NCBI GenBank assembly: GCA_003139855.1
Contig: PLGY01000025.1
Location: forward strand, 9,289 to 73,288
DNA: 64,000 nt
DNA from: Methanobacteriota archaeon
GTDB lineage: Archaea > Halobacteriota > Bog-38 > Methanoflorentales > Methanoflorentaceae
Direction: 5' to 3'
In this document: positions 1-64,000 of the stretch, in pieces
How positions within the stretch are numbered: position 1 is the stretch's first letter
Layout: the number at the start of each line of letters is the position of its first letter
The notes under the pieces: model-generated
The model's input: the letters and a program-made list of their open reading frames with translations, nothing else
Database searches by the model: none
Told to the model about the DNA's origin: nothing
Made by a program: the position numbers and the translations under genes

Positions 1-602
1 ACGTGCCTAAGGCAGTGATTGAACTGAGCAAGAAGAAGACCGTCACAACGTTCTTGGACGGCGACCGCGGGGGCGAGTTGATCCTCAAGGAGCTCCTGCA
101 AACCGCTGACGTCGATTACGTCGCGTACGCGCCTGAAGGCAAGAGCGTTGAAGATTTGTCTCAAAAAGAGATCGTAAAGGCGCTCAGAAACAAACTGCCC
201 ATCGAACAGGTGCTCGAACAAAAGAACAAGAAAAAGCCCTCGCAAAATACTCGCAATCAGCCAGAGCCAGCGCCTCGCGTCGCGCCTGTTGAACCCAGCG
301 AGCCGTCTCCGATTGAAAGGAGCTTCAGAAACTACGTAGAGGCGCTGAACGGCACTCTGAATGCGGTTTTGCTCGACGCAGAGGGGAAAGTTTTAAAAGA
401 GGTAGCAGTGCGGAACCTCGCAAGCGCTCTGAAGGAATCAAATGGCCTTGTCAAAAGTGTTGTTTTTGATGGGGTTATCACTCAGCGTATTCTTGATATT
501 GCGGCAGAAAAAGAGCTTGATTATCTAATAGGCGTCAAAATCGGCAATGTTGCTAAAATGCCGCTTTCGGTCAAAGTACTCACTGTTGAAGATATCCAAT
601 AA
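1..602 (+). CDS. dnaG: DNA primase DnaG, C-terminal part (5' end cut by window edge)
   Basis: ORF 3..602 is open to the window edge. It has the TOPRIM-type motif LDGDRGGELILKELL followed by DYVAYAPEGKSVEDL, typical of archaeal DnaG. A K/P/E-rich linker precedes the C-terminal domain. Confidence 0.8.
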   Translation, partial: VPKAVIELSKKKTVTTFLDGDRGGELILKELLQTADVDYVAYAPEGKSVEDLSQKEIVKALRNKLPIEQVLEQKNKKKPSQNTRNQPEPAPRVAPVEPSEPSPIERSFRNYVEALNGTLNAVLLDAEGKVLKEVAVRNLASALKESNGLVKSVVFDGVITQRILDIAAEKELDYLIGVKIGNVAKMPLSVKVLTVEDIQ

Positions 603-611
603 CTTTTTGTT

Positions 612-650
612 GCGGAGCTAGTTTGACCAGCTCCGCTTCCAGTTTTTTCT
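612..650 (+). terminator. Hairpin plus T-run downstream of dnaG
   Basis: A perfect 8-bp stem gcggagct (612-619) / agctccgc (629-636) with a 9-nt loop is followed by a T6 run at 643-648, 10 nt after the dnaG stop. Confidence 0.45.
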
Positions 651-814
651 GTCTATCTCCAGAATTGGACAATATTACGCTGAGGGTCTAATATTGCCTG
701 AGGAGAATAACGACATCTTTAAATACTTTTTTTCGGAATCGCTATTCCTACATAAATACTTTATACCACGTGATTTTAACATTCGTACCGTCTAACGACA
801 CCGAGGTATGGCCC

Positions 815-1096
815 ATGCATAAAGAGGAACTTATTCAACTACACACACTGTTGGTTCGAGTCAAAAACTATTTTGAAGAACACACGTGTTGTAATGGTGA
901 ATTTGAGCGATACGCATCGCTTCATATCGGCCCGATGCACATACACAGAAGCAAGGCTGAGCATAAACACGCGATCTTCGTGCTTGGCAATGAACTCGCA
1001 TCTGTAATGGACTCTGAGGAGCTCTCTGGTACAGGCCGGATTTCAGTACGAATGCAAGAACTTGCCGCACGAACCGAGATGATAAAACTACGATAG
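815..1096 (+). CDS. UPF0058 family small protein
   Basis: The sequence MHKEELIQLHTLLVRVKNYFEE...IGPMHIHRSKAEHKHAIFVLG matches my memory of the archaeal UPF0058 pattern. The ATG at 815 is preceded by GAGGT. The track ORF starts at an upstream GTG (770). Confidence 0.65.
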   Translation: MHKEELIQLHTLLVRVKNYFEEHTCCNGEFERYASLHIGPMHIHRSKAEHKHAIFVLGNELASVMDSEELSGTGRISVRMQELAARTEMIKLR

Positions 1097-1537
1097 TAGG
1101 TTAACTAGTCGTTTCTCCATCAAATAGGCGTCTTCGCCATCTTGGTAATAAGCAGCAATAACATTGACCAGATTGAAGCCGAGCGATAAGTACAATCGCT
1201 GAGCGCCAATGTTGCTCAACCTCACTTCAAGGAGCAGCCGTAGGATTCCTTTTGTGCGCAAGACTTGGAAGAGGGCCTTTAGCAGCATTGAAGCAAACCC
1301 CTTGTTTTGGCACCTTTGATCTACGGCTATTGACAGGATTTTCACGTCAAATAAAGAGGTTACCACAGTGGTCAAGAACCCAACCACGTGACCACCTTCC
1401 TCCGCAACGAGGAAACCGTCAGGAAACGTTTCGTATGCCGTCATAAACAATATCGGGTTGTATTCGCCAAATGCCTCTTTTTCGATCGCTATGACCCGTT
1501 CAAAATCTGATGGTCGGAACCTACGAATTAAGGACAA
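1088..1537 (-). CDS. GNAT family N-acetyltransferase (RimI-like)
   Basis: 149 aa with the acetyl-CoA binding motif VDQRCQNKGFASMLL (Q/R-x-x-G-x-G/A) and a RimI-like N-terminus IRRFRPSDFERVIAIEKEAF. It overlaps the 3' end of the convergent UPF0058 gene by 9 nt. Confidence 0.8.
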   Translation of the reverse strand: MSLIRRFRPSDFERVIAIEKEAFGEYNPILFMTAYETFPDGFLVAEEGGHVVGFLTTVVTSLFDVKILSIAVDQRCQNKGFASMLLKALFQVLRTKGILRLLLEVRLSNIGAQRLYLSLGFNLVNVIAAYYQDGEDAYLMEKRLVNLLS

Positions 1538-1605
1538 GAACCAGCTCCTGGCTACGGCCTGTCGACACGGAATAGGTATATGCTAACAAAAGATAATTAA
1601 AGGCT

Positions 1606-2031
1606 GTGGCTATGTCTGACCGCTGCGCGGAAGTACTCCCAGAGTTTATACGAAACAACTACTCCGCAAGGTTAGTTGAAGTCGGGAGCGGCAGATATTC
1701 GGAAGTCGCCATTGCGCTTCGCTCCAGGTTTAAGGTTACGGCAACGGACATCCTTGAAATTGATGCGGTCGATTGCCGCTTGAAGCCCATTTACGTTAAA
1801 GACGATGTCACGCGTCCAGATCTGCGAGTGTATCGAGGTGCTAGTTTGATTTATGCCATTCGGCCTCCAATGGAAATTCAGCGAAGCATTATAGAGTTAT
1901 CTGAGCGAATAGGTGCGGACGCGCTCATTAAACCGCTTGGGTCCGAGATCATCGAGGCCGCGCGACTACGCTTGATCAATTTTCGCGGAATGCCGATGTA
2001 CATCGTGAGACACGCGACTGCGATTGAGTAG
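1606..2031 (+). CDS. UPF0146 family protein (Rossmann/methyltransferase-like)
   Basis: 141 aa with LVEVGSGRYSEVAIALRSRFKVTATDI, a glycine-rich loop followed by an acidic residue, as in archaeal UPF0146 proteins. Confidence 0.55.
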   Translation: MAMSDRCAEVLPEFIRNNYSARLVEVGSGRYSEVAIALRSRFKVTATDILEIDAVDCRLKPIYVKDDVTRPDLRVYRGASLIYAIRPPMEIQRSIIELSERIGADALIKPLGSEIIEAARLRLINFRGMPMYIVRHATAIE

Positions 2032-2223
2032 CTCAACCCGGCCTGTTAACCGGGCTTTAGACGTGAATGCTGCCGCCAGGCGGCTAGTGCGCAGAAGCCG
2101 AGTTGTGCAGCTCCGCACTTGGTGGCTAACTGTGACTTGTTCAACGTTGCCGCTCCCGTCTGCCGCAGCTGGCCGATCGATAGAGCTATTTTTCATAACA
2201 ACACCTATTGAATCGCGAATCTT

Positions 2224-3798
2224 ATGGTGTCAGGCTTTAAAAAATTGACTGCGATCGCGGGCAACGGTGAAGGGGCCGGGCTCGAGTTTAAGGAGTTCTT
2301 GACACGAGAAACCCATCTTAAGGGAGAGCGTCGGCAAACTCTCGCGTGTCAAATGAATTACAAACTCCTGCAAGCTGATGGGAAAGCGCAGTATATTGTA
2401 GGGATTACCGATTCAGGCTATCTGAAAGGCATTTCAAGGCCGCAGCTAGATGAGTCTGTGCATGTCTTGCACGCCATCGCTCGCGACGTTGGTGCGGACG
2501 TGTGTGGGCTAGAAGAATACGTGGTTAAGGGAGGTCATATCGGATTAATAACTATTAAAAACAAGCACTCAGAAAGAGACCACATTCTTATTGGAACCGC
2601 CGGGCATGTTGACCATGGCAAAAGCACCTTAGTGGGCACGATTGTAAGCGGTATCCCTGATGATGGGGCAGGAAAAACGAGGCTGTTTTTGGACGTCAAG
2701 CCCCATGAAATAGAGAGAGGACTCTCCGCAGATCTATCGTACGTAGTGTACGGGTTCAATGAGCGCGTCATCCGACTTAAGAACCCACTAAGCAAGAGAG
2801 AACGAGCAGATGTCGTTCAAAATTCCGGAAAGCTCGTGTCGTTTGTCGATACTGTGGGGCACGAACCGTGGCTCAGAACTACCATAAGGGGGATCGTCGG
2901 GCCAAAGCTTGATTACGGCCTTCTAGTCGTCGCCGCCGACGATGGTGTAACTCACGTCACGCGGGAACATCTAGGAATCTTACTCGCAATGGAACTTCCC
3001 ACCATTGTCGCATTAACGAAGATCGATAGAGTTAGTGAGCGGGCTATCCGAGAGGTTGAATCTCAGATCCACGACATCCTGCGTATCGTCGGCCGAGTGC
3101 CTTACAAGTTGAAAGCGGTCGACGGGGTCGAGAAGATTTGCGGTAAGGTCGCGCAAGGGCTGCTCGTGCCGATTATACGGACTTCGCCTGTGACTCTTGA
3201 TGGTATTGAAATCTTGGACGAGCTTTTCAAGCGTCTGCCAAAAAGGAACATGACTGAGAACGGGGACTTTGAGATTTACATCGACCGCGTTTACCAGATA
3301 ACTGGCGTTGGGTCCGTGGCCAGCGGCACGATCAAGAGCGGCACGGCTGCTGTTGGCGACACGCTCTATCTAGGCCCCGCAAAAGACGGTGCATTCTGGC
3401 GAGTTAAGATCCAATCGATTGAAATGCATCACTGTAAAGTTGAAAAAGCCTCTGCCGGCGATATCGTCGGGCTTGCCATTAAGGGCGTTAAGCCTCACGA
3501 CATTGAGCGAGGCATGGTTCTAGCGCGAAATAAACCCGCTGCGGTCCGGGAATTTGTCGGTGAAGTGTATATCTTGCACCACCCAACGAGGATCGGACGC
3601 GGTTATGAACCAGTGATTCACATCGAAACCATATCAGAGAGCGTGACCTTTGATCCTGAGCGTGAGTTCATGATGGCCGGCGAGTCTGGGATAGTGAGGG
3701 TCCGGTTCAAATATCGACCGTATCACGTATATACGGGTCAGAAATTCATTTTTAGAGAAGGCAAGAGCAAGGGCGTTGGAACCATTCTAAACGTTTGA
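2224..3798 (+). CDS. EF-1alpha-related translational GTPase, GTPBP1-like
   Basis: 524 aa. G1 is GHVDHGKSTLVG, G3 is DTVGHE and G4 is TKID. EF-Tu-like beta-barrel domains and an N-terminal extra domain are present. Confidence 0.8.
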   Translation: MVSGFKKLTAIAGNGEGAGLEFKEFLTRETHLKGERRQTLACQMNYKLLQADGKAQYIVGITDSGYLKGISRPQLDESVHVLHAIARDVGADVCGLEEYVVKGGHIGLITIKNKHSERDHILIGTAGHVDHGKSTLVGTIVSGIPDDGAGKTRLFLDVKPHEIERGLSADLSYVVYGFNERVIRLKNPLSKRERADVVQNSGKLVSFVDTVGHEPWLRTTIRGIVGPKLDYGLLVVAADDGVTHVTREHLGILLAMELPTIVALTKIDRVSERAIREVESQIHDILRIVGRVPYKLKAVDGVEKICGKVAQGLLVPIIRTSPVTLDGIEILDELFKRLPKRNMTENGDFEIYIDRVYQITGVGSVASGTIKSGTAAVGDTLYLGPAKDGAFWRVKIQSIEMHHCKVEKASAGDIVGLAIKGVKPHDIERGMVLARNKPAAVREFVGEVYILHHPTRIGRGYEPVIHIETISESVTFDPEREFMMAGESGIVRVRFKYRPYHVYTGQKFIFREGKSKGVGTILNV

Positions 3799-3828
3799 AA
3801 TTGCCTCCCCACAGACAGATGCGCTAGT

Positions 3829-4767
3829 CTATATCCCAAATGATTCCGCGAGCACCGCTTCGTTCAATCGGCCAAACTTGAGCGTGTTACTTGATTGCGC
3901 ATCCGTGATCGTGACTTGGGCAGGTGCGAACATGAACTTGTCTATCTTATAAAAGTCATAGTTTGCGTCTTTGAAGGTTTGGTAAAACGGCTTGCCATAG
4001 GACGAAGACGTTTCCGAGGGCAGTTTTTCGAATAGCTTGTCGTACTTATTGACCGTCATGAAGACATTTCCATAGTAGATTATGCCATCGTTCGTCATAC
4101 CCATCGCTCGAAGTGAGTCTTTGGAGACGGGCGCGATCGGGCACGAACCGGCTGCGCTCATTATTTGTAATGTGTCATACCCGAGTTCAGCGGCTTTGTA
4201 AACGGCGACTTCAACTACTCTACCGGCCACCTGAACGGTACCGACAATTGATGACGTCGGCGCGTTAAGAAGTGTCAATTTTGAAGGCTCGAGGTTGCAT
4301 TGCTCGGCGATCTCGTCTGCAACCTTCTCATCGGGCAAATGGTCGCATTCAAGTGCGATTACCCCAAAATCATAATCATCTTCGTAGTCTATCAGTTCGT
4401 ACGTCTTCTTCGGCTGGCACGACAAAGCTCGCGCCGGTCCTGAACCCATTGCGCTGTAGTTATCGCCCCTTATTGACCAGCCCGCTTTCTGAGATCCAAG
4501 CGTGGCAAGAGCGGGATGGTCTGTAAAAACGTGAATAAACACCAAGGGCGTATCTTTCAACGTCTGCACGGTGAGACTGACAGACCCGAGCCCACCGAGG
4601 CATATTTCGGTAAACATCTCGCCAGCTTCGTAGCCGCCCTCAACATTGACGCCGCAGTCAATAACCGTGGAACCGTTGTCAAGCTCAAGCGCCTCGATCT
4701 TCAGTTCTTCCGTATAGTCTAACATTTCTTCAACGATTCCCATAGAGATTTCATTAACGCTAAGCAC
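3829..4767 (-). CDS. mch: Methenyltetrahydromethanopterin cyclohydrolase
   Basis: 312 aa. The N-terminus SVNEISMGIVEEMLDYTEELKIEALELDNGSTVIDCGVNVEGGYEAGEMFTEICLGGLG and the overall length match Mch. Confidence 0.85.
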   Translation of the reverse strand: MLSVNEISMGIVEEMLDYTEELKIEALELDNGSTVIDCGVNVEGGYEAGEMFTEICLGGLGSVSLTVQTLKDTPLVFIHVFTDHPALATLGSQKAGWSIRGDNYSAMGSGPARALSCQPKKTYELIDYEDDYDFGVIALECDHLPDEKVADEIAEQCNLEPSKLTLLNAPTSSIVGTVQVAGRVVEVAVYKAAELGYDTLQIMSAAGSCPIAPVSKDSLRAMGMTNDGIIYYGNVFMTVNKYDKLFEKLPSETSSSYGKPFYQTFKDANYDFYKIDKFMFAPAQVTITDAQSSNTLKFGRLNEAVLAESFGI

Positions 4768-4845
4768 ATTATCAACTCCAAGATTTAGATAGGATAAAGG
4801 CTATATTTCTCTTGCGATCAGACTTGTATGCCTCAGCGGGGGTGA

Positions 4846-5766
4846 TTAGTCAGCTCTAGTTTCCATACGTAATTTGGCTTTTTCAAGTTGCCTCAGTTTG
4901 TCAAAGGCAGCCAATCGAGGCAAATTGGCGAGCGTTTTGCTCGGAGAAATCCAAACGCGCTCTTGACCAAATGCATCAATGAACGGGCCAACACGCTTTT
5001 CGAGAGCTTCAATTGATTCTGGTTGCTCCTTTGATGAATCTACACATCCAACACAGGCTACTTTTTCGTGCACCTCAAAAAGTTCTTTATATTTAAGCGT
5101 CGCCTTATTCTGGGCGAAATCAACAACGTCAAAGGAAATGACCGCGATTTTTGCTTCTAACAGCTTTGGAAAGGCTTTGCTCACGTCTCCTTCGAAGTGA
5201 CAAACGGGCGTTTTCACCCGTTTGAAAAGTACCGACAGCAGGTCTAAAAATACGTCAAGGTCGCGGACGATTTCGATGGGTTCGATGATTTGGATCAAGC
5301 TTGCATGGTTCTCTCTCAGCGCGTCGATTTCGTAGCGAAGCACAGATGCAATATCAAACAGCAAGTTCACGTCGTGTTTGGATCTGTACGGCGCTTTTGG
5401 GTCTAGTACGCAGCTTTCGACAAATGAGAACGGGCCCGGCAACACTGCCTTAACACGCGCTGCGTCGCCGCATTCTCTTGCAGCAGTAAGAAAATCTAAT
5501 TCCGCTGTTGTACTGTGCGGAGTCCCCAAGGTGTTTTGAATTCGTGGATGATCCTCCATCAGCATTCCGGGAACGTTGGATGCGAGCAGGTGAGTGAGCT
5601 GCCTCACTTGACCGTCTGTAACGATGTCTACGCCGGCTCTTAACTGGTCCTGAACCGCCTTTTTGACCGCAACGGTGAATGGGTTCTCGCCACCTACTCG
5701 GACGTATTCTCGTATAGAGTTGAGATCTGGTCGTGTTGGGTAACCGCTCAAGTTCGCCGAGAGCAT
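4846..5766 (-). CDS. metE: Short archaeal cobalamin-independent methionine synthase (MetE C-terminal-domain type)
   Basis: 306 aa. GYPTRP...AVKKAVQDQLRAGVDIVTDGQVR closely resembles the short methanogen MetE family. It lies 1 nt downstream of the AI-2E permease gene on the same strand. Confidence 0.7.
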   Translation of the reverse strand: MLSANLSGYPTRPDLNSIREYVRVGGENPFTVAVKKAVQDQLRAGVDIVTDGQVRQLTHLLASNVPGMLMEDHPRIQNTLGTPHSTTAELDFLTAARECGDAARVKAVLPGPFSFVESCVLDPKAPYRSKHDVNLLFDIASVLRYEIDALRENHASLIQIIEPIEIVRDLDVFLDLLSVLFKRVKTPVCHFEGDVSKAFPKLLEAKIAVISFDVVDFAQNKATLKYKELFEVHEKVACVGCVDSSKEQPESIEALEKRVGPFIDAFGQERVWISPSKTLANLPRLAAFDKLRQLEKAKLRMETRAD

Positions 5767-5767
5767 G

Positions 5768-6835
5768 CTAAGAACCCACCGGCAGCATTTTTTCTTGTTG
5801 TGTCTCTCGGTACGTCCTGTACAAAGCGAGGGCCAGGCCGTAAGCCGCCGGCCCTATGACGAAGCCGATCGGCCCGAGTGCTAAAATGGGGGCCGTGAAC
5901 GCAAGAATCGTCAGCGCTTGAGGCACCCTGCCAGTACGGTGGGCCCACATCGGAAGTATGTACAAGCCTGTAAGTTGATCAAGCACGGCCCAGCTAAAAA
6001 TCAATAGAACCACGGCCCTTATTGGATCTCCGATAAGCAAGTAATACAATGTGAGCGGTACGTACACGATTGCCCTCCCAATGACTGGGATGAGCCCAAA
6101 AATCGCAATGAGTATTGCGAACGTAATGAAATAGGGCACCCCAAGGATTGCGTATCCCACCGCTGCTAAGATGCCACTCACGATACTGGATCCGAGATTG
6201 ACGACGTAGAGTGAGTAATAAATGAGTTGCAGGTGTCCCAGAAACCGATTTACGACGGTTTGATACTCCGCCGGTACTAATGTGCGCATCTCGTGGAAGA
6301 AATCCTTGCCACGCAGCAAGAGGTAGTAGAGAAGCAAAGTCACGATCACCAGTTCGACGATGTAGAGCGGTATGTTTAGGATGACCCGTTCTATGACACT
6401 TGTTGAACTCGCTAACAGATCCTGCAGAATGGTCGACAATATCTGAGAGATCCTACCCTGCAAGCTTGCCACTTGGAGGCTCTCGCTTATTCGCGCGCTA
6501 AGGTTCGTGATTAGACTTTCGAAGCCCTGGTTGAACAACTTGTTAATGTTTTCAGAAGAGCTAGACAAACTAGCGATCTCACTGTACAATATGTAAACGA
6601 TATCTAGCAATACGAAAGCGAGGGCCGCGAAGATGGAAACGATGACAATTAGAATGGCGCTTCGCCGTCTGTGTATGCGTTTTTCGAGCCACGCAGTGGG
6701 GTATTGTAGAATAAAAGCGAGCAATAGCGTTATGGCAATGACGTCTTTGAATGGCCACGAGATAAAGACAAGGACTGTGGCAACACTCGCTACAAGAACT
6801 AGGAGTAATAGCCTATCGCGTAGCGTTTTGTCCAT
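5768..6835 (-). CDS. AI-2E family transporter (PerM/UPF0118)
   Basis: 355 aa polytopic membrane protein with the family-typical C-terminal half (GLIPVIGRAIVYVPL...). Confidence 0.75.
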   Translation of the reverse strand: MDKTLRDRLLLLVLVASVATVLVFISWPFKDVIAITLLLAFILQYPTAWLEKRIHRRRSAILIVIVSIFAALAFVLLDIVYILYSEIASLSSSSENINKLFNQGFESLITNLSARISESLQVASLQGRISQILSTILQDLLASSTSVIERVILNIPLYIVELVIVTLLLYYLLLRGKDFFHEMRTLVPAEYQTVVNRFLGHLQLIYYSLYVVNLGSSIVSGILAAVGYAILGVPYFITFAILIAIFGLIPVIGRAIVYVPLTLYYLLIGDPIRAVVLLIFSWAVLDQLTGLYILPMWAHRTGRVPQALTILAFTAPILALGPIGFVIGPAAYGLALALYRTYRETQQEKMLPVGS

Positions 6836-6940
6836 AGATCCTGTGCGGCCCCTTCCTCAACTCACTACTCATCCGAGATCAAGCTTTCTATGCGCGCGCA
6901 TCGACAGCGTTATTATCTGCGTCCTCGTGTAATTCACTGC

Positions 6941-7300
6941 ATGGACCGACTAAACAAGATCTTTGAATTGCAGGCGAGCTTTGACGAATCCGTTCAAAAT
7001 CGAGCCCCTTTTAACAAGTGGAGCAAAGAAGACCAGGTCGTCGCCTTGCTCGGGCATTTGATACAAGAGTCTTACGAGACGCGCAACACGCTAGGCGTCG
7101 TCATCACCGGTGAGAGGAAGTGGTGGAAAAAACACACGCTGTCTGCGGAAAAGTGGGGCAGCGTTCACGAAGAACTAATTGATTGCTTGCACTTCCTCGT
7201 GTCTGCGATGATCAGCGCAGGTCTGACGCCACAAACGGTCATCGAAGCGTATGAAAAAAAGAACCTCGTTAACAGAAAGAGGCAAGCTGAGGGCTACTAG
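6941..7300 (+). CDS. Dimeric dUTPase-like / MazG-like all-alpha NTP pyrophosphohydrolase
   Basis: ELQASFDE...KWWKKH...EELIDCLHFLVS is the WKWWK plus ELxDxLHFxxS pattern of the dUTPase_2 family. The ATG at 6941 gives a family-typical N-terminus MDRLNKIFELQ. Confidence 0.6.
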   Translation: MDRLNKIFELQASFDESVQNRAPFNKWSKEDQVVALLGHLIQESYETRNTLGVVITGERKWWKKHTLSAEKWGSVHEELIDCLHFLVSAMISAGLTPQTVIEAYEKKNLVNRKRQAEGY

Positions 7301-8487
7301 ATCTTAATCTTTCCATACCAACCGCCCCTGCCCACAAACTCGAAGTCGATAGCGTCTTTTCTAAACCGTTCAAGCACGTCCGCGAGTTCTGGGTGCTGTT
7401 GCCGCACATCACCTAGAGGCGCATCGATTAGAATGTTTATTTCGTTATGAAATTCCCGTATCAGTTCGCCGTAACTCTTCTTGACGTTCATAGCCTTGGA
7501 CCGCTTCATAGCCTTGGACCGCTTCATAGCCTTCAGTATCTCTAAGAGTGGCACAGTGTGTCTATAAGGTGGTCTTCGTGCTGAAGGAACTTCGCCACTC
7601 TTGAGCGCAAGGAGTCGTATTCGATCTTTGACACCTATTTTGAGTGGCCCGCCGCACTCGGGACAGGTTTTTAGCACGTTTCCATCAACGGTGATATCTT
7701 CTAGGTCGTAAGCTTTTTTGCAGCGATGACATCCTGTCAGATGGTACTTGCCCTCTCGTGGATCGAGACCTACGTTGAGGACCACTCCCCGACCGTTGAT
7801 GCCTTGAAATGCTCGACCTATCTCTCTAAAACTTGGGCGTCGCAAGCAGAATCGCGTAAACTCTCTGCCTAACTTGTCAGGCGCCGCGGAATGTGCGTCA
7901 CTGAAAGACACGAAGGTGCATGAATCCAACTCTGCTAACTTGCTGGCCATTTCGGTGTCGGCACTAAGTCCGAGCTCTAGAAAAGTGACGAGATCAGCAT
8001 TCTCTCCATAACACTCACGGATGCTGTCGTATGCGGCATACATTGATGTCCAAGGGGTGAACGCGTGTGACGGCCCCGCGAGTGCATCAACGTCACGAAC
8101 TAAACTGGTAAGTTTTTCAGGCGATATTCTAAGCTGAGGTCTGCCGCCAGTTAATTGGGAATACCCGTTGTTCAACACCACTTCGCGGAGTTCGTGCGCG
8201 GAAGAGAAACTCGGAAACAATATCACATGGTGAACGCGCCCCTTGACCGTTGTTTCAATTTCAGTTTGAATAACAAACGCAATTCCATCAATCTCGTAAC
8301 AGTCTCCACGCTTTTCTAAGCTCGATTCTAGCTCTTCTAGCCATGCGCTGTGAAGACAATCGCCAGTTCCGAGCACTTGAATGCCTTTCAAATGAGCAGT
8401 TTCACACATTCGCGGCAGATCCATCTTAGGGCTCGTCCCGATGCTGAAACGTGAGTGCACGTGCAGATCTACGTCAAAGTGCTTCAT
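7297..8487 (-). CDS. endoQ: Endonuclease Q-type PHP phosphoesterase with Zn ribbon
   Basis: The PHP N-terminus is DVDLHVHSRFS...GTGDCLHSAW. An internal CxxC...CxxC ribbon (GCHRCKK...CPECGG) is present, and the size is about 400 aa. This is the architecture of COG1379/EndoQ. I place the start at MKHFDVDLH (ATG 8487); the upstream track extension translates an AT-rich promoter. Confidence 0.7.
   Translation of the reverse strand: MKHFDVDLHVHSRFSIGTSPKMDLPRMCETAHLKGIQVLGTGDCLHSAWLEELESSLEKRGDCYEIDGIAFVIQTEIETTVKGRVHHVILFPSFSSAHELREVVLNNGYSQLTGGRPQLRISPEKLTSLVRDVDALAGPSHAFTPWTSMYAAYDSIRECYGENADLVTFLELGLSADTEMASKLAELDSCTFVSFSDAHSAAPDKLGREFTRFCLRRPSFREIGRAFQGINGRGVVLNVGLDPREGKYHLTGCHRCKKAYDLEDITVDGNVLKTCPECGGPLKIGVKDRIRLLALKSGEVPSARRPPYRHTVPLLEILKAMKRSKAMKRSKAMNVKKSYGELIREFHNEINILIDAPLGDVRQQHPELADVLERFRKDAIDFEFVGRGGWYGKIKI
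7489..7533. repeat. 18-bp in-frame tandem repeat, about 2.5 copies, inside endoQ
   Basis: catagccttggaccgctt occurs at 7489-7506 and 7507-7524, plus a partial copy catagcctt at 7525-7533. It encodes KAMKRS-KAMKRS-KAM. Confidence 0.95.
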
Positions 8488-8508
8488 CTCTGGGTATTTC
8501 GTAAAACA

Positions 8509-8520
8509 GATATAAATAGC
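8509..8520 (-). promoter_or_regulatory. TATA-like box for endoQ (probably leaderless mRNA)
   Basis: The minus strand reads gctatttatatc, centred about 27 nt upstream of the ATG at 8487. There is no SD-like motif in between. Confidence 0.4.
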
Positions 8521-8625
8521 TAAATAGCTCAATATCGTTATCGTGAAGACGAACATCCAAGTAGTTTTTAAGTCAAGAAAAAGAGTATATGTAGGAAAGC
8601 TAGACGCCTGAAGCGATTAAGCTCT

Positions 8626-9498
8626 ATGGATAAAATTTACACAGCGATCACTGAGGCTGCTAATGAGCTGGCAAAAAAAATCAATGCAGCACATATTTTT
8701 GTGATCTCAGATGCATCGTGTATCGAGGTGCCCTGCGACGTCCCTTCGACTTTCATTGAAACCTCTTCGCTAACGAAAGGTGTCACCAATGAATTGCAAG
8801 ACCTCCTAAGCCAAAGCGCAACCCAGAACCTCAAAACTAAGATCGTCGCCCCAGCGCTCAATGATTTCGCGCTTGTGCAGGACATTGCCACCGCGGCCTA
8901 TGTTCAGGATGTAATAAATGGAGGGTACATCGTCGGCGTGCTATGCCTGGCGGATCTATCGTCTATCGTTGTGTGTGACGTCAAACGGCTTGTAACGGTG
9001 CAGGCAATAGACCGGACAGCGGAACGCATGGATCCAACGGCGCTAAAAGCGGTGTTGCGATTGGCTCTTGAATTGGGAAGAGAGGGCCGAGAGGGCAAGA
9101 AAGTGGGAACGGCATTCATAATTGGGGACACGAATGAAGTGCTGAGAAGATCGCATCAGCTCATTCTGAATCCGTACAAGGGACACGCCGAAGACATGCG
9201 GGACATAAAGAATCCTTCGCATTGGGAAACCATCAAAGAATTTGCTCAGATAGACGGCGTTTTTATCATAGATGAGAAAGGTTTCATCACATCAGCCGGC
9301 AGATACTTAGACGTAGACACAAAATCTATAGAGTTAGAGGGGTTAGGGGGGCGACATATATCGGCGCTTGCGATCACGCGCGAGACACACGCAATAGCAA
9401 TAACCGTTTCAGAAAGCGGGGGAACAGTCCGCCTTTTCAAAGACGGCATCGAAACCAGAATCGAGCCGAGCGCTGACTTATTTATGCTCCTACCCTAA
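8626..9498 (+). CDS. dacZ: Diadenylate cyclase (DAC/DisA_N domain), archaeal DacZ type
   Basis: 290 aa. The C-terminal DAC domain shows GTAFIIGD...DGVFIIDEKGFITSAGRYL...GGRHISALAIT. Confidence 0.75.
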   Translation: MDKIYTAITEAANELAKKINAAHIFVISDASCIEVPCDVPSTFIETSSLTKGVTNELQDLLSQSATQNLKTKIVAPALNDFALVQDIATAAYVQDVINGGYIVGVLCLADLSSIVVCDVKRLVTVQAIDRTAERMDPTALKAVLRLALELGREGREGKKVGTAFIIGDTNEVLRRSHQLILNPYKGHAEDMRDIKNPSHWETIKEFAQIDGVFIIDEKGFITSAGRYLDVDTKSIELEGLGGRHISALAITRETHAIAITVSESGGTVRLFKDGIETRIEPSADLFMLLP

Positions 9499-9597
9499 TG
9501 TGATCACTCAGCTGATGCGATTACTCAGCTGTAGAGGTCTTAGCACCGTATCAGCGAAGTGAATCTCTTCGTCGTCTCAGAATTTGCTCGCCTGTCG

Positions 9598-9605
9598 TTT
9601 TTTTT
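9598..9605 (+). terminator. Oligo-T tract downstream of dacZ
   Basis: A T8 run sits 100 nt after the dacZ stop. Archaeal termination typically uses oligo-T. Confidence 0.4.
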
Positions 9606-9720
9606 GCGCTCGCTGATTTATATTTCCTTTGGGTCTAGCAGTCTGTTCAATCCGCGCGCTGAAAAAGCATCTTGTATGAGGCGTTAAAAAGAAAGCTGAA
9701 TGCACGAGTGAAAACGTTTA

Positions 9721-9826
9721 TGCGGGGGGTGCGATTTGAACGCACGAACTCCTACGAGACAGGGTATCTTACTTGCACGTCGCAGCCCTAAGCCCTGCGC
9801 CTTTGACCTAGCTTGGCAACCCCCGC
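9721..9826 (-). tRNA. tRNA-Leu(UAG) with a 21-nt intron at 37/38
   Basis: Folded by hand. The acceptor is GCGGGGG/CCCCCGC and the D arm is GCC..GGC. The anticodon stem is CAGGG/CCCTG with loop CTTAGG|intron|A. A long variable arm and the T arm GTGCG-TTCAAAT-CGCAC are present. The intron is at 9766-9786. Confidence 0.9.
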
Positions 9827-9835
9827 TAAGCACTC

Positions 9836-10420
9836 TTATGTGTTGCCATTATTTAAAAATCTGGCTGCAGCGTATGCAACGATAATGAAGACCGGTGTAA
9901 GCAGGAAAGTGAAAATGGTGATCTGCGTGATATCGCCTGGCGGTATGGGTGGGTGAGTGCCCAAAAAATAATCCGCGTAATCGTTTGCAAAAAACCATAT
10001 GAGCGCGACGGCGACGAACCTCGGCCTCAGCTGTCGAATTAACATCACCGGCAGAATGAACTCGGCAGCCATCGCGACGTGCAAAAGAACCAACAGTGAG
10101 TAAAAACTACTGTCGATTGAAAAATAGAACCCAGCGAACGCTAAAATGACGAATACGGTCCACGTGCCGTATTTTGCCAATCCTATTGCGGTGATGAAAT
10201 TGACAAGATCGGAACTGCGCCTCTTACTCACGTAAACGGCGAGGATTGCCGCCGCGAGCATAGTGTACAGAGGGCAGTCTGGAATGAATATCCAATAAAC
10301 CGGGCTCGAAGAAACCAGCTGATCCCAGTAGTAGTAGAAGCCGATTAACGTTCCCGCGACGTTGATAATTATGATCGCAACTAATAGCGGCGTGTTTTCC
10401 AAGATACCGCGGAGTTTCAC
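9836..10420 (-). CDS. DUF1405-like integral membrane protein
   Basis: 194 aa with about 6 hydrophobic helices. It has a 4-nt overlap with the upstream acetyltransferase gene. Confidence 0.55.
   Translation of the reverse strand: MKLRGILENTPLLVAIIIINVAGTLIGFYYYWDQLVSSSPVYWIFIPDCPLYTMLAAAILAVYVSKRRSSDLVNFITAIGLAKYGTWTVFVILAFAGFYFSIDSSFYSLLVLLHVAMAAEFILPVMLIRQLRPRFVAVALIWFFANDYADYFLGTHPPIPPGDITQITIFTFLLTPVFIIVAYAAARFLNNGNT
9849..9860 (-). promoter_or_regulatory. TATA box for tRNA-Leu(UAG), embedded in the 3' end of the upstream CDS
   Basis: The minus strand reads TTTTTAAATAA about 25-30 nt upstream of tRNA position 1 (9826). Confidence 0.4.
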
Positions 10421-10995
10421 GTCGTGTATTCACTCCTAATCTCTCGAGCGGGCACACCGCCGACCAGAGCGTCGCTGGTGATGTCTCGGTTAACAAGAGA
10501 GCAAGCAGAAACCGTAGCTCCGCTTCCGATGACTACGCCTGCTAGGACAGTCGAGTTTGCTCCTATCAGAACATTTTTGCCGATTTCGATCGGGCCTTTT
10601 TTCCATTTGCCTATCAGGAATTCGTGACAAAGCAGGGTAGACCCGTATCCGATGATGGAGTTGTCGCCAATTTCTATAAGTTCAGGAAAAAAGATGTCAA
10701 AAGTGACTTCCAGACCGACAGAAACGTTCTTGCCGATTTTGATCCCAATTGAACGATATAGCGCGTTTTTTGTTTTCAGCGAAGGCATCGAGCCGCATAC
10801 GCGCACAACGACGTAGTTTAGGGCCACTCGCAGCGGGTTTTTGACTTTGGACCAGTCCCACATTGAGTTACGTTCGTGAGCCGCATACTCTGTTAATCGA
10901 CGCACGTAGTATTCAACGCCTATCTCTCGATTTATAGTTTTACCAAAACATTTAATTTCAATGCCGAGAGGATTCTGAGTGTAATTTTGGTTCAT
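10417..10995 (-). CDS. Hexapeptide-repeat (LbH) acyl/acetyltransferase
   Basis: 192 aa. Left-handed beta-helix repeats are visible (IGDNSIIGYGSTLL...IGKNVLIGANSTVLAGVVIGSGATV). Confidence 0.75.
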   Translation of the reverse strand: MNQNYTQNPLGIEIKCFGKTINREIGVEYYVRRLTEYAAHERNSMWDWSKVKNPLRVALNYVVVRVCGSMPSLKTKNALYRSIGIKIGKNVSVGLEVTFDIFFPELIEIGDNSIIGYGSTLLCHEFLIGKWKKGPIEIGKNVLIGANSTVLAGVVIGSGATVSACSLVNRDITSDALVGGVPAREIRSEYTT

Positions 10996-11031
10996 TTAAC
11001 TAGTAAGTCAATTGGAAAACGGAGGCCTGTC

Positions 11032-12345
11032 ATGTTTGGATCTTCCGGAATTCGCGGAGTGGCCAACAAGGAGCTGACCTCAGAATTGGCGCTCAGTGTT
11101 GGGCTAGCCGTCGGATCTCGATGCAAATCTGCCGTTATAGGCAGAGATCCTCGGATCGCAAGCGAGATGGTTGAATATGCGCTTATCTCAGGGCTCACCG
11201 CCTGCGGGTGTGACGTCACTCGAATCGGCCTCGTCTCGACGCCGACTCTTTCTTACGCAGCCCGAAACTACGAATGTGGGGTTATGGTTACCGCCTCACA
11301 TAACCCTGCTGAATATGTTGGCATCAAATTGTGGAACGCAGATGGCACTTCATTTAATAGCGAGCAGCAGGAAGACATCGAGTCATTGATTACGGAAGAA
11401 GAATCGCACCCTGCGTACAGGGGTAACCGGGCCGGCTGGGATGCTATTGGCAACATTGCGTCTTATGGCAATGCCATCGATGACCATAAAAAGAACATCC
11501 TTAGTCATTTCACCGACGTAAGCTGTCGCGCGGTTGTCGATTGCGGCTCAGGCGCAGGGGGGACGATCACACCATATGTGCTTAGAGAGATGGGGTGCGA
11601 CATCATCACGCTGAATGCGCAGCCCGATGGATTTTTCCCCGCAAGAAATCCAGAGCCAATAGAAAGCAACTTAAACCTCCTCATTGAAGCTGTGCGAAGC
11701 TTCCACGCCGATATCGGTATAGCCCACGACGGTGACGCTGATCGTATGATGGCGGTGGACCGAAGTGGCAGGTATATTGCCGGCGATGAAATGCTCGCAT
11801 TGTTCGGCGTGAACGAGGCAAAAAAGATTGCAGTTTATCCCGTTGACGTTTCGCACATGGTCGATGACGTTCTCACCTGCGCAATTCATCGAACACGCGT
11901 AGGTGACGTGTACGTCGCGGAAGAGGTCAAGCGTGCAGGAGCGGACTTCGGTGGCGAAAGTAGCGGCAGCTGGATTTTTCCCCGGATTTCATATACTCCG
12001 GACGGCATCTATGCGGCGGCACTGATCGTGTCGATCGCTAATCAGCAATCGATCTCCGACGTGATTGCACGGTTTCCTAAGTATCACATTTTGCGCGGGT
12101 CGGTCGCCTACAACGGTGGAAGCGATCCAATGGCTGCGATTACTGAAGAATTGCGTTCTCTCGAATATGTTGAGATAATGACTATTGATGGCGTAAGGCT
12201 TGATTTTGAAGACGGTTGGATACTAGTGAGAAGATCAGGAACAGAACCGAAGATAAGGATTACTGCGGAGGCAAGAGACTCAGCGATGGCAAAACGGCTT
12301 TATGAAAAAGCGTCAGCAATAGTGCAGAGGCACATGCCATGTTAG
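11032..12345 (+). CDS. glmM: Phosphoglucosamine mutase / phosphohexomutase
   Basis: The N-terminus is MFGSSGIRG and the active-site loop is TASHNPAEYVGIKL. The metal loop DGDADR is present. GGAGG lies 7 nt upstream of the ATG at 11032. Confidence 0.85.
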   Translation: MFGSSGIRGVANKELTSELALSVGLAVGSRCKSAVIGRDPRIASEMVEYALISGLTACGCDVTRIGLVSTPTLSYAARNYECGVMVTASHNPAEYVGIKLWNADGTSFNSEQQEDIESLITEEESHPAYRGNRAGWDAIGNIASYGNAIDDHKKNILSHFTDVSCRAVVDCGSGAGGTITPYVLREMGCDIITLNAQPDGFFPARNPEPIESNLNLLIEAVRSFHADIGIAHDGDADRMMAVDRSGRYIAGDEMLALFGVNEAKKIAVYPVDVSHMVDDVLTCAIHRTRVGDVYVAEEVKRAGADFGGESSGSWIFPRISYTPDGIYAAALIVSIANQQSISDVIARFPKYHILRGSVAYNGGSDPMAAITEELRSLEYVEIMTIDGVRLDFEDGWILVRRSGTEPKIRITAEARDSAMAKRLYEKASAIVQRHMPC

Positions 12346-13571
12346 CGGTCATACTTGGTGCAGGCGAAGGCACACGGATGCACCCATTGACCTATAACCG
12401 CCCCAAAGTCATGCTCCCGGTACTAGGCACGCCCATACTCGAACGTATAGTTAGCTCATGTGTCAAAGCAGGCATTTTGCGCGTAATAATCGTAACCGGT
12501 TACCACGAGGAAGCAATTCGTTCACATTTCGATAAAGCGGAGCTCGGAGCCCAGATTGAGTACGTCAGGCAAGAAAAGCAATGCGGGACGGCTAACGCAA
12601 TTAACCAGGTTAGGGATCTCGTAGATGAGCGTTTTCTCGCGCTAAATGGTGATAGCTTGGTAAGTCCACGCACATTGAAGCTCCTCGCAGAGACAGCCCC
12701 AGACCGATTAGTCCTTATCGCGGCAAAAAGAGTGAAAGAACCGAGCAACTACGGCATACTTGAAGTCACTGACGACGCTGTGGTTCGAATAGCGGAAAAA
12801 CCCAACGAACCCGTGTCTGATTTGGCAAACCTCGGTATTTACGCCTTTGAGCCGGATATTTTCGAGTGCATAGCTGAGACGCGGAAGTCGGCAAGGGGGG
12901 AGTACGAGATCACTGACACTATACAATTGCTGATCGATCAGGGCTACCGCGTTGGGTACGTGAAGGTTGAGGAGCAGTGGATCGACATAGGAAGGCCCTG
13001 GGACCTGTTGAGCGCGAATGAGCTTCTGTTGCAGACGCTCGAGAGCGCGAATGAAGGGGTCGTCGAGCCTCTTGCGACGTTAAGAGGTGTGGTGCGAATC
13101 GGGCGTGGGTCAGTCATAAAAAATGGCGCGTACGTTACTGGGCCGGTCATAATCGGCGAAGGATGTGAAATCGGGCCCAACTGCCTCTTACGCGCAGGTG
13201 CCTGCATAGGGAATCGAGTCAAGATCGGCAATGCCGTCGAAGTGAAAAACTCAATCATAATGGATGACAGCAAAATCGGACACTTGTCGTACGTCGGGGA
13301 CAGCATCATCGGCATGCGCTGCAATTTCGGTGCCGGTACCACAGTCGCCAATCTGCGCTTTGACGAGAAGCTTATTAAACTCGGGGGCGCGGACACCGGT
13401 AGGCGGAAACTAGGCGTCATCATGGGTGACGACGTGCGCACAGGCATTAACAGCATGATAAACGTCGGCACGTCGATTGGTCCCGGATCGACACTCGGCG
13501 TGGGTGCCGTGGCTGCCGGAGTTTATCCTCCAGGGTCGCGAATCGAATCGAAATCTACGACGCTGCAATGA
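12339..13571 (+). CDS. Bifunctional sugar-1-phosphate nucleotidylyltransferase / LbH acetyltransferase (archaeal GlmU-like)
   Basis: 410 aa. The N-terminus is LGAGEGTRMHPLTYNRPKVMLPV and the C-terminus carries a hexapeptide beta-helix. It overlaps the glmM stop by 7 nt. Confidence 0.8.
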   Translation: MLAVILGAGEGTRMHPLTYNRPKVMLPVLGTPILERIVSSCVKAGILRVIIVTGYHEEAIRSHFDKAELGAQIEYVRQEKQCGTANAINQVRDLVDERFLALNGDSLVSPRTLKLLAETAPDRLVLIAAKRVKEPSNYGILEVTDDAVVRIAEKPNEPVSDLANLGIYAFEPDIFECIAETRKSARGEYEITDTIQLLIDQGYRVGYVKVEEQWIDIGRPWDLLSANELLLQTLESANEGVVEPLATLRGVVRIGRGSVIKNGAYVTGPVIIGEGCEIGPNCLLRAGACIGNRVKIGNAVEVKNSIIMDDSKIGHLSYVGDSIIGMRCNFGAGTTVANLRFDEKLIKLGGADTGRRKLGVIMGDDVRTGINSMINVGTSIGPGSTLGVGAVAAGVYPPGSRIESKSTTLQ

Positions 13572-13641
13572 AGCGCATCGCTTGATTGTAGATGATAAGC
13601 TATTTAGCCGATGGAGCTCGTAAGCTCAGAGGAGACGAGAC

Positions 13642-14946
13642 ATGCGTATTGCCGTTTTTATTGGGACGCGAGCGGAGCTAATAGGAATGGCCTCTTTCCT
13701 CAAGGAGGTCGACAAGAACCCTGATACAGAACTCGTTTTCACTCATACCGGACAACATTTTGACCGCGAAATGTATGAGAACTTGCTTAAGGATTTGGGT
13801 CTTCGAGACCCAGATTATGGCCTGTCGCTTGGCAACATGAGCTACAATAAGCAGATCTCCGGCATGATCAATCAAATCGATGATATATTGGATAAAGCGC
13901 GGCCTGACTTTGTGTTTGTTCAAGGCAACGTAATCTCGTCTTTTAGTGCAGCCATTGCATCGTCGATGAATTTTATTCCTGTCGGCCACATCGAATCGGG
14001 CTATCGCTCACTGCGGGACTTACACAGTGATGTAAGAAGGAAAGTCATCGAAATGTGCTCGACGATGTTTTTTCCTGTATGCAACACGGCCTACCTAAAC
14101 CTGCTTGAGGAGTGCTACGATCCTGATTGTGTCCACTACTTAGGTGATCCTCTCGTTGACGCACTTTTGGACTACAAGCCGACGGCGCAAAAGGCGGATT
14201 CTATCAAAGCGTTCTGTGAAGACGAACGACCGATTGTTTCAGTTGCGGTTAGGCTGCCGTGGAACATCGGAAGCCCAGAGGCGCTCGGCAGAATCACAAA
14301 AGCGGCGACTAGTCTCGATGAGTACAACGTTGTCATGTTATTACACCCAAATACCAGGAGACATCTCGTCAAATTCGGCCTAATGGAAAAACTGCAATCG
14401 TGTGAGAACATTCGTCTTATTGATCCATTGGCCTACACTGGCTTCATTAAACTGATGATGGACTCTCACGTGTTAGTCACCGATTCCGGGGGGCCTCAGA
14501 AAGAAAGCGCCATTTTGGAAACGCCGTGCATCACGCTGTCCGATAGCACCTATTACATTGAGACCGTTGAAAATGGGTGGAATAGGGTACTAGGAAATAG
14601 CCCGCACCCGGATGTCTTGACTGAAGCCGTACGCGCTACGGCGCCGGGAAAGAAAATAAGCGACCCGCTTAACGACGGGAAATCATCACAGCGAATAATT
14701 TCTAAAGTCGTTCAGCTGTTCGAAGAAAGACGTCTCACAATTTCTCCGCAAGTGTCAAAAACGAGCTTCTATGCTCACCTAACGGCTTTTTCTGAAGGGT
14801 TCATGGGCATGCGCACACGCGCCACCCCTCACGCTGACGGGACAGTTCAAGCGATGTTCGACCAAACAGGAGAAATCACGTTCGATCCGACGCAGGCTCA
14901 GATTGTGCGTACTTTCGGGCCAGTGCGAAACCCGAAAGAAATATGA
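13642..14946 (+). CDS. wecB: UDP-N-acetylglucosamine 2-epimerase (WecB family) with about 65-aa C-terminal extension
   Basis: 434 aa. It shows FTHTGQHFDREM, HIESG and VTDSGGPQKES, the epimerase_2 family pattern. Confidence 0.8.
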   Translation: MRIAVFIGTRAELIGMASFLKEVDKNPDTELVFTHTGQHFDREMYENLLKDLGLRDPDYGLSLGNMSYNKQISGMINQIDDILDKARPDFVFVQGNVISSFSAAIASSMNFIPVGHIESGYRSLRDLHSDVRRKVIEMCSTMFFPVCNTAYLNLLEECYDPDCVHYLGDPLVDALLDYKPTAQKADSIKAFCEDERPIVSVAVRLPWNIGSPEALGRITKAATSLDEYNVVMLLHPNTRRHLVKFGLMEKLQSCENIRLIDPLAYTGFIKLMMDSHVLVTDSGGPQKESAILETPCITLSDSTYYIETVENGWNRVLGNSPHPDVLTEAVRATAPGKKISDPLNDGKSSQRIISKVVQLFEERRLTISPQVSKTSFYAHLTAFSEGFMGMRTRATPHADGTVQAMFDQTGEITFDPTQAQIVRTFGPVRNPKEI

Positions 14947-14961
14947 AAAGTAAGGTTATGG

Positions 14962-15963
14962 ATGATTGACAGCTATACCTTCTTTTTGCTTGTAGTCTCG
15001 GTTCTGCTTTCATTTGTAGTCACGTTTGTTGTGACGCCGCCGCTTATCAAGAGAATGAAATCTGCGGGGGTGTCTGGCGTTGACGTTCACAAAGTTGAAA
15101 AGCCTGAGATTTCTGAAATGGGCGGCTTTGCTATCTACGCAGGGTTCGCTACGTCCATGATCTTCGCAGCTTTTTTGGGACTCAATTTAATGGTAATAGT
15201 GGTTTCACTGCTTGTGGTAACCCTATCAGCAATGGTGGGGGCCTTAGATGACGTGATGCACCTCGGCGCCATAGAAAAGCCGCTCCTCGGCTATTTCGCT
15301 GGCGTTGCGCTCATATTGACTGCGGGGAGCGACCCCTACCTTCTCGTGCCTTTGTTAGGAACGTTTTGGCTTGGACTCGCGTGGATCCCTATTGTGCCTT
15401 TTGCCGTCACAGCTGGGGCCAATGCAGTCAACACCTTTGCTGGATTCAATGGGATGGAGATCGGTTGCGGCGCCATAGTGACGTTTGCATTAATAGTCGT
15501 TGGACTGGTGTTGATATCGCCGACGGGAGGCGTCGCGGGACTTTTGATATTGGCGGCGCTACTAGGGGCCCTCTTAGGGTTTTTTCCGTATAATCGATAT
15601 CCTGCCCGCATATTTACGGGCGATATAGGGACGCTCTGCATCGGTAGCGCTATCGCCGTTGGCGCCATAGCGCTAAAAATCGAATTATTTGCGGTCATCG
15701 CGGCTTTGCCTTATATCGTCAACTACGGCATGGTATTGCTCTCTGTTGGAAAGGTAACCGAGAGTCACTTGTTTACGGCCACGCAGGTAACAAATGACGG
15801 GTACTTGACCCCCTCAAAGTCGTATTCCGTTCGAAAGAACTTGTCCGATTACATCTTGAGCAGGAGATCAATGAAAGAACCGGCACTAGTGAAAACGCTT
15901 TGGACTTTGTGCATAATATCCGCCGCAATAAGCATTTTGTTGGCGGTCTTGTCGGCTCGTTGA
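14962..15963 (+). CDS. Polyprenyl-phosphate HexNAc-1-phosphate transferase (MraY/WecA/AglH family)
   Basis: 333 aa polytopic protein with GALDDV, NAVNTFAGFNGMEIG and FTGDIGTLCIG motifs. Confidence 0.75.
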   Translation: MIDSYTFFLLVVSVLLSFVVTFVVTPPLIKRMKSAGVSGVDVHKVEKPEISEMGGFAIYAGFATSMIFAAFLGLNLMVIVVSLLVVTLSAMVGALDDVMHLGAIEKPLLGYFAGVALILTAGSDPYLLVPLLGTFWLGLAWIPIVPFAVTAGANAVNTFAGFNGMEIGCGAIVTFALIVVGLVLISPTGGVAGLLILAALLGALLGFFPYNRYPARIFTGDIGTLCIGSAIAVGAIALKIELFAVIAALPYIVNYGMVLLSVGKVTESHLFTATQVTNDGYLTPSKSYSVRKNLSDYILSRRSMKEPALVKTLWTLCIISAAISILLAVLSAR

Positions 15964-16137
15964 GACGTATGGTTCACGGCGACAGACTGGAAAAATGGCA
16001 ATGACTGCCTCTGGCAGTGTATAAGGACCAACAGCCTTGTGTGGCCGCAAGCATTGAGCCGTCCGTGGGTCGTCTGGTCACGACTCACGGAATTGGCTGT
16101 GGAAGTAGCTAGTTTTGCCCAATCTTAGCCGCTGGGG

Positions 16138-18453
16138 TTACAGCAGCTGTTGTGAATTGATGCTAACTGCGTCGATCGGAGATGTGTATCTCGCATCAAG
16201 AGTTCCGTTGGATGGGGGGTCCATCCATAGACTTACATACAGTGTGCTTGTTGACCCCAGAGTGGGCAGAATTTTTAACGGGCTAGAGCTGCCGCTTGTT
16301 GTAAAATCGATCGGCACTGCCTTAGTCTCCCCGACATTTAACGTCACTGGCTTGTACTGGTCTTGCCAAGCGATGTGCAAGCTCATCGGATCGCTGGCGT
16401 AATTCGTTACATAAACAACTCCTGAGTCGCCGTTCACTTCGACGTTGCTGATCAACGCGTATTGTGTAGGCGTTTGGGCGAGCTGGCTTTGGTTAATTTG
16501 GTAAATCACTACACCGTCATTCTGGAATACCTCTGTCATCACTGTGGGATCTGGAACGAAGTTCGAGAATGGAAATCCCCAGACGCTGCTCGAGTAATTT
16601 GCTTTGATCGGATCATAAACGAAGTAGTCTATGCCCAATTTTTTTGCTATGAGTAACTTGCTGGCGGAATCTGTGGAGCCGTTCATGAAATTGGAGAGGT
16701 CTGTGAGCTGTGATAACTGGTGGGTGACAACGTAGGAGTTTTCTGAGTCGGTTGATATTGCAGCTCGGGCACTGGTGAACGTGCTAATGTATTGCAAGAA
16801 AGTTGGATCTGACAATATGGTGTCATTGGATGTTGTGTGTTGATTGAGCCATTGCAGTGCGCTTATTTCGTCACCGGTGAGTTTTGGTTCCTGTGCGTTT
16901 ACGGCAAGGGCGCTGGCCGCGGCAATGTGAAATACCGGCGATAACACAGAGATAACCACAAAAGCGATGATAAGCATCGAGCGCATTGCCCGATTGTCTC
17001 GCCTCCGTCGCAAGCCTTGAACGCGCGGCTGCGGTTCATACGCGATCCGAAAAACAAGGAGTGCAGCGAGTATTGACAGCGGGAGAACGAGATAGAGTAT
17101 CGATTGCACCCCGCCTGCATTTTTCAAAGTGCCCGGTATGACGCGTTGAATAAGATAAGGCAAGTGCGGCGCCGCTACTCCTATAACACCGATTAGCGCA
17201 GGTACCAATGCCACGAGGAGCCAGCTTGAAACAAGCATGTTTCGCAGGTTTGTCTCAGCTCGGTCCCATAGGGCTGTTTTGTAAACCAGAATACTCAGAA
17301 TTGGGATGAGGCCAAGACTTGAAACCATGAAAGCTAGCGAGAACGCCGTCTGAGCCGAAAACACAAGGGAAACCGCAATTACTCCAGCCATCGCGATTAA
17401 AACCAAAATTATGATCAAATTAAGGCCATTTTTTGTCGTGTGGCCAACTACGGCAAACAGTCTGTCACGGCGTTTGTACGGTGACCGTAGATCGGTGCTC
17501 CCGCTAAAAAGCGCGCCTACTGCTGCGAGCCCCAACATGCCTGCCGACAAAGTCAAGATCTCCGGAATGCTCCATGGGAGAGTTTGGTACTGGCTATACA
17601 TGTACAGCCACCAGGGGGCGCTAATTATGACTGGCAGCACGACCATTGCGCTTATCTGCTTCAAATGCATTCGAGTGCCAAGATTAATCAGCACATAGAG
17701 TATGATGAAGACGGTGAAAATGTAATAAAACGTCGTGGTAGAAAGCCTGTGCGTAAAAATAAGCGTTGTTACGGTAAGAGCGCCTAGAAATGTATATTTT
17801 GATGTCAGGATAGACTTACCTACATCGTTCTTAATTGCAGCGTAGAGGTAGTATGTCGCAAGCATCATCAGTATCAGCCCGAAGCTTGACGCAACGATGT
17901 ATTGCGGCCCCAAAATTGCTGGGTTTGGGCTAAACGTCGCCGAAAAAAACGATGCCAAGGCGGCTATTCGCGTGTCGTCTGTGATTTTCTTTACTACGAC
18001 AAAAGTGGTGAGAACGAAGGCTACCAATATGAACGCCGAAAACCCCTGCAGCAGAACGAGCAGTTCGGAATTCATGCTAATATTCACTCCACCGAGTATA
18101 GCGACTGCGCCAAATATGATGGGGAGGCCAGGCGGTTCAATGTTATACCAGACGTCACCAGGGGCGGCGTTTGGATCATTTGCGCTTATCACGTTGGTTT
18201 GTTGGATATTTTTTGCTAAGGCGATGTTCGTCGCGGTGTCGTGATCAATCAAACCGGTGCCGCCGCTCCAGTATCCAGCGTAGCCCACGGTGATAAGCAG
18301 CAACGCGAGGGCCGTGAGCAAGATGCCCACCGACACTTTCTTGCCCAGCTCTCTCGAACGCGTTCGCTCACCCTTGTGACTGTGCTGCGTCGGTGGCGGC
18401 TGAGGTGATCCTAGTCTAGAATACCCTTGATTCTGCTCGTATCGCTCTCTCAT
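16138..18453 (-). CDS. Large polytopic membrane protein with C-terminal extracytoplasmic domain (GT-C-fold-like; function unknown)
   Basis: 771 aa with more than 12 predicted helices, followed by a soluble tail of about 250 aa that is rich in N-x-S/T sequons. I found no WWD(Y/W)G STT3/AglB motif by eye. Confidence 0.5.
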   Translation of the reverse strand: MRERYEQNQGYSRLGSPQPPPTQHSHKGERTRSRELGKKVSVGILLTALALLLITVGYAGYWSGGTGLIDHDTATNIALAKNIQQTNVISANDPNAAPGDVWYNIEPPGLPIIFGAVAILGGVNISMNSELLVLLQGFSAFILVAFVLTTFVVVKKITDDTRIAALASFFSATFSPNPAILGPQYIVASSFGLILMMLATYYLYAAIKNDVGKSILTSKYTFLGALTVTTLIFTHRLSTTTFYYIFTVFIILYVLINLGTRMHLKQISAMVVLPVIISAPWWLYMYSQYQTLPWSIPEILTLSAGMLGLAAVGALFSGSTDLRSPYKRRDRLFAVVGHTTKNGLNLIIILVLIAMAGVIAVSLVFSAQTAFSLAFMVSSLGLIPILSILVYKTALWDRAETNLRNMLVSSWLLVALVPALIGVIGVAAPHLPYLIQRVIPGTLKNAGGVQSILYLVLPLSILAALLVFRIAYEPQPRVQGLRRRRDNRAMRSMLIIAFVVISVLSPVFHIAAASALAVNAQEPKLTGDEISALQWLNQHTTSNDTILSDPTFLQYISTFTSARAAISTDSENSYVVTHQLSQLTDLSNFMNGSTDSASKLLIAKKLGIDYFVYDPIKANYSSSVWGFPFSNFVPDPTVMTEVFQNDGVVIYQINQSQLAQTPTQYALISNVEVNGDSGVVYVTNYASDPMSLHIAWQDQYKPVTLNVGETKAVPIDFTTSGSSSPLKILPTLGSTSTLYVSLWMDPPSNGTLDARYTSPIDAVSINSQQLL

Positions 18454-18511
18454 TAGACGTGGACTACCTCAAAACGTGTAATAATAAATCTCATTTATAG
18501 AATCGCATGTC

Positions 18512-19774
18512 CTAATCACTTATAGTTTTTGGTCGCCGTTTTCCAGTCTCGCTTACCTTGAACCGGCTTAGAAGCACGCCACCGTAGGCGATCTCATCCG
18601 AGACCATTCCGGTAGCAATTGCGAACATTGTGCCTATGATAAGGGTAAGCGTTAGCATGGCCGAAGGGACACAACTTTGGCGAAAACTACTCACGATCCA
18701 ACAATTTTTGTGCCCTCGCACGTAATGATCAGTTTGTCCCAGATTCCGTTATAGAAAAAGCCCTGAATAAGCCGCGAGCACAAGCAACAATGGCCGAATC
18801 TCTTGAATCTTAAGAAATGCGCAAAAGACTACGTCACTTATGTAAGATAACAAAAACTGGGCTAAACATATCAGAACCAGGAAGTAAGCTGGGTACCTCC
18901 CAGCCCTGGGCCGCAAATCCCAGTCAAGAGAGCAATGCGGGTATGGCCATAGAAAGGACGGTTATCAGCGGCACAATCAGGAAAATACTCGAGCGATAAT
19001 GTGCGTCAGATACCCCTACGGCGTAAGCAGTCGCTATGACGTTGAGGTAGCGCATGCAATCTGCTACGCTGAGACGCCGTGGACGCTGTCAGCGCCCAAA
19101 TAGACGCTGAGGAGATTAGTGATCCCATTCTTTCTCAGTCAAAACGAGCGAGAACCCCAAGAGCACTTTTTGAATAAGGATTAGAGCTCAAGTAAGGAGC
19201 CGACGCATATACCGACTAAGCCGAGCGTCATGTTGCGAAATAGGACAAAAAATGTGAGTGCAACGCTCTAGTCAATGATGTTTGTGAAAACGACAGTCTG
19301 ATCTTGTAGAGCGCCAGTTTGAAAGATTGTGAACGGCGTATATCGTAAGCAAAACGCTATTTAGCCGAAAATCCCTCGTACTGGGCCAAGCTGGCTGAGT
19401 AACTTGTGGGAGGGTCTGACGACGATTTCTGGCAGAGAGACTGCAATCGAGCGAAAAAAAGCAATATAAAGAGCATTGATCGGCACGTCGGCAATCCGCG
19501 AGTTTCGTTCGGCAACGATCTTCACAACGCCTTCCAATCCGAGGCTCATCACGGCGCTCAAGATCGTAGTTGTGGCCAGAATGGCGAGATAAGTTCAGCA
19601 AACCTGTACGGCAGGCACCATTCGACAAAAAGGTTCATCTGCCAGTGATGAGTTTCGCCAGCGCATATCTGGCCCTCAAAACTGAGAGCCCTCACAAGAG
19701 CTTCGGATGAAGTGCAACAACAAGTAGCATGCTTTTTGAAAAACCGACGCAAGTCTCGCGACGGTGTTGGCCAT
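18512..19774 (-). pseudogene. Decayed polytopic membrane gene, Wzx/MOP-flippase-like
   Basis: This 1.26 kb stretch has no long ORF. Membrane-protein-like peptide segments are scattered over all three minus frames (MANTVARLASVFQ.., ..RYALAKLITG.., MSLGLEGVVKIVAERNS.., VGVSDAHYRSSIFLIVPLITVLSMAIPALLS*LGFAAQGW.., ..LTLTLIIGTMFAIATGMV..). They are interrupted by frameshifts and in-frame stops. Confidence 0.45.
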
Positions 19775-19853
19775 TATGGGTCAACTATTCAGCCGCTCTT
19801 GCTAAATACGCTTTTGTTGGCGCATCTAAAAGATTATTAACGTTTACTCTGCT

Positions 19854-21011
19854 ATGGTCAATCGGATGTCTAAAGAAAGGTGCAGAATCCTGTTTGTAAC
19901 TTCTTTCGACGTTCGACTGATTGACAGCGTGAAAACAGACGGCAGCATGATTCGTCTGCTCAAAGATTTCTTGCTGAGATACGAGGATCTGTGCGATCTA
20001 TTCCTGTTTACAGGAGACACAAGCAAATTTGATTTGGCCCCCTCCATAGAACACGTTCCGTCGGCGGTGTTCGAGAAATTTGGTCTTTGGCACTCGTCAT
20101 ATGCTGTCTTAAGCACATTCAGAATCGCCAAGCGATTGAAAGGAAATGCGCTAGTCAGGGGGTTTTCTGCTGCGTGTCCCGGGGCAATAGTCGCAGCAAA
20201 GGCAAAAAAGAAGCCCTCACTCGTTTTTTATGAATATAACTGGTCGTATCAAGTTACGCACGTGAACAAAGGCAAAATCCTTGGAACAGTTGCAAGACTT
20301 ATCGAGAACTATATCATAAAAAACGCCGATGTTTTAGTCACGCGAAACCAGTCTCTTGAAACAGAGCTTTGCGAAAGAGGCGCTAAGAGAGTGGTCATCA
20401 TACCATTGACGTTCGATGAAGACATTTTCAAACCAGGTATTGATGTAACTGAGCTCAAAAAGACTTACGGCGTCCGAGATGAAAAGATACTCATGTATAT
20501 TGGAAGACTGCATCCAGTCAAACGGCTTGACATCCTTCTCAAGGCAGCTGCCCAGCTTCATGAGCACTTCAAGCTCTTTATAGTCGGTTCTGGAGCTCTG
20601 GAAGATGAGCTCAAAGACATGACAAAATCCCTTGGCATTGCGGACAAGGTGGTTTTCACGGGCGCAGTGCAATATTCCGACGTGCCGAAATTCATGAATA
20701 TGGCAGACTTGATCGTGCTGACCAGTTCAATAGAAGGGCAGCCGAGGGTTCTGATAGAGGCGATGTCTTGCGGGACGCCGGCGGTTGGAACGAACGTGTT
20801 CGGAATTAGGGATACTATAGATGACGGGGTGACAGGCTATCTCGCCTCTGACGATCCTGATGACATCGCAAGAAAAATTTCGGAGGCCTTGGCAAACGAT
20901 GCGTTTCCACAAATGTGCAGGTCAGTCGCACTTGAGAAATACTCGAACGAAGCCAGTGCGTTGAAAGAAAAGGCGCTATGCAAAGAGCTTTTGGCGCTCG
21001 ACAGCTACTAA
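19854..21011 (+). CDS. GT-B group-1 glycosyltransferase (CAZy GT4-like)
   Basis: 385 aa. The C-terminal domain is YIGRLHPVKRLD...SSIEGQPRVLIEAMSCGTPAVGT (E-x7-E motif). Confidence 0.8.
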   Translation: MVNRMSKERCRILFVTSFDVRLIDSVKTDGSMIRLLKDFLLRYEDLCDLFLFTGDTSKFDLAPSIEHVPSAVFEKFGLWHSSYAVLSTFRIAKRLKGNALVRGFSAACPGAIVAAKAKKKPSLVFYEYNWSYQVTHVNKGKILGTVARLIENYIIKNADVLVTRNQSLETELCERGAKRVVIIPLTFDEDIFKPGIDVTELKKTYGVRDEKILMYIGRLHPVKRLDILLKAAAQLHEHFKLFIVGSGALEDELKDMTKSLGIADKVVFTGAVQYSDVPKFMNMADLIVLTSSIEGQPRVLIEAMSCGTPAVGTNVFGIRDTIDDGVTGYLASDDPDDIARKISEALANDAFPQMCRSVALEKYSNEASALKEKALCKELLALDSY

Positions 21012-21184
21012 CTTTTGACATACTCTGCCTAGCTTGCTGGGCTAGTCCTCGCACTGTTTCGTTTTCTCAGAGTAAGCGCACTCACAAAGTCAATTCACTG
21101 CCAAGACACTGTAACTCGCCTTAGAACCTTGGTCAAAGCTTGATTTCAGCGAGGACTTGATCGTAGCTTGGAGAAGGACGTTAG

Positions 21185-21208
21185 GAAGGGAGGTCCGAAG
21201 GGAGGTCC
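21185..21208. repeat. 12-bp tandem duplication gaagggaggtcc x2 in a 383-bp non-coding gap
   Basis: The two copies at 21185-21196 and 21197-21208 are identical. Each contains GGAGGT. Confidence 0.9.
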
Positions 21209-21394
21209 GAGCGAGGGTGTACAGCTTCGAATGGTCAGGATATAACAGGCTGGAGCCCTAACGAAAGAAAACGTTAAGAACCTGCGCAAGGCGAAGACAG
21301 ATTGACCCCAGTATTCAGACGACACTTTCTGGGCGCCGTGGTAGGGTCTCTTGTCGGTAAGCACTGAGGAACGTCCGCTGTGAGCCGATATTCA

Positions 21395-21982
21395 CTATTG
21401 CGGGGGCTTCTGGGTTTTGACGACCTGCTCGTCTGGAAGTTCGATGTGCTGATCTAGCTCGTGCTCAAACATGTTGGTCAAAACGGCTTTCAGCTCCTTT
21501 CGAGGAATGTTTCCGGTATCTTTCAAGCGGCACTTCTCCAAATACTCCTCGTAAGTGCAGATGAATCGTGCCGGATTGCCCGCATAGACACTGTTCGGCG
21601 GCACGTCTTTCGTGACCACAGATCCAGCCCCTACCACGCTATTCGGACCGATGACTATGCTGGGCATTATAATCGCGTTAACGCCGATGAAAGAGTTATC
21701 CCGGATAATTATGGGGCCGAACTTGCTGCCTTCGAAGTCCGCGTTCTGCTCGAGCACCCATTTGGCTCCGTCGTGAGTCATAAAGGTGACGCCGTACGTA
21801 ATCTTGCAATTATTTCCGATCGAAATTAAGTACGGTTCGGTGCTCAAATTGCAGTAGTAGAGTTGACAGTTGCTGCCTACGCGTACTCCTAATCTTCGTG
21901 CTAGGCGAACGCGGGCGTTTCCTGTGCTTATCCTGAATAAAACGATGTTCAATCTGTAAGCGATTTTTTCTAGCCAGTTCAT
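21395..21982 (-). CDS. Hexapeptide-repeat O-acetyltransferase (maltose/galactoside acetyltransferase-like)
   Basis: 195 aa with LbH repeats IIRDNSFIGVNAIIMPSIVIGPNSVVGAGSVVTKDVPPNSVYAGNPARF. Confidence 0.75.
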   Translation of the reverse strand: MNWLEKIAYRLNIVLFRISTGNARVRLARRLGVRVGSNCQLYYCNLSTEPYLISIGNNCKITYGVTFMTHDGAKWVLEQNADFEGSKFGPIIIRDNSFIGVNAIIMPSIVIGPNSVVGAGSVVTKDVPPNSVYAGNPARFICTYEEYLEKCRLKDTGNIPRKELKAVLTNMFEHELDQHIELPDEQVVKTQKPPQ

Positions 21983-22110
21983 TTGACGATTGTTTGTTGA
22001 TTTAGATACGTTCCTGCTTGCTGAACCGACAGCCGCACGTTACACAATCTATATTTTACCCCGCTCTTTAAGCTTGCGATCTCCGCTCAAACTCGCCGAG
22101 CCTAAGCGAG

Positions 22111-23217
22111 GTGATAGGTGGCACTTTATTATTATTAGGTAGATATGTTGCACCACAACTTTGCGTTATGTTCAAAGCAATTCCCGTAGAAAGAAAAAGT
22201 AGAGTTATCCATGATTTTCCCTACAGTGTCGAGAGCAGGCGATGTCCACACGCAGGTATCGTCAATATCACAAAGAGCGGGCACTGCGTTTTTGATTGCG
22301 CATATTGCTATGCGAAGAGCTACCCTTGGTCTGCGAACGGACATTTCATTGAGGTGTACGAAAATACGCCCGAGCTGCTTGATAATGAATTAAGAACGAT
22401 TCGCACGTGTCCGCCTCTTTATTTTTGCGCCGTGACCGATCCATTTCAACCGTTTGACCTCGTGTGGAAAACTTCCCTCGACGCAATGCGCATCGCCGCG
22501 AACCATGGCGTTTTTTTTACTATCGTCACTAAATCAGACCTCGCTTTGAAAGTCCTTGAAACTCGCTGGGCAGATTATGAAAGATTTCGCGTTTCCTTCA
22601 CGTGTGAGGCTCTCAACCGTAACAAGCTCAGCGCGATCAGCAATGCGCCAGACGTCTTTCGCAGGCTGAGAGCAATCGAAAGGCTCGTGAGTGCTGGCGT
22701 CAACGTCTCAGTGAGAGTTGATCCGATAATCTCTGGGTTGACTGATGATTACGGTGAGTTAGACGAACTGTTTCAGACGTTGAGTTCGATGGACGTTTGC
22801 CACGTTACCACGTCAACTGGCAGTTTCAATTCCCGGGCGTTTCGGAAATTACTCGCCAGGATCGAGGAAGGGGGCTATGCGGAGTCAGCTGCGCTAGTCC
22901 GAAGTCGCTATGTCTTTAATGGAAAAAAGTACACGCTAAACCTGAAGGACCGACTGGCGCTTTACACATATCTCGCGTCGCTTTGCGATCATTACGACAT
23001 GGGTCTCTCTCTTTGCCAAGAACCGCTTAATCTCATACCTGGTGACGCCACACGATGCCGCACTCTTGGAGAGTTGGCTATTCGAGATCGGTCCGGGCGG
23101 TTCATTCCAGTTTGCGGTTCTGACTGCTTAAACGCTTGTCCAAACGCGGAATATCCGCCTTGCAAGAACGAGAACCTTCGCACGGAATACCCCTTCAAAT
23201 GGCGGACGCTTAGATAG
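22111..23217 (+). CDS. Radical SAM enzyme (SplB/DNA-photolyase-like subfamily), Cys-rich C-terminus
   Basis: It has the CxxxCxxC motif CVFDCAYC and a C-terminal CGSDCLNACPNAEYPPC cluster. The start is uncertain (GTG 22111 or ATG 22168). Confidence 0.7.
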   Translation: MIGGTLLLLGRYVAPQLCVMFKAIPVERKSRVIHDFPYSVESRRCPHAGIVNITKSGHCVFDCAYCYAKSYPWSANGHFIEVYENTPELLDNELRTIRTCPPLYFCAVTDPFQPFDLVWKTSLDAMRIAANHGVFFTIVTKSDLALKVLETRWADYERFRVSFTCEALNRNKLSAISNAPDVFRRLRAIERLVSAGVNVSVRVDPIISGLTDDYGELDELFQTLSSMDVCHVTTSTGSFNSRAFRKLLARIEEGGYAESAALVRSRYVFNGKKYTLNLKDRLALYTYLASLCDHYDMGLSLCQEPLNLIPGDATRCRTLGELAIRDRSGRFIPVCGSDCLNACPNAEYPPCKNENLRTEYPFKWRTLR

Positions 23218-23325
23218 GGTCGTTCGTTTGACGTCGTTACTGTGCCATTTTATGCGCCGGCCAATTAACGATGCTTTTAAGTATTAGCCGTACGGAATAA
23301 AACCTGAAACTTTTTCGCTCGTGAC

Positions 23326-24246
23326 ATGATTGCGTTAGTTACAGGTGGCTACGGGTTTATAGGAAACCAGATTGCCGAGCTAATCTCGACGGAATATTCG
23401 GAAGTGCGCATACTTGACAATCTAAGCAATGCAGCGCGGGTAGTTCGATTGCCGAACGTGCGCCTAATCAAGACGGATATCAGAGATACAGACGCGACGA
23501 ACGAGGCATTTGATGATGTTGACGTAGTTTTCCACACCGCCGCTCGCGTCGACGTAGTCGCAAGCACCAGAGAGCCATTCGTCGATATGGATAACAACGT
23601 TAAGGGAACTTTATCAGTCTGTGAGGCTGCTCGAAGAAATGACGTGTCTAAGCTCGTTTACTCATCTAGCGCTGCCGTCTATGGAAATGCTGATTCTTTT
23701 CCCACAGATGAGGCGCAGCCGACACGTCCTCTATCTCCCTATGCTGTGAGCAAGTATTGCGGCGAACTCTACATGGCTGCTTATCATCATTTGTATGGTC
23801 TCAGCACGCGGTCTTTGCGATACTTCAACGTTTATGGTCCTTATCAGCGTCCGGAAAACGCGTACTCTGGCGTGATTAGTAAATTCTTCTATAATGCAAC
23901 AAGAGACGCGCCTCTGGAAATACACGGCGACGGCAATCAGACCAGGGACTTCGTGTATGTAACAGATGTGGCGAATGCGAATCTGCTGGCAGCAAATAGC
24001 GACGCACCAAATGCAGTTGTGAACATAGGAAGCGGGCGCGAGACGTCTATAAATGAACTAGCCACGATAATCAAGGAAATGGCCCTCTCTCATTCAAGCA
24101 TCGCGCACGGCGCCCCGCGCATCAGTGACGGCAGGAGATCACTGGCGGATATTAGGAACGCAAAGCGAATCATCAACTATGAGCCACAAATCCACATAGC
24201 TGAGGGCCTTGCAAAGCTCAGGCAGTTCTTTCGCGGTACCCGCTGA
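23326..24246 (+). CDS. NAD-dependent nucleotide-sugar epimerase/dehydratase (UDP-hexose 4-epimerase-like SDR)
   Basis: 306 aa with GGYGFIGNQ (GxxGxxG) and a YAVSK (YxxxK) catalytic motif. Confidence 0.85.
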   Translation: MIALVTGGYGFIGNQIAELISTEYSEVRILDNLSNAARVVRLPNVRLIKTDIRDTDATNEAFDDVDVVFHTAARVDVVASTREPFVDMDNNVKGTLSVCEAARRNDVSKLVYSSSAAVYGNADSFPTDEAQPTRPLSPYAVSKYCGELYMAAYHHLYGLSTRSLRYFNVYGPYQRPENAYSGVISKFFYNATRDAPLEIHGDGNQTRDFVYVTDVANANLLAANSDAPNAVVNIGSGRETSINELATIIKEMALSHSSIAHGAPRISDGRRSLADIRNAKRIINYEPQIHIAEGLAKLRQFFRGTR

Positions 24247-24394
24247 AAATTCGAGTTTCAGCTTGGTCGAAATAGTCAATGAGCCTGAGGTTGTCCCGTG
24301 CCTCGAATCGTATTCGCATCGCCAAACAGAAGATAATAGATTACTTATGCGAAGGTAACCGGACGATTAATGATGTCGATCGGATCGAGCATTA

Positions 24395-24428
24395 CTATAA
24401 TCTGCAATCGGCTATAATCTGCAATCGC
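24395..24428. repeat. 17-bp tandem duplication in a 386-bp non-coding gap
   Basis: ctataatctgcaatcgg (24395-24411) is followed by ctataatctgcaatcgc (24412-24428). Confidence 0.9.
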
Positions 24429-24632
24429 GCTATTTTTTGGCTGTTCTCCAGTGCTGGTAAATGCCACCAGTGGAATCACTGCGCATCGTTATTTGCTACC
24501 CTCGCCAGCGCAACAATCTTGCTCCTGATAATGTGGGCTGAGGCCAGCGCGCTTAGCAGTCAAAGACAGATGAGACACTATCCGGCCAAAAGGCGGAGCC
24601 TAACCACGAGCTCTCTTCGTCTAAGCAATCGA

Positions 24633-25256
24633 TCATAAGGTCAGCTTTGCCAGATCGAACGCTTCAGCTTTACTATGATTATGAATCGCTAGCATTCCGG
24701 CCTGAAAAGCGCGATACTGTGCGAGACCAGCTATCGCTTCTGTTCGCACGTAGTACTTATCGTTCTGCGTTTCGTGGAGCTTTAAAGCCTCGAGCTTGAT
24801 GTTGAAGAAACGCGTAATGTTGACAAAAACTCGCGGAGTAAACTCGAGTGACACGCTCGGAGACTCATAGAGAAAAATGTCATTCACGTGCCTGTACAGT
24901 GTCATAGTCGCAAGGGCGGTATTTCGATGATCTTGGTGATTGTCGTGTGGACTGTGCGTATATATTCTATCGGGCTGTAATGCATTTACCTTTGCCTGAA
25001 TAAGCTCGATTGTCTGAAAGTCAGTTGGAATCATGCGATCTTTGAGATTCTCAATAGTGATACTGTCCGCGCCAAGGATCTGTGCAGCTTTCTTACACTC
25101 ACTGACTCTTTTGTCACTTGGCCCCCCTGCTTCGCCTTTGGAAAGTACAAGAAGGTGTACGTCGTCGCCTTCGTGTTTGTGATGGGCTAGCGTTGCGTAG
25201 CAACCTAGCTCACAATCATCTGGATGAGCTCCGATCGCTAGAATTACTTTACTCAA
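24633..25256 (-). CDS. PIG-L / LmbE family N-acetylglucosaminyl deacetylase
   Basis: It has the AHPDDCELG and HDNHQDH metal-binding motifs. A TTG start at 25256 gives the family-typical N-terminus MSKVILAIGAHPDD. That start overlaps the stop of the upstream gene in TTGAGTAA. The track ORF extends to 25313. Confidence 0.8.
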   Translation of the reverse strand: MSKVILAIGAHPDDCELGCYATLAHHKHEGDDVHLLVLSKGEAGGPSDKRVSECKKAAQILGADSITIENLKDRMIPTDFQTIELIQAKVNALQPDRIYTHSPHDNHQDHRNTALATMTLYRHVNDIFLYESPSVSLEFTPRVFVNITRFFNIKLEALKLHETQNDKYYVRTEAIAGLAQYRAFQAGMLAIHNHSKAEAFDLAKLTL

Positions 25257-26862
25257 ATAAACCACCAGTGCATAATTGTTTAATAGTGTTGAACAATGCG
25301 TCCATCGAAGCATCGGTGCGCAAAGGTACGTCTGCGTTAAAACTTATATTTCCTTCAAGCGCATGCAACCATTGGGCACAGGTCGATCGTATCCCTATGT
25401 TAGTTGTATAATCGATGACAGAGGGAATCACGTTGAGCGTTTTCGACGTATTGCCCACGATCGAGCGATCTCTCGCGATCTGATTTCGTTCAAATCGTGT
25501 TTTCAACTCATTTTGCATACTTACAATCGTAGCTATTCTCTCTTTAAAGCCATCAAGTTTCCTATCTGCGACTGCACTTTTCAAGTTGTCAAGCGCGCAG
25601 ATGACGCCGTCGACGTCCGCGAGCATATCGTCCAACTCGCCCTGGACGATCTCCACGTCGCACTTCTCATCCTTCGCCAGCTTGTATTGAGATCGTACCC
25701 TCAGTAGTTCGAGAATTGCGTCCAGCTGTCCAACGCCTGCGTAGGTATCTTTCGGTCTCCACATCGAGACGACCGGGAATCGCATCCCAAACTCTCCAGC
25801 GATCTTCTCAGCTCTGCTCAGATATTCGGCGCCTCCGTGGCCGCCGACGTAGAACGAAAGGCCTATGCCGCTAAAGGCGATGAGCATCGCCTCCGCTCGC
25901 AGCGACACGTTGGGTAACATCTGTCCCAGGGCGGAGCGTAGATCCCCCGGAAACTTTACAGTTGTGGTGCACGAGCGACACTTCGCCACGAGCATATGAT
26001 CGGGTACGTGCGTCATCTCCACGTCAGCTTTTCCGCCGCACGGGCAATGATACCAAACAGGCATGGGTGGCTTCGTAGCTAGGTTCTTCTGCGACTCGGC
26101 CATCAATTTAGCGTACTGGTCGTAGTTTTCCAACAGAAAAGCGATCTCTTCAGTAAACACCTGTTGGCATTGGGAAAACCGCGCGAATGCGGTTGTATAC
26201 CCACACTCTTCAATGAGGTATGCGAAAAAGAATGCGTTAAAATCAGCCGCGTTCGTGCTTCTCTCATACGCCCTATCGATAACATCAGACACGACGCGCG
26301 TGTCGAGGTCGACCTCCGGAACCGGCAGCCTCAAACGTTTCGCGTATTTCACAACCGAATCGGACGACTCGCTCGCCCAGCGTTCGATGTCGCTTTTTAG
26401 CCTTACGAGTTCGTCGCGGTCTGGCTTCGGAACAACGCGCATAAGCTTGTTGTAGTACGTCGGAGCAACCGGCAAGTGGAGGGTCAGCGTGCCGTTTCTG
26501 TTTCTGACGCTCGGCAGCTGCGCTTCTCGGAACCACCGCTCATCAGCGAAGTCCTGGTCGGCAAAACAAAAGAGCTCAACTACAGGACAGCCAAGTCTCT
26601 CTCGCAACCGCTCGGCCACCGCGTGGACGAGCACCACCTTGCGCACGACCCCACTGTAGGGCAAGAAGTTAGGCTGATGGGCAGACATCAAAACAATTCC
26701 TTCATAATCTGCTTGAAGCGGGATTCGAGAATCGTTATGAAACGCGCTGACGTGTTCAGCAAACGCTTTGCGCTTGCTTCGCATCGCGTGGTCGGGGTAA
26801 ATAGCGTTGCTTGCAACAACTCGCGTGAGTTCCTGCAGATTCTTGCATTGATCTCCTTTCAT
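25249..26862 (-). CDS. BshC-like (bacillithiol cysteine-ligase family-like) protein with inserted Cys4 zinc ribbon
   Basis: 537 aa, the same size class as BshC. SAHQPNFLPYSGVVRKV...CPVVELFCFADQDFADE resembles the BshC GQQxGLxxGPLYxxxK...PVxPxFWxAxEDHDxDE pattern. GGHGGAEYLSRAEKIAGEFGMRFPVV resembles AGPGExxYW...G.KMPxV. The C-terminus looks like a coiled coil. There is an extra CPCGG-x21-CRSC segment. This assignment is from memory and was not searched. Confidence 0.5.
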   Translation of the reverse strand: MKGDQCKNLQELTRVVASNAIYPDHAMRSKRKAFAEHVSAFHNDSRIPLQADYEGIVLMSAHQPNFLPYSGVVRKVVLVHAVAERLRERLGCPVVELFCFADQDFADERWFREAQLPSVRNRNGTLTLHLPVAPTYYNKLMRVVPKPDRDELVRLKSDIERWASESSDSVVKYAKRLRLPVPEVDLDTRVVSDVIDRAYERSTNAADFNAFFFAYLIEECGYTTAFARFSQCQQVFTEEIAFLLENYDQYAKLMAESQKNLATKPPMPVWYHCPCGGKADVEMTHVPDHMLVAKCRSCTTTVKFPGDLRSALGQMLPNVSLRAEAMLIAFSGIGLSFYVGGHGGAEYLSRAEKIAGEFGMRFPVVSMWRPKDTYAGVGQLDAILELLRVRSQYKLAKDEKCDVEIVQGELDDMLADVDGVICALDNLKSAVADRKLDGFKERIATIVSMQNELKTRFERNQIARDRSIVGNTSKTLNVIPSVIDYTTNIGIRSTCAQWLHALEGNISFNADVPLRTDASMDALFNTIKQLCTGGLFE

Positions 26863-26994
26863 GAATCACCTAAAAACATGACCGCAACAAGCTTTGGAAC
26901 GTGAAATCCAACATTAAGTTCAAATCAGCAAAATCCAACGCTACGTTCCAAACAGCATGACAAGTAAGCCTATATAGTTATTTTCCGTATAGAT

Positions 26995-28224
26995 GTGCGA
27001 AGTGATACGGTGAAAGCCATTGTCTTAGCTGCAGGTGAAGGAACACGATTAAGGCCATTCACACTGACACAACCGAAAGCAATGGTACCGGTGGCTAACA
27101 GGCCCATTCTTGAATACGTGATCGATTCTCTTGCAGGTTGCGGCGTCACTGACATCAGTTTGGTAGTCGGCTACAAAAAAGAAAAAGTAATGAACTATTT
27201 TGAGGGTGGCAAAAAATTCGGCGTTAAAATAAACTATGTTGAGCAGCCGCAGCAGCTCGGAACTGCTCACGCTATAAAGTTGGCCGAAGACTCAATCGAG
27301 GAAAACTTCCTAGTTCTAAATGGCGACAATCTCACCAGCCCGCAAGCTATAGAAGAAGTTATGAGCAATGCATCAGGCGACGTGACGCTCCTTCTGACCG
27401 TGAAAGAAAACGTTAAGGGCTATGGAGTCGTCACGACTGAAGGCAACCGCGTCACTCAAATAGTCGAAAAGCCCGGTACGGATATTAGCCATTATATCAA
27501 TACGGGTATCTACGTTTTTGCTCCTGCTGCCTTCAATGAGATACCTTACACAAAGATATCTTCTAGGGGTGAATACGAGATAACAGATACTATCCAAAGG
27601 ATGATCGAGAAGCAGTATGACGTCAAAGGCGTCCACACTACCTCCATGTGGATCGATGCTAGTTACCCGTGGGATTTGCTAAACGCAAACGCGGCAGTGC
27701 TTGCTTCTATTAAAGAGGCTTCTGCCCACGAAAACGGCCAAATCGAAGACGATGCTAAAGTGAGGGGAAGCGTCATTGTCGGCGAAAACTCGATAATACG
27801 TTCTGGGTCTTATGTGCTCGGGCCGGTCGTCATAGGTAGAGACGCTGAGATTGGGCCTAACGTGACTATACTCCCGTCGACGAGCATCGGAAATGGCGTT
27901 ACCATCGACTCGTTTACCGAGGTGCGAAATTCCTTAGTCATGAACGACGTGCGACTGGGCTCTCACTCTCTCGTCGCAAATTCTGTCATTGGAAAAAATA
28001 CAATGATCGGTTCCCATTTCATCACGGAGCAAACGAAGCTTGCTATGCCATTTCTTGACGGAGAACTGCATCACGTAATGAATTTAGGTGCGATAATCGG
28101 CGAGAATTGTCGTTTCGGGCATGGCATTCTCGTTGAAGCTGGAAAAATCATTGGTGTGCATTGCACCGTGGAATCTGCTACAACGATAAGAAAGAACGTC
28201 GATAACTATAGTAACATCGTTTGA
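26995..28224 (+). CDS. Sugar-1-phosphate nucleotidylyltransferase with C-terminal LbH domain (second GlmU-like paralog)
   Basis: 409 aa with LAAGEGTRLRPFTLTQPKAMVPV and C-terminal hexapeptide repeats. The true start may be the GTG at 27010 (VKAIVLAAGEG). Confidence 0.8.
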   Translation: MRSDTVKAIVLAAGEGTRLRPFTLTQPKAMVPVANRPILEYVIDSLAGCGVTDISLVVGYKKEKVMNYFEGGKKFGVKINYVEQPQQLGTAHAIKLAEDSIEENFLVLNGDNLTSPQAIEEVMSNASGDVTLLLTVKENVKGYGVVTTEGNRVTQIVEKPGTDISHYINTGIYVFAPAAFNEIPYTKISSRGEYEITDTIQRMIEKQYDVKGVHTTSMWIDASYPWDLLNANAAVLASIKEASAHENGQIEDDAKVRGSVIVGENSIIRSGSYVLGPVVIGRDAEIGPNVTILPSTSIGNGVTIDSFTEVRNSLVMNDVRLGSHSLVANSVIGKNTMIGSHFITEQTKLAMPFLDGELHHVMNLGAIIGENCRFGHGILVEAGKIIGVHCTVESATTIRKNVDNYSNIV

Positions 28225-28414
28225 GGCACGCTGCAGGCACAGCTTACTATCACCAAAATGCGCGCGAAGCTTTCAAAAGCTAAAGGTGCTTGCCCTTCGT
28301 CGCATGTAGCAACGTGGGAATTCAAAGCCAAGAAAGTGCGAACGCTTGACGTTACGATCGATTTCAAAGAAGCTCATAAACTCGATGTTTTTTGATTTAA
28401 TTGCCACAGAAGCT

Positions 28415-28423
28415 TTTATATAC
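28415..28423 (+). promoter_or_regulatory. TATA box upstream of grpE-dnaK-dnaJ
   Basis: ttttatata lies about 35 nt upstream of a GGAGGT (28458-28463) that precedes the grpE reading frame. Confidence 0.4.
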
Positions 28424-28533
28424 AGTGCAAACATACAAAAAAGTAGTCTTTTCTTACGGAGGTATCGCTGATTCAACAAGATGACGATCAGGAGCTTGTC
28501 GAAGTCGAAATTCCCCCTGAGGAAGCAGCTCTT

Positions 28534-29001
28534 TTGGAAGAGCTTGACAACGTGAAAGAACAGAACGAGGAATACCTTTCGCGCTTGCAAAGGCTTCAAG
28601 CTGACTTCGAGAACTTTAAGCGACGCACTAAAATCCAAAGCAAGGATGTCGCTAAGTATGCATCCATTGAGCTGATCAGGGAGTTACTTGATATCTCTGA
28701 TAATCTCGAGCGAGCTGCTCAGGCACTGAGGGCTGGGGGAGTCCAAGGTGTCTACGAAGGAATCGAGTTGATAAACAGGCAGCTATGTGATATTTTGAGT
28801 AGGAACGGAGTCACCAGGATAGAATCGGTTGGAGAGTTGTTTGACCCATACGTACACGAAGCGATCATGAGCGTAAGTGACACTGCACTGCCAGATAGCG
28901 TGATAACAGAGGAGATCCTAAAGGGTTACAAGCTCTATGACAAAGTGATTAGGCCCTCTAAAGTGAAGGTCAACAAAGGCACAAATGGGGTGGACCAATG
29001 A
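28534..29001 (+). CDS. grpE: Nucleotide exchange factor GrpE (start uncertain, may lie near 28468)
   Basis: It has a coiled-coil N-terminus ([14 protein letters not shown]) and a GrpE C-terminal domain (FDPYVHEAI...[14 protein letters not shown]). The frame is open upstream to 28447 and encodes an acidic GrpE-like tail, but only CTG/ATT codons follow the SD. Confidence 0.85.
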
Positions 29002-30797
29002 GCAAAGCAATAGGCATAGATTTAGGCACGACTAATTCCGTCGTCGCAGTCATGGAAGGAGGAGAGCCAGTAGTAATTCCAAACGCAGAAGGAAATCGAA
29101 CGACGCCTTCTGTCGTGGCATTTATAAAGAACGAACGCGCCGTGGGCGAGATTGCAAAACGGCAAGCGATCACTAATCCTGATCATACCATTTCGTCCAT
29201 AAAGAGGAAGATGGGCTCCGACTACAAGGTCACCATCGAAGGCAAGACGTACACGCCGCAAGAAATCTCAGCAATGATCATACAGAAACTAAGGCAAGAT
29301 GCTGAGAACTATCTTGGCGAGAAAGTGAACCAAGCAGTTGTTACGGTTCCAGCGTACTTCACTGATAGCCAACGGCAGGCTACCAAAGACGCGGGGACCA
29401 TCGCAGGCCTTGAAGTTCTACGGATCATTAATGAGCCGACGGCGGCTTCCCTCGCGTACGGCTTGGATAAGGGAGAGGAGCAAACGATTTTGGTTTTCGA
29501 CCTTGGCGGCGGAACATTTGACGTTTCAATACTCGACATAGGCGAGGGCATATTCGAAGTAAAAGCCACCAGCGGAAATAACCTGCTCGGCGGCGACGAC
29601 TTCGACCAAAGGATCATTGATTACCTGGCTGACCAGTTTAAAAAGGAACAAGGCATCGATTTAAGAAACGACAAGATGGCCGTGCAGAGACTCAAGGAAG
29701 CCGCAGAGAAGGCAAAGATAGAGCTGTCAACGCTCACCAGTTCCGAGGTAAACTTGCCGTTTATCACGGCCGATCAAAATGGTCCAAAACACTTGGACAT
29801 CACCCTGACGCGGGCGCAATTTGACAAGCTGAGCGAGGATCTGATCGAAAAGACGATGGGTCCGACTAGGCAAGCCATGAAAGATGCCGGACTTAATCCA
29901 AATGATGTGGATCGAGTGCTGCTCGTCGGCGGGTCTACGCGCATTCCCGCGGTTCAAAACGCCATAAAGAAGTACTTAGGCAAAGATCCCGATCGCACTA
30001 TCAACCCGGATGAGTGCGTCGCGATCGGGGCTGCGATACAAGCGGGCGTGCTTGTCGGCGAGGTAAAAGACGTTTTGCTGCTCGACGTCACTCCCCTGTC
30101 GCTGGGAATTGAGACCCTCGGCGCGGTATTCACCAAACTAATTGAAAAGAATACAACAATTCCGACAAAAAAATCTCAAGTGTTTTCAACTGCAGCTGAT
30201 AACCAAACCTCCGTCGAGATTCACGTGCTTCAGGGCGAACGTGAAATGGTCGCTGGCAATAAGACGCTCGGACGATTTCAGTTGGTGGGAATCCTTCCAG
30301 CACCGCGAGGTGTCCCGCAAATCGAAGTCACATTCGATATAGACGCCAATGGCATTGTGCACGTTTCGGCAAAGGATCTGGGAACGGGCAACGAGCAAAA
30401 GATTACCATCACGTCGACCAGTGGTCTGAGCAAAGAAGAGATCAATGGGTTGGTGAAAGACGCAGAAACTCACGCTGACGAGGATCGAAAGAGAAAGGAA
30501 GAAGCCGAGATAAGAAACAGCGCGGATTCTATGGTCTACACGGCGGAGAAAACGCTGAGAGAGGTAGGGGATAAGATCGACGAGTCGCGTAAGAGTAAGG
30601 TCACGGCCGAAATTGAAAAAGTGCGCGATGCGCTGAAAGGCGCAGATATTGATGTCATCAAGCAGGCAACAGAACAGCTCACGACCACAATCTATGAGAT
30701 CTCGACTGAGCTCTATGCTAAAACTGCAGAAAAGGCTCAGGAGAAAGCCCCGGCCGGAGAGTCGGACTACGAGGTAGTTGACGAGAACGAGAAGTAG
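28998..30797 (+). CDS. dnaK: Hsp70 chaperone DnaK
   Basis: 599 aa with [17 protein letters not shown] and the other full-length Hsp70 signatures. Confidence 0.95.
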
Positions 30798-30813
30798 TGC
30801 GCTAGCATGCCCT

Positions 30814-31992
30814 ATGAAACGCGATTACTACGAAGTGCTAGGAGTCGGTAAGACTGCCACCGAAGCTGAAATAAAAAAGGCTTATCGTAAACTTGCCCTA
30901 AAACACCATCCAGACGTCAGCCCTGACAAAAGCGAGGCAGAGGAGAAGTTCAAAGAGATCACTGAAGCTTATGAAATACTCAGCAATCCAAGCAAGCGTG
31001 CAACCTATGACAGAGTGGGGCAGTCTGGTTTCCAGCAAGGTGCGTCTGGCTTCCAGCAAGGTGCGTCCGCTGCTGGCTTCAGCGATTTCGGCGGGTTTGG
31101 TGGCTTTTCCGATATTTTTGAAACGTTTTTCGGAGGCGGGTTCGGGGAGAGTCCATTCCGAACTCAAACCAGGGCGCGCCCGTCAGGTCCGCAAAGAGGT
31201 CCCGATGCCGCAGTTGACGTTCAAGTGTCATTTGAGGAGTCAATTTTTGGAACAGAAGTTAGTGTTGAAGTCCCACGTTATGAACGCTGTGAACATTGTG
31301 CGGGAACCGGCGCTGAACCCGGCACTGACATAAAAACGTGTCCGTCCTGCGGTGGCAGCGGTGAGATACACAAGGCTCAGAACATCTTTGGGGCTCAGCT
31401 TATCAGAATAGAAACGTGCCCTCAATGCCGAGGTGAGGGAAAGGTTTTTGAGACTGCGTGCAAGAGCTGCAGGAGCGCCGGAAGGCTACGAACAACTAAG
31501 ATAGTGCCGATCAAAGTCCCTCCAGGAGCATATACGGGCTTGCATATCCGAAAACCTGGGGAGGGTTCGGCAGGCGCCCGGAGCGGGCCTTCAGGCGATT
31601 TGCTCGTCGTCGTGCGCGTGTTACCACATCCGATCTTCAAACGTGAGGGCGACGACATCCATAGCGATTTATCAATCAGCGTGTCAGCTGCGGCATTGGG
31701 CGGGCAAATTGAAGTGCCTTCGGTATACGGAGCGTTAAAAGTGGATCTTCCTGAAGGAACGCAGGGCGGCACAACTATCCGCCTGAGAGACAAGGGAGCC
31801 CCCAGCGTTCACAGGCGTGGCCGCGGCGACCAGTACACGACATTGATCGTTGAAATTCCGAAGAATCTGTCCGAAAGAGAGAAGGAGCTCTTTCGTGAAC
31901 TAGCATCTCTAAAGGGTGAGGCCATAAAGCGAGCTAGTCGCAAGGCTAAGGTTTTTAGCACCGTCAAGGATGTCTTTGGCGCTAACGATTGA
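30814..31992 (+). CDS. dnaJ: Hsp40 co-chaperone DnaJ
   Basis: It has a J domain ([11 protein letters not shown]...HPD), a G/F region and four CxxCxGxG zinc-finger repeats. I chose the ATG at 30814, downstream of the dnaK stop. Confidence 0.9.
31024..31065. repeat. 21-bp in-frame tandem duplication in the dnaJ G/F region
   Basis: tctggtttccagcaaggtgcg is followed by tctggcttccagcaaggtgcg (1 mismatch). Together they encode [14 protein letters not shown]. Confidence 0.9.
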
Positions 31993-32018
31993 AACCCGCC
32001 TCAAGGCATCGTTTGCGC

Positions 32019-32822
32019 ATGTATCCCCTTTCACTAAACGAACCGGCGCTTGCTGAAATAACTCGGCAGCTTAAAAACTTTATACAAGGCAGCGTGCGAT
32101 CTGCCAGAGCTAAAGGAGCGGTCGTTGCATTGAGTGGGGGCGTGGACTCCTCTGTCGTAGCCGCGTTGGCGCATGACGTTGTGGACACTAAAGCGTTGAT
32201 ACTCCCCGAAACAGCGGTCACCTCGGCGCAAGATGTTCTCGACGCAACATCTATCGCAGAAGTGTATGGGCTGCCGTTCACGGTAATCGAAATCAACGAC
32301 CTGATCGACTGCTTTAAAGAAGCGGCGCGTCCCATACTGCCTGTGCGCATGAATGGTCAAGTTTCGATCGCCGAAGCAAACTTGAAGCCCCGGATTAGAA
32401 TGACGTTGAGTTATGTCACGTCGAACGCAGACTTGCGACTAGTTTTAGGAACAGGCAATAAGACAGAGTTACTCATAGGCTACTTCACGAAGTACGGAGA
32501 CGGCGGCGTTGACGCTTTGCCCATAGGCAGCCTGTATAAAACTCAAGTGTTTCAGTTGGCACGATACGTGGGGATTCCTGATAGAATAATCTCGAAAGCC
32601 CCTTCTGCTGGACTTTGGTTAGGACAAACTGATGAGGAAGAACTAGGTCTTTCGTACGATGTCCTTGATCGGATCTTGCTAGAGCTGATTGACAAGGAGA
32701 AAACCGTCAAGGAAACCGCCAAGCTGCTGGACGTGGAACCAAAACGGGTTCAAGAAATCTCTGATCAAGTGCTTCGCGCTAAACACAAAAGACACACCCC
32801 ACTGCTTCCAACCATAACATAA
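32019..32822 (+). CDS. nadE: NH3-dependent NAD+ synthetase
   Basis: It has the PP-loop SGGVDSSV and LVLGTGNKTELLIGYFTKYGDGG. An alternative TTG start at 31989 overlaps the dnaJ stop. Confidence 0.85.
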   Translation: MYPLSLNEPALAEITRQLKNFIQGSVRSARAKGAVVALSGGVDSSVVAALAHDVVDTKALILPETAVTSAQDVLDATSIAEVYGLPFTVIEINDLIDCFKEAARPILPVRMNGQVSIAEANLKPRIRMTLSYVTSNADLRLVLGTGNKTELLIGYFTKYGDGGVDALPIGSLYKTQVFQLARYVGIPDRIISKAPSAGLWLGQTDEEELGLSYDVLDRILLELIDKEKTVKETAKLLDVEPKRVQEISDQVLRAKHKRHTPLLPTIT

Positions 32823-32869
32823 GGCCGAGTTTTTAAGACTTGTTACGCGTTCAAAGAGAAACAGCAACT

Positions 32870-33850
32870 TCAGCGCGGGGAAATTTTTATATCGAGTACG
32901 ACGTGGTACTGCCGGGGAGCGTAGGACCTTACTTTCTTGAGGCAAGTTCCTTCGACCGTTCTATCAAATCTTCCGACAGCTTCCTTAATTCTTTCAATCG
33001 TACGAGGAAACTCGTTTTCGGGCTCGACGTCGTAATAATGGACAAAGCCGCCACTCTCACTAAGCATCGTTACTGCGTCGTACAGGAAATCAAAGGCGGA
33101 ATGCGGTAAATTCATAATGACGCGGTCTGCTGCGCCTATAAATTTAGGGGCTAGATCTTTTGCGTCGCCGGAGCACGCCTCGACGTTGTGCAACCTGTTC
33201 AGTTCGATGTTCTTCTTCAAGCAGCGAAAGGCCTTGGGATTCTTCTCAAAGGCAATTCCTTTTTTAACTTTCTTAGCTAACAGTATCGTAAAAGGCCCGA
33301 CGCCCGCGAACATGTCCACCACGGTTTCCCGTGACTGCGCTAACTCGGCTATTCTATGTCTTTCTGTTGCTAGCCGTGGGCTGAAATAGACGCCCGCAAC
33401 ATCCACTCGCAGTCTGGAGCCATATTCTTTGTGCACCGTTTCCGTCCGTCTTTCCCCAGCGACGAAGACAAGGTCTTTGAGCCGATATTGACCACCTACG
33501 CCACTAACAGCTGCCAGCACAACTTTGATGTCTCTTCGTGTCTCCAGAAGCTCTGTCGCGGCGGCTAGAATGCCGTCGAACCAGTCAATTATGGCGATAT
33601 CTCCAATGACATCGTACCGGATTCCAAGCCTCTTGCGAAGCGGTCGCAGCCGTGGTTTCAAAGCACAGGGTTCAAGATCATAGCGAAGCTCATCAGCTTC
33701 TCCTTTGAAAGGGATATAAAGTCGACCGCGTCGTTCTTCTATTCCGTAGCTCTCATCTAAGAGGTCAAGTTCCTTGAGCTCTTTTCTGACCCGCTCGCCT
33801 TCTCGCTTTGGTACACTCACGCACAATTTCTTTTTCGTCGGCACAGGCAT
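32870..33850 (-). CDS. trm5: tRNA (guanine37-N1)-methyltransferase Trm5 / Taw22 family
   Basis: 326 aa with the SAM-binding VVDMFAGVGPFTI motif and an NLP catalytic motif (IMNLPHSA). Confidence 0.75.
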   Translation of the reverse strand: MPVPTKKKLCVSVPKREGERVRKELKELDLLDESYGIEERRGRLYIPFKGEADELRYDLEPCALKPRLRPLRKRLGIRYDVIGDIAIIDWFDGILAAATELLETRRDIKVVLAAVSGVGGQYRLKDLVFVAGERRTETVHKEYGSRLRVDVAGVYFSPRLATERHRIAELAQSRETVVDMFAGVGPFTILLAKKVKKGIAFEKNPKAFRCLKKNIELNRLHNVEACSGDAKDLAPKFIGAADRVIMNLPHSAFDFLYDAVTMLSESGGFVHYYDVEPENEFPRTIERIKEAVGRFDRTVEGTCLKKVRSYAPRQYHVVLDIKISPR

Positions 33851-34012
33851 CGCACGCTATAAGAACACGCGACGCTTATCTTCTTTCTGGTCTCTAAAGT
33901 CTGAGGCACGAGAGTCAAAATGAATTGAAGATTCCAATTTGCCGAGAGAAAAAGCTATTTCATTAGATGCTAAGCTATCTGCCGAATCCTGCTCGCGAAA
34001 TGAGGTGATGCG

Positions 34013-34789
34013 GTGCTGACCTTCGTTGGCTTAGGCTTGTACGACGAAGAAGACGTAACGGTGAAAGGACTAAAAGCGATCGAAAATGCTGATGTGATAT
34101 ATGCGGAGTTCTATACCTCAAAGCTTCTAGGAACCACAATTGAGAAATTGGAAGAATTCTATAAGCGCGAAATCCGTCTGCTGGACAGAAATGATGTTGA
34201 GCAAGCTCCTGACGAGACGGTTTTGCGAGATGCCGAGTGCAAGAATGTCGCTTTCTTAACGGCGGGCGACGCGATGATCTCTACAACGCACGTCGATTTA
34301 AGGATACGGGCGCACGACAGAGGGATAGACACCCAAATTATTCACGGGACATCGATTGCTACGGCGGTATGCGGATTAACGGGGCTTCAAAACTACCGTT
34401 TTGGCAAGTCGGCAACTATTGCGTTTCCTTACCGAAACGTGTCTGACGTGCCCTACGACACGGTTATGGCAAACTTGAGAAGTGATCTCCACACGTTGCT
34501 CTTCTTGGATATACAGGAAGAGTTTATGAAGCTTGGCCATGGAATCGAACTGTTGCTTCATAGTGAACATGAGAAGGGGCGCAATCAGTTGGCATCTCTG
34601 CTAGCCGTGGGCATCGCGCGAGCGGGGTCGCGTTCACCGACGGTTAAAGCAGACGTGTTGGCGAGGCTCAAGGAGTACGATTTTGGGCCTCCCTTGCACG
34701 TCCTTGTCATACCCGCGTCACTTCACATCGTGGAAAAGCAGGCGCTTCAAACGTTTGCTGGTGCTCAAAATGTCCCAGATTGTGGATAA
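34013..34789 (+). CDS. dphB: Diphthine synthase
   Basis: This is a 258-aa tetrapyrrole-methylase fold. It has MLTFVGLGLYDEEDVTVKG...VAFLTAGDAMISTTH. The GTG start is preceded by GAGGTGA. Confidence 0.85.
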   Translation: MLTFVGLGLYDEEDVTVKGLKAIENADVIYAEFYTSKLLGTTIEKLEEFYKREIRLLDRNDVEQAPDETVLRDAECKNVAFLTAGDAMISTTHVDLRIRAHDRGIDTQIIHGTSIATAVCGLTGLQNYRFGKSATIAFPYRNVSDVPYDTVMANLRSDLHTLLFLDIQEEFMKLGHGIELLLHSEHEKGRNQLASLLAVGIARAGSRSPTVKADVLARLKEYDFGPPLHVLVIPASLHIVEKQALQTFAGAQNVPDCG

Positions 34790-35021
34790 AGTAGCGCTGT
34801 ATGAAACGATGCTCCGCATCGCTCTGGAACGTGCAGACATTGTTGTAAACAAGAAATGTGCTACCGACGTTTTGACCATGGCGCGGTCCTATTATGAGGA
34901 TGGAGTCTATTTTCGGACAAGCGGCGATTTGGTCAATGCACTGGTCTGCTTTAGCTACGGCCACGGGTGGCTTGACGCGGGTGTGCGTGTAGGGGCGCTT
35001 CAGGCCCAACAAAGAGAGTAG
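34770..35021 (+). CDS. DUF357 family small protein
   Basis: 83 aa with ...ARSYYEDGVYFRTSGDLVNALVCFSYGHGWLDAG, the archaeal DUF357 pattern. It overlaps the dphB end by 20 nt. Confidence 0.55.
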   Translation: MSQIVDKVALYETMLRIALERADIVVNKKCATDVLTMARSYYEDGVYFRTSGDLVNALVCFSYGHGWLDAGVRVGALQAQQRE

Positions 35022-35110
35022 CCGTGGCTCTTCGGCTGAATTAGCGCTCGCATCTTGATTGGACAGCCTTGGTGCCAATATTAATTAACTTTGTTGACTT
35101 ACATTGAAGT

Positions 35111-35455
35111 ATGCCCAACTATTATGTCACGCTCGAGGCTGCGTGGTTGGTGAAGGACGTCAAATCGGTAGATGACGCCATAGGCATAGCAATATCGGAG
35201 GCGGGCAAACGCTTAAACCCAAAACTGAGCAAGGTTGAAGTGGCGGTCGGGTCGATGTCGTGCCCTGCCTGCGGCGAAGTATTCGACAGCGTCTATTTGG
35301 TGGCTAATACCGCTCTTGTCGGGCTAATACTCGAGATAAAAGTCGTAAATGCCGAAAATGAGTCGCACGCGGCAAAGATCGCAAAGGCGGTAATTGGTAA
35401 AGCGTTAGCTGACGTGCCGCTGAAAACAATTGATGTCGCCCTCAAGGAAGGTTAA
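35111..35455 (+). CDS. UPF0212 (DUF555) family protein with CPxCG knuckle
   Basis: [37 protein letters not shown]...CPACGE is the typical UPF0212 N-terminus. Confidence 0.7.
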
Positions 35456-35490
35456 GTACCACTGTTTTTCTTTCCCTAGTTGGAGTCTGA

Positions 35491-36156
35491 ATGCGATTGA
35501 TTGCTCTGATTTCTGGAGGCAAGGATTCTGTCTGCGCGTTGAATTGCGCGTTGCGTGAACACGAAGTTGTAGAGTTAGTCAACGTTCAGGCCGTAGAAGA
35601 CTCGTTCCTGTACCACGTGCCGTGCTCACGTCTCACTCGCCTAATTTCGGAGGCCGTTGACATTCCGTTAGTGTCGGGCGTATCGTTTTCGCACGAGGAT
35701 GAATTGACATTGTTGAAAACTCTCCTGCAAGGCGCGGAAGCGGACGGCGTTGTAGCTGGCACGATAGCGTCGAACTACCAAATGAGCCGACTCAAGAAAC
35801 TATGCGTTGAGCTTGAATTGAAGTTGTATGCCCCCTTGTGGAACAAAGGCAGTGAACGCTTGTTACGGGCAATGGCGGGCTCAATGGATATTATCGTTGT
35901 TCAGGTCGCTGCTTATGGAATGACTGAATCGTGGCTCGGCAGGAAACTCGATGAAGGGGCGGTCGATGATTTATCCGAATTGCATAGAAAATACGGGGTG
36001 CACATTATGGGCGAGGGCGGCGAGTACGAAACACTTGTTCTGGACGCTCCTATCTTTAAAAGGCGCATTAAAGTAATGAATTATGACAAGAAGTGGTTTA
36101 GTGAGCAATGGAGAGGGTGCTTGGAGATTCACGAGTTCAAACTCGAAGACAAATGA
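35491..36156 (+). CDS. PP-loop ATPase of the MJ0570 / diphthine-ammonia ligase (Dph6-like) family
   Basis: 221 aa with ALISGGKDS (PP-loop) and a C-terminal GEGGEYETLVLDAP motif. Confidence 0.7.
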   Translation: MRLIALISGGKDSVCALNCALREHEVVELVNVQAVEDSFLYHVPCSRLTRLISEAVDIPLVSGVSFSHEDELTLLKTLLQGAEADGVVAGTIASNYQMSRLKKLCVELELKLYAPLWNKGSERLLRAMAGSMDIIVVQVAAYGMTESWLGRKLDEGAVDDLSELHRKYGVHIMGEGGEYETLVLDAPIFKRRIKVMNYDKKWFSEQWRGCLEIHEFKLEDK

Positions 36157-36172
36157 GAACGTGGTGGACTAG

Positions 36173-37963
36173 GTGAAGTTGAGGATATTCGGCCCCAAGG
36201 AGAAAGTCGTAAAGGGCATGGAGGAGAGCACTGCCGGATTGATGAAGTACGTGTTTGCGGCTCCGCGGTGGAAGAACTCCATTCTTGTCACCCTTGCTTT
36301 GTCGCTCGTCGTTGGCGCCGGTGTCTTCAATTTTGGATGGAGGGAAAATCTCCTCGCGGGCCTGATTCTTATCGGCATCCCAGCTGTGCTTGCCGCTGCC
36401 TTTACTCACCCGTTGGCTCGGCTTCTGCAGGGCACTATGACCGTTAATCGCTCTGCTTTGTTAGCATTCGTGGGGGCAGTGATAATCAGTGTTTTTTGCG
36501 TTGTCGGTGCACTGATTTCATTTGCAATCGGGTGGCAGCTGACAATCTCAGCCTACGTCATGTCGTTGGGGGCCGTCTTTGCTTTCAGAATTCTGGTGCT
36601 GATCGCTATCACGCAGAAAAGCTTCGTTCGAAATTTAGTCCCTGCTTCGCTTCAAACGGTATTCGGAGCGCTTTTTTTGCTGCTGTTCGGAGCGACAGGC
36701 TACGTCGTGAACTTAGTAACGATCAGTGTCGTGTTCACGCTTGGCGCGTTGGTCATCATCAGGTACATCGATGCGCCGTTGAGAAAATCTTTTGGCGTAA
36801 GCGGCATGGATTTCATTCGTAGCTACATTGCGCAGACAGTAGAAGGCGCCCCTGGCATGGAGGACTTCTTCAAAAAGATAGGCGAAGCCGTTGAAGTCCC
36901 CGTCACCACGCTGTCTTTCAGAACGAACGAGCGCTTGAAAGCGACGTTTGTCGTGCCGGCTGTTCATCCTGGTCCCGTCGGCGAGATTGGCGGTGGAAAC
37001 CTTCCCGTCAGAATTGTAAACAATCTCGACGGTGGAGAGATTTTTGTACCGCATGGGACTGCAACGCACGATTTCAACTTGGTTTCGGCGACAGAATCAC
37101 TGAAAATAGTTGAAGCTGCGGCACGAGCAGTGGAAAATACCCTTTATACTGCGGATGCGTCAAAATCAATTAGGGTGCAGAGGGGGGCAATCAAGCTTCT
37201 TGCACAGAGATTTGGCAACTCAGTTTTGTTTGTCTCGACTTTGTCGCCAGAGTCAACAGAAGACATTGAGTATGGGCTTGGTCTCGTCGCAAGCGCTGAA
37301 GCGAGAACACAAGGCGCGCAGCATGCCGTGCTCATCGATGCGCATAACTGCACGGCTCCTTATGCATCATCTATGTGGGCGGGCACTAAGAACTCGTTCG
37401 ACCTGATTGATGCGATCAGGGAAGCATCCTCGAGACTGATGCAATCAGAACCGCTAAGAAGCGACATCAAGCTTGGAATAGCAAGTCGGGGGCCTATTTT
37501 TGGACGAGATGAAGGTATGGGGGATCTCGGCATTCAGGTGGCATTGGTTGAAGTTGCGGGGCAGCGCACGGCTTACGTGCTCGTCGATGCCAACAATATG
37601 GTGCCTAACTTGCGCGAAATCATCGTAAGCGCCCTAAAAGTCGATGAGGCAGAAGTAATGACTACTGACAACCATGTCGTGAACTCTTACAGCGGCGTCA
37701 ATCTGTTGGGTTTTAAAGCCGACAACGGCGTCCTTTTGAAGGCGATAATCGAACTGGTTGATGAGGCACAGGCGAATCTTGAACCGGTCCGTGCCGGGAT
37801 GAACACCCAGCAAGCTAACGGGGTATCTGTCTTTGGCTCGCAAAAGACTGCACAGCTTGCGAGTACCGTAAATGCTATTATGGCGATGGGCGGCGCTCTG
37901 GGAATATCTGTGATAATAGCAGCTTTTGCTATCTCTTTGCTGCTTGTAATTTTCAACAGATAA
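36173..37963 (+). CDS. DUF2070-like membrane protein
   Basis: 596 aa. It has about 6 N-terminal helices, a large soluble domain and one C-terminal helix. Identification is by architecture only. Confidence 0.5.
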   Translation: MKLRIFGPKEKVVKGMEESTAGLMKYVFAAPRWKNSILVTLALSLVVGAGVFNFGWRENLLAGLILIGIPAVLAAAFTHPLARLLQGTMTVNRSALLAFVGAVIISVFCVVGALISFAIGWQLTISAYVMSLGAVFAFRILVLIAITQKSFVRNLVPASLQTVFGALFLLLFGATGYVVNLVTISVVFTLGALVIIRYIDAPLRKSFGVSGMDFIRSYIAQTVEGAPGMEDFFKKIGEAVEVPVTTLSFRTNERLKATFVVPAVHPGPVGEIGGGNLPVRIVNNLDGGEIFVPHGTATHDFNLVSATESLKIVEAAARAVENTLYTADASKSIRVQRGAIKLLAQRFGNSVLFVSTLSPESTEDIEYGLGLVASAEARTQGAQHAVLIDAHNCTAPYASSMWAGTKNSFDLIDAIREASSRLMQSEPLRSDIKLGIASRGPIFGRDEGMGDLGIQVALVEVAGQRTAYVLVDANNMVPNLREIIVSALKVDEAEVMTTDNHVVNSYSGVNLLGFKADNGVLLKAIIELVDEAQANLEPVRAGMNTQQANGVSVFGSQKTAQLASTVNAIMAMGGALGISVIIAAFAISLLLVIFNR

Positions 37964-38010
37964 GCTGCCACAGCGTGCTTTCCTTGAGTCGGAAAGCCGC
38001 TTGAGATCGG

Positions 38011-39702
38011 CTACTTGTGCGTGAAATAACAAATGATTTTCGTTTGGCCATGCTGTTCGAGCACCTGATCCACTCTGGCAAAGCCGTAGCGTTCAAATTG
38101 CACTACTCGATCCAGCTCAGCAGCTATACCGGGTTCGCCAATCCCGATATCGACTCCGCTTGGCGTGAAGACCTCGACTTGAGGCCCGTTTGGCGGAGCC
38201 CAGTGAATTATTCTTGTGCCTTTAATGATTTCGTCGCCGGCGTATTCTGCCTCTAACGGCTCTTTTTTTACAATTCGAACGTTGTAGAGATCTTTTAGTC
38301 GCACCAGATCGCTGCCGGATAAGGTGAGGTCTTGTGCACTGACACACACGCCGCCTTCCACTGGGATCTCTCTAAAAGAGGCAGAAGATGATGGATGAAG
38401 TGGGGCGCGCGCTGTTGTAGGCTTGGCGTTCATTATGCTCATTGTAATCGGGTCCGATACGAAGAAGTATCTGTGAGCAACCGGATCTACAAGTTTCCTG
38501 TTCTCGGCATACAGGTTTTCCAAGCTGACACTTATGTCAGATTCGTTAATGCCCAATTTCAGGATAAACAGCCTCACGGCTTCTGGATAGAAACCTCTCC
38601 GCCTCAAAGCCATTAAAGTGGGGAGTCTAGGGTCATCCCAGCCGCTATAGAGCCCCTTGGCAATCTCACTCCTCAGCTTACTGGTTGAGAATTTGCCGAA
38701 TTCGTGGATGCTGATCCTCCCCCAGTGCAGGGTGAACGGATATGTCCAGCCCATATAATTGTAGAGGAACTCCTGCCTCCTCTCGCTGTCGCGCAAGTCC
38801 TTTCCACGAATAATGTGTGTAACTCCGAGCTCGTGATCTTCGATCGCTGATTCGAAATCAAGCATAGGCCACACGTGAAATGCTAGTCCCCGGGGGTGGG
38901 TGGTGTCGACAATGCGAAAACCAATCCAATCTCGCAAAGCTGGGTTCTTATGCGTTACGTCGGTTTTAATCCGCAAGACAGCCTCTTTTTCGCCTAGTCG
39001 CCCGTCCAGCATCTGTTCCCAAAGGCGCATATTCTTTTCTGCGGCGTTCTCGCGATCAGGACACGCTAATCCTGCGTCTTTGAGCTTTTTGAATTGCGGC
39101 TGGGAACAGGTGCAGACGTAAGCAGCCCCCTGAGCAATGAGCTCTTCAGCGTAATGATAGTATATTTCCATTCGGTCGGAAGCGTTGACCACGACGTCGG
39201 GGGTCGTTCCGAGCCATTTGCAGTCCTCAAGATACCAATCGTAGGCCTCGAGCATTGGTCGCTTCGTCTGCGGGTCGGTGTCGTCAAAACGCAGAATGAA
39301 AGAACCGCCGTACCTTTTGGCGTATTCAGAATTCACAACAATTCCGCGAGCACTGCCAAGCGTAGCCGGCCCATTAGGATTAGGTGCGAATCGCACGGCG
39401 ACGCGTTCGTGGTGAGGCAACTCCGGCAGGTACATCTTTTTGTGCTGCGCCTTTATTGCTTTGCGTTGTAGGTCCGGGGCTATCTGCTGGAGTAGCTGCC
39501 TTTGCTCGCCAAGCGTCATTGCGTTGACGTCGGCGATGATGCCCGCTGCCAAGCCTGATATCTGTCTTGCTTCTAGTTTAAGTTCCGGATGCTCGCCTAT
39601 GAGCTTTGAGACAACGGCGTTAGGCGCTGCTTTACCTTTGTGTAGAATAGCGTTGTGCAGAGCCTGCTTCTTGATTGCAGTGCTTAAAACTTGAGGTTCC
39701 AC
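38011..39702 (-). CDS. gltX: Glutamyl-tRNA synthetase, archaeal/eukaryal type (non-canonical HIGH position)
   Basis: 563 aa with RFAPNPNGP...ARG, FILRFDDTDP and KFSTSKL. The class I HIGH position reads TLGS (39352-39363). Confidence 0.8.
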   Translation of the reverse strand: MEPQVLSTAIKKQALHNAILHKGKAAPNAVVSKLIGEHPELKLEARQISGLAAGIIADVNAMTLGEQRQLLQQIAPDLQRKAIKAQHKKMYLPELPHHERVAVRFAPNPNGPATLGSARGIVVNSEYAKRYGGSFILRFDDTDPQTKRPMLEAYDWYLEDCKWLGTTPDVVVNASDRMEIYYHYAEELIAQGAAYVCTCSQPQFKKLKDAGLACPDRENAAEKNMRLWEQMLDGRLGEKEAVLRIKTDVTHKNPALRDWIGFRIVDTTHPRGLAFHVWPMLDFESAIEDHELGVTHIIRGKDLRDSERRQEFLYNYMGWTYPFTLHWGRISIHEFGKFSTSKLRSEIAKGLYSGWDDPRLPTLMALRRRGFYPEAVRLFILKLGINESDISVSLENLYAENRKLVDPVAHRYFFVSDPITMSIMNAKPTTARAPLHPSSSASFREIPVEGGVCVSAQDLTLSGSDLVRLKDLYNVRIVKKEPLEAEYAGDEIIKGTRIIHWAPPNGPQVEVFTPSGVDIGIGEPGIAAELDRVVQFERYGFARVDQVLEQHGQTKIICYFTHK

Positions 39703-39726
39703 ATCACCGCCCCGGAGACCCTGCCT

Positions 39727-40734
39727 TCAATACGCTCTTGAAATCATGTAGTCGGCAAGTTTGAGCAGTTTGCGTTTTGCCTCTGAATCGGCTAGCTTGG
39801 CGAGTCGCGACTTGCCGGCTCCGAGAATCTCAGTTGCCTTCTCCATCGCGTAATCGATTGATCCTGCATCCTGTAAATCTTTAATTGCCACGTCGATTGC
39901 TTTTTCGCTTGTAAGTTGTGACGGGTCAAGTCTGATGCCGTGTTTGAGTCCGTGGATCATGACTAGCGTCATCTTGCCCTCCATTAGGTCACTGGCCCTA
40001 TCTTTTCCAAGCACTTCACGCGCCGTAATCAAGTCGAGCACATCATCGCGGATCTGGAAGCATATACCCATAGCTATTCCAAACTCCCACAGGGCGCTCA
40101 CTTCGCTGTCGGTGCCGCCTCCAAGTATCCCCCCCATCGCCAAACCCGCAGCGTAGAGCACGGCTGTCTTTTTTTGGACCATTTCGAGATAGTCTGCCTC
40201 CGATATGTTTTTGTTATTTTCGAACTTGATATCCAGCCACTGCCCTTCGCAGATATGTAGGCATGCTTTCGAGAGGAGCCTAAGACATTTTGTTGCATTT
40301 TCTGGTTCTGTTTTTGTGTAGGAAAGCACCTCAAAGGCTTTAGCATAAAGTGCATCGCCTGCCAAGATGGCTTCAGACATACCCCATTTTGTGTGGACGG
40401 TCTCTATGGAACGTCTTGTCGCGTCTTCGTCCATAATATCATCGTGAATCAGCGTGAAATTGTGGATGAGCTCTACTGAAACGGCTGCTGGAAGTATGGT
40501 CTCAACAGCGATCTTGGGTTGCACTGCTTCGGCGCCCAATAGCAAAACCACTGGGCGCAGCCTCTTCCCACCAGCGTTAAAGAGATGTCGAGCGGCTCTG
40601 TACAACTCCTCAGGGAAAACTACAGGGACATACTCGTCAAGCGCATCATCGATAATTGTCTTTCTTTTGAGCAAGTCGTCGTCCAGATTGTTCACTCTTG
40701 ACCCCTCCTTGAGAGTGCCGCCTTTTGAGTGCAA
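39727..40734 (-). CDS. idsA: Geranylgeranyl diphosphate synthase (trans-prenyltransferase)
   Basis: The first aspartate-rich motif is LIHDDIMDED and the second is FQIRDDVLD. Confidence 0.85.
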   Translation of the reverse strand: MHSKGGTLKEGSRVNNLDDDLLKRKTIIDDALDEYVPVVFPEELYRAARHLFNAGGKRLRPVVLLLGAEAVQPKIAVETILPAAVSVELIHNFTLIHDDIMDEDATRRSIETVHTKWGMSEAILAGDALYAKAFEVLSYTKTEPENATKCLRLLSKACLHICEGQWLDIKFENNKNISEADYLEMVQKKTAVLYAAGLAMGGILGGGTDSEVSALWEFGIAMGICFQIRDDVLDLITAREVLGKDRASDLMEGKMTLVMIHGLKHGIRLDPSQLTSEKAIDVAIKDLQDAGSIDYAMEKATEILGAGKSRLAKLADSEAKRKLLKLADYMISRAY

Positions 40735-40764
40735 TACGGCTCTGGCTGAGGTTTTTCTCCGCGT

Positions 40765-42105
40765 TCAAGATCTCACCGCAATGTTCTGGCCATTTCTTAG
40801 AAGATGAATATTGTCCCTTAAGCTGTAACCTGCTTCTTCTGCAAGTTCTACGTAGGAGCTTGTCATGGTTAGATCTCCGTGCGTCGGAAAAATATGGTCT
40901 GGCTTGAGCATCTTAATCAGCTCCCAGTGGTCTTCGCGGGCTGCGTGTCCCGACACGTGAACATCGGTATAAAGCCGTGCCCCTTGCATTTTGAGCTTGG
41001 TTTCTACTGAATATCGATTAGCCGCGTTTATTGGGGTTGGTATCACCTCGGCAGAAAATACTATTTTGTCTCCGGGCGCAACTTTGTAAGGGGTCAGCTC
41101 GTTTGCTACCCGCGTGAGCATCGCTTCCGGTTCTCCTTGATGCCCCGTTATAATAGGAAGATATTTTTCTTTTCCTTCTTGTGCCACTCTCCTTAGTACC
41201 TTTTCTACAGATCTTCTATTCCCGTAGACTCCAATGTCATTCGGAAGCTCGACATACCCCATCCTTTCTGCGGTTCCTAAGTATCGTTCCATAGAGCGAC
41301 CGAGGACCAGCGGGCGCCGGTCCATCTCGCGAGCTGCTTCGAAGATCGTCTTTACGCGGGCTATATGTGACGAAAACGTAGTTACGAGCACCCCATTGCC
41401 CTCTTCTTCAGTGCCGAGAAGAACGTCACGCACCAAGTCTTTCGCTATCTGTTCTGACGGGGTCTTTCCCGCCTCCTTTACGCGAGTACTTTCGACGATC
41501 AACGCGAGCACTCCGTCTTTTCCCAAGCTCTTTAGGCGGTTGAAGTCGGGGGGTTTGCCAATAACAGGCGTCCGGTCAAGCTTAAAATCGTTCGCATAGA
41601 CTAGGGCACCGGCCGGCGTATGCAGAACGGCGAATATTGGATCGGGTATACTGTGCGTTGCTCGCACAAATTCAACCGCTATATCGGGAGTTATTTGATA
41701 AACCTGTCCTGCTTCGAGCGTGTAAAGGGGGTTCTCGACGCCGAACTTCTTTTCAACGCGGATCTGTTGTGCGATCAGCTCCGCCGTAAACGGCGTAGAT
41801 ATTATCGGGGCTTCGTACCTGTGCGCAAGCTTGGGGACGGCGCCTATATGATCGAGATGCCCGTGCGTGCAGACTATCGCCTTCACTGATCCTCTTGCTT
41901 CACTCAGCATCGCGTCATTTGGTATCGCGCCCATCTTGATAAGGTCTATAGAATGCATCTTCTCGATTTCTGCATCCTCGTGAATTGCAATTCGATCGAG
42001 TCTAAGGCCCATATCTATAATCACTATATCTTCGTTCACTCGGATCGCAGTCATGTTGCGTCCGACTTCTTCGTAGCCGCCAATTGCGTTAACTTCTATC
42101 TCCAA
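40765..42105 (-). CDS. rnj: Archaeal RNase J (metallo-beta-lactamase / beta-CASP)
   Basis: 446 aa with CTHGHLDHIG (HxHxDH) and the beta-CASP region ending in HVSGHA. Confidence 0.8.
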   Translation of the reverse strand: MEIEVNAIGGYEEVGRNMTAIRVNEDIVIIDMGLRLDRIAIHEDAEIEKMHSIDLIKMGAIPNDAMLSEARGSVKAIVCTHGHLDHIGAVPKLAHRYEAPIISTPFTAELIAQQIRVEKKFGVENPLYTLEAGQVYQITPDIAVEFVRATHSIPDPIFAVLHTPAGALVYANDFKLDRTPVIGKPPDFNRLKSLGKDGVLALIVESTRVKEAGKTPSEQIAKDLVRDVLLGTEEEGNGVLVTTFSSHIARVKTIFEAAREMDRRPLVLGRSMERYLGTAERMGYVELPNDIGVYGNRRSVEKVLRRVAQEGKEKYLPIITGHQGEPEAMLTRVANELTPYKVAPGDKIVFSAEVIPTPINAANRYSVETKLKMQGARLYTDVHVSGHAAREDHWELIKMLKPDHIFPTHGDLTMTSSYVELAEEAGYSLRDNIHLLRNGQNIAVRS

Positions 42106-42109
42106 AACG

Positions 42110-43174
42110 CTACCTCCTCACCTGAAGCTCGTCCAGGTTGAATCCCCGTTGTTGCAGTATCTGCCTAGTTTCGCCAGTAATGACCAGCGGGCGTTGCTTT
42201 AGATCAGCGAGTCTATTACATCCAGTCAGGAACATTGCGACTTTCAATTCTTCAACGACCGCCGTTATCTCGCTTAGCACGTATTTGGTCCCTTTGAATG
42301 CGGGTTTCAGCAGTGGCAAGCCTATGCCGCACAACGACGCTCCGAGTGCAATACACTTGGCGACGTGGAGGCCGTTCCGGATCCCGCCAGTTCCGATTAC
42401 CGGTAAGGTGCGGGATTCCAAAATGGAGATTGCGGTCGGTATGCCCCAGTCGCCATAGAGCGCACCCAACCTCTCTAGCCGGGGGTCCGTCTGAGCGCGG
42501 TACGATTCGACTCTTGCCCAGCTCGTGCCCCCAGCGCCGCCTACATCAATTGCAGATGCGCCTGCCTTTTTTAACTCAGCTGCGGCTTCTCTCGAAATCC
42601 CCGCGCCCGTCTCCTTGGCGATCATTGGCACCCGAAGAGAATCGGCAAGAGATCTCATGGCGTCGAGGCATCCTTCAGCGTCTGTATTGCCCTCTGGTTG
42701 CACCGCCTCTTGCAGGAAATTCAGATGAATTGCCAACGCATCTGCTTCAACCATATCGATTAAGCGGTCAATGATCTCCATATCATATTCCTTGACTTGT
42801 GTGGCCCCAATGTTGGCTACTACAAAAGCGCTGGGGGCTCGCTCTCGAACTATGCTGAACGACTCGACCTGGTCAGGATGTTCAATTGCTGCGCGCTGAC
42901 TTCCCACGCCAATGCCGATGCCGAGTCGCTCTGCGGCCTCTGACAACGCAGCGTTGATAGCAGTTGTCTCTTCGTGCCCGCCTGTCATTCCTGCTATAAA
43001 GACGGGAGCGGTGAACTGCCTTTTTAAGAATGTGGCAGTCGCATCGATCCGTGACTTTGTCAATTCAGGAACTGCGTTGTGGACGAATCTGACATCATCG
43101 AGGCCAGTTCTTCCTGATTCGACATCTTCAGCAGCACAGAGCATTAGATGCTCGATCTTTCGGTTCGTTATCAT
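42110..43174 (-). CDS. fni: Isopentenyl-diphosphate delta-isomerase, type 2 (FMN-dependent)
   Basis: 354 aa with NRKIEHL, IAGMTGG and GTGGIRNGLHVAKCIALGA. Confidence 0.9.
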   Translation of the reverse strand: MITNRKIEHLMLCAAEDVESGRTGLDDVRFVHNAVPELTKSRIDATATFLKRQFTAPVFIAGMTGGHEETTAINAALSEAAERLGIGIGVGSQRAAIEHPDQVESFSIVRERAPSAFVVANIGATQVKEYDMEIIDRLIDMVEADALAIHLNFLQEAVQPEGNTDAEGCLDAMRSLADSLRVPMIAKETGAGISREAAAELKKAGASAIDVGGAGGTSWARVESYRAQTDPRLERLGALYGDWGIPTAISILESRTLPVIGTGGIRNGLHVAKCIALGASLCGIGLPLLKPAFKGTKYVLSEITAVVEELKVAMFLTGCNRLADLKQRPLVITGETRQILQQRGFNLDELQVRR

Positions 43175-43935
43175 TCTTTTTCCGTGGAGATGGTCGTACC
43201 CAGATCTTGGTGCGACGTTAAAAACTTAGTGATGTTGCCGTCGTAAGCTGCGTTGAATACCTCAGACTGAATGCCTGACTTAGCAATCTCGAGCAGCTCC
43301 ACAACTTTGTGCAACATCCCCCCAGTTACGTCCGTAGACCTGGAACCGAGAATTCCGTCGCGGTATTTTTCAAGCTCACCGGGGTTAAGATGGTTCAGTT
43401 TTCTGTTTTGATACATTATTCCATCGACGTCTGTTCCGACTCCTACTTTTTTTGGGCGCATCTTTAGTGCGAGAAACGCTACTATTTGATCACCTGACAG
43501 GACGTTGAAGCCATCTAAGCGATCCATTACGACATCGCCGTGAAGCACAGGGATAATATTGTTGTTAAGCATCAACTCTAACGCGTTCGTATCAAAATGT
43601 GTGATCCTACCTGCGTCGAGCGTAACGTTATTAAGTGGGTGGATCGGCAATGCCGCAGCGCTTTGAGACTGGAGTTCGTCTATGAACGCGGTGTTTAGCG
43701 AGCGCACGGCGCAATGGGTCCTCCACATTCCGCTTGCGCTAAGACCTTTGGATAAGTACTTGACAACTTGCGGGTGCCCAAAGGAGCCCGCCCCGTGGAC
43801 AAGAATAAGACGTGAACTCTTTGCGTCGGCGATTTGTCGAGCGACCATACGCAAGTTATCTTCTCGCAAGGTGCTCTCCCGGCTTTTGTCCGTCAATACA
43901 GAGCCGCCGATTTTAAGCAATATCATGTTGGTCAC
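43171..43935 (-). CDS. ipk: Isopentenyl phosphate kinase
   Basis: This is an amino-acid-kinase fold with ILLKIGGSVLTDK and VHGAGSFGH. It has a 4-nt overlap with the downstream idi2. Confidence 0.85.
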   Translation of the reverse strand: MTNMILLKIGGSVLTDKSRESTLREDNLRMVARQIADAKSSRLILVHGAGSFGHPQVVKYLSKGLSASGMWRTHCAVRSLNTAFIDELQSQSAAALPIHPLNNVTLDAGRITHFDTNALELMLNNNIIPVLHGDVVMDRLDGFNVLSGDQIVAFLALKMRPKKVGVGTDVDGIMYQNRKLNHLNPGELEKYRDGILGSRSTDVTGGMLHKVVELLEIAKSGIQSEVFNAAYDGNITKFLTSHQDLGTTISTEKE

Positions 43936-43940
43936 GCCCG

Positions 43941-44864
43941 TTATGCCTCTACTTGCAGGCCTAAACTAGAAATCGCAGTGGTCAGCACTAGACCACCCTG
44001 TTTCGCGATAGCTTGTATAACGCGGTCGACGTTTCCGTCTGTCGTAATCGCCAATACGCATCCTCCACGGCCAGCGCCGGTGATTTTAGCACCGAGCGCC
44101 CCTGCTGCTCTTGCTGCGTAGATTAATTTGCTCAATACAACGTCGCTTACCCCGAGTGACTCGAGGAGTCCTTGGTTGATATTCATAAGCTCGCCTACGC
44201 TGACGAGGTCTCCAGCAGCAAGCTTCTGTTCTCCCAAGCGCGTGATATTTCCCATTGAAGACATCACGTCACTCACCACAGAAGGATACTTCCTTTTCAG
44301 ATCGGATACAAAGGCGATGACGTCGCGTGTTGACCTCTCAACGCCGGTTGCACCGATTATGATTGGCAGGTCGGGCTGTGCAAGATGCGATGTTTTGCCT
44401 CTCTCTACTAAGACCACACCGCCGGTTGAAGAAACAAAGGTATCTGCGGGGCTCGCTTTGCCTTGAACTTCGTTTTCGACCTTATGGCCTATATTCGCTA
44501 CTGTTTCATTATCGAGTTCAGTGCCGAGACTCTCAGTCAGAGCTTTTATAGTTGACACTGTAACTGCTGCGGAAGAGCCTAAGCCCTGTCGCGGTGGCAC
44601 TTCCGACCGGATCTTTATCTCAGCACCAAAGTCCGTTTCAAACAGTTGTTTGATTATCTTGGCGGCACAACAGGCGTACTTAAACTCTTCACTAGAGCAG
44701 TTCGCGCGCTTATCCATGGCATCTATCGTGATTTTCCCTGAAGATGCTAGCTCTACTGACACACACACACGCAAGTTTATCGCACACGCTATCGCCGGCT
44801 CTCCGTACACAACAGCGTGTTCTCCGAACAGATAGATCTTGCCGGGGGCCGAACAGGTTATCAT
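43941..44864 (-). CDS. mvk: Mevalonate kinase
   Basis: GHMP kinase motifs are APGKIYLFGEHAVVYG, GLGSSAAV and KITGAGRGGC. Confidence 0.9.
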   Translation of the reverse strand: MITCSAPGKIYLFGEHAVVYGEPAIACAINLRVCVSVELASSGKITIDAMDKRANCSSEEFKYACCAAKIIKQLFETDFGAEIKIRSEVPPRQGLGSSAAVTVSTIKALTESLGTELDNETVANIGHKVENEVQGKASPADTFVSSTGGVVLVERGKTSHLAQPDLPIIIGATGVERSTRDVIAFVSDLKRKYPSVVSDVMSSMGNITRLGEQKLAAGDLVSVGELMNINQGLLESLGVSDVVLSKLIYAARAAGALGAKITGAGRGGCVLAITTDGNVDRVIQAIAKQGGLVLTTAISSLGLQVEA

Positions 44865-44911
44865 CTATGTAGATTCTCGTAGCAAACTCCTTTTCAAGCT
44901 CGTTTTCGGCA

Positions 44912-45670
44912 TCAGGCCATGATTATCCCTGCATAGCCGACCACCGCAGTTGAATCGCCACAGGTGTCTGCACTCGTAGAATAATCGATAAGCTCTCCTT
45001 GTTTGGCGCCTTTATGTTTCGCGAACTCAATGGCAATCGCTATTGGCGCAAAGCCGCACACAGAAGTTGAGCGAGCTCGCGCAAGAAATTCTCGCGACTC
45101 CAGTTTTAGAATGGGCTCTATTACCCACTGGTCGGTGGTTCTCGCGACGTGCTCTGGCACGTAATGCGTAAAATCGCTGGAGGCAATAAGCACGCTGTTT
45201 TCGTCGGCAACTCTTTTGATTGCCGCGACAACACGCTGTATCGATTCAGGCCCTTGAAGTCCCATGGTGATAGGGACGATTTCAAAGTCGTCGAATAGGA
45301 ACTGCAGGAAGGGCAACTGAAGTTCTATAGAATTGTCCTCTTTGTTGGCGTCATTATTCACGTCGATATCGAGTGCATCCACAATATCCGTGTTCACGCT
45401 CACTTTCCCGAGGGGAGTCAGCCACGGTTCGTTCGAGACCGAAATAACGGGATAGCGGTGATTTGGCCCAATGATTATGTATGTGGCCACCTTGGGAAGT
45501 ATCGAGAAGACCTTTCCTGCGGTGAAACCTGAACAAGCGTAGCCCGCGTGAGGAACCACCACACTCGTGAGCAGACGCGGCTCTGGCCTCCCAATGAAGC
45601 TGCGCAGAAGCTCTTCCAGCGCCCGTGGGTCACTCGGGTACCACGACCCTGCCTTTGCAGGTTCCCTCAT
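44912..45670 (-). CDS. Memo-like protein (AmmeMemoRadiSam system protein B family)
   Basis: 252 aa with AGSWYPSDP...VVPHAGYACSG...IIGPNH. Confidence 0.75.
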   Translation of the reverse strand: MREPAKAGSWYPSDPRALEELLRSFIGRPEPRLLTSVVVPHAGYACSGFTAGKVFSILPKVATYIIIGPNHRYPVISVSNEPWLTPLGKVSVNTDIVDALDIDVNNDANKEDNSIELQLPFLQFLFDDFEIVPITMGLQGPESIQRVVAAIKRVADENSVLIASSDFTHYVPEHVARTTDQWVIEPILKLESREFLARARSTSVCGFAPIAIAIEFAKHKGAKQGELIDYSTSADTCGDSTAVVGYAGIIMA

Positions 45671-45680
45671 AGCTACCCTC

Positions 45681-46277
45681 TTAAATCTCTATTTCGAAAT
45701 CTTTAACTCCGTAGCCCGTCTGTTGGCCGCGAAGCTTGGTGATCTCCTTTGCGAGGAGCCAATAGATGAGCGCTAACGCTTTCCGTCCTTTGTTGTTGGT
45801 GGGGATGACGATGTCAATGTGTGTCGTCATATTATTTGTATCGCACATGGCAATTACTGGAACGCCGACATCTACAGCTTCCTTAACGGCCTGTGAATCT
45901 CCAATAGGATCCGTGACGACAACGACATCTGGTTCAACGAAGTCGCGGTACTCCGGATTTGTCAATGTGCCCGGTATAAAGCGACCCACAACTGATTTCG
46001 CTCCCGTTACTTTAGCAAACATTGTTGCGGGAAATTGACCGTATTGCCGTGCTGAAACCACAAGTATGCGGGCCGGGTCGAATTTACTGAGAAATTTGGC
46101 TGCAATTCTTATGCGCTCGTCTGTAGCTTTGACGTCCAGCACGTAAAGACCGTCTGGTCGAACGCGATAGACAAAGCGCTTCATATCTTCCGTTTTTTGC
46201 TGCGTGCCTATGTGCACACCTGCAGCTAGGTATTCGTCAACAGGGATGAGTGATTCGTATTCCGTGGTCTCTTCCAT
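45681..46277 (-). CDS. rps2: 30S ribosomal protein uS2
   Basis: [13 protein letters not shown]... is a typical uS2 sequence. The ATG at 46277 is preceded by GGAGGTG. The track extension to 46331 overlaps the upstream gene. Confidence 0.9.
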
Positions 46278-46290
46278 TGATCCACCTCCT

Positions 46291-47379
46291 CTAAATCGGT
46301 TTTTTCGCCATCCTGTAGCTCGATCCGTCAAATAGTTCTTCTTCTATTCGTATAAGTTCATTGATTTTTGCAGTGCTCTGTCTACCCTTGATGCTTAGTT
46401 TGACAAAGGGAGCGGACAAAGCAACAGCCAGCTGCGACGGTGATGCGTCGCAGGTCGCAGAATTGTCGGTAAGCAGAGCGCAGCTGCGGCCATTGGTTCT
46501 CTCCCGGGAGTACGTTTCGAAAACGCTCGAAACCGTACCTGTGGGCGCAATTAATGCAAGATTGGCCTCCTTATCGCTCTTCGGGGAATGCGCATCCGCA
46601 ATTCTCGTGTCGAGATCCGCCTGTGACGCTATCAGACACGTCGCTTCCAGCTCATCGGTTAGCTCTCGCTGAAACTCAGACTCTGTTCGGTCGAAGGGAT
46701 CTTCGATGTAATACAGATCGTACTGACGGGCGAGATCTAGCAGATATCGCAGTCGGCTGGTTCCCGTCGTGGAGGCATGGTCCGCAAAACTAAGCTTGCC
46801 CTGCGCGTGCTTCGAAGCTTTGAAATCCACTCCTAGCCTGATCTCGAAGCCAAACCTGCTACTTACATCGCTCGTGATTGCAGTCAACCGATTCAAAATG
46901 TCGGCGTGAGCAGAGTCTCCAGGGATATCCAGATTATTGAACTCTCGATGGATGCTTGCTAGCGAAGCAATTGCGCTGGCAAATGAGCCCGCTCCTTTTG
47001 GAATACCAAAATAATCAGCGCCGGCGCTAAAGATTTTTAGCAGAGGGTAGGGCATAGCATTCGCAAAGAAGCCGCCGAGGTAGCGATACAACGGCATTCC
47101 CAGAGAGGCCGCTGCTGCACTTGCAATTGCAACTGAGAAAGCCATACGTATATTGGGCAATGAAAAGATACTCTCTAGCACTTCGTCGATTTCTGCCTGC
47201 TGACTCACCTCCCTGCCGATGAGTGTAGCCACTTGTTCTCGCGCCTTTCTTATTGCCTCGCCTGGCGCGGGAAAAGAGCACCGGCCATAGCTGTTTGTGG
47301 TCACTATCTCTACTTCGACCGCGTCCGTCGCGTTTATGTCGAATGCCTTGCTTACAGATACCGCCTCTATCGAGTTCAT
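46291..47379 (-). CDS. Enolase-like protein, divergent and short, with most catalytic motifs replaced
   Basis: It sits at the conserved rpoK-eno-rps2 position. It retains [14 protein letters not shown] and [11 protein letters not shown], but the SGASTG, GDEGG, GDD, LLLKxNQIGT and SHRSGETED motifs are substituted. It is 362 aa, versus about 420-430 aa for typical enolases. Confidence 0.7.
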
Positions 47380-47567
47380 CGTGGGGTTCCTCGACGTTTT
47401 ATCGTTATCGGAATGACCCCTTTCTTGAGTTCTTCTAGTGCCATGTCTATAGGATCTGCGGTGCTTGATTCTATCAATGTGGGGGCGCCCATAGAAATCT
47501 GCAGAGCTCGCGCCCCGACGATTCTGGCCCTTTCATAACGAGTGAGTTTTTCAGTAACTTCTTTCAA
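47376..47567 (-). CDS. rpoK: DNA-directed RNA polymerase subunit K (Rpo6)
   Basis: 63 aa with [22 protein letters not shown]. Its stop overlaps the eno-like start (ATGA). Confidence 0.85.
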
Positions 47568-47596
47568 TGACTCCCCTCCATTTTAAAGGGCTCGCA

Positions 47597-47670
47597 TGGG
47601 GTTGCTGAGATTCGAACTCAGGTTACGGCGTCCCGAACGCCGTAGGATATCCAGGCTACCCCACAACCCC
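47597..47670 (-). tRNA. tRNA-Pro(CGG)
   Basis: Hand fold. The acceptor is GGGGTTG/CAACCCC. The anticodon stem is CGGCG/CGCCG with loop TTCGGGA. The T arm is CTGAG-TTCGAAT-CTCAG. Confidence 0.9.
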
Positions 47671-47673
47671 TTG

Positions 47674-47862
47674 TCATTGATACGGAGCAAAAATATCAAC
47701 AAGCTCTTTGTGAGTCAAAAGCATTCTGCGACAGCAGTATCGCTTTACGCCAAGATCGTCCAACACCATCTTCGGCTCTTCTCCAGCACTTATACGCTCC
47801 TTGTACTGATCCCAGTGTTTCGATATCACTGCACCACACGTAAAGCATCTTACGGGTATCAT
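47674..47862 (-). CDS. rpoN: DNA-directed RNA polymerase subunit N (Rpo10)
   Basis: MIPVRCFTCGAVISKHWDQY...KRYCCRRM is the canonical Rpo10 zinc motif. Confidence 0.9.
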   Translation of the reverse strand: MIPVRCFTCGAVISKHWDQYKERISAGEEPKMVLDDLGVKRYCCRRMLLTHKELVDIFAPYQ

Positions 47863-47874
47863 CTCTTAGCCTTA

Positions 47875-48279
47875 TTATCTATAGGATTTTTGTCGCCGAG
47901 CTCGTGCGCCTCGGCCGCCAAATTTCTTTGGCTCTTTCTGCCGGTAGTCACTCACAAGGAGTGTTCGGTCTTGTTTTAGAAATAGATCTTTGATACTCAG
48001 ATCGTTCGTCCAGTCAATTAATCCGCGCGCTATGGCTGTTCGGGCTGCGTCGGCCTGTCCGACGACTCCTCCACCTCGGACGGTCACCCTGATATCAAGT
48101 CCTTTTGCTAAATCGCCGGCAATGTTCAACGGTTCTTGGATCTTCTCTCGCACAACTGCGGGCTCAACGACGTTGAGAAGCTTTTTGTTGATCCTCACCA
48201 CGCCTTGTCCTTCTTTGAAAGAAGCCCGTGCGATTGAGGTTTTGCGTTTGCCGCTTGAGTTGATTGTTTTTTGGGCCAT
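47875..48279 (-). CDS. rps9: 30S ribosomal protein uS9
   Basis: It has [12 protein letters not shown] near the N-terminus and ends in ...RRQKSYR. The ATG at 48279 avoids overlap with rpl13. Confidence 0.9.
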
Positions 48280-48289
48280 GTGTCTGATC

Positions 48290-48709
48290 CTATTTCTTAG
48301 CCCCAAGTTGTTGGGAGATCTTTCCTACCTCGACAACCTTAATGGTGCTCAATCTTCTTTTTTGCGCGCGTTCAAGCGTTTCAGCATTGACACTGGAAAG
48401 CTCGGCTGGCGTTCCAACGTAAACTCGGAGCCGTCCCAATGCAGCCCTGCCGACCGATCTTTTATACGGCAACATCCCTCGAACCGTACGTCGGAGAATC
48501 ATGTCTGAACGCTTAGGAAAATATGGTCCTTTTTCTTTGGAACCTTTTTTTCGCAGGGTTTGATACTTTGACAGCGTGGTTACTGGTGACCCTGAAACTA
48601 CTGCTCTTTCCGCGTTAATAACGTCGATCTCTTCACCGGATAACAGTCTTTGAGCTACGATGCTGGCAAGACGCCCGAGTATCAATCCATTAGCGTCAAT
48701 TACTGTCAC
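48290..48709 (-). CDS. rpl13: 50S ribosomal protein uL13
   Basis: [21 protein letters not shown] is the typical archaeal uL13 N-terminus. Confidence 0.9.
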
Positions 48710-48728
48710 AATCTGTCTCTCCTACACT

Positions 48729-49097
48729 TCAACGTATGATCTTCACGTGACTGCCCGTTGGAGATACTTGGGCGATTTCATCGAGCGACAAGACGATCCC
48801 TCCCGCTCTAAGGATTTTTGACCGGGCGCTATCACTAAAACTCGGCGCGCCTATAGATATCGGATGGTCGATTGATCCTGCGCCGAGCACTTTACCAGCG
48901 ACTATAACTACGTCGCCCGAGGTCGTATGTCGGTTGAGCCGGCTCAAATTGACTTTGGCGTAGCTATTTGATGGCGCCTCCAACCTCCTAGCAAGCTCTC
49001 TCCAAATATTTGCTTGATGCTGCCGTGCGTGCGCTTTGAAAGCGTCTATCTGTAACATCAACTGAGGATTGGTCTTCCGTATTCCGTGCTTTGCCAT
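48729..49097 (-). CDS. rpl18e: 50S ribosomal protein L18e
   Basis: The protein begins AKHGIRKTNPQL. Gene order is rpoD-L18e-L13-S9. I chose the ATG at 49097, which follows GGAGAT. Confidence 0.85.
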   Translation of the reverse strand: MAKHGIRKTNPQLMLQIDAFKAHARQHQANIWRELARRLEAPSNSYAKVNLSRLNRHTTSGDVVIVAGKVLGAGSIDHPISIGAPSFSDSARSKILRAGGIVLSLDEIAQVSPTGSHVKIIR

Positions 49098-49121
49098 GTT
49101 ATCTCCTGTCACCATTTCGAA

Positions 49122-49206
49122 TGCGGGGGGTGCGATTTGAACGCACGAACTCCTATGAGACTAGGCCCTCAACCTAGCGCCTTTGACCAAGCTTGGCAAC
49201 CCCCGC
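49122..49206 (-). tRNA. tRNA-Leu(GAG), no intron
   Basis: Hand fold. The acceptor and T arm are the same as in the tRNA at 9721-9826. The anticodon stem is CTAGG/CCTAG with loop TTGAGGG. A long variable arm is present. Confidence 0.9.
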
Positions 49207-49992
49207 CTATCCAAACGTTCCGAGGTACGTAGCTAATTCGCTGGCCCTGTTCATCAAAGACTCAACTGACGTCGTCAGCAGATCTATGCAGCTCATTGAC
49301 CCGTCTGACTCTGTATAGAACAAAAAGCGCTGCGGGTCGCCGGTGACTGAGATCGCGTGTGTGTCGCAGGCTTCCACGCACAAGTTGCAAAGGGTGCATT
49401 GAAGTTCGTCAGCGATGTGCACGGATCCGTTTTCGTACCGGATGATCCCTCGGGGGCAGGCGTCGACACATTCTTTACATCCGTTGCACTCTTGGACAGA
49501 AAACTTCGGCAAGTACTTGTAGCTTGTCGCGATTGCAGACTGAAATTTAGCGTGGTTTTTGGCGCTGCCTTTTCGTGCAATTGCTTCAAGCAGCAATTGT
49601 TGGCCCTCAAAAAGCTTTATTATGGGTATGTTGCCGTCGGCGGGAACCACTTCGGCATCGGCGGACGCTAAGTCCCTTGAGTAGACAGTGGCGGGTCCCT
49701 GCACGTTCAAGGTCATTGACACTTGACATTGAAAGCATCCTTCCCCGTTGCAGGAACACTCAGACGCGGAGAGATAGTGTTTCCCTCCTGTGAGCGGAAT
49801 GAGTCCTAGACGAAGCGCAAGCATCTCGTCGAACAGGACTGACGTATTGTTGTAAAAGTTGACATCATCGATCGACATCGTTCGGACGTCAGCCATCATG
49901 CTCCGTCTAATGCTGTTCACTAACGCTGGTGCCGTGTCCGAAATTATGAAACGCGCACGTCTATCTGTAAGTTCTAGGAATTCTAAATCCAT
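49207..49992 (-). CDS. rpoD: DNA-directed RNA polymerase subunit D (Rpo3) with two ferredoxin-like Cys motifs
   Basis: 261 aa. The N-terminus is FIISDTAPALVNSIRR. It carries CNGCKECVDACP and CTLCNLCVEACD (2 x CxxCxxCxxxC). Confidence 0.85.
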   Translation of the reverse strand: MDLEFLELTDRRARFIISDTAPALVNSIRRSMMADVRTMSIDDVNFYNNTSVLFDEMLALRLGLIPLTGGKHYLSASECSCNGEGCFQCQVSMTLNVQGPATVYSRDLASADAEVVPADGNIPIIKLFEGQQLLLEAIARKGSAKNHAKFQSAIATSYKYLPKFSVQECNGCKECVDACPRGIIRYENGSVHIADELQCTLCNLCVEACDTHAISVTGDPQRFLFYTESDGSMSCIDLLTTSVESLMNRASELATYLGTFG

Positions 49993-50007
49993 GTTGTATC
50001 AGAAATG

Positions 50008-50397
50008 TTAGATCCTGCGTCCCCTTCTGCCTCCGGGCGACCGCGTGCCGTCATGAGGGATGGGGGTTACATCTTCTATTCTCCCTATTTTTAATCCAGC
50101 TCTTGAAAGTGCCCTTATTGCAGCTTGTGCTCCTGGACCAGGGCTCCGCTGTCCATTCCCGCCCGGGGCTCTAACCCTTACGTGAACGCCGAGGACGCCT
50201 TTATCCAGTGCCTGTTCGGCTGCGCTCGTGGCAAGCTGCATGGCAGCATAAGGCGAACTCTCGTTGCGGTCTTGCTTGACAACCATGCCCCCTGATGATT
50301 TTGCTATGGTCTCGGCTCCACTAAGATCTGTAATGGTAATAATCGTATTATTGAACGATGCAAAGATATGGGCAATTCCCCACTTTCGCTCGGCCAT
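50008..50397 (-). CDS. rps11: 30S ribosomal protein uS11
   Basis: [19 protein letters not shown] is the canonical uS11 sequence. Confidence 0.9.
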
Positions 50398-50405
50398 AAT
50401 CTATG

Positions 50406-50948
50406 TCACGCTCCGTCGCTCGCTCGCTTCTCGGAACCGTCGACTTCGCGGAGCGGAGATCCGACGTAGTATCCGATGAGCGCTTGCTCACTTGTGGGGA
50501 GAACGTAGCTTGGAATGGTTACTCTACGTCCTGCGACTGCGATATGTCCGTGGACAATAAGTTGCCTGGCGTGCTTGGCGGAATTAGCTAAACCTTGCTT
50601 GTGGACTTGGGTTTGTAGCCGCCTCTCCATTAAATCCTCACTTGCCAAGGTGAGTACGTCGTCCAGAGATGAGTCATATTTGATCAGACCTATACGTTTT
50701 AATCGGTCGAGGAATCGTTGCGTCTCAAACTTCGCGTGTTCACCACGCTCACCAACCTCTTGAATGTCGAAGAGCAATTTCCGCGCCTCACGTCGGTACT
50801 TCCTCAACGTCGTGGCGACTTTCCAGACTTCTCTCTTGTTTTTCAAACCGTAACTTCTCACGAGCTCGGCTTCTTCGCCGATCCTTGCTCCCTGCCATGG
50901 GTGACTGGGCGTATCAAAAGTTTTTCTGCTTTTGCCAGGATACCCCAT
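50406..50948 (-). CDS. rps4: 30S ribosomal protein uS4
   Basis: It has MGYPGKSRKTFDTPSHPW and an S4 RNA-binding domain. Confidence 0.9.
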   Translation of the reverse strand: MGYPGKSRKTFDTPSHPWQGARIGEEAELVRSYGLKNKREVWKVATTLRKYRREARKLLFDIQEVGERGEHAKFETQRFLDRLKRIGLIKYDSSLDDVLTLASEDLMERRLQTQVHKQGLANSAKHARQLIVHGHIAVAGRRVTIPSYVLPTSEQALIGYYVGSPLREVDGSEKRASDGA

Positions 50949-50966
50949 CTCTCACACCTTCTTTAA

Positions 50967-51473
50967 TTACCGCTTTTTGCGTTGTACGCCTACCGTCGCA
51001 CCCCTACGTCCTGTCGATTTGGTCCTCTGACCGCGGACTTTGTGTCCTCTCTCGTGGCGAATCCCTGCGTAGCTTCGGGTCTTTTTCATTCGATTAAGAT
51101 CTTCGCGAAGCGCAATATCTAGTTGAGAGCCTAACAGGTGTTGGTCTTCGCCGGTGACGGGGCTTTTCTTGTAGTTAAACATCCAAGCCGGAACGTGCTG
51201 ATCAAAACTAGCGACAGAATCCCTCAGCCTCTCTATTTGCTCGTCGTCCAGATAGCCCATCGTGTCTCTAGGGTTTACATTGGCGCTTTGAGTCAGAATT
51301 CGCGCCGTTCGTATACCAACGCCTTTCAAACCTGTGAGTGCGTACTGGACTGCTTTTTTTCCATCCAGATCCGTTTGCGCGATTCGTACTATATACTTGA
51401 TCTCGTCGTGTTCTGGCTGTTCCTTGTCACCATTGGGCACGTCAATACCTCGCGTGTGTGGCATTTTAACCAA
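50967..51473 (-). CDS. rps13: 30S ribosomal protein uS13
   Basis: It has IVRIAQTDLDGKK...LTGLKGVGIRTA and a basic C-terminus. Confidence 0.9.
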   Translation of the reverse strand: MVKMPHTRGIDVPNGDKEQPEHDEIKYIVRIAQTDLDGKKAVQYALTGLKGVGIRTARILTQSANVNPRDTMGYLDDEQIERLRDSVASFDQHVPAWMFNYKKSPVTGEDQHLLGSQLDIALREDLNRMKKTRSYAGIRHERGHKVRGQRTKSTGRRGATVGVQRKKR

Positions 51474-51565
51474 TCATCGTATTTATAACTGGCACCCCGA
51501 ATACGCTTTTTTTGCGATACCTCGAAAGATCGGCGCAGCTTCACGGAAACTGAGCCGACAGAAAG

Positions 51566-51652
51566 CGCTGGGGGTGGGATTTGAACCCACGAGTCCCGGT
51601 GGGACACTGGTTTAGCAAACCAGCGCCGTAGACCAAGCTTGGCTACCCCAAC
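51566..51652 (-). tRNA. tRNA-Ser(GCU)
   Basis: Hand fold. The acceptor is GTTGGGG/CCCCAGC. The anticodon stem is CTGGT/ACCAG with loop TTGCTAA. The long variable arm is TGTCCCACCGGGACTC and the T arm is GTGGG-TTCAAAT-CCCAC. Confidence 0.9.
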
Positions 51653-51657
51653 AGCGG

Positions 51658-51968
51658 GTGTGGGCGCACAGAAAGGTCGTCATTCTGCAGCCTGTCAGAG
51701 CTCCCAACTCATTCTCTATCCCGCGACCCTCCGAGCGTCACGCGTCCGCGATAGGTTTGCTCCCTTCCGGGCCTGAACCGGTGCTCACGGTGAGCGCGTG
51801 CCGCTGGTTCTCCAATCAGCAACACACGGCCGTTGACCCCGCAGGACGGAATTTCATTGTCTGAATTGTAAGATGGTCAAACTGCCAAAATGCCTTCCTT
51901 CTGTTTCGCTCCCCACTTGTCGACGTTTTTGGGTTACAGAGGACGCCGAGCCATCCGAGCTAGCCCAG
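51658..51968 (-). ncRNA. Signal recognition particle (7S) RNA; ends approximate
   Basis: The minus strand contains the helix-8 signature GGUUCAGGCCCGGAAGGGAGCAAACC (complement of 51755-51780). An archaeal SRP 5' region is also present: UGGGCUAGCUCGG..GGCGUCCUCUGUAACCC. The length of about 310 nt fits archaeal SRP RNA. The 5' UGGGC can pair with the 3' GCCCA (51661-51665). Confidence 0.75.
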
Positions 51969-51990
51969 TTATCATATAGCTATCAGTATC

Positions 51991-52001
51991 CATAAAATTA
52001 T
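51991..52001 (-). promoter_or_regulatory. Candidate TATA element for SRP RNA
   Basis: The minus strand reads ATAATTTTATG, about 22-30 nt upstream of the inferred SRP RNA 5' end. Confidence 0.35.
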
Positions 52002-52075
52002 CGCTGAACTTGCTTGCAAAAGCCGCTGCGCCCTTGTTGTCAACTTGATCAGCTCAATGTTTGAGATCGCTGGCG

Positions 52076-53488
52076 CTAGCCCTTGATGACCCCCATGGGG
52101 GTGAGCCGCGCAACGGCTTCTGAGATGCCGAGCTTTGAAACGACGTCGATGACCTCGTCTATCGGCTTGTACGCTTCTGGTGCCTCTTCTGGCACTGACG
52201 AAAGATCATCAGTTTTTATCACGATGTGTTTTCGCTGCAGACCCTCTGTAACGCCTCTCCAAGTCAAAGAGCGTCTCGCAGCTTTCCGGCTGAGAATTCG
52301 ACCTGCCCCGTGGCACGTCGATCCGAAGGTAGTGCTCATTGCTTTTTTGGTGCCGTGCAGAACGTAAGAGGCAGTTCCCATGCTGCCGGGGATGAGCACT
52401 GGCTGTTCGATTCCATAACTGTCATCCTTGTCGAATGCTCTTGTGGCGCCTTTACGATGCACGTACACCTCTTTGCGTCCTCCATCGATCGTGTGTTTTT
52501 CTAGCTTTGCAATATTGTGCGCCACATCGTATACGAGGGTTGCAGTCGTGTTGAACTGCTGCTCCAGAACGTCTCGTACCCAATATGACATTACTTGCCT
52601 ATTTGTCCACGCGTAGTTGGCAGCGGCTGCCATTGCGCTGAAGTAGTCTCGTGCTTCTTGTGAGTCTGCAGGAACGCACGCCAGTTGCTTATCGGGGAGT
52701 TCGATAGAATATTTGCGACTCGCTGCTTGAAACATTTTCAAGTAGTCAGTGCAGATTTGATGGCCAGCCCCCCGTGATCCTGAATGAAGCATTATGCAGA
52801 CTTGCTGTTCTTTCAAACCAAACAAATCTGCGGCCTTTTTATCAAAGACGCGATCAACGCATTGAGTCTCTAAAAAGTGGTTTCCACTTCCTAGACTTCC
52901 AAGCTGGGGTTTGCCCCTTTTTTTTGCCAGCGGACTGACTTTTGTAGGATCTGCACCATCCAAACAGCCATTGCTCTCGCAGTGCTTCAGATCTGCAGGG
53001 TTTCCGTATCCCCGATTAACGGCCCACTTTGCCCCATCCAAGAACACGCCGTCAAGCTCTTTTTCGGAGAGCCGCAGCTGTCCCTTCGAGCCAAGTCCCG
53101 ACGGAATGGCTTCAAATAGTGCTGTTGTCAGCTCATTAATCCTTGGCTCAATTTCTTCCTTGAACAAGGTCGTCACTAGGAGCCTCGTGCCGCAGTTGAT
53201 ATCGAACCCAACCCCTCCTGGCGAGAGGATGCCTTCGCTAACGTCGAACGCGGCAACGCCGCCGATGGGAAAACCATAGCCCGTGTGCACATCAGGCATC
53301 GCGAGTGACCATTTCTGGATTCCGGGCAGCGTCGCGACGTTCGCTACTTGTTGTATCGCTCCTCTCTCGAGGTATTTCATAAGGACTTCTGACAAGAAGA
53401 TTCGACCAGGGACACGCATCCGTAGCGCTGCGTCCTGCGGCACTTCCCAAACATACTCGCCTCGCTTGACCAATTCTTCGAACGCCAT
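52076..53488 (-). CDS. rtcB: RNA-splicing ligase RtcB
   Basis: 470 aa with PDVHTGYGFPIGGVAA, GFDINCG, GSGNHF and STCHGAGR. Confidence 0.9.
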   Translation of the reverse strand: MAFEELVKRGEYVWEVPQDAALRMRVPGRIFLSEVLMKYLERGAIQQVANVATLPGIQKWSLAMPDVHTGYGFPIGGVAAFDVSEGILSPGGVGFDINCGTRLLVTTLFKEEIEPRINELTTALFEAIPSGLGSKGQLRLSEKELDGVFLDGAKWAVNRGYGNPADLKHCESNGCLDGADPTKVSPLAKKRGKPQLGSLGSGNHFLETQCVDRVFDKKAADLFGLKEQQVCIMLHSGSRGAGHQICTDYLKMFQAASRKYSIELPDKQLACVPADSQEARDYFSAMAAAANYAWTNRQVMSYWVRDVLEQQFNTTATLVYDVAHNIAKLEKHTIDGGRKEVYVHRKGATRAFDKDDSYGIEQPVLIPGSMGTASYVLHGTKKAMSTTFGSTCHGAGRILSRKAARRSLTWRGVTEGLQRKHIVIKTDDLSSVPEEAPEAYKPIDEVIDVVSKLGISEAVARLTPMGVIKG

Positions 53489-53496
53489 CGAACCTC

Positions 53497-53907
53497 CTAT
53501 ACGTCCAGCGTTACCTCTGCGTGATAGATGTCATTTTTCGTCACTGCTAGATTGTGATATGTCACCGCTTTTACTTCTGTGTTTAGTCTATGCCTGTTTA
53601 GATCTAATATTTCGCCTAGACAGTCAGCAGTTAGCGACAAACCCACAATCCTGACGAAGCATTTCTTAAGAGCAAAGCGCTCGACTTCAAACGTGATCAG
53701 AAGCTCAGAAAGCCAGTCGTACAGCAAGTTTTCGTAAGAGTCGGAACCCATCTCTATGTTTAAAGTTTCTCCTAGTGCCACTTCATCGAGAAGAACCATT
53801 GTGTCTTCGAGAGCTTCTGCCGCATTTTTGAATAGCTCGTTTAAGTCTCTTCCGTACGCCTTAAAAGTTACATCGGCTGTGTGCTCTAGAAACTCGTATT
53901 TTTGCAT
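53497..53907 (-). CDS. Archease (RtcB activator)
   Basis: 136 aa with FLEHTADVTFKAYGRDLNELFKNAA and ...VKAVTYHNL. It lies immediately upstream of rtcB. Confidence 0.85.
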   Translation of the reverse strand: MQKYEFLEHTADVTFKAYGRDLNELFKNAAEALEDTMVLLDEVALGETLNIEMGSDSYENLLYDWLSELLITFEVERFALKKCFVRIVGLSLTADCLGEILDLNRHRLNTEVKAVTYHNLAVTKNDIYHAEVTLDV

Positions 53908-53969
53908 GCCGCTATCGCATAGGATGTGAACCAGATATTAATATAACATTGGTCAATTAAGGCTAGCCG

Positions 53970-54635
53970 ATGAGACCATATGTCTTTATTAATTCAGCAA
54001 TGAGCGCCGACGGCAAGATTTCCACGGTAGCGAGAAAACAGGTGCGCATTTCTGGAGAAGACGACCTCCGGCGAGTTGATGCGCTAAAAGCGAACGTTGA
54101 TGCTGTCATGATTGGGGTCGGGACCGTTCTTGCGGACGATCCGAAGCTTACGATAAAGTCGGTGGTACTCAAGCGCAAGCGAGTAGACCAGGGGAGAAGT
54201 GAGAGTCCGCTGCGAGTAGTGGTCGATAGCAGCGCACGAACGCCAGCGACTGCGGCCGTTTTGGGGCCAAATGCACTTATTGCGACATCGCAACAGGCCC
54301 CACGTCATCGGGTAGAAGTGCTCAAAACTAAGGCTGAAATAGTCGCTGTCGGAGAGAGCAAAGTGGATCTCACTGCGCTGCTTGGGCGTTTGAAGGATCG
54401 TGGAGTGGAATCCCTCTTGGTGGAGGGTGGCGCAACGCTCAATTTCGCCCTTCTAAGTTTGGGCTTAGTCGATGAGATTTACACATACGTAGGCAACATT
54501 ATTATTGGGGGCAGTGCAGCGCCAACGCTGGTCGATGGAGCGGGCCTGACTAATGACTTTGTTAAGCTCAATCTGCGAGAAATCCGTCAAATCGGCGACG
54601 GCGTGCTCATCAAGTGGAGAGTCGCCGGTTTTTGA
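53970..54635 (+). CDS. 2,5-diamino-6-ribosylamino-4(3H)-pyrimidinone 5'-phosphate reductase (RibD C-terminal domain type)
   Basis: It has MRPYVFINSAMSADGKIS, GTVLADDPKLT and VEGGATLN. Confidence 0.8.
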   Translation: MRPYVFINSAMSADGKISTVARKQVRISGEDDLRRVDALKANVDAVMIGVGTVLADDPKLTIKSVVLKRKRVDQGRSESPLRVVVDSSARTPATAAVLGPNALIATSQQAPRHRVEVLKTKAEIVAVGESKVDLTALLGRLKDRGVESLLVEGGATLNFALLSLGLVDEIYTYVGNIIIGGSAAPTLVDGAGLTNDFVKLNLREIRQIGDGVLIKWRVAGF

Positions 54636-54644
54636 CCTCGACAT

Positions 54645-55688
54645 TCATTGTGCCTCTTGAGCGGCCCCTTCAACTGCTTCTTCGACTACTGGTTGATCTT
54701 GTAGGATCTTTATGCTCACTAGCCCACCTACGACGATATTTAGATAATACGTAATCACTCTCCAGCCGAGGATGAAAATGCCGAGAATTGACGTGCTCAC
54801 AAAGGCTGAATAAATAGCTGCAGTGCTTAGTTCGGCTATGCCGCTGTTTCCCGGCGTGAGTGGAATCATCGCGATCATCATTAGAACTGTTTGGGCAGAA
54901 AATGACGCTAAAATAAACGGCTGTGCTCCGAGGCCGACGAGAATAAGCGAAGCAATGGTAAACTGCAGAAGCCAAAACGCCATCGTAAAAAGAAAACCTT
55001 TGGCCAAAGCTCGTCGTTCATGCTTCAAGTATCGCATAGAGCTATTGTGAAAAACATCGACCTCTCGCAAAGCCTTTTGCATGGCGCTGTCAGCCTTGTC
55101 AACGCCTCTCACTTTGACGAACAGCCAGCGTACTCTTGTCACCACAGACTTCACTTTTCTTGGCTTTGCCATAACGTAGAGCAGGAAGAAAAAGAGTAAG
55201 CCGAAAACTATGGCCGCGATCCCGAAAAGGGCTATGATCCCGGGCGTCGTCTGCACGTACCGGGTAAACAGCAGAAATGCGATCGGGGCAGCTATGCCTA
55301 AGAAAAGCGCATCCAGCATTCTTTCTCCGAGGACGACCGCTGAGGCATCTCCCACGGACAGCTTGCAACCTCGCAACAGCTGAACTCTGGTAACTTCCCC
55401 CCCGGCGTGTCCCGGAGTGATTGCCGCAGCAAAAAGATTTGACAAGACGATCTCGACCGATTTTCTAAACGAGAGCTCGCCCCCTACCGCTTCTGCCATG
55501 GTCTTCATTCGGGCGCCCCAGACGAGCCACGAACCTAACTGAAAGATCAATGCGGCGGCCAAGAAGGCTGGGTGAATTTGTATAAGGCTTCGTAACTGGT
55601 CCGGCGTGATCGTGTAAAATAGGAGCGCTAAGATCGAGATTATGCTGAACGTCAGTGAAATCGCAAGCCACTTTCGCAAGCCGTTCAA
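54645..55688 (-). CDS. UPF0104 / lysyl-PG-synthase-TM-like 'flippase-like' membrane protein
   Basis: 347 aa with about 8 helices and the PGHAGGEVTRV and LTPGNSGIAE motifs typical of this family. Confidence 0.6.
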   Translation of the reverse strand: MNGLRKWLAISLTFSIISILALLFYTITPDQLRSLIQIHPAFLAAALIFQLGSWLVWGARMKTMAEAVGGELSFRKSVEIVLSNLFAAAITPGHAGGEVTRVQLLRGCKLSVGDASAVVLGERMLDALFLGIAAPIAFLLFTRYVQTTPGIIALFGIAAIVFGLLFFFLLYVMAKPRKVKSVVTRVRWLFVKVRGVDKADSAMQKALREVDVFHNSSMRYLKHERRALAKGFLFTMAFWLLQFTIASLILVGLGAQPFILASFSAQTVLMMIAMIPLTPGNSGIAELSTAAIYSAFVSTSILGIFILGWRVITYYLNIVVGGLVSIKILQDQPVVEEAVEGAAQEAQ

Positions 55689-55708
55689 GATCTACCTCCC
55701 GTCGATAG

Positions 55709-56686
55709 TTAGACTTCTGATCTTGCTACCCCGGCCCACTCACACTTGCGGGAAGCTAGATGCTGTCCGACGGCCACGATCCCGCAGAGCGTCATCAAGC
55801 AGCCGTACCCAGCTAAGCCGAGCAAGATTTTGAATGATTCCGATATGCTATCACTTTCTGCCATAATTGCTCTGGAATATATGGGAACGAAAGGCGCGAA
55901 TAAGTATGAGAAAAATGGGATGGTTAGCGCGCCCAGCCACGTCGCTTTTACCGAGATAGGAATGCGAGCGGTGAACATTGGACCAAGATACTTTCGAAAC
56001 CCCTCGACGGCACCGCGGAACCATCGAACTCTTTGATTGTACAAATCCTGAATGGAGGTGGGAGCCTGCTCCCCTATTTTCGTCGTGGCAAGTAGTGCGC
56101 GGTTCCCCGAGAGATATATCTTCTCGCTTATATCTAGATCCTCACACGAACAACGTTCATCAAAACCTGTCGTCCTTACAAAGGGTGCTTTTGACACCCC
56201 TATCATGCCGTTGAACTGAATGAAGCCCCTTGACCACCTGAAAAAACGATAGATGTCACAGAAAAACTTGTACTCGATTGAAACGATCTTGGTGAGGGTG
56301 TTTACCTTATTAGTCACGTAGCGGCAGCCACTTGCAAGCACCCCGTCGCTTGTCGCCGTGAGTTCACGCACACACTCCTCCAAAAAATCAGCGTTGGGCC
56401 GGCTATCGACATCGAATAGCGCAACGAAGTCTGCACCTTCTGTCATGTTCAGAATGTCGTTGATAGCGCCAGCCCGGCGGCCTCTGTGGCCATTTCTGAT
56501 CACTATGTGGAAGTGCGGCGGCAGCAATTCGAACAAAGAGCTATAATCTTTTCCGCTGCTGTCGATGACGTAGTACGCTTCAAAATCGAGACCAGTGCAG
56601 TCTAAAGCTCCCAAGCTCTTGATTGATTTTTCGACGAGTGCATTCGGTTCGGATGGCGCGACTGGGATGATGGCGCAAACTTTCAT
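55709..56686 (-). CDS. GT2 family glycosyltransferase with processive-type QxxRW motif
   Basis: 325 aa with ALFDVDS (DxD-like), CEDLD, QRVRWFRGA and C-terminal membrane helices. Confidence 0.75.
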   Translation of the reverse strand: MKVCAIIPVAPSEPNALVEKSIKSLGALDCTGLDFEAYYVIDSSGKDYSSLFELLPPHFHIVIRNGHRGRRAGAINDILNMTEGADFVALFDVDSRPNADFLEECVRELTATSDGVLASGCRYVTNKVNTLTKIVSIEYKFFCDIYRFFRWSRGFIQFNGMIGVSKAPFVRTTGFDERCSCEDLDISEKIYLSGNRALLATTKIGEQAPTSIQDLYNQRVRWFRGAVEGFRKYLGPMFTARIPISVKATWLGALTIPFFSYLFAPFVPIYSRAIMAESDSISESFKILLGLAGYGCLMTLCGIVAVGQHLASRKCEWAGVARSEV

Positions 56687-56747
56687 TTCATAAGAAAATT
56701 CGATTAACGTATATTAAGTCGTCGTTCTTGAAGCATCTTCTTTCGTT

Positions 56748-57875
56748 TCACGCGTCTACCACATTCGCATAAAGGTCAAGGATATCTTGCGCAATGATTT
56801 TCCAGTCATATTTCTGTTCAACGCGCGTGCGACCGTTTTTACCCATTGATCGTGCGTTTGTAGGGTTTTCGAGAATCTCTAGAATGGCATTTGCAAGGGA
56901 AGAAGGATCTCGCGGCGTGACAAGCAAACCGCCTTCGCCAACGACGTCGCGTACTCCCGGAATTCTGGAAGCAATCACTGGCGTTTCGCACGCCATCGCT
57001 TCTAGAAGAACCAACCCGAACGCCTCGAGGCGCGTAAAAGAGGGAAGGACTAGTGCGGAAGAGCTTGTGTAGAGCTTTAGAAGAACGCCTCTTGATACGT
57101 GCCCACAGAATTTGATTCGGTGCTCGTAGCCTTTGGCGAGTTTTTTTAGTCGTTCTCGATCTTCTCCATCACCGACGATTAAGAAAGTCGCGTCGCTTAC
57201 TTGGCTTAGCACGATCTTGGCGGCTTTGACAAAATCATCAACGCCTTTCACAGAGCTCAGTCGACCAACGAAGAGTATCTGATGTGCCCTCTTTTCGCCG
57301 TTCAAGCCGGGTAAATGTCTGTCAAAGGTTTCTAGTCTAATGCCATTCGGCACGATTTCATAGCGATAACCTCGCAGTACAGGGGAGGTTCGCGCGTAAG
57401 ATTCAGTTGTAGCGATTATCTGCGCGACGTTGTCGAGGATCGGCTTTGTATACATAGCCGTGTTGACTTCGCTCACAAGGCATCTACAGATGTTCGGAAT
57501 TCTGAGATTTGCGATACGGTCGGGAATTTCGAGATCGCAGTGGTAAGTAAGCACGTGTGGAACGTGCGGCAGGCCTTTGACCACTCCGTAAGACATGAAA
57601 GGCGGAGGATAATGTGAATGCACGACATCGGCGCTGAACTGCGCAATCCGCCGCCGTAAAGCGTACATATACGGGATATATGGCAGATCCATAGCGGGAA
57701 ATCTGTACACAGGGAGTCCGCGCAAGACCTCATTTGGTCTAGACTTGGGGACTTCGGCGCACAAAACAACGACCTCGTGCCCTAGATCCCGTAAGCTTTG
57801 CGAAAGCTCAAGACAGTGAGTTTCGACTCCTCCGATGTGTGGATAGAAGTAAGAAGAGGCTTGAATTATTTTCAC
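56748..57875 (-). CDS. GT-B group-1 glycosyltransferase (CAZy GT4-like)
   Basis: 375 aa with GGVETHCLELSQ, FVGRLSSVKG and EAFGLVLLEAMACETPVIAS. Confidence 0.8.
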   Translation of the reverse strand: MKIIQASSYFYPHIGGVETHCLELSQSLRDLGHEVVVLCAEVPKSRPNEVLRGLPVYRFPAMDLPYIPYMYALRRRIAQFSADVVHSHYPPPFMSYGVVKGLPHVPHVLTYHCDLEIPDRIANLRIPNICRCLVSEVNTAMYTKPILDNVAQIIATTESYARTSPVLRGYRYEIVPNGIRLETFDRHLPGLNGEKRAHQILFVGRLSSVKGVDDFVKAAKIVLSQVSDATFLIVGDGEDRERLKKLAKGYEHRIKFCGHVSRGVLLKLYTSSSALVLPSFTRLEAFGLVLLEAMACETPVIASRIPGVRDVVGEGGLLVTPRDPSSLANAILEILENPTNARSMGKNGRTRVEQKYDWKIIAQDILDLYANVVDA

Positions 57876-58105
57876 GTGGATTCACGTTGAATGTGCGCGT
57901 GGGTGTTGAATAACTTATCGTGGAATCTCCATCCGCGCTGAGCATTTTGATTTCGAACGCGGATCTCACGTCTCTTGAAAGACGTTTAGCAACGCCGAAA
58001 CTAACGGGTTGCAGCGCGTGCACGCGCTGGCGTGGGACAGTAACTCGCGCGCCGGATCAACAAAAGTTAAATAGCACATTTGTCCTGTAGCTCAGTCTGC
58101 CATCG

Positions 58106-58675
58106 ATGAGACGTTTTATAGCCGTGATATCGGTGCTGGCTGTGTTTTTTGTTACAGCGAGCTCTTTTTTGACGGTGGGCGTCAAAGCCCAAAATGAGGT
58201 GGCGTGGGTTTATGACTACCCAACAGGGATGAAAGCTGCAGCCGGGGGAAAACAAGCTCGAGATGATATACATTCGCGAAGACTGGTATCCTCGATGCAG
58301 AAACAGGGATCAAAACACCTGGACGGATAGTGAAGTTATTCAACTTTCGTCGAACTTCTGAACATAGACGTGGTCGGGACTAAACAGGGAACGCTAAATA
58401 ATTATAGCAAACCTCCGCTGATTGTGTTCACGGACCCTCAAGGAAGGGTCATTGTCGAACAAAACGCAGAACTGTCGGCTAGTCAGGTGACTGCCCTGCA
58501 ACGGCAGGTGCTCGCGCAAGAGCCGGTCTCGTCCCCTTCGGCGACAGGCAATCCTCCAACCACAAGCGTTTCGACCAAAGCCGCGGGGGTGTCCGGTTTT
58601 GAAGCCATCCCCGCAGTCGTTGGCATCTCGATTGTGGCGCTGGTAGTATCGCGCATCCGCAAGAGCCCACGATAA
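58106..58675 (+). pseudogene. Secreted thioredoxin-fold protein with PGF-CTERM-like anchor, disrupted by two compensating 1-nt frameshifts
   Basis: ORFs 58106..58330 and 58370..58675 are in the same frame. The thioredoxin-like core ENKLEMIYIREDWYPRCRNRDQNTWTDSEVIQLSSNF reads in another frame between about 58248 and about 58358. Shift 1 is in the G5 run at 58244-58248 and shift 2 is near 58355-58360. The C-terminus is an S/T/P linker followed by SGFEAIPAVVGISIVALVVSRIRK. Confidence 0.6.
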
Positions 58676-58876
58676 GCACGCCAAGCCCGGCGGACGCTCG
58701 TCTCAGGTTAAAGAGCCCGATCAACTGCTGTCTGCCAAAGCCTCGCGTACCAACGCTGGTTCGATTTTTTCGGCCATTCTTATCCGGCCAGATGACACGC
58801 TTCGACCGCGCTTGCCTAGCTGCTGGGCGACCCGTCAGCGCCAATGTTTAACTATTAATGAGCCATAGTACCTGCC

Positions 58877-59122
58877 ATGCTTTATCGCGCTGAGATCACC
58901 ATTAAGCTGAAGCACGGCATGCTTGATCCGGAAGCTACGACGATAAAAAGTGCTCTCAAGCATCTTGGGTATGATTGTCAATCGGTCAAACAAGCAGCCG
59001 TCTACGAACTCGAACTCACAGCAGACTCCCGTGAGAATGCAACCGACATCGTTAACGGAATGTGCCAAAGGCTGCTCGCGAATCCCATCATACACGATTA
59101 TGACATACGGATAACGAAATAG
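58877..59122 (+). CDS. purS: Phosphoribosylformylglycinamidine synthase subunit PurS
   Basis: 81 aa with VTIKLKHGMLDPEATTIKSALKHLGY, which is typical of PurS. Confidence 0.85.
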   Translation: MLYRAEITIKLKHGMLDPEATTIKSALKHLGYDCQSVKQAAVYELELTADSRENATDIVNGMCQRLLANPIIHDYDIRITK

Positions 59123-59136
59123 TCGAGAAGAGAAAG

Positions 59137-59817
59137 ATGAATATCGCCATTCTTCGGTTCGGTGGGAGTAACTGTGATTTGGACGTTCAAAAAGCTCTGA
59201 ACAATTTGAACGTTGGCGCAGAACTTGTTTGGTACAAAGAGACCCTCGAGAGTTTTGACGGCGCAATCATCCCAGGCGGGTTTTCGTATGGGGACTACTT
59301 GCGCGCAGGCGCAATTGCGGCACGAACCAAGATTATGCAGTCAGTTGCAGAGATGGCAGCTGATGGGAAGCCTGTGCTAGGTATATGTAACGGCGCCCAA
59401 ATCCTCAGCGAGTCGCACTTGGTGCCCGGCACCTTCACTCTCAATCAGTATCCAAAGTTCATTTGCAGGTGGGTGAAACTCAGAACATTCGGCGAATCTG
59501 CGTTCACGGTACTTTCGAACGCGTTGGTTGACCTTCCTATAGCCCACAAAGAGGGGCGATACGTTGCTGACCCACGGCTGCTCAAAGAGCTTTACGAAAA
59601 TGATCAGGTCGTTTTTAAGTACGTTGATGATAAAGGACGTCCCACTTTAGCTGCAAACCCCAACGGCTCGCTTGATAATATCGCTGCAATAAGTAATTTA
59701 GAAAAAAACGTGCTTGCGATGATGCCGCATCCCGAACGAGCGTCACAGAAACTTCTCGGTTCTGCTGACGGGAATGCCATCTTTGAATCGATGGTTCGAT
59801 ATATCAAGGCTCTTTGA
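59137..59817 (+). CDS. purQ: Phosphoribosylformylglycinamidine synthase I (glutaminase subunit PurQ)
   Basis: It has GGFSYGDYLRAGA, GICNGAQIL (catalytic Cys) and MMPHPER. Confidence 0.9.
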   Translation: MNIAILRFGGSNCDLDVQKALNNLNVGAELVWYKETLESFDGAIIPGGFSYGDYLRAGAIAARTKIMQSVAEMAADGKPVLGICNGAQILSESHLVPGTFTLNQYPKFICRWVKLRTFGESAFTVLSNALVDLPIAHKEGRYVADPRLLKELYENDQVVFKYVDDKGRPTLAANPNGSLDNIAAISNLEKNVLAMMPHPERASQKLLGSADGNAIFESMVRYIKAL

Positions 59818-59864
59818 GACGCAGCTTCTCGCGAGCGTTATGTTTGCGCGCAGACAAGTCGTCT

Positions 59865-60812
59865 TCAAATTAGCGGGGACCACCACCATTCGTTCTCTTG
59901 ATACCACCGAGCGACTTGCGTCAATCCGTCTTCAAATGAAATCTCGGGTTGCCATCCAAGGGACTTTATCTTCGAACAGTCTACGGAATACCTCTGGTCG
60001 TGTCCGAGCCGGTTCGCTGTGAAAGCAATGAGCGATGAAGGCTTTCCCACTAGCTGTAGTATAGCTTTCGTCATGTCTAAGTTACTCCTCTCGTTTCCAG
60101 CGCCAATGTTATACGTCTCGCCCGTTTTGCCTATTTGGCGAACGCAGTCTATCGCTGCACAGTTATCTGCTACGTGTATCCAGTCCCGGACGTTGTCTCC
60201 CCGGCCATAAACGGTCAGCTCGCGATTCCTCATAGCGCTTGTCAGAAAGCGAGGAATCAGTTTTTCGGGGTGCTGATACGGCCCGTAGTTGTTTGAGCTG
60301 CGGGTAATAACGCAGGGAAAATCGTACGTCGTGAAATAGGATGATGCCAACAAATCCGCTCCAGCCTTGCTCGCTGCATAGGGACTTGACGGATGCAAGC
60401 TATCCGTCTCCTTAAATGATCCGCGATCAATGCTTCCATACACTTCATCCGTCGATATCTGAACGAAACGCTCAATTGAGTAATCTTCAGCCGCTGCTAG
60501 CAAGACGTGAGTTCCGAGGACATCCGTTTGAACGAAGGCAGCTGAACTCGTAATCGATCTATCGACGTGCGTCTCGGCCGCAAAGTTAATAACACAGTCA
60601 CAATCTTTTAGCGACTGCTTGACAATTGTCTCGTCGCAAATATCGCCTTTGACGAATTCAATATCAGCTAGCACGTCTTTGAGGCTGCTCATATTGCCTG
60701 CGTACGTCAGTTTGTCCAGGACTGTGATTTCTGCTTCATTGTGTTTACACAACATATAACGGACGAAATTGCTGCCTATGAAGCCCGCGCCACCTGTGAT
60801 TAATAGTCGCAT
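59865..60812 (-). CDS. rfbB: dTDP-glucose 4,6-dehydratase
   Basis: It has MRLLITGGAGFIGSNF, YAASKAG (YxxxK) and a C-terminal WYQENEWWW. I chose the ATG at 60812. The 54-codon upstream extension in the track has no family counterpart. Confidence 0.85.
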   Translation of the reverse strand: MRLLITGGAGFIGSNFVRYMLCKHNEAEITVLDKLTYAGNMSSLKDVLADIEFVKGDICDETIVKQSLKDCDCVINFAAETHVDRSITSSAAFVQTDVLGTHVLLAAAEDYSIERFVQISTDEVYGSIDRGSFKETDSLHPSSPYAASKAGADLLASSYFTTYDFPCVITRSSNNYGPYQHPEKLIPRFLTSAMRNRELTVYGRGDNVRDWIHVADNCAAIDCVRQIGKTGETYNIGAGNERSNLDMTKAILQLVGKPSSLIAFTANRLGHDQRYSVDCSKIKSLGWQPEISFEDGLTQVARWYQENEWWWSPLI

Positions 60813-61128
60813 GGTCCCTCGTTTTAATTTTCTGCGGTGCAAATGAGCTGCGATACGGCAAGCAGCTCGAGGATTCTTTGTGTGGGGGTTTCTTAATTCT
60901 TTTGATAGAACTCGCATTTGAGCACGCGAAGGATTTTGACTTGCTCTAAAAAATGAGCTCTTCCGGACTGTCAAAAAGTCCGGTTAGTTACGTTGGGGGC
61001 ATCTGAGCTCATGTTTGCGTTTTGCACAGATCAGAAACAAATATATTTTATAACGCGAATCGTAGTCAGCAAGCGTTGTGAAAATACGCCGTGCTTTGCG
61101 TTATTCAGCAACACCTTTGTATACTCAA

Positions 61129-61221
61129 GCTCCGGTAGTGTAGTCCGGCCAATCATGTTGGCCTTTCGAACTTTAGCAGTGAAGCAAGCCAACGACTCGG
61201 GTTCAAATCCCGACCGGAGCA
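61129..61221 (+). tRNA. tRNA-Glu(UUC) with an 18-nt intron at 37/38
   Basis: Hand fold. The acceptor is GCTCCGG/CCGGAGC and the D loop is AGTCCGGCCAA. The anticodon stem is TTGGC/GCCAA with loop CTTTCG|intron 61169-61186|A. The T arm is TCGGG-TTCAAAT-CCCGA. The intron folds into a canonical bulge-helix-bulge. Confidence 0.9.
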
Positions 61222-61704
61222 TACACTCGTCTGATGATCGTAAGCGCCTCACCGCAGCAGTGAACGTGTCACGCAATTCCAAAAAAAACTGACAGAACCA
61301 TAGTCATCAATAGATACAAAAGGTCCACGGGCTACCTCGTAATCCGTTGTCTTTGTGTTTCGCAGGGGTCGAGCATTCTGGCATTTGGTTTGCAGAATGG
61401 TTTCGTATGGCGTTAACCGCAGACCATAGGGTTATGCTATGCACGAAGTTCGTTAGGGTCCACTCCACGTTTATCTAATTTGACTGCTTGTTGGAATTGT
61501 GGGACGAAATATATACAAAAAGTGGAATTATCGAGTTTGGCGTGCAGTAGTTCAAGAGCTTCAGCGCAGCGCCGAACAACATCTAGTAATTATGGTCGAC
61601 GGCGTACTAGCTCTGGACAGAGAGCCTCTTGGGCGAGCGTACTAAAAACCTCCTTCGAGGCTCCCTGATGCATCAGCAAAAGTGCTATCTAGTCAAAAAT
61701 AGGC

Positions 61705-61712
61705 TTTTATAT
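61705..61712 (+). promoter_or_regulatory. TATA box for tRNA-Leu(UAA)
   Basis: ttttatat ends 25 nt upstream of tRNA position 1 (61737). Confidence 0.45.
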
Positions 61713-61736
61713 GTCCGTACGGTATGTCAACATAGG

Positions 61737-61837
61737 GCGGAGGTAGCCAAGCCTGGCCAAAGGCGCAGGACTTAAGAACCGTTGTTTGGGATATCCTGTT
61801 GCGAAGGCATTCGTGGGTTCGAATCCCTCCCTCCGCA
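61737..61837 (+). tRNA. tRNA-Leu(UAA) with a 16-nt intron at 37/38
   Basis: Hand fold. The acceptor is GCGGAGG/CCTCCGC. The anticodon stem is CAGGA/TCCTG with loop CTTAAG|intron 61777-61792|A. The variable arm is TTGCGAAGGCATTC. The T arm is GTGGG-TTCGAAT-CCCTC, with one U-U mismatch. Confidence 0.85.
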
Positions 61838-61877
61838 CTTCTGTAAAATGAGGGGCTATTTTGGTGCCGCGAACCAA

Positions 61878-62711
61878 TCAACGTATCGCGTTTGCGAGAT
61901 CTCTGATAGCAGAGACGACCTCATATGGATTTGCACCCCAATGAACGACGTAACCCCTCTGTCCGAAAAGTTCGGTCGGTCCGACCCTCGCTGACTTGCA
62001 ACATTTTGCAATGAAGGGTTTGCTCGGTCTTATTGTTTTTGTCGGACAGATGTTGACGTGTTTGAATTCCAGCCCGTGGACTCGCGCTTCAAGTACTTGT
62101 TTCGAAATATCGCACCCTAGTAGAACGGCGTGCTCACCGACGTGAATGTCGCGGCTGTTGAGGCAGTTTGGCCCAATTCCTGACGCTGAGCACGGATAAA
62201 TCGTGGCGGTGGAGCGTCTTAGATCTTGTATGACTGGCGTAAAACGCACGGATAGGTCTCCAAAAATGCCAGCTCTGTCGAGTTTCTTGATGAGCGAGAT
62301 AAGGTATGGTGGATCTGGGGGGGATACGTCGAATACCTCAATCTCGGTTACGCTGGTGAGGTCGGGGTCATAAACGAACGTCCAATGAAGATCAAATCCT
62401 TGATAGACGACTGCTTTTACGGGGGGCTTACACAGTCGGGTTGCTACGGCAATTAGCCTGCTTCTGTTGAAGATGTCGATCTTGCGTCTATACACTAGAG
62501 TTTCGGCAAAGCCTGCAATCCTCTTGGCCTTCGATATCGTTCGGATTAAGCCGTTCCCCTCTAATTCGAGTTCGTAAACTGCGACTTTTCCTTGCCAAAA
62601 CAGCAAGACATAGCGCGATGAGAAGTAGATGTGCTCACCGGCTGTTGGCGGAGAGGTTTCAGCATCGCATTCTCTTACAGCGACGTCCTTACAATGATCG
62701 GGAAAAATCAC
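61878..62711 (-). CDS. Hypothetical Cys-rich protein, last gene of the leuD-leuB operon
   Basis: This 277-aa ORF starts 4 nt after the leuB stop on the same strand. I recognise no family. It has several Cys residues (YPCSASGIGPNC, LLGCD, NICPT, AKCCKS). Confidence 0.5.
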   Translation of the reverse strand: MIFPDHCKDVAVRECDAETSPPTAGEHIYFSSRYVLLFWQGKVAVYELELEGNGLIRTISKAKRIAGFAETLVYRRKIDIFNRSRLIAVATRLCKPPVKAVVYQGFDLHWTFVYDPDLTSVTEIEVFDVSPPDPPYLISLIKKLDRAGIFGDLSVRFTPVIQDLRRSTATIYPCSASGIGPNCLNSRDIHVGEHAVLLGCDISKQVLEARVHGLEFKHVNICPTKTIRPSKPFIAKCCKSARVGPTELFGQRGYVVHWGANPYEVVSAIRDLANAIR

Positions 62712-62715
62712 GTTG

Positions 62716-63672
62716 TCACCTTATATTGCGTATTATTTCGCGCGCTACCTCGCTGGTCGAACTCGTACCGCCTAGGTCGCGCGTCGTGACGCCTTTGCTT
62801 ATCGTCTGCTTGACTGAAACGTCTACTAAGGAGGCTTTTTCGCATTCGCCTGCCCATTCAAGCAGCATTCTGGCACTCAGAATAGCCCCTATTGGGTTTG
62901 CTATGCCGCGCCCAGCGATGTGGGGCGCCGACCCGTGCACAGGCTCAAAAATGGCGAATTTCGGTCCGATGTTCGCACTCGGACAAAGCCCGAGGCCTCC
63001 GATAAGCGCTGCAGCTTCATCGGACAGAATATCACCAAATAAGTTCGACGTCAAGACGTGATCGAACATTTCAGGGTGTCTTATGAGATTGTATGCAGCT
63101 GCGTCGACGTACATCTCGTTATAGGGCACATCATGCTCCTGCAGAACACGCAGACAGACATCTCGAAAGAAAATATCCGACTTGAGCACGTTTGCCTTAT
63201 GCACTATCGTAATTGTTTTTACGTTGGGCAAGGTGCTCGCGTACGACGCAAGCCTTTCCACATTAGCACGAGTAACCACTCGCTGTGTGATGGCGACGTC
63301 GTCAGAAAGCTCTTCGATGCCGGAGTACAATCCTTCGAGGTTCTCTCGTATTATGGTGAGGTTCAATTCATAGGGGGTTAGAGAGTAAGATCGAAAAGGT
63401 CGCAGATTCACGAAGAGATCAAGTGTTTTTCTTAGTCTGACAAGCACGCTGCTCCCTTGAACGCTGGTTACAGCACCCAGGAGCATACAATCGGCTTGTG
63501 CAATTAAACCGATATCCGCATCGGTTATTGGTGCGCCTTCTCTAGCCCATTTGGCGTATCCTATGTCAACCTGGATGAATTCTGGATCATTCAATAATAA
63601 AGTGAGAATCTCAACACAAGGGGGTATGACCTCTTTGCCGACCCCATCTCCCTCGGCAACAGCGATTTTCAT
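62716..63672 (-). CDS. leuB: 3-isopropylmalate (or homoisocitrate) dehydrogenase
   Basis: It has MKIAVAEGDGVGKEV and the family signature NLFGDILSDEAAALIGGLGL. The track extension to 63726 is probably not translated. Confidence 0.8.
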   Translation of the reverse strand: MKIAVAEGDGVGKEVIPPCVEILTLLLNDPEFIQVDIGYAKWAREGAPITDADIGLIAQADCMLLGAVTSVQGSSVLVRLRKTLDLFVNLRPFRSYSLTPYELNLTIIRENLEGLYSGIEELSDDVAITQRVVTRANVERLASYASTLPNVKTITIVHKANVLKSDIFFRDVCLRVLQEHDVPYNEMYVDAAAYNLIRHPEMFDHVLTSNLFGDILSDEAAALIGGLGLCPSANIGPKFAIFEPVHGSAPHIAGRGIANPIGAILSARMLLEWAGECEKASLVDVSVKQTISKGVTTRDLGGTSSTSEVAREIIRNIR

Positions 63673-63722
63673 GTGCACGGAGTAGCAAACCGCTTGATGC
63701 ATCCGCGTAGACCCGTTACGGA

Positions 63723-64000
63723 TCACTCACTCGCCGGACTCGCGTTGCGCGGATGCCTCTTTCTATATTCGACTAACCCACCATCTTGGAGGATCTCCTG
63801 CAGGAATTTTGGAAGCTCCTCACCTTGTACGACCCTGCTGCGGGTTCTCACAAGCCCTGAAGATAAGTCGACCTCAATCTCATCACCCGCTGTAACAGAA
63901 TCAAGGGCGTCTGCTTCGATAATTGGCAAGCCCACATTGATTGCATTTCTGAAAAAGATCCGAGCGAAAGATTTCGCAACGACACATCCGATCTTGGTGT
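63723..64000 (-). CDS. leuD: 3-isopropylmalate / homoaconitate dehydratase small subunit (5' end beyond window)
   Basis: The frame is open to the window edge. It reads ...[22 protein letters not shown]...GDEIEVDL..., which is typical of LeuD/HacB. Confidence 0.8.

What the first reader, a model, noticed from the sequence alone, without database searches (positions are those of the whole stretch)
24633..26862. LmbE/PIG-L deacetylase translationally coupled to a BshC-like protein carrying an extra Cys4 zinc ribbon
**Seen in the sequence.**
- A 537-aa ORF matches, from memory, the size and two signature regions of the bacillithiol cysteine-adding enzyme BshC.
- The first region is HQPNFLPYSGVVRKV...PVVELFCFADQDFADE, versus GQQxGLxxGPLYxxxK...PVxPxFWxAxEDHDxDE in BshC.
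- The second is GGHGGAEYL...FGMRFPVV, versus AGPGExxYW...G.KMPxV.
- The C-terminus is helical.
- Its stop codon overlaps the TTG start of a PIG-L/LmbE deacetylase (AHPDD, HxDH motifs) in TTGAGTAA, which implies co-translation.
- The ORF also has a CPCGG-x21-CRSC insertion that I do not recall in bacterial BshC.

**Established knowledge.** LmbE-type deacetylase plus ligase is the core of the bacillithiol (BshB/BshC) and mycothiol (MshB/MshC) pathways. As far as I know, no GlcN-based low-molecular-weight thiol has been described in Archaea.

**Inference.** This pair either makes an archaeal GlcN-linked thiol or attaches an amino acid to a deacetylated amino sugar of a surface glycan.
Basis: partly seen in the sequence, partly recalled or inferred. 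Interest (0 to 1): 0.8.

Follow-up and report, generated by a model that had tools for sequence, protein, structure and literature searches.

The report
Archaeal BshC-like ligase paired with deacetylase
An uncultured peat archaeon carries an overlapping gene pair, a sugar de-N-acetylase plus a distant zinc-ribbon relative of the bacterial bacillithiol enzyme BshC, that recurs across archaeal phyla inside sugar-chain gene clusters and probably swaps the acetyl group of a glucosamine unit for an amino acid.

Summary
Both ORFs, the quoted motifs, the TTGAGTAA stop/start overlap and the Cys4 motif are real.

**BshC link.** It is genuine but remote.
- Pfam BshC scores 12.7 bits against a cut-off of 27, and NCBIfam BshC does not hit.
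- A 104-sequence profile matches Bacillaceae BshC at 96% probability over 314 columns.
- An AlphaFold model (pLDDT 93.5) has B. subtilis BshC (4WBD) as its top PDB match (E 2.8e-15, TM 0.58). Class I aminoacyl-tRNA synthetases follow.

**A separate family.**
- It is small, about 525 clusters at 50% identity, and almost entirely archaeal.
- Its hallmarks are an HQPN motif and a Cys4 zinc ribbon, kept in 112 of 114 diverse members.
- The ribbon is not an insertion. It occupies a beta subdomain of the same length that lacks cysteines in BshC.

**Context.**
- A PIG-L deacetylase lies within 7 kb in 21 of 30 non-redundant loci, in either gene order.
- All 21 of those loci also hold glycosyltransferase or sugar-nucleotide genes.

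**Reading.**
- Favoured (0.5): deacetylation followed by N-aminoacylation of a GlcNAc unit of a surface glycoconjugate.
- Not excluded (about 0.2): an archaeal bacillithiol-like thiol.
- The substrate and the acyl donor are unknown.

The parts
25249..26862 (-). BshC-like protein (537 aa): class-I-aaRS-like Rossmann domain, Cys4 zinc ribbon and C-terminal helical domain; predicted amide ligase, soluble
   Evidence: ORF. 206 homologues. hhalign against BshC 95-96%. AlphaFold2 pLDDT 93.5. Foldseek top hit 4WBD, E 2.8e-15. No TM segments.
26668..26679 (-). HQPN motif (residues 62-65), just after the first beta strand, at the position of HIGH in class I synthetases and of GGQQ in BshC
   Evidence: H62 and Q63 are present in 113 of 114 diverse family members, with one gap. 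Aligned to BshC GGQQAG. Strand E56-62 in the model.
25951..26058 (-). Zinc-ribbon beta subdomain (residues 269-304); ligands C273, C275, C295 and C298 (CPCGG-x17-CRSC)
   Evidence: Cys4 is invariant in A1 and A2 and present in 112 of 114 representatives. Four strands in the model. Sub-threshold Zn_ribbon_CSL hit, E 7e-4. The aligned BshC segment has no Cys.
24633..25256 (-). PIG-L/LmbE-family zinc deacetylase (207 aa from the TTG start), BshB-like
   Evidence: PF02585, 90.9 bits. Best NCBIfam hit BshB1, 83-84 bits against 182.5. Best PDB hits 2IXD, TT1542 and BshB1 6P2T. AHPDD and HQDH motifs present.
25249..25266 (-). Coupling junction: GGTGG (Shine-Dalgarno-like), 5 nt spacer, TTG start of PIG-L overlapping the TAA stop of the BshC-like gene (TTGAGTAA)
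   Evidence: Sequence. Conserved in 12 loci of the clade.
19854..21011 (+). GT4-family glycosyltransferase (385 aa); candidate GlcNAc transferase that feeds the pair (inferred)
   Evidence: PF00534. BshA model 92.5 bits against 273.7, with several other GT4 models scoring about the same. Best PDB hits are BshA structures, C-terminal half only. Syntenic in the clade.
26995..28224 (+). Archaeal GlmU-type sugar-1-phosphate nucleotidylyltransferase/acetyltransferase, divergent from the pair
   Evidence: TIGR03992, 373 bits against 292. Syntenic in the clade.
21395..24246 (.). Hexapeptide acetyltransferase (21395-21982, -), radical SAM protein (22111-23217, +) and NAD-dependent sugar epimerase/dehydratase (23326-24246, +); flanking genes conserved within the clade
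10417..18453 (.). Rest of the glycan island: hexapeptide transferase, GlmM-like mutase, second GlmU-like gene, UDP-GlcNAc 2-epimerase, AglH-like GlcNAc-1-P transferase (PF00953) and a 771-aa 12-TM protein with no Pfam match

Best explanation
The two overlapping genes form an 'N-acyl exchange' module that acts on a GlcNAc glycoside destined for a cell-surface glycoconjugate.

**Steps**
1. A glycosyltransferase makes a GlcNAc-bearing precursor from UDP-GlcNAc. In most lineages this is a GT2 resembling dolichyl-phosphate-hexose synthases. In this window it is probably the nearby GT4 or the AglH-like enzyme. The UDP-GlcNAc would come from the adjacent GlmM and GlmU genes.
2. The PIG-L/LmbE zinc deacetylase removes the N-acetyl group and exposes the 2-amino group.
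3. The BshC-like protein is a soluble enzyme with a class-I-aminoacyl-tRNA-synthetase-like fold. It re-acylates that amine with an activated amino acid or other carboxylate, giving an N-aminoacyl-glucosamine unit.
4. That unit is then built into, or transferred onto, a surface glycan or glycolipid.

The Cys4 zinc ribbon has all four ligands occupied. It is therefore most likely structural or a docking element, not a site that recognises a cysteine substrate.

**Shown:** gene structure, family assignments, fold, and conservation of the pair and of its neighbourhood.
**Inferred:** the chemistry of steps 1-4, the identity of the acceptor, the identity of the acyl group, and the donor form (ATP-activated or tRNA-bound).
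For: **Homology and fold**
- The A1 profile has 4WBD as its best PDB sequence hit.
- hhalign against BshC gives 94.9% and 96.2%.
- Foldseek ranks 4WBD first, then class I LysRS, ArgRS, GluRS, MetRS, MshC and CysRS.

**Deacetylase**
- PF02585 with intact metal motifs. Its closest solved relatives are BshB-type enzymes.

**Functional coupling**
- The overlap junction is conserved in the clade.
- PIG-L lies within 7 kb in 21 of 30 non-redundant loci.
- Gene order is BshCL then PIG-L in the peat Halobacteriota clade.
- The order is PIG-L then BshCL, with gaps of 1-20 nt, in Bathyarchaeia, Hadesarchaea and Methanosarcinaceae. In Methanomethylicus the longest ORFs overlap, and in Thermoplasmata the gap is 131 nt.

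**Glycan context**
- All 21 PIG-L loci also hold sugar genes.
- GT2 occurs in 11 loci. The Bathyarchaeia GT2 tested has AglJ and dolichyl-phosphate hexose transferase as its best NCBIfam models and Pyrococcus Dol-P-Man synthase 5MLZ as its only PDB hit. Some GT2 partners carry C-terminal TM helices.
- GT4 occurs in 10 loci, DegT in 8, hexapeptide acetyltransferase in 8, epimerase in 9, GFO/IDH/MocA in 4 and FemAB-like in 3. A UDP-sugar dehydrogenase was seen in one locus.
- Proteins with 9-17 TM segments occur in several clusters, and a 12-TM protein lies in this window.
- The window island holds GlmM, two GlmU-like genes, a UDP-GlcNAc 2-epimerase and an AglH-like enzyme.

**Other**
- Several MAGs carry two paralogues. 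This fits glycan diversification better than a core cofactor.
- Product precedent: N-glycyl-glucosamine in the Halococcus morrhuae wall (Steber & Schleifer 1979, cited in PMC4187196).
Against: - No activity has ever been shown for any BshC-family enzyme in vitro (PMC5790435, PMC4360819). 'Ligase' is therefore an inference even for the reference enzyme.
- The closest characterised relatives of all three candidate enzymes (GT4, PIG-L, BshC-like) are the soluble-thiol enzymes BshA, BshB and BshC.
- The glycosyltransferase partner is not constant (GT2, GT4 or processive GT2), so the acceptor cannot be named.
- Synteny inside the peat clade may simply reflect close relatedness.
- Paralogue B and group C sit without PIG-L or sugar genes.
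- No archaeal N-glycan with N-aminoacyl-GlcN is known from these lineages.
Confidence: 0.5

Rival explanations
1. Archaeal bacillithiol-like thiol. A GT4 (or GT2) puts GlcNAc on a small acid or polyol, PIG-L deacetylates it, and the BshC-like enzyme adds cysteine. The product is a soluble GlcN-based low-molecular-weight thiol in anaerobic archaea.
For: - The BshC-like protein's top structural hit is BshC.
- The PIG-L's best NCBIfam and PDB relatives are BshB1 and BcBshB.
- The window GT4's five best PDB sequence hits are BshA structures: 2JJM, 3MBO, 6N1X, 6D9T and 5D00.
- A compact GT/PIG-L/BshCL three-gene arrangement occurs in Bathyarchaeia.
- Adjacent GlmU genes supply UDP-GlcNAc.
- Archaeal BshA/BshC-type InterPro hits have already been read as possible BSH capacity (PMC7278568).
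Against: - None of the three proteins reaches the BshA, BshB or BshC equivalog cut-offs.
- The GT4 similarity to BshA covers only the nucleotide-sugar half, and other GT4 models score equally well.
- The usual partner elsewhere is a Dol-P-hexose-synthase-like GT2, not a BshA-type GT4.
- The clusters contain DegT, GFO, acetyltransferases, several GTs and multi-span membrane proteins, which are typical of glycan loci.
- There are two paralogues per genome in several MAGs.
- No active-site zinc is available for thiolate recognition, because the Cys4 site is fully liganded.
- BSH has never been detected in archaea (PMC7278568), and a RefSeq BLAST survey found no archaeal pathway (PMC12719100).
- No thiol-handling genes are seen in the 64-kb window.
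Confidence: 0.22
2. Membrane-lipid head-group modification. The pair deacetylates and then N-acylates a GlcNAc-bearing polar lipid, for example a GlcN-archaetidylinositol (GPI-like) or GlcN-phospholipid head group, rather than a protein- or wall-linked glycan.
For: - PIG-L's namesake reaction acts on a lipid-linked GlcNAc (established knowledge).
- The window GT4 also hits the N-acetylglucosaminyl-phosphatidylglycerol synthase model (82.8 bits) and PimA-type structures.
- A GT4-GT2-LPG_synthase_TM trio lies elsewhere in the window.
- Glucosaminyl archaetidylinositol is a known methanogen lipid (from memory).
Against: - There are no lipid-synthesis genes next to the pair.
- The neighbours are sugar-nucleotide modification genes.
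- The GT4 scores are non-specific.
- No N-aminoacyl GlcN lipid is known in archaea, and a literature search found nothing.
Confidence: 0.12
3. Not a sugar-amine ligase at all. The BshC-like protein has another role of an aaRS-like fold, such as tRNA-linked chemistry, amidation of a uronic-acid carboxylate with an amino acid, or a scaffold. PIG-L adjacency would then reflect only shared membership of glycan clusters.
For: - The BshC reaction itself is undefined (PMC5790435).
- The second-best structural hit is class I LysRS.
- FemAB-like genes, from an aminoacyl-tRNA-dependent transferase family, lie nearby in 3 loci.
- A UDP-sugar dehydrogenase sits directly upstream in Borrarchaeum.
- Paralogues B and C lack PIG-L.
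Against: - The tight adjacency with PIG-L, overlapping or 1-20 nt apart in most clades and in both gene orders across several phyla, is hard to explain without a shared substrate.
- The HIGH and KMSKS motifs of true synthetases are absent.
Confidence: 0.1

Closest known systems
BshC (YllA), the putative cysteine-adding enzyme of bacillithiol synthesis; B. subtilis structure 4WBD
   Same: - Same length: 537 against 539 aa.
- Same architecture: Rossmann-like core with connecting peptides plus a C-terminal helical domain.
- Top Foldseek hit (E 2.8e-15, TM 0.58).
- Profile-profile probability 96% over 314 columns.
- Motif positions correspond: HQPN to GGQQ, ADQDF to GEDHD, GGxGGxEYL to AGPGExxYW, FPxV to MPPV.
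- Functionally linked to an LmbE-type deacetylase.
   Different: - Only 12-16% identity.
- Fails the TIGR03998 and PF10079 cut-offs, and the coiled-coil model PF24850 carried by canonical BshC was not reported for it.
- Most invariant BshC residues are replaced.
- Has a Cys4 zinc ribbon where BshC has a cysteine-free beta subdomain.
- Archaeal rather than bacterial.
- Physically paired with PIG-L. In B. subtilis, bshC is transcribed on its own or with panE, apart from bshB1 (PMC5790435, PMC4360819).
- Embedded in glycan clusters.
BshB/LmbE deacetylases (BcBshB 2IXD, BshB1 6P2T, TT1542)
   Same: - PF02585 domain.
- AHPDD and HxDH metal motifs.
- These are its best solved and best NCBIfam relatives.
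   Different: - Scores 83 bits against the 182.5-bit BshB1 equivalog cut-off.
- About equally distant from archaeal diacetylchitobiose deacetylases.
- Substrate unknown.
MshB/MshC of mycothiol synthesis
   Same: Same logic: LmbE deacetylase followed by a class-I-aaRS-fold Cys ligase acting on a GlcN glycoside.
   Different: - MshC is a close CysRS paralogue with an active-site zinc.
- Here MshC is only a weak structural hit (E 2e-3, TM 0.23-0.30).
- The Cys4 site is fully liganded.
Polyprenyl-phosphate amino-sugar editing pathways: ArnC/ArnD/ArnT, Francisella FlmF2/NaxD/FlmK, mycobacterial PpgS/Rv3779 (from memory)
   Same: - A GT2 polyprenyl-phosphate sugar synthase followed by de-N-acylation on the lipid carrier, then transfer by a multi-span GT-C enzyme.
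- This matches the GT2 plus PIG-L plus multi-TM-protein neighbourhoods.
   Different: - Those pathways stop at the free amine and contain no re-acylating ligase.
- Their deacylases belong to other families.
- Lipid linkage of the substrate is not shown here.
N-glycyl-glucosamine of the Halococcus morrhuae cell wall (Steber & Schleifer 1979, cited in PMC4187196)
   Same: It is an archaeal surface polymer that contains exactly the product type predicted here, an amino acid amide-linked to the GlcN nitrogen.
   Different: - No enzyme has been assigned to it, and the lineage is different.
- The only haloarchaeal relative found (Halorientalis persicus, L054) is distant and lacks the Cys4 motif.

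Membership tests
BshC equivalog (NCBIfam TIGR03998, bacillithiol cysteine-adding enzyme) | Whole-protein score at or above the curated cut-off (265.8 bits) | tested here: not met
   No hit for the window protein at E<=0.1. The 33%-identical Bathyarchaeia relative scores 29 bits. Distant members score 0-27 bits.
BshC superfamily (Pfam PF10079 Rossmann-like_BshC) | Domain score at or above the gathering threshold (27 bits) | tested here: not met
   Window protein 12.7 bits, E 0.08. 10 of 21 aligned relatives do match (best E 2.5e-14), so the link is transitive.
BshC superfamily | Remote homology by profile-profile comparison with canonical BshC | tested here: met
   hhalign A2 against a 16-sequence Bacillaceae BshC alignment: probability 96.2%, E 2.4e-9, 314 columns. 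Against single B. subtilis BshC: 94.9%. A1 profile against PDB: best hit 4WBD, E 6e-5.
BshC superfamily | Fold: Rossmann core with CP motifs plus a C-terminal helical (coiled-coil) domain | tested here: met
   AlphaFold2 pLDDT 93.5, pTM 0.92. Foldseek rank 1 is 4WBD: E 2.8e-15, TM 0.58, 565 alignment columns. The fold description of BshC is from PMC4360819.
BshC equivalog | Invariant BshC motifs (GGQQxGLxxGPLY, AGEDHD, AGPGExxYW, MPPVxPR) | tested here: not met
   The positions align but the residues differ: AHQPNxxxYxG, ADQDF, GGxGGxEYL, FPxVxxWRPxD. Only Q63, K75, D102, G341, G344 and Y347 are shared.
Bacillithiol pathway | Presence of BshA (TIGR03999) and BshB1 (TIGR04001) orthologues near the gene (only the 64-kb window and fetched flanks could be examined) | tested here: not met
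   Nearby GT4: 92.5 bits against 273.7. PIG-L: 83.7 bits against 182.5. The whole genome could not be searched.
Bacillithiol pathway | Product is Cys-GlcN-malate, and thiol-handling partners (Brx, Bdr, BstA) are present | not testable with these tools
   Needs metabolite analysis and whole-genome profiling. None of these genes is seen in the 64-kb window.
PIG-L/LmbE deacetylases (PF02585) | Domain score above the gathering threshold, with metal-binding AHPDD and HxDH motifs | tested here: met
   90.9 bits against 28.2, E 1.2e-25. AHPDD and HQDH are visible in the translation.
Class I aminoacyl-tRNA synthetases | HIGH and KMSKS signature motifs | tested here: not met
   The fold resembles LysRS-I, ArgRS, GluRS and MetRS. 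However, HQPN occupies the HIGH position, and no KMSKS is present (sequence).
CSL/DPH3 zinc finger (PF05207) | Score at or above the gathering threshold (29.2 bits) | tested here: not met
   19.7 bits, E 7e-4, in 1 of 21 family members only. Treated as a generic Cys4 zinc ribbon.
   The Pfam scan at E<=0.1 returned only Zn_ribbon_CSL and PF10079.

The most novel reading that the evidence does not exclude
Anaerobic archaea (peat methanogen-related Halobacteriota, Bathyarchaeia, Asgard and others) make a previously unseen glucosamine-based low-molecular-weight thiol, using a zinc-ribbon BshC relative coupled to a BshB-like deacetylase. This compact, translationally coupled archaeal pair could also be the system in which the long-unsolved BshC reaction is finally reconstituted.
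Probability: 0.2. Interest if true: 0.85.

Novelty: new variant of a known kind. Interest (0 to 1): 0.6.

Why it matters
**BshC is still a black box.** Its reaction has never been reconstituted, and the activated cysteine donor is unknown (PMC5790435, PMC4360819). This is a separate, ancient branch of the same fold that is hard-wired to its deacetylase partner. It gives an independent handle on what the fold does.

**If the glycan reading holds.** The family would be the first enzyme candidate for N-aminoacyl-glucosamine in archaeal envelopes. That chemistry has been known since 1979 in Halococcus with no gene assigned. It would also add an 'acetyl-for-aminoacyl swap' step to archaeal glycan biosynthesis.

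**If the thiol reading holds.** It would be the first GlcN-based redox buffer in Archaea. Current surveys state that none exists (PMC12719100).

**Annotation.** Archaeal 'BshC' hits in domain databases have already been read as possible bacillithiol capacity (PMC7278568). They should not be taken as evidence of bacillithiol.

Tried and rejected
- **Single-sequence searches.** Pfam, NCBIfam and PDB searches with the 537-aa protein gave nothing significant for BshC. Profiles and a structure were needed.
- **Fetching canonical BshC.** A 90-aa fragment of 4WBD used as a query returned only short fragments, which wasted one database search. I rebuilt B. subtilis BshC from a frameshifted genome copy and then retrieved full-length BshCs.
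- **CSL/DPH3 zinc finger.** Considered because of the sub-threshold Pfam hit and the nearby radical SAM genes. Rejected because only 1 of 21 members hits, and the radical SAM neighbours differ between clades.
- **WbqC-like.** No hit.
- **Distant genome hits.** I tested whether Vicinamibacterales, Halorientalis, Nitrososphaera and other distant hits are canonical BshC. None reaches the cut-off.
- **Membrane neighbours.** I looked for homology among the multi-span membrane proteins in different clusters, which would indicate a shared GT-C partner. None was detectable with phmmer.
- **Paralogue B.** Its neighbourhood holds Amt, PII, metallophosphoesterase, FdhD, MetW, an alpha/beta-hydrolase (possibly MetX) and a Cys/Met-metabolism PLP enzyme (possibly O-acetylhomoserine sulfhydrylase). 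This gives no functional clue.
- **Literature.** Searches on archaeal LmbE with N-glycosylation, and on GlcN-archaetidylinositol deacetylase, found nothing. The BshC structure paper PMC4303302 is not held.
- **Model coordinates.** They are not exposed, so I could not measure the distance between the zinc ribbon and the active site.


Full report
**1. What is in the sequence**

ORF listing shows a 537-aa ORF at 25249..26862 (-) and a PIG-L ORF at 24633..25313 (-). The junction reads ...GGT GGT TTA TTT GAG TAA, and an in-frame TTG (25256-25254) overlaps the stop codon (TTGAGTAA). GGTGG lies 5 nt upstream of that TTG.

The same junction, GGTGrTTTrTTTGrrTAA, is kept in 12 related loci whose proteins are 59-93% identical. 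The TTG start (207 aa, MSKVILAIGAHPDD) and translational coupling are therefore well supported. Automatic gene calls used a GTG 9 nt upstream (210 aa).

There are two corrections:
- The zinc motif is CPCGG-x17-CRSC, not x21.
- It is not an insertion (section 3).

**2. Is it BshC-like?**

Direct searches are negative.
- Pfam PF10079 gives 12.7 bits against a gathering score of 27.
- NCBIfam gives nothing.
- A single-sequence PDB search gives nothing.

The homologue search finds two layers.
- The first is a close clade, 53-99% identical, with no Pfam hit, from 'Halobacteriota', 'Methanomicrobia' or 'Euryarchaeota archaeon' MAGs.
- The second is a large group at about 33% identity (E about 1e-80), many of which carry PF10079.

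Further evidence:
- A 21-sequence profile (A1) has 4WBD BshC as its best PDB hit, E 6e-5.
- Ten of the 21 members hit PF10079, best E 2.5e-14.
- I rebuilt B. subtilis BshC from a frameshifted genome copy. It is 99% identical to the genuine BshC retrieved later.
- A 104-sequence profile (A2) against this single sequence gives 94.9% probability.
- A2 against 16 Bacillaceae BshCs (A3) gives 96.2%, E 2.4e-9, over 314 columns.
- The AlphaFold2 model built on A2 is very confident: pLDDT 93.5, pTM 0.92.
- Its best PDB match is 4WBD: E 2.8e-15, TM 0.58, 565 columns, 12% identity.
- Next come class I LysRS (E 2e-11), then ArgRS, GluRS, MetRS, MshC and CysRS.

So the protein is a true but remote relative of BshC with a class-I-aaRS-like fold. 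It is not an orthologue. A 33%-identical relative scores 29 bits against the TIGR03998 cut-off of 265.8, and most invariant BshC residues are replaced.

**3. A distinct family with a zinc-ribbon hallmark**

An exhaustive HMMER search of 1.84 billion cluster representatives finds only 525 clusters at E<=1e-3. By contrast, 2,923 BshC relatives passed E<=1e-10 among only the 8,000 candidates scored in the word-indexed search.

Conservation across the family:
- Among 114 diverse near-full-length members, the four cysteines are present in 112.
- H62 and Q63 of the HQPN motif are present in 113 of the 114, with one gap.
- C273, C275, C295 and C298 are invariant in A1 and A2.
- In the model the motif forms a four-stranded ribbon (residues 269-304).

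In the profile alignments this ribbon lies on BshC 'NLFYEYEDERFLIEK...', a stretch of equal length with no cysteine. No cysteine is invariant in A3. The ribbon is therefore a metal-stabilised version of an existing subdomain, not an extra module.

A few of the most distant members lack the CxC...CxxC pattern: Borrarchaeum, Halorientalis and a Vicinamibacterales MAG. Many class I synthetases carry Cys-rich zinc knuckles in their connecting peptides (established knowledge). The ribbon may therefore be ancestral and lost in bacterial BshC. This was not tested.

**4. Distribution**

A scan of one genome per GTDB species found 49 loci. Nearly all are archaeal:
- peat and fen Halobacteriota MAGs
- Bathyarchaeia
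- Methanomethylicus
- Borrarchaeum (Asgard)
- Thermoplasmata
- Hadesarchaea
- Nitrososphaera
- Altiarchaeota
- Methanosarcinaceae
- one cultured haloarchaeon, Halorientalis persicus

At least six MAGs carry two copies. A neighbour-joining tree separates three sets:
- PIG-L-linked copies (A1, which includes the window, and A2)
- a paralogous clade B without PIG-L, found in the same MAGs
- a group C, also without PIG-L

**5. Partner and neighbourhood**

I called genes within +/-7 kb in 30 non-redundant loci and clustered them.

PIG-L is present in 21 of the 30.
- In the peat clade the order is BshCL then PIG-L, overlapping.
- In Bathyarchaeia, Hadesarchaea and Methanosarcinaceae the order is PIG-L then BshCL, with gaps of 1-20 nt. 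In Methanomethylicus the longest ORFs overlap, and in Thermoplasmata the gap is 131 nt.
- Adjacency in both orders across several phyla argues for a shared substrate.

All 21 loci also contain sugar genes.

| Neighbour | Loci | Notes |
|---|---|---|
| GT2 | 11 | The L002 copy has AglJ and dolichyl-phosphate hexose transferase as best models; its only PDB hit is Pyrococcus Dol-P-Man synthase; soluble 214-259 aa forms in Bathyarchaeia; 329-346 aa forms with C-terminal TM helices in Thermoplasmata and Altiarchaeota; one 533-aa, 6-TM processive-type form in Hadesarchaea |
| GT4 | 10 | |
| NAD-dependent epimerase/dehydratase | 9 | |
| Hexapeptide acetyltransferase | 8 | |
| DegT aminotransferase | 8 | |
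| GFO/IDH/MocA | 4 | |
| FemAB-like | 3 | |

A UDP-sugar dehydrogenase, DUF354, a GNAT and a radical-SAM/SPASM protein were each identified in one tested locus. Proteins with 9-17 TM segments are common neighbours.

In the window the pair ends a glycan island, in this order:
- hexapeptide transferase
- GlmM-like mutase
- GlmU-like 1
- UDP-GlcNAc 2-epimerase
- AglH-like GlcNAc-1-P transferase
- a 771-aa 12-TM protein with no Pfam match
- GT4
- hexapeptide acetyltransferase
- radical SAM protein
- epimerase
- PIG-L
- BshCL
- GlmU-like 2

**6. Thiol or glycan?**

For the thiol reading:
- The closest characterised relatives of all three candidate enzymes are Bsh enzymes.
- For the PIG-L these are 2IXD and 6P2T.
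- For the GT4 the top five PDB sequence hits are BshA structures. Only the nucleotide-sugar half aligns, and other GT4 models score the same.

Against the thiol reading and for a glycoconjugate:
- No equivalog cut-off is reached.
- The glycosyltransferase partner varies and is usually a Dol-P-hexose-synthase-like GT2.
- The clusters look like polysaccharide or N-glycan loci.
- Paralogues are common.
- The window holds no thiol-handling genes.
- The Cys4 zinc has no free coordination site for a substrate thiolate.

What the literature says:
- BshA and BshC InterPro hits in archaea, mostly Asgard, were noted, with BSH never detected (PMC7278568).
- A 2025 RefSeq BLAST survey found no archaeal BshA/B/C (PMC12719100).
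- N-glycyl-glucosamine in the Halococcus wall is a precedent for the predicted product type (PMC4187196, reference 41).

I therefore favour a deacetylate-then-aminoacylate module for a surface glycoconjugate (0.5) over a soluble thiol (about 0.2), a lipid head group (about 0.1) or a non-ligase role (about 0.1).

**7. Limits**

- The catalytic activity of BshC itself has never been reconstituted (PMC5790435, PMC4360819). Every functional statement here is therefore inference from homology and context.
- Whole genomes could not be profiled.

**8. Verdict**

This is a real, conserved and uncharacterised archaeal branch of the BshC fold, coupled to an LmbE deacetylase. It is a new variant of a known kind. 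Interest is moderate to high, because it is a fresh route into an unsolved enzyme and points to an unassigned archaeal envelope chemistry.

Noticed in passing
window 16138-18453 (-): A 771-aa protein with about 12 predicted TM helices and a C-terminal soluble domain of about 270 aa. It has no Pfam or NCBIfam match. It sits between the AglH-like transferase and the GT4, and it is conserved in the clade. Its shape suggests a GT-C-type glycosyltransferase or a divergent oligosaccharyltransferase.
   Followed up: partly
L020, L021, L023, L027, L031 (paralogue B); L001, L028-L030 (group C): At least six MAGs carry a second BshC-like copy (about 70% identical) with no PIG-L or sugar genes nearby. 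In L020 the neighbours are Amt, PII, a metallophosphoesterase, FdhD, MetW, an alpha/beta-hydrolase and a Cys/Met-metabolism PLP enzyme. Group C copies sit directly downstream of a different radical SAM gene and next to DUF2284, DUF1890 and DUF1894.
   Followed up: partly
L046 5985-7010, L051 14461-15498, L053 11580-12587: FemAB/Acetyltransf_6 proteins belong to a family of aminoacyl-tRNA-dependent peptide-branch transferases. They lie in the BshC-like clusters of a Thermoplasmata MAG, an Altiarchaeota MAG and an 'uncultured bacterium' MAG. This hints at peptide extension on an amino sugar.
   Followed up: no
window 54645-57875 (-): A second glycosylation trio lies about 29 kb from the pair: GT4 (375 aa), GT2 (325 aa) and an LPG_synthase_TM-family membrane protein.
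   Followed up: no
window 8626-9498 (+): An archaeal DacZ-type diadenylate cyclase (DAC domain plus DacZ_A sensor domain), implying c-di-AMP signalling in this organism.
   Followed up: no
window 61129-61221 and 61737-61837 (+); 47597-47670 and 49122-49206 (-): Rfam calls two long tRNA-like genes (93 and 101 nt) that ARAGORN did not report. They are probably intron-containing archaeal tRNAs. Conversely, ARAGORN's tRNA-Pro and tRNA-Leu were not in the Rfam gathering list.
   Followed up: no
L013 and L021 (DASPOC01, labelled 'Candidatus Bathyarchaeia'); L029 (labelled 'Candidatus Acidiferrales bacterium'): These records carry genes 55-86% identical to the window's Halobacteriota-type genes, and L013 also shares its synteny. 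Their taxonomic labels probably reflect mis-binning or mislabelling.
   Followed up: no
L057 2837-4454 (B. subtilis-like genome CP024921.1): In this deposited genome bshC is split into three frames (59, 124 and 340 aa). This is either a natural bshC-null strain or a set of sequencing errors.
   Followed up: no
window 22111-23217 (+): A radical SAM protein of the PA0069/Rv2578c/SplB-like group is conserved beside the pair within the peat clade only. Its role is unknown.
   Followed up: no
L047 11397-12998 (Hadesarchaea): Here the PIG-L and BshC-like pair is followed directly by a 533-aa, 6-TM processive-type GT2 (chitin or PNAG-synthase-like domains). This suggests modification of a GlcNAc homopolymer in that lineage.
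   Followed up: no

Follow-up and report, generated by a model that had tools for sequence, protein, structure and literature searches.

Enolase genes lie in the ribosomal-protein and RNA-polymerase neighbourhoods of archaea and of many bacteria, and whether this reflects gene sharing or hitchhiking is debated (PMC2588523). The DNA analysed here, a 64-kb stretch that we call the window, puts the question in a particular form: what does the gene at the enolase site encode when its product has an enolase fold without the enolase catalytic machinery? The gene in question (46291..47379, minus strand, as are all features given below; 362 aa), assigned as a pseudo-enolase from homology, an AF2 model and dN/dS, is preceded by rpoK (Rpo6, RNA polymerase subunit K; 47376..47567), whose TGA stop overlaps the pseudo-enolase ATG as ATGA, and the ORF coordinates confirm the overlap given in the initial annotation. 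The rpoK orthologues of loci L005-L007 match Pfam RNA_pol_Rpb6 and show the same 4-nt overlap. On the other side, 13 nt separate the pseudo-enolase TAG from the ATG (46277) of rps2 (uS2; 45681..46277), with the rps2 Shine-Dalgarno sequence GGAGGTG at 46283-46289; the rps2 product matches uS2 proteins of the PDB at 1e-88, and its orthologues in loci L001-L007 have 198 aa. An RNase J-type beta-CASP ribonuclease gene (40765..42105; Lactamase_B, RNase_J_b_CASP and RMMBL domains) belongs to the same context and is found at the syntenic position in every relative. The window also carries many sugar-nucleotide and glycosyltransferase genes.

The enolase ancestry of the protein is recognisable at the level of both sequence and predicted structure. 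Pfam Enolase_C matches it at 2.9e-10 (40.4 bits, above the cut-off of 21.5) and Enolase_N reaches 29.7 bits, under the cut-off of 35, while the best PDB sequence match is the M. jannaschii enolase 2pa6 (1e-18). The fold-marker segments named in the initial annotation are present, and the shortening that it put at about 60 aa amounts to 42 aa relative to the Methanocella enolase (404 aa) and to about 70 aa relative to bacterial and eukaryotic enolases. The AF2 model has a mean pLDDT of 81 and a pTM of 0.81, and all 50 of the top 50 Foldseek matches in the PDB are true enolases (E about 1e-22, TMq 0.77-0.84). According to this model, the protein retains the two-domain enolase fold, an N-terminal alpha+beta domain followed by an atypical TIM barrel; residues 256-268, in the segment from strand 6 to strand 7, are predicted to be disordered. 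Other enzymes of the enolase superfamily (MR/MLE, OSBS, dipeptide epimerases) give marginal NCBIfam matches to the window protein (E 0.002-0.08), the best family member reaching 5e-05 to 6e-06. We rejected MR/MLE-type membership on these marginal scores and on the fold matches, which are to true enolases.

The window protein belongs to a sharply bounded family. Its 41 clusters span 43-99% identity, after which there is a gap to canonical enolases at no more than 33%, and it is carried by 19 GTDB species, uncultured Methanocella-related peat or soil archaea in which the gene order is always the same, and which, given their habitat (Stordalen, SPRUCE) and their nearness to Methanocella, may be Methanoflorentaceae / 'Bog-38'; even around the 43%-identical member the order from S13 to GluRS is unchanged. 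An exhaustive HMMER profile search returned two full-length 50% representatives at 645 and 502 bits and then matches at 195 bits or less, with no intermediate forms between the family and canonical enolases. The cut-off of TIGR01060 (eno), 300 bits, is approached by none of the 37 full-length members (best E 9e-47), and the window protein itself scores 93 bits. Annotation pipelines disagree: IMG/JGI labels family members 'enolase' and NCBI PGAP 'hypothetical protein'.

To establish the state of the active site, we mapped its residues in HMMER pairwise alignments and in a MAFFT L-INS-i alignment of 118 sequences including yeast ENO1, whose numbering is used throughout. In the ENO1 sequence used, S39, H159, E168, E211, D246, E295, D320, K345, H373 and K396 all fall on the right residue types. 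Three loops have been deleted. Loop L1, the SGASTG loop with the second Mg ligand S39, is reduced to the scar PAPGE (residues 37-41; 47257..47271), a deletion of 24 columns relative to yeast and 13 relative to Methanocella; the S39 column is a gap in 37/37 family members and Ser in 76/79 canonical sequences. Loop L2 (H159 to Q167) is reduced to SAGAD (residues 118-122; 47014..47028), with E168 replaced by D122. Loop L3, the GDEGG loop with the general acid E211, has lost about 16 aa and left IPGDSAH (residues 151-157; 46909..46929), the E211 column again being a gap in all 37 members. Between strands 6 and 7 (residues 248-283; 46531..46638), D320 is replaced by Q253 and K345 by A278, at positions that vary within the family. 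In place of SHRSGETED (residues 302-311; 46447..46476), H373-R374-S375 has become Thr-Asp-Asn, and T304, at the position of H373, is Thr in 36 members and Ser in the remaining one. Among the Mg(I) ligands of the window protein D246 and E295 survive, D320 being Gln, and the loop with the Mg(II) ligand is gone; of the substrate-binding set only K396 is kept. The surviving barrel residues are thus D185 (D246), E226/D227 (E295/D296) and K327 (K396), within 46399..46827, and these are not kept family-wide.

Judged from these alignments, the window protein has lost the enolase catalytic apparatus: the general base, the general acid, H373, the Ser loop of the second metal and one metal ligand. All five motif substitutions tabulated in the initial annotation are upheld by both kinds of alignment. 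The same degenerate state in 37/37 full-length relatives means that it is not an error of the window sequence. A functional enolase working with shifted or alternative catalytic residues would fit the fold, the genomic position and the IMG/JGI label, but the losses come out alike in two independent alignment methods, the positions that might serve as replacements vary within the family, and both the TIGR01060 score and the PGAP label speak against it; we regard this explanation as extremely improbable.

How did such a protein come to occupy this site? Fully canonical enolases are found at the rpoK-eno-rps2 position, with the same gene order, in six related lineages, and the nearest sampled relatives of the host clade have a normal in-situ enolase; together with the canonical gene between rpoK and rps2 in Methanobacteriales, this bears out the initial annotation on the position. 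Since the six related lineages keep a canonical enolase at the same site, the decay happened in place, and what is now the pseudo-enolase gene is the enolase gene that the archaeal rpoK-eno-rps2 string carried ancestrally. The canonical archaeal enolase (EC 4.2.1.11; Methanocella, Methanomicrobiales, Methanobacteriales and others) shares with it position, orientation and two-domain fold, and in locus L069 also the ATGA coupling to rpoK. On the other hand, the canonical in-situ proteins have 395-420 aa and are intact at all 12 catalytic or ligand positions checked, most of which are lost in the pseudo-enolase. The family profile scores best (210-229 bits) on short archaeal enolases, with the in-situ enolases of Halobacteriota in the lead and Methanobrevibacter close behind. 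In a neighbour-joining tree the family sits basal to the short archaeal enolases, on a long branch that matches branches 3 and 4 as described in PMC4390880; we read this basal placement as long-branch attraction and relied instead on synteny and on counts of shared derived characters.

Across the family, the losses are of two kinds. The deletions of L1, L2 and L3 are common to all members, whereas D246, E295/D296, D320 and K345 have been lost in different subclades, so that the family as a whole shares no catalytic set and no metal triad: P0040/41 have Gly at D246, P0033-39 have Gln/Val or Gln/Ile at E295/D296, and the ancestral D320 and K345 are still present in P0297/L023 only, the most basal subclade. 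This pattern bears on the explanation that the protein is a neofunctionalised enzyme, in which D185, E226/D227 and K327 would serve, with the new residues T304, N306, T309 and C310, another reaction or a small phosphorylated ligand. The equivalents of D246, E295 and K396 are indeed kept in 34/37, 29/37 and 35/37 members, T309 and C310 never vary and T304 hardly does. However, the metal-ligand set is not conserved, given the changes at D246 and E295/D296 in separate subclades and the loss of D320 in most members; moreover, none of the three substrate-enclosing loops is left, the strand 6-7 segment is variable and predicted to be disordered, and the fold search ranks true enolases at the top, not MR/MLE-type enzymes. 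A new enzymatic activity seems to us quite unlikely.

Other features of the protein are well kept. In the family alignment 52 positions are invariant and about 59 nearly so. E22 and R344 vary little or not at all; we take this pair to be the equivalent of yeast E20-R414, a salt bridge of the subunit interface. A second interface pair of yeast enolase, R8-E417, is changed on both sides, and dimerisation is for this reason not certain. A basic shift that would hint at nucleic-acid binding was not found in the pI (5.26 vs 5.23 for canonical enolases) or in the net charge, and we dropped this idea.

We also compared the evolutionary rate of the gene with that of its neighbours. The dN/dS of the pseudo-enolase, the comparison with relatives that had been suggested as a check, is 0.28-0.35 at dS 0.1-0.25 and 0.15-0.19 at dS above 1, against 0.03-0.23 for the neighbouring genes. 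The ratio is the highest in the cluster, of which the pseudo-enolase is also the fastest-evolving gene. These values show purifying but relaxed selection, the constraint being modest. Canonical in-situ enolases, by comparison, are among the most conserved genes of the cluster and more conserved than Memo, MvK and IPK (e.g. 61% vs 43-46%); in the pseudo-enolase family this order is reversed (43% vs 54-56%). The reading frame is intact at 360-366 aa in 37 members, free of stops down to 43% identity, the sole exception being a single frameshift in L026, a nanopore-derived MAG. We therefore rejected pseudogene status, the frame being intact and the ratios well below 1. The same data weigh on the explanation that the gene is a decaying relic, in which translation through the ORF, coupling rpoK to rps2 expression, would be the selected trait and not the protein. 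The ATGA overlap with rpoK, the stop 13 nt before rps2, the fastest rate in the cluster and the L026 frameshift would all suit a relic. A mere spacer, however, would not retain the enolase fold over such divergence, and neither the intact frames and low dN/dS, nor the invariant and nearly invariant positions, nor the confident predicted fold are what a relic would leave, while the frameshift is a single one in a nanopore assembly. We hold this explanation to be very improbable.

Degeneration of an enolase in place has precedents in the literature, which the initial annotation missed. Fast-evolving in-situ enolase paralogues of Thermococci and Methanococci (arCOG01170; Fig. 4, branches 3 and 4) were described by Makarova, Wolf and Koonin (2015, Life 5:818, PMC4390880), in whose model the glycolytic role is lost and an ancillary role tied to the translation/transcription neighbourhood is kept. 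Both these paralogues and the pseudo-enolase are flanked by Rpo6/rpoK and ribosomal protein S2 within the ribosomal superoperon and are strongly accelerated relative to ordinary enolases, and the family described here likewise keeps the ancestral Rpo6-eno-S2 context despite sharp acceleration. The cases differ in the host (Methanocella-related peat archaea here) and in the decay being documented residue by residue for our family, whereas the word 'catalytic' does not appear in PMC4390880. The slow-evolving second copy, which is part of the published model, was found for our family neither in the 64-kb window nor among the matches examined.

The Thermococcales protein was recovered as NCBIfam NF006223 / PRK08350, a 'hypothetical protein' of 341 aa whose gene lies immediately upstream of rps2 in 33/33 Thermococcales metagenome loci. 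We found no published report of experimental work on this paralogue. It shares with the pseudo-enolase the enolase fold ancestry, the place directly upstream of rps2 in the rpoK-rps2 interval, deletions of L2 and L3 at nearly the same places, the loss of SGASTG and the retention of the C-terminal INELIRI helix. Nevertheless, the two are not members of one family: against the NF006223 equivalog cut-off of 624 bits the window protein scores 52.8 and the family 53-90 (best member E 2.6e-26), far below the 636-661 of the Thermococcales proteins, and we rejected membership on these scores. PRK08350 and the window protein are 24% identical, each being about 30% identical to canonical enolases, and among the derived consensus positions 3 are shared by PRK08350 and our family, while at 18 our family, and at 11 the Thermococcales protein, agrees with canonical enolases. 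Their residue losses show an opposite pattern as well: PRK08350 keeps K345 and has lost D246, E295, D320 and K396, with H373 replaced by Glu, whereas the window protein keeps D246, E295 and K396 and has lost K345. The 24% identity and the three shared derived positions indicate independent origins, and on this sequence comparison the degenerate state of our family was reached independently of the Thermococcales case. The gene thus adds a new case, of independent origin, to the in-place pseudo-enolases described from Thermococci and Methanococci.

If the in-place protein does not perform catalysis, the conversion of 2-phosphoglycerate to PEP would depend on another gene. No second enolase is present in the 64-kb window, where tblastn with four canonical enolases matched the pseudo-enolase alone. 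With P0058, the Methanocella enolase and the closest canonical one, as the seed, a protein search covered matches at about 60% identity or more, and none of the nine whose gene contexts were examined is a canonical copy of this lineage; all belong to other lineages. P0143, P0173, P0184, P0074, P0183 and P0189 were rejected as in-situ canonical enolases of other lineages, and P0170, P0172, P0174 and P0177, which lie ex situ in phn clusters, because their contigs have 56-61% GC compared to 50% for the window and a tetranucleotide correlation with the window of only 0.2-0.4, that of the nearer relatives L001, L008, L009, L012 and L017 being 0.93-0.97.

These results could mean that there is no working enolase at all, the 2-phosphoglycerate/PEP step being missing and upper (3-PGA to sugars) and lower (PEP, pyruvate, acetyl-CoA) carbon metabolism being supplied separately. 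Besides the searches just described, the abundance of the organism lends this some weight: P0004 alone occurs in 209 index blocks, yet no equally abundant, vertically inherited canonical copy appeared among the matches examined. However, a copy less than 60% identical to that of Methanocella, or one of bacterial type, would lie outside the search range. Furthermore, the Thermococci and Methanococci with a degenerate in-place copy all have a canonical enolase elsewhere (PMC4390880), and the many sugar-nucleotide and glycosyltransferase genes of the window point to a need for hexose synthesis. We consider a missing enolase unlikely; as it concerns physiology, it is in any case compatible with a non-catalytic role of the in-place protein. 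Nothing in the literature searched connects enolase or gluconeogenesis with Methanoflorens or with peat Methanocellales.

The explanation that we favour, and judge probable, is that an in-place enolase has turned into a non-catalytic, probably dimeric binding or scaffold protein linked to the functions of its neighbours. The founding events would have been the deletion of L1 (S39), L2 (H159) and L3 (E211), the loops that close over the active site, together with the replacement of H373 by Thr; the catalytic and metal-binding residues still left would then have drifted, each subclade in its own way. Selection would still maintain the two-domain fold and, within it, the N-terminal sheet, the region around the PLYRYLGG helix, the helix at the C-terminus and the pairing of E22 with R344. 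In this way the protein may carry on a second, non-glycolytic job of enolase together with its co-translated neighbours Rpo6 and uS2, and RNase J, encoded a few genes downstream, is possibly a partner too. We infer that the protein dimerises, that it acts by binding and which partners it has, and also that another enolase is encoded elsewhere in the genome. Of the two alternatives offered in the initial annotation, a moonlighting or structural role beside another enolase copy or an interruption of glycolysis/gluconeogenesis, the non-catalytic role is favoured by purifying selection, by the confident, intact predicted fold and by the Thermococci and Methanococci precedent (PMC4390880).

A second, structural role of enolase in RNA metabolism has been described (PMC4390880, PMC8576121). 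For the pseudo-enolase, a non-catalytic role connected with transcription, translation or RNA decay is the most likely one. The analogy is to enolase as a partner in bacterial RNA degradosomes, namely the RNase E-enolase complex of E. coli and the RNase Y/J network of B. subtilis. There the same active enzyme does both jobs, whereas the pseudo-enolase has lost its catalytic machinery. The RNase J-type ribonuclease is a candidate partner on account of its gene neighbourhood, its gene being part of the conserved archaeal string that includes the pseudo-enolase; we know of no archaeal enolase-RNase complex. A bolder version would make the protein a dedicated non-catalytic subunit or assembly factor joining RNA polymerase (Rpo6), the 30S subunit (uS2) and RNase J-type decay, this structural job being the ancestral reason for the presence of enolase in the archaeal ribosomal superoperon; we put it forward tentatively, as a reading that is possible and rather doubtful. 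If it were true, Thermococcales and the present family, which lost catalysis independently while keeping the gene in place, would be natural separation-of-function experiments that expose this role, as would a third case reported for Methanococcales, and its most radical extension would be peat archaea without any catalytic enolase.

The stepwise erosion seen in this family, loop deletions first and lineage-specific residue loss afterwards, is a record of the birth of a pseudoenzyme, and the gene is a natural catalysis-free allele, a clean reagent for partner searches. Metabolic reconstructions of these archaea, which are abundant in peat and wetlands, will be in error where they count it as an enolase, showing lower glycolysis or gluconeogenesis as complete. 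Finally, that the chemistry has been dropped while the protein, its position and its translational coupling have been kept in a further independent lineage argues for a real second function.

The initial annotation described the enolase at the rpoK-eno-rps2 position as catalytically degenerate, and our alignments confirm this. We aligned eno* (46291..47379, minus strand, 362 aa) by MAFFT with 36 full-length relatives, 79 canonical enolases and yeast ENO1, whose numbered residues (10/10) land on the expected amino acids. In eno* three active-site loops are deleted: the SGASTG loop with the second-metal ligand S39 (L1, yeast numbering), the H159/Q167 loop (L2) and the GDEGG loop with the general acid E211 (L3). 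The active-site residue E168 is Asp, the metal ligand D320 is Gln, the catalytic base K345 is Ala and the substrate-binding H373-R374-S375 is Thr-Asp-Asn; the metal ligands D246 and E295/D296 are retained as D185 and E226/D227, and the substrate-binding K396 as K327. HMMER pairwise alignments to PDB enolases agree, and each motif replacement originally tabulated by eye proves right in substance.

Homology is recognizable at the level of both sequence and fold. Pfam Enolase_C matches at 2.9e-10 and Enolase_N only below threshold, TIGR01060 scores 93 bits (cut-off 300), and the closest solved structure by sequence is the M. jannaschii enolase 2pa6 (1e-18). An AlphaFold2 model with the family alignment as input is of good confidence (pLDDT 81, pTM 0.81) and poor only in loops 189-204 and 256-268; genuine enolases make up all of its 50 top fold matches in the PDB (E about 1e-22, TM 0.77-0.84).

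A search of 5.8 billion proteins returned 41 clusters at 43-99% identity to eno*, with full-length members of 360-366 aa, followed by a sudden fall to canonical enolases at ≤33%. Exhaustive HMMER searching of 1.84 billion representatives with the family profile gave two full-length matches at 645 and 502 bits, the next standing at 195 bits. These results confirm that eno* and its close relatives form a sharply bounded family, not an isolated accident. Scanning one genome per GTDB species placed the family in 19 species (loci L008-L026), four with closed chromosomes of 2.1-2.7 Mb; all 19 hosts are uncultured archaea of peat, fen and soil, labelled Euryarchaeota, Halobacteriota or Methanomicrobia archaeon. 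Some members (L015 4477-5556, P0246, P0252, P0254) reach 384 aa, about 22 aa over the usual 362, the L015 extension being C-terminal. Several deposited contigs with this clearly archaeal operon (P0041/L006) carry wrong bin labels ('Candidatus Bathyarchaeia archaeon', 'Candidatus Acidoferrum sp.'), and JGI annotates the family as 'enolase', which makes it an annotation trap. Among the best 144 50%-cluster representatives matched by the family profile, 63 deviate at two or more of nine catalytic positions in a rough, rapid MAFFT alignment (for example P0323, P0336, P0343, P0347, P0354, P0372, P0412 and P0445); some are fragments or possible misalignments, and the large number of full-length ones among them suggests that enolase-like proteins with divergent or degenerate sequences may be common in metagenomic protein space.

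The TGA stop of rpoK (47376..47567, minus strand), immediately upstream, and the eno* ATG share three bases as ATGA, and rps2 (minus strand) starts at 46277, 13 nt past the eno* TAG and behind a GGAGGTG Shine-Dalgarno sequence, a start fixed by the 198-aa length of its orthologues. The surrounding order, S13-S4-S11-RpoD-L18e-L13-S9-RpoN-RpoK-eno*-S2-Memo-mevalonate kinase (MvK)-isopentenyl phosphate kinase (IPK)-IDI2-RNase J-GGPP synthase-GluRS, is unchanged even in the most distant member (43% identity). Just upstream of the S13 operon lies an archaeal SRP RNA gene (51658-51970, minus strand), 6 nt from one of three tRNA matches (51566-51652, minus; 61129-61221 and 61737-61837, plus); their spans of 87-101 nt exceed a standard tRNA, probably because of introns or long variable arms. 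Three large ORFs lack a Pfam match at 1e-5 (16138-18453, 771 aa; 25249-26862, 537 aa; 7297-8556, 419 aa; all minus strand).

By ribosomal-protein identity the closest sampled relatives of the window are Methanocella-like organisms (uS2 75%). A methenyl-tetrahydromethanopterin (methenyl-H4MPT) cyclohydrolase gene (3829-4767, minus strand; Pfam MCH, 436 bits) indicates H4MPT-dependent C1 metabolism, which fits a methanogen related to Methanocella. Six related lineages (two Methanocella-like, two labelled Methanocellales archaeon and two others) carry a canonical enolase of 398-420 aa at exactly the eno* position and in the same gene order, with 12 of 12 checked catalytic and ligand positions intact; that of L069 overlaps rpoK by ATGA, as eno* does. 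The top scores of the family profile, 210-229 bits, fall on the short archaeal enolase type, Halobacteriota in-situ enolases first and Methanobrevibacter close behind. On these sequences, the simplest account is that the enolase already at this locus would have degenerated there after the eno* clade split from the Methanocella line.

All family members have the L1, L2 and L3 deletions together with H373 replaced by Thr or Ser, and the other residues vary by subclade. D246 is Gly in P0040/41, E295/D296 are Gln/Val or Gln/Ile in P0033-39, D320 is replaced in most members and K345 is Ala, Thr, Val, Asn or Pro, while the most basal subclade (P0297, L023) retains both D320 ('CGDAIF') and K345 ('AIKP'). 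This pattern is what would be expected if the family had lost catalysis when it arose and the remaining residues had drifted since, and such piecemeal loss after common loop deletions speaks against a new reaction being conserved in the barrel. The N-terminal sheet, a 17-residue region, a C-terminal helix with a 10-residue motif and a family-specific C-terminal tail with a Pro-Ile end are conserved. So are E22 and R344, equivalent to yeast E20 and R414, a putative subunit-interface salt bridge; the R8-E417 pair (yeast numbering) is altered on both sides.

All 37 full-length members have an unbroken reading frame, and 52 of their positions are invariant. Nei-Gojobori dN/dS between eno* and its relatives is 0.28-0.35 at dS 0.1-0.25 and 0.15-0.19 at dS >1, compared with 0.03-0.23 for the neighbouring genes; eno* is therefore under purifying selection, but under the weakest constraint in the cluster. 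Between canonical lineages the enolase is 61% identical and Memo, MvK and IPK 43-46%, whereas within the eno* family eno* is 43% identical, Memo, MvK and IPK 54-56% and uS2 81%, so that the conservation ranking is inverted. One copy (L026, about 10001-11087 of CAVVIU010000001.1) contains one frameshift close to codon 130 and then continues to a normal C-terminus (KMMRKPI*); it reflects either a homopolymer error of nanopore sequencing or a pseudogene of very recent origin.

A degenerate enolase in place is already described in other archaea, of which the eno* family is a further example. All Thermococci and Methanococci have two enolases, a fast-evolving one at Rpo6-S2 and a slow one elsewhere, for which Makarova, Wolf and Koonin (2015, PMC4390880) proposed subfunctionalisation, the in-place copy being limited to an ancillary function tied to its ribosomal neighbourhood; they left the catalytic residues of these copies unanalysed. 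The NCBIfam model of the Thermococcales protein is NF006223/PRK08350, 'hypothetical protein'. Using T. kodakarensis uS2 from a PDB alignment as query, we collected Thermococcales loci from JGI metagenomes (L072-L104), and a 341-aa PRK08350 gene lies immediately upstream of rps2 in 33/33, its identity confirmed at 636-661 bits. Like eno*, this protein lacks L2, L3 and the SGASTG motif; opposite to eno*, it retains K345 and has lost all metal ligands (D246, E295, D320) and K396, with H373 as Glu. The two are 24% identical, each being about 30% identical to canonical enolases, and have three derived consensus positions in common, against 18 and 11 that they singly share with canonical enolases. 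The low identity, few common derived positions and opposite residue pattern therefore indicate independent degenerations at the same locus; with a score of 53 bits against a cut-off of 624, eno* is ruled out as a PRK08350 member. As far as the literature searched shows, neither the eno* lineage nor its independent origin nor the course of its decay at residue level has been described before.

The 64-kb window contains no second enolase, and the enolase step may be truly missing in eno*-carrying organisms. By analogy with Thermococci and Methanococci, we consider that improbable and think it likely that these genomes carry a second, canonical enolase elsewhere. Ex-situ canonical candidates for this copy were rejected as belonging to a compositionally different, high-GC lineage. 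Among these, canonical-looking paralogues of 414 aa (P0170, P0174, P0172, P0177; 12/12 catalytic and ligand positions intact) occur inside phosphonate C-P lyase clusters (L057 6001-7245, L059 6001-7245, L067 10001-11245, L068 1183-2427) beside PhnG/H/I/J, a phosphonate-binding ABC transporter, several amidohydrolases and AP_endonuc_2, on contigs of 56-61% GC, and are 66-77% identical to the in-situ enolase of Methanocella; it would be unusual for Methanocella-like archaea to devote an enolase to a phosphonate pathway.

The initial annotation offered, as one alternative, a second enolase with a moonlighting or structural role for eno*; this is partly supported, the role standing as most likely and the second copy as probable. 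A binding or scaffold protein without catalysis, probably a dimer, is favoured by the kept fold, the purifying selection, the way translation stays coupled to Rpo6 and uS2, and the retention of such genes more than once and independently; its role may go back to a second function that the ancestral enolase had at this locus. The gene neighbourhood makes a partner in RNA metabolism an attractive possibility, because enolase is structural in bacterial RNA degradosomes and RNase J lies in the same conserved string; a basic pI shift was looked for in eno* and none was found. The eno* family adds weight to the view that the superoperon enolase has a function outside glycolysis.
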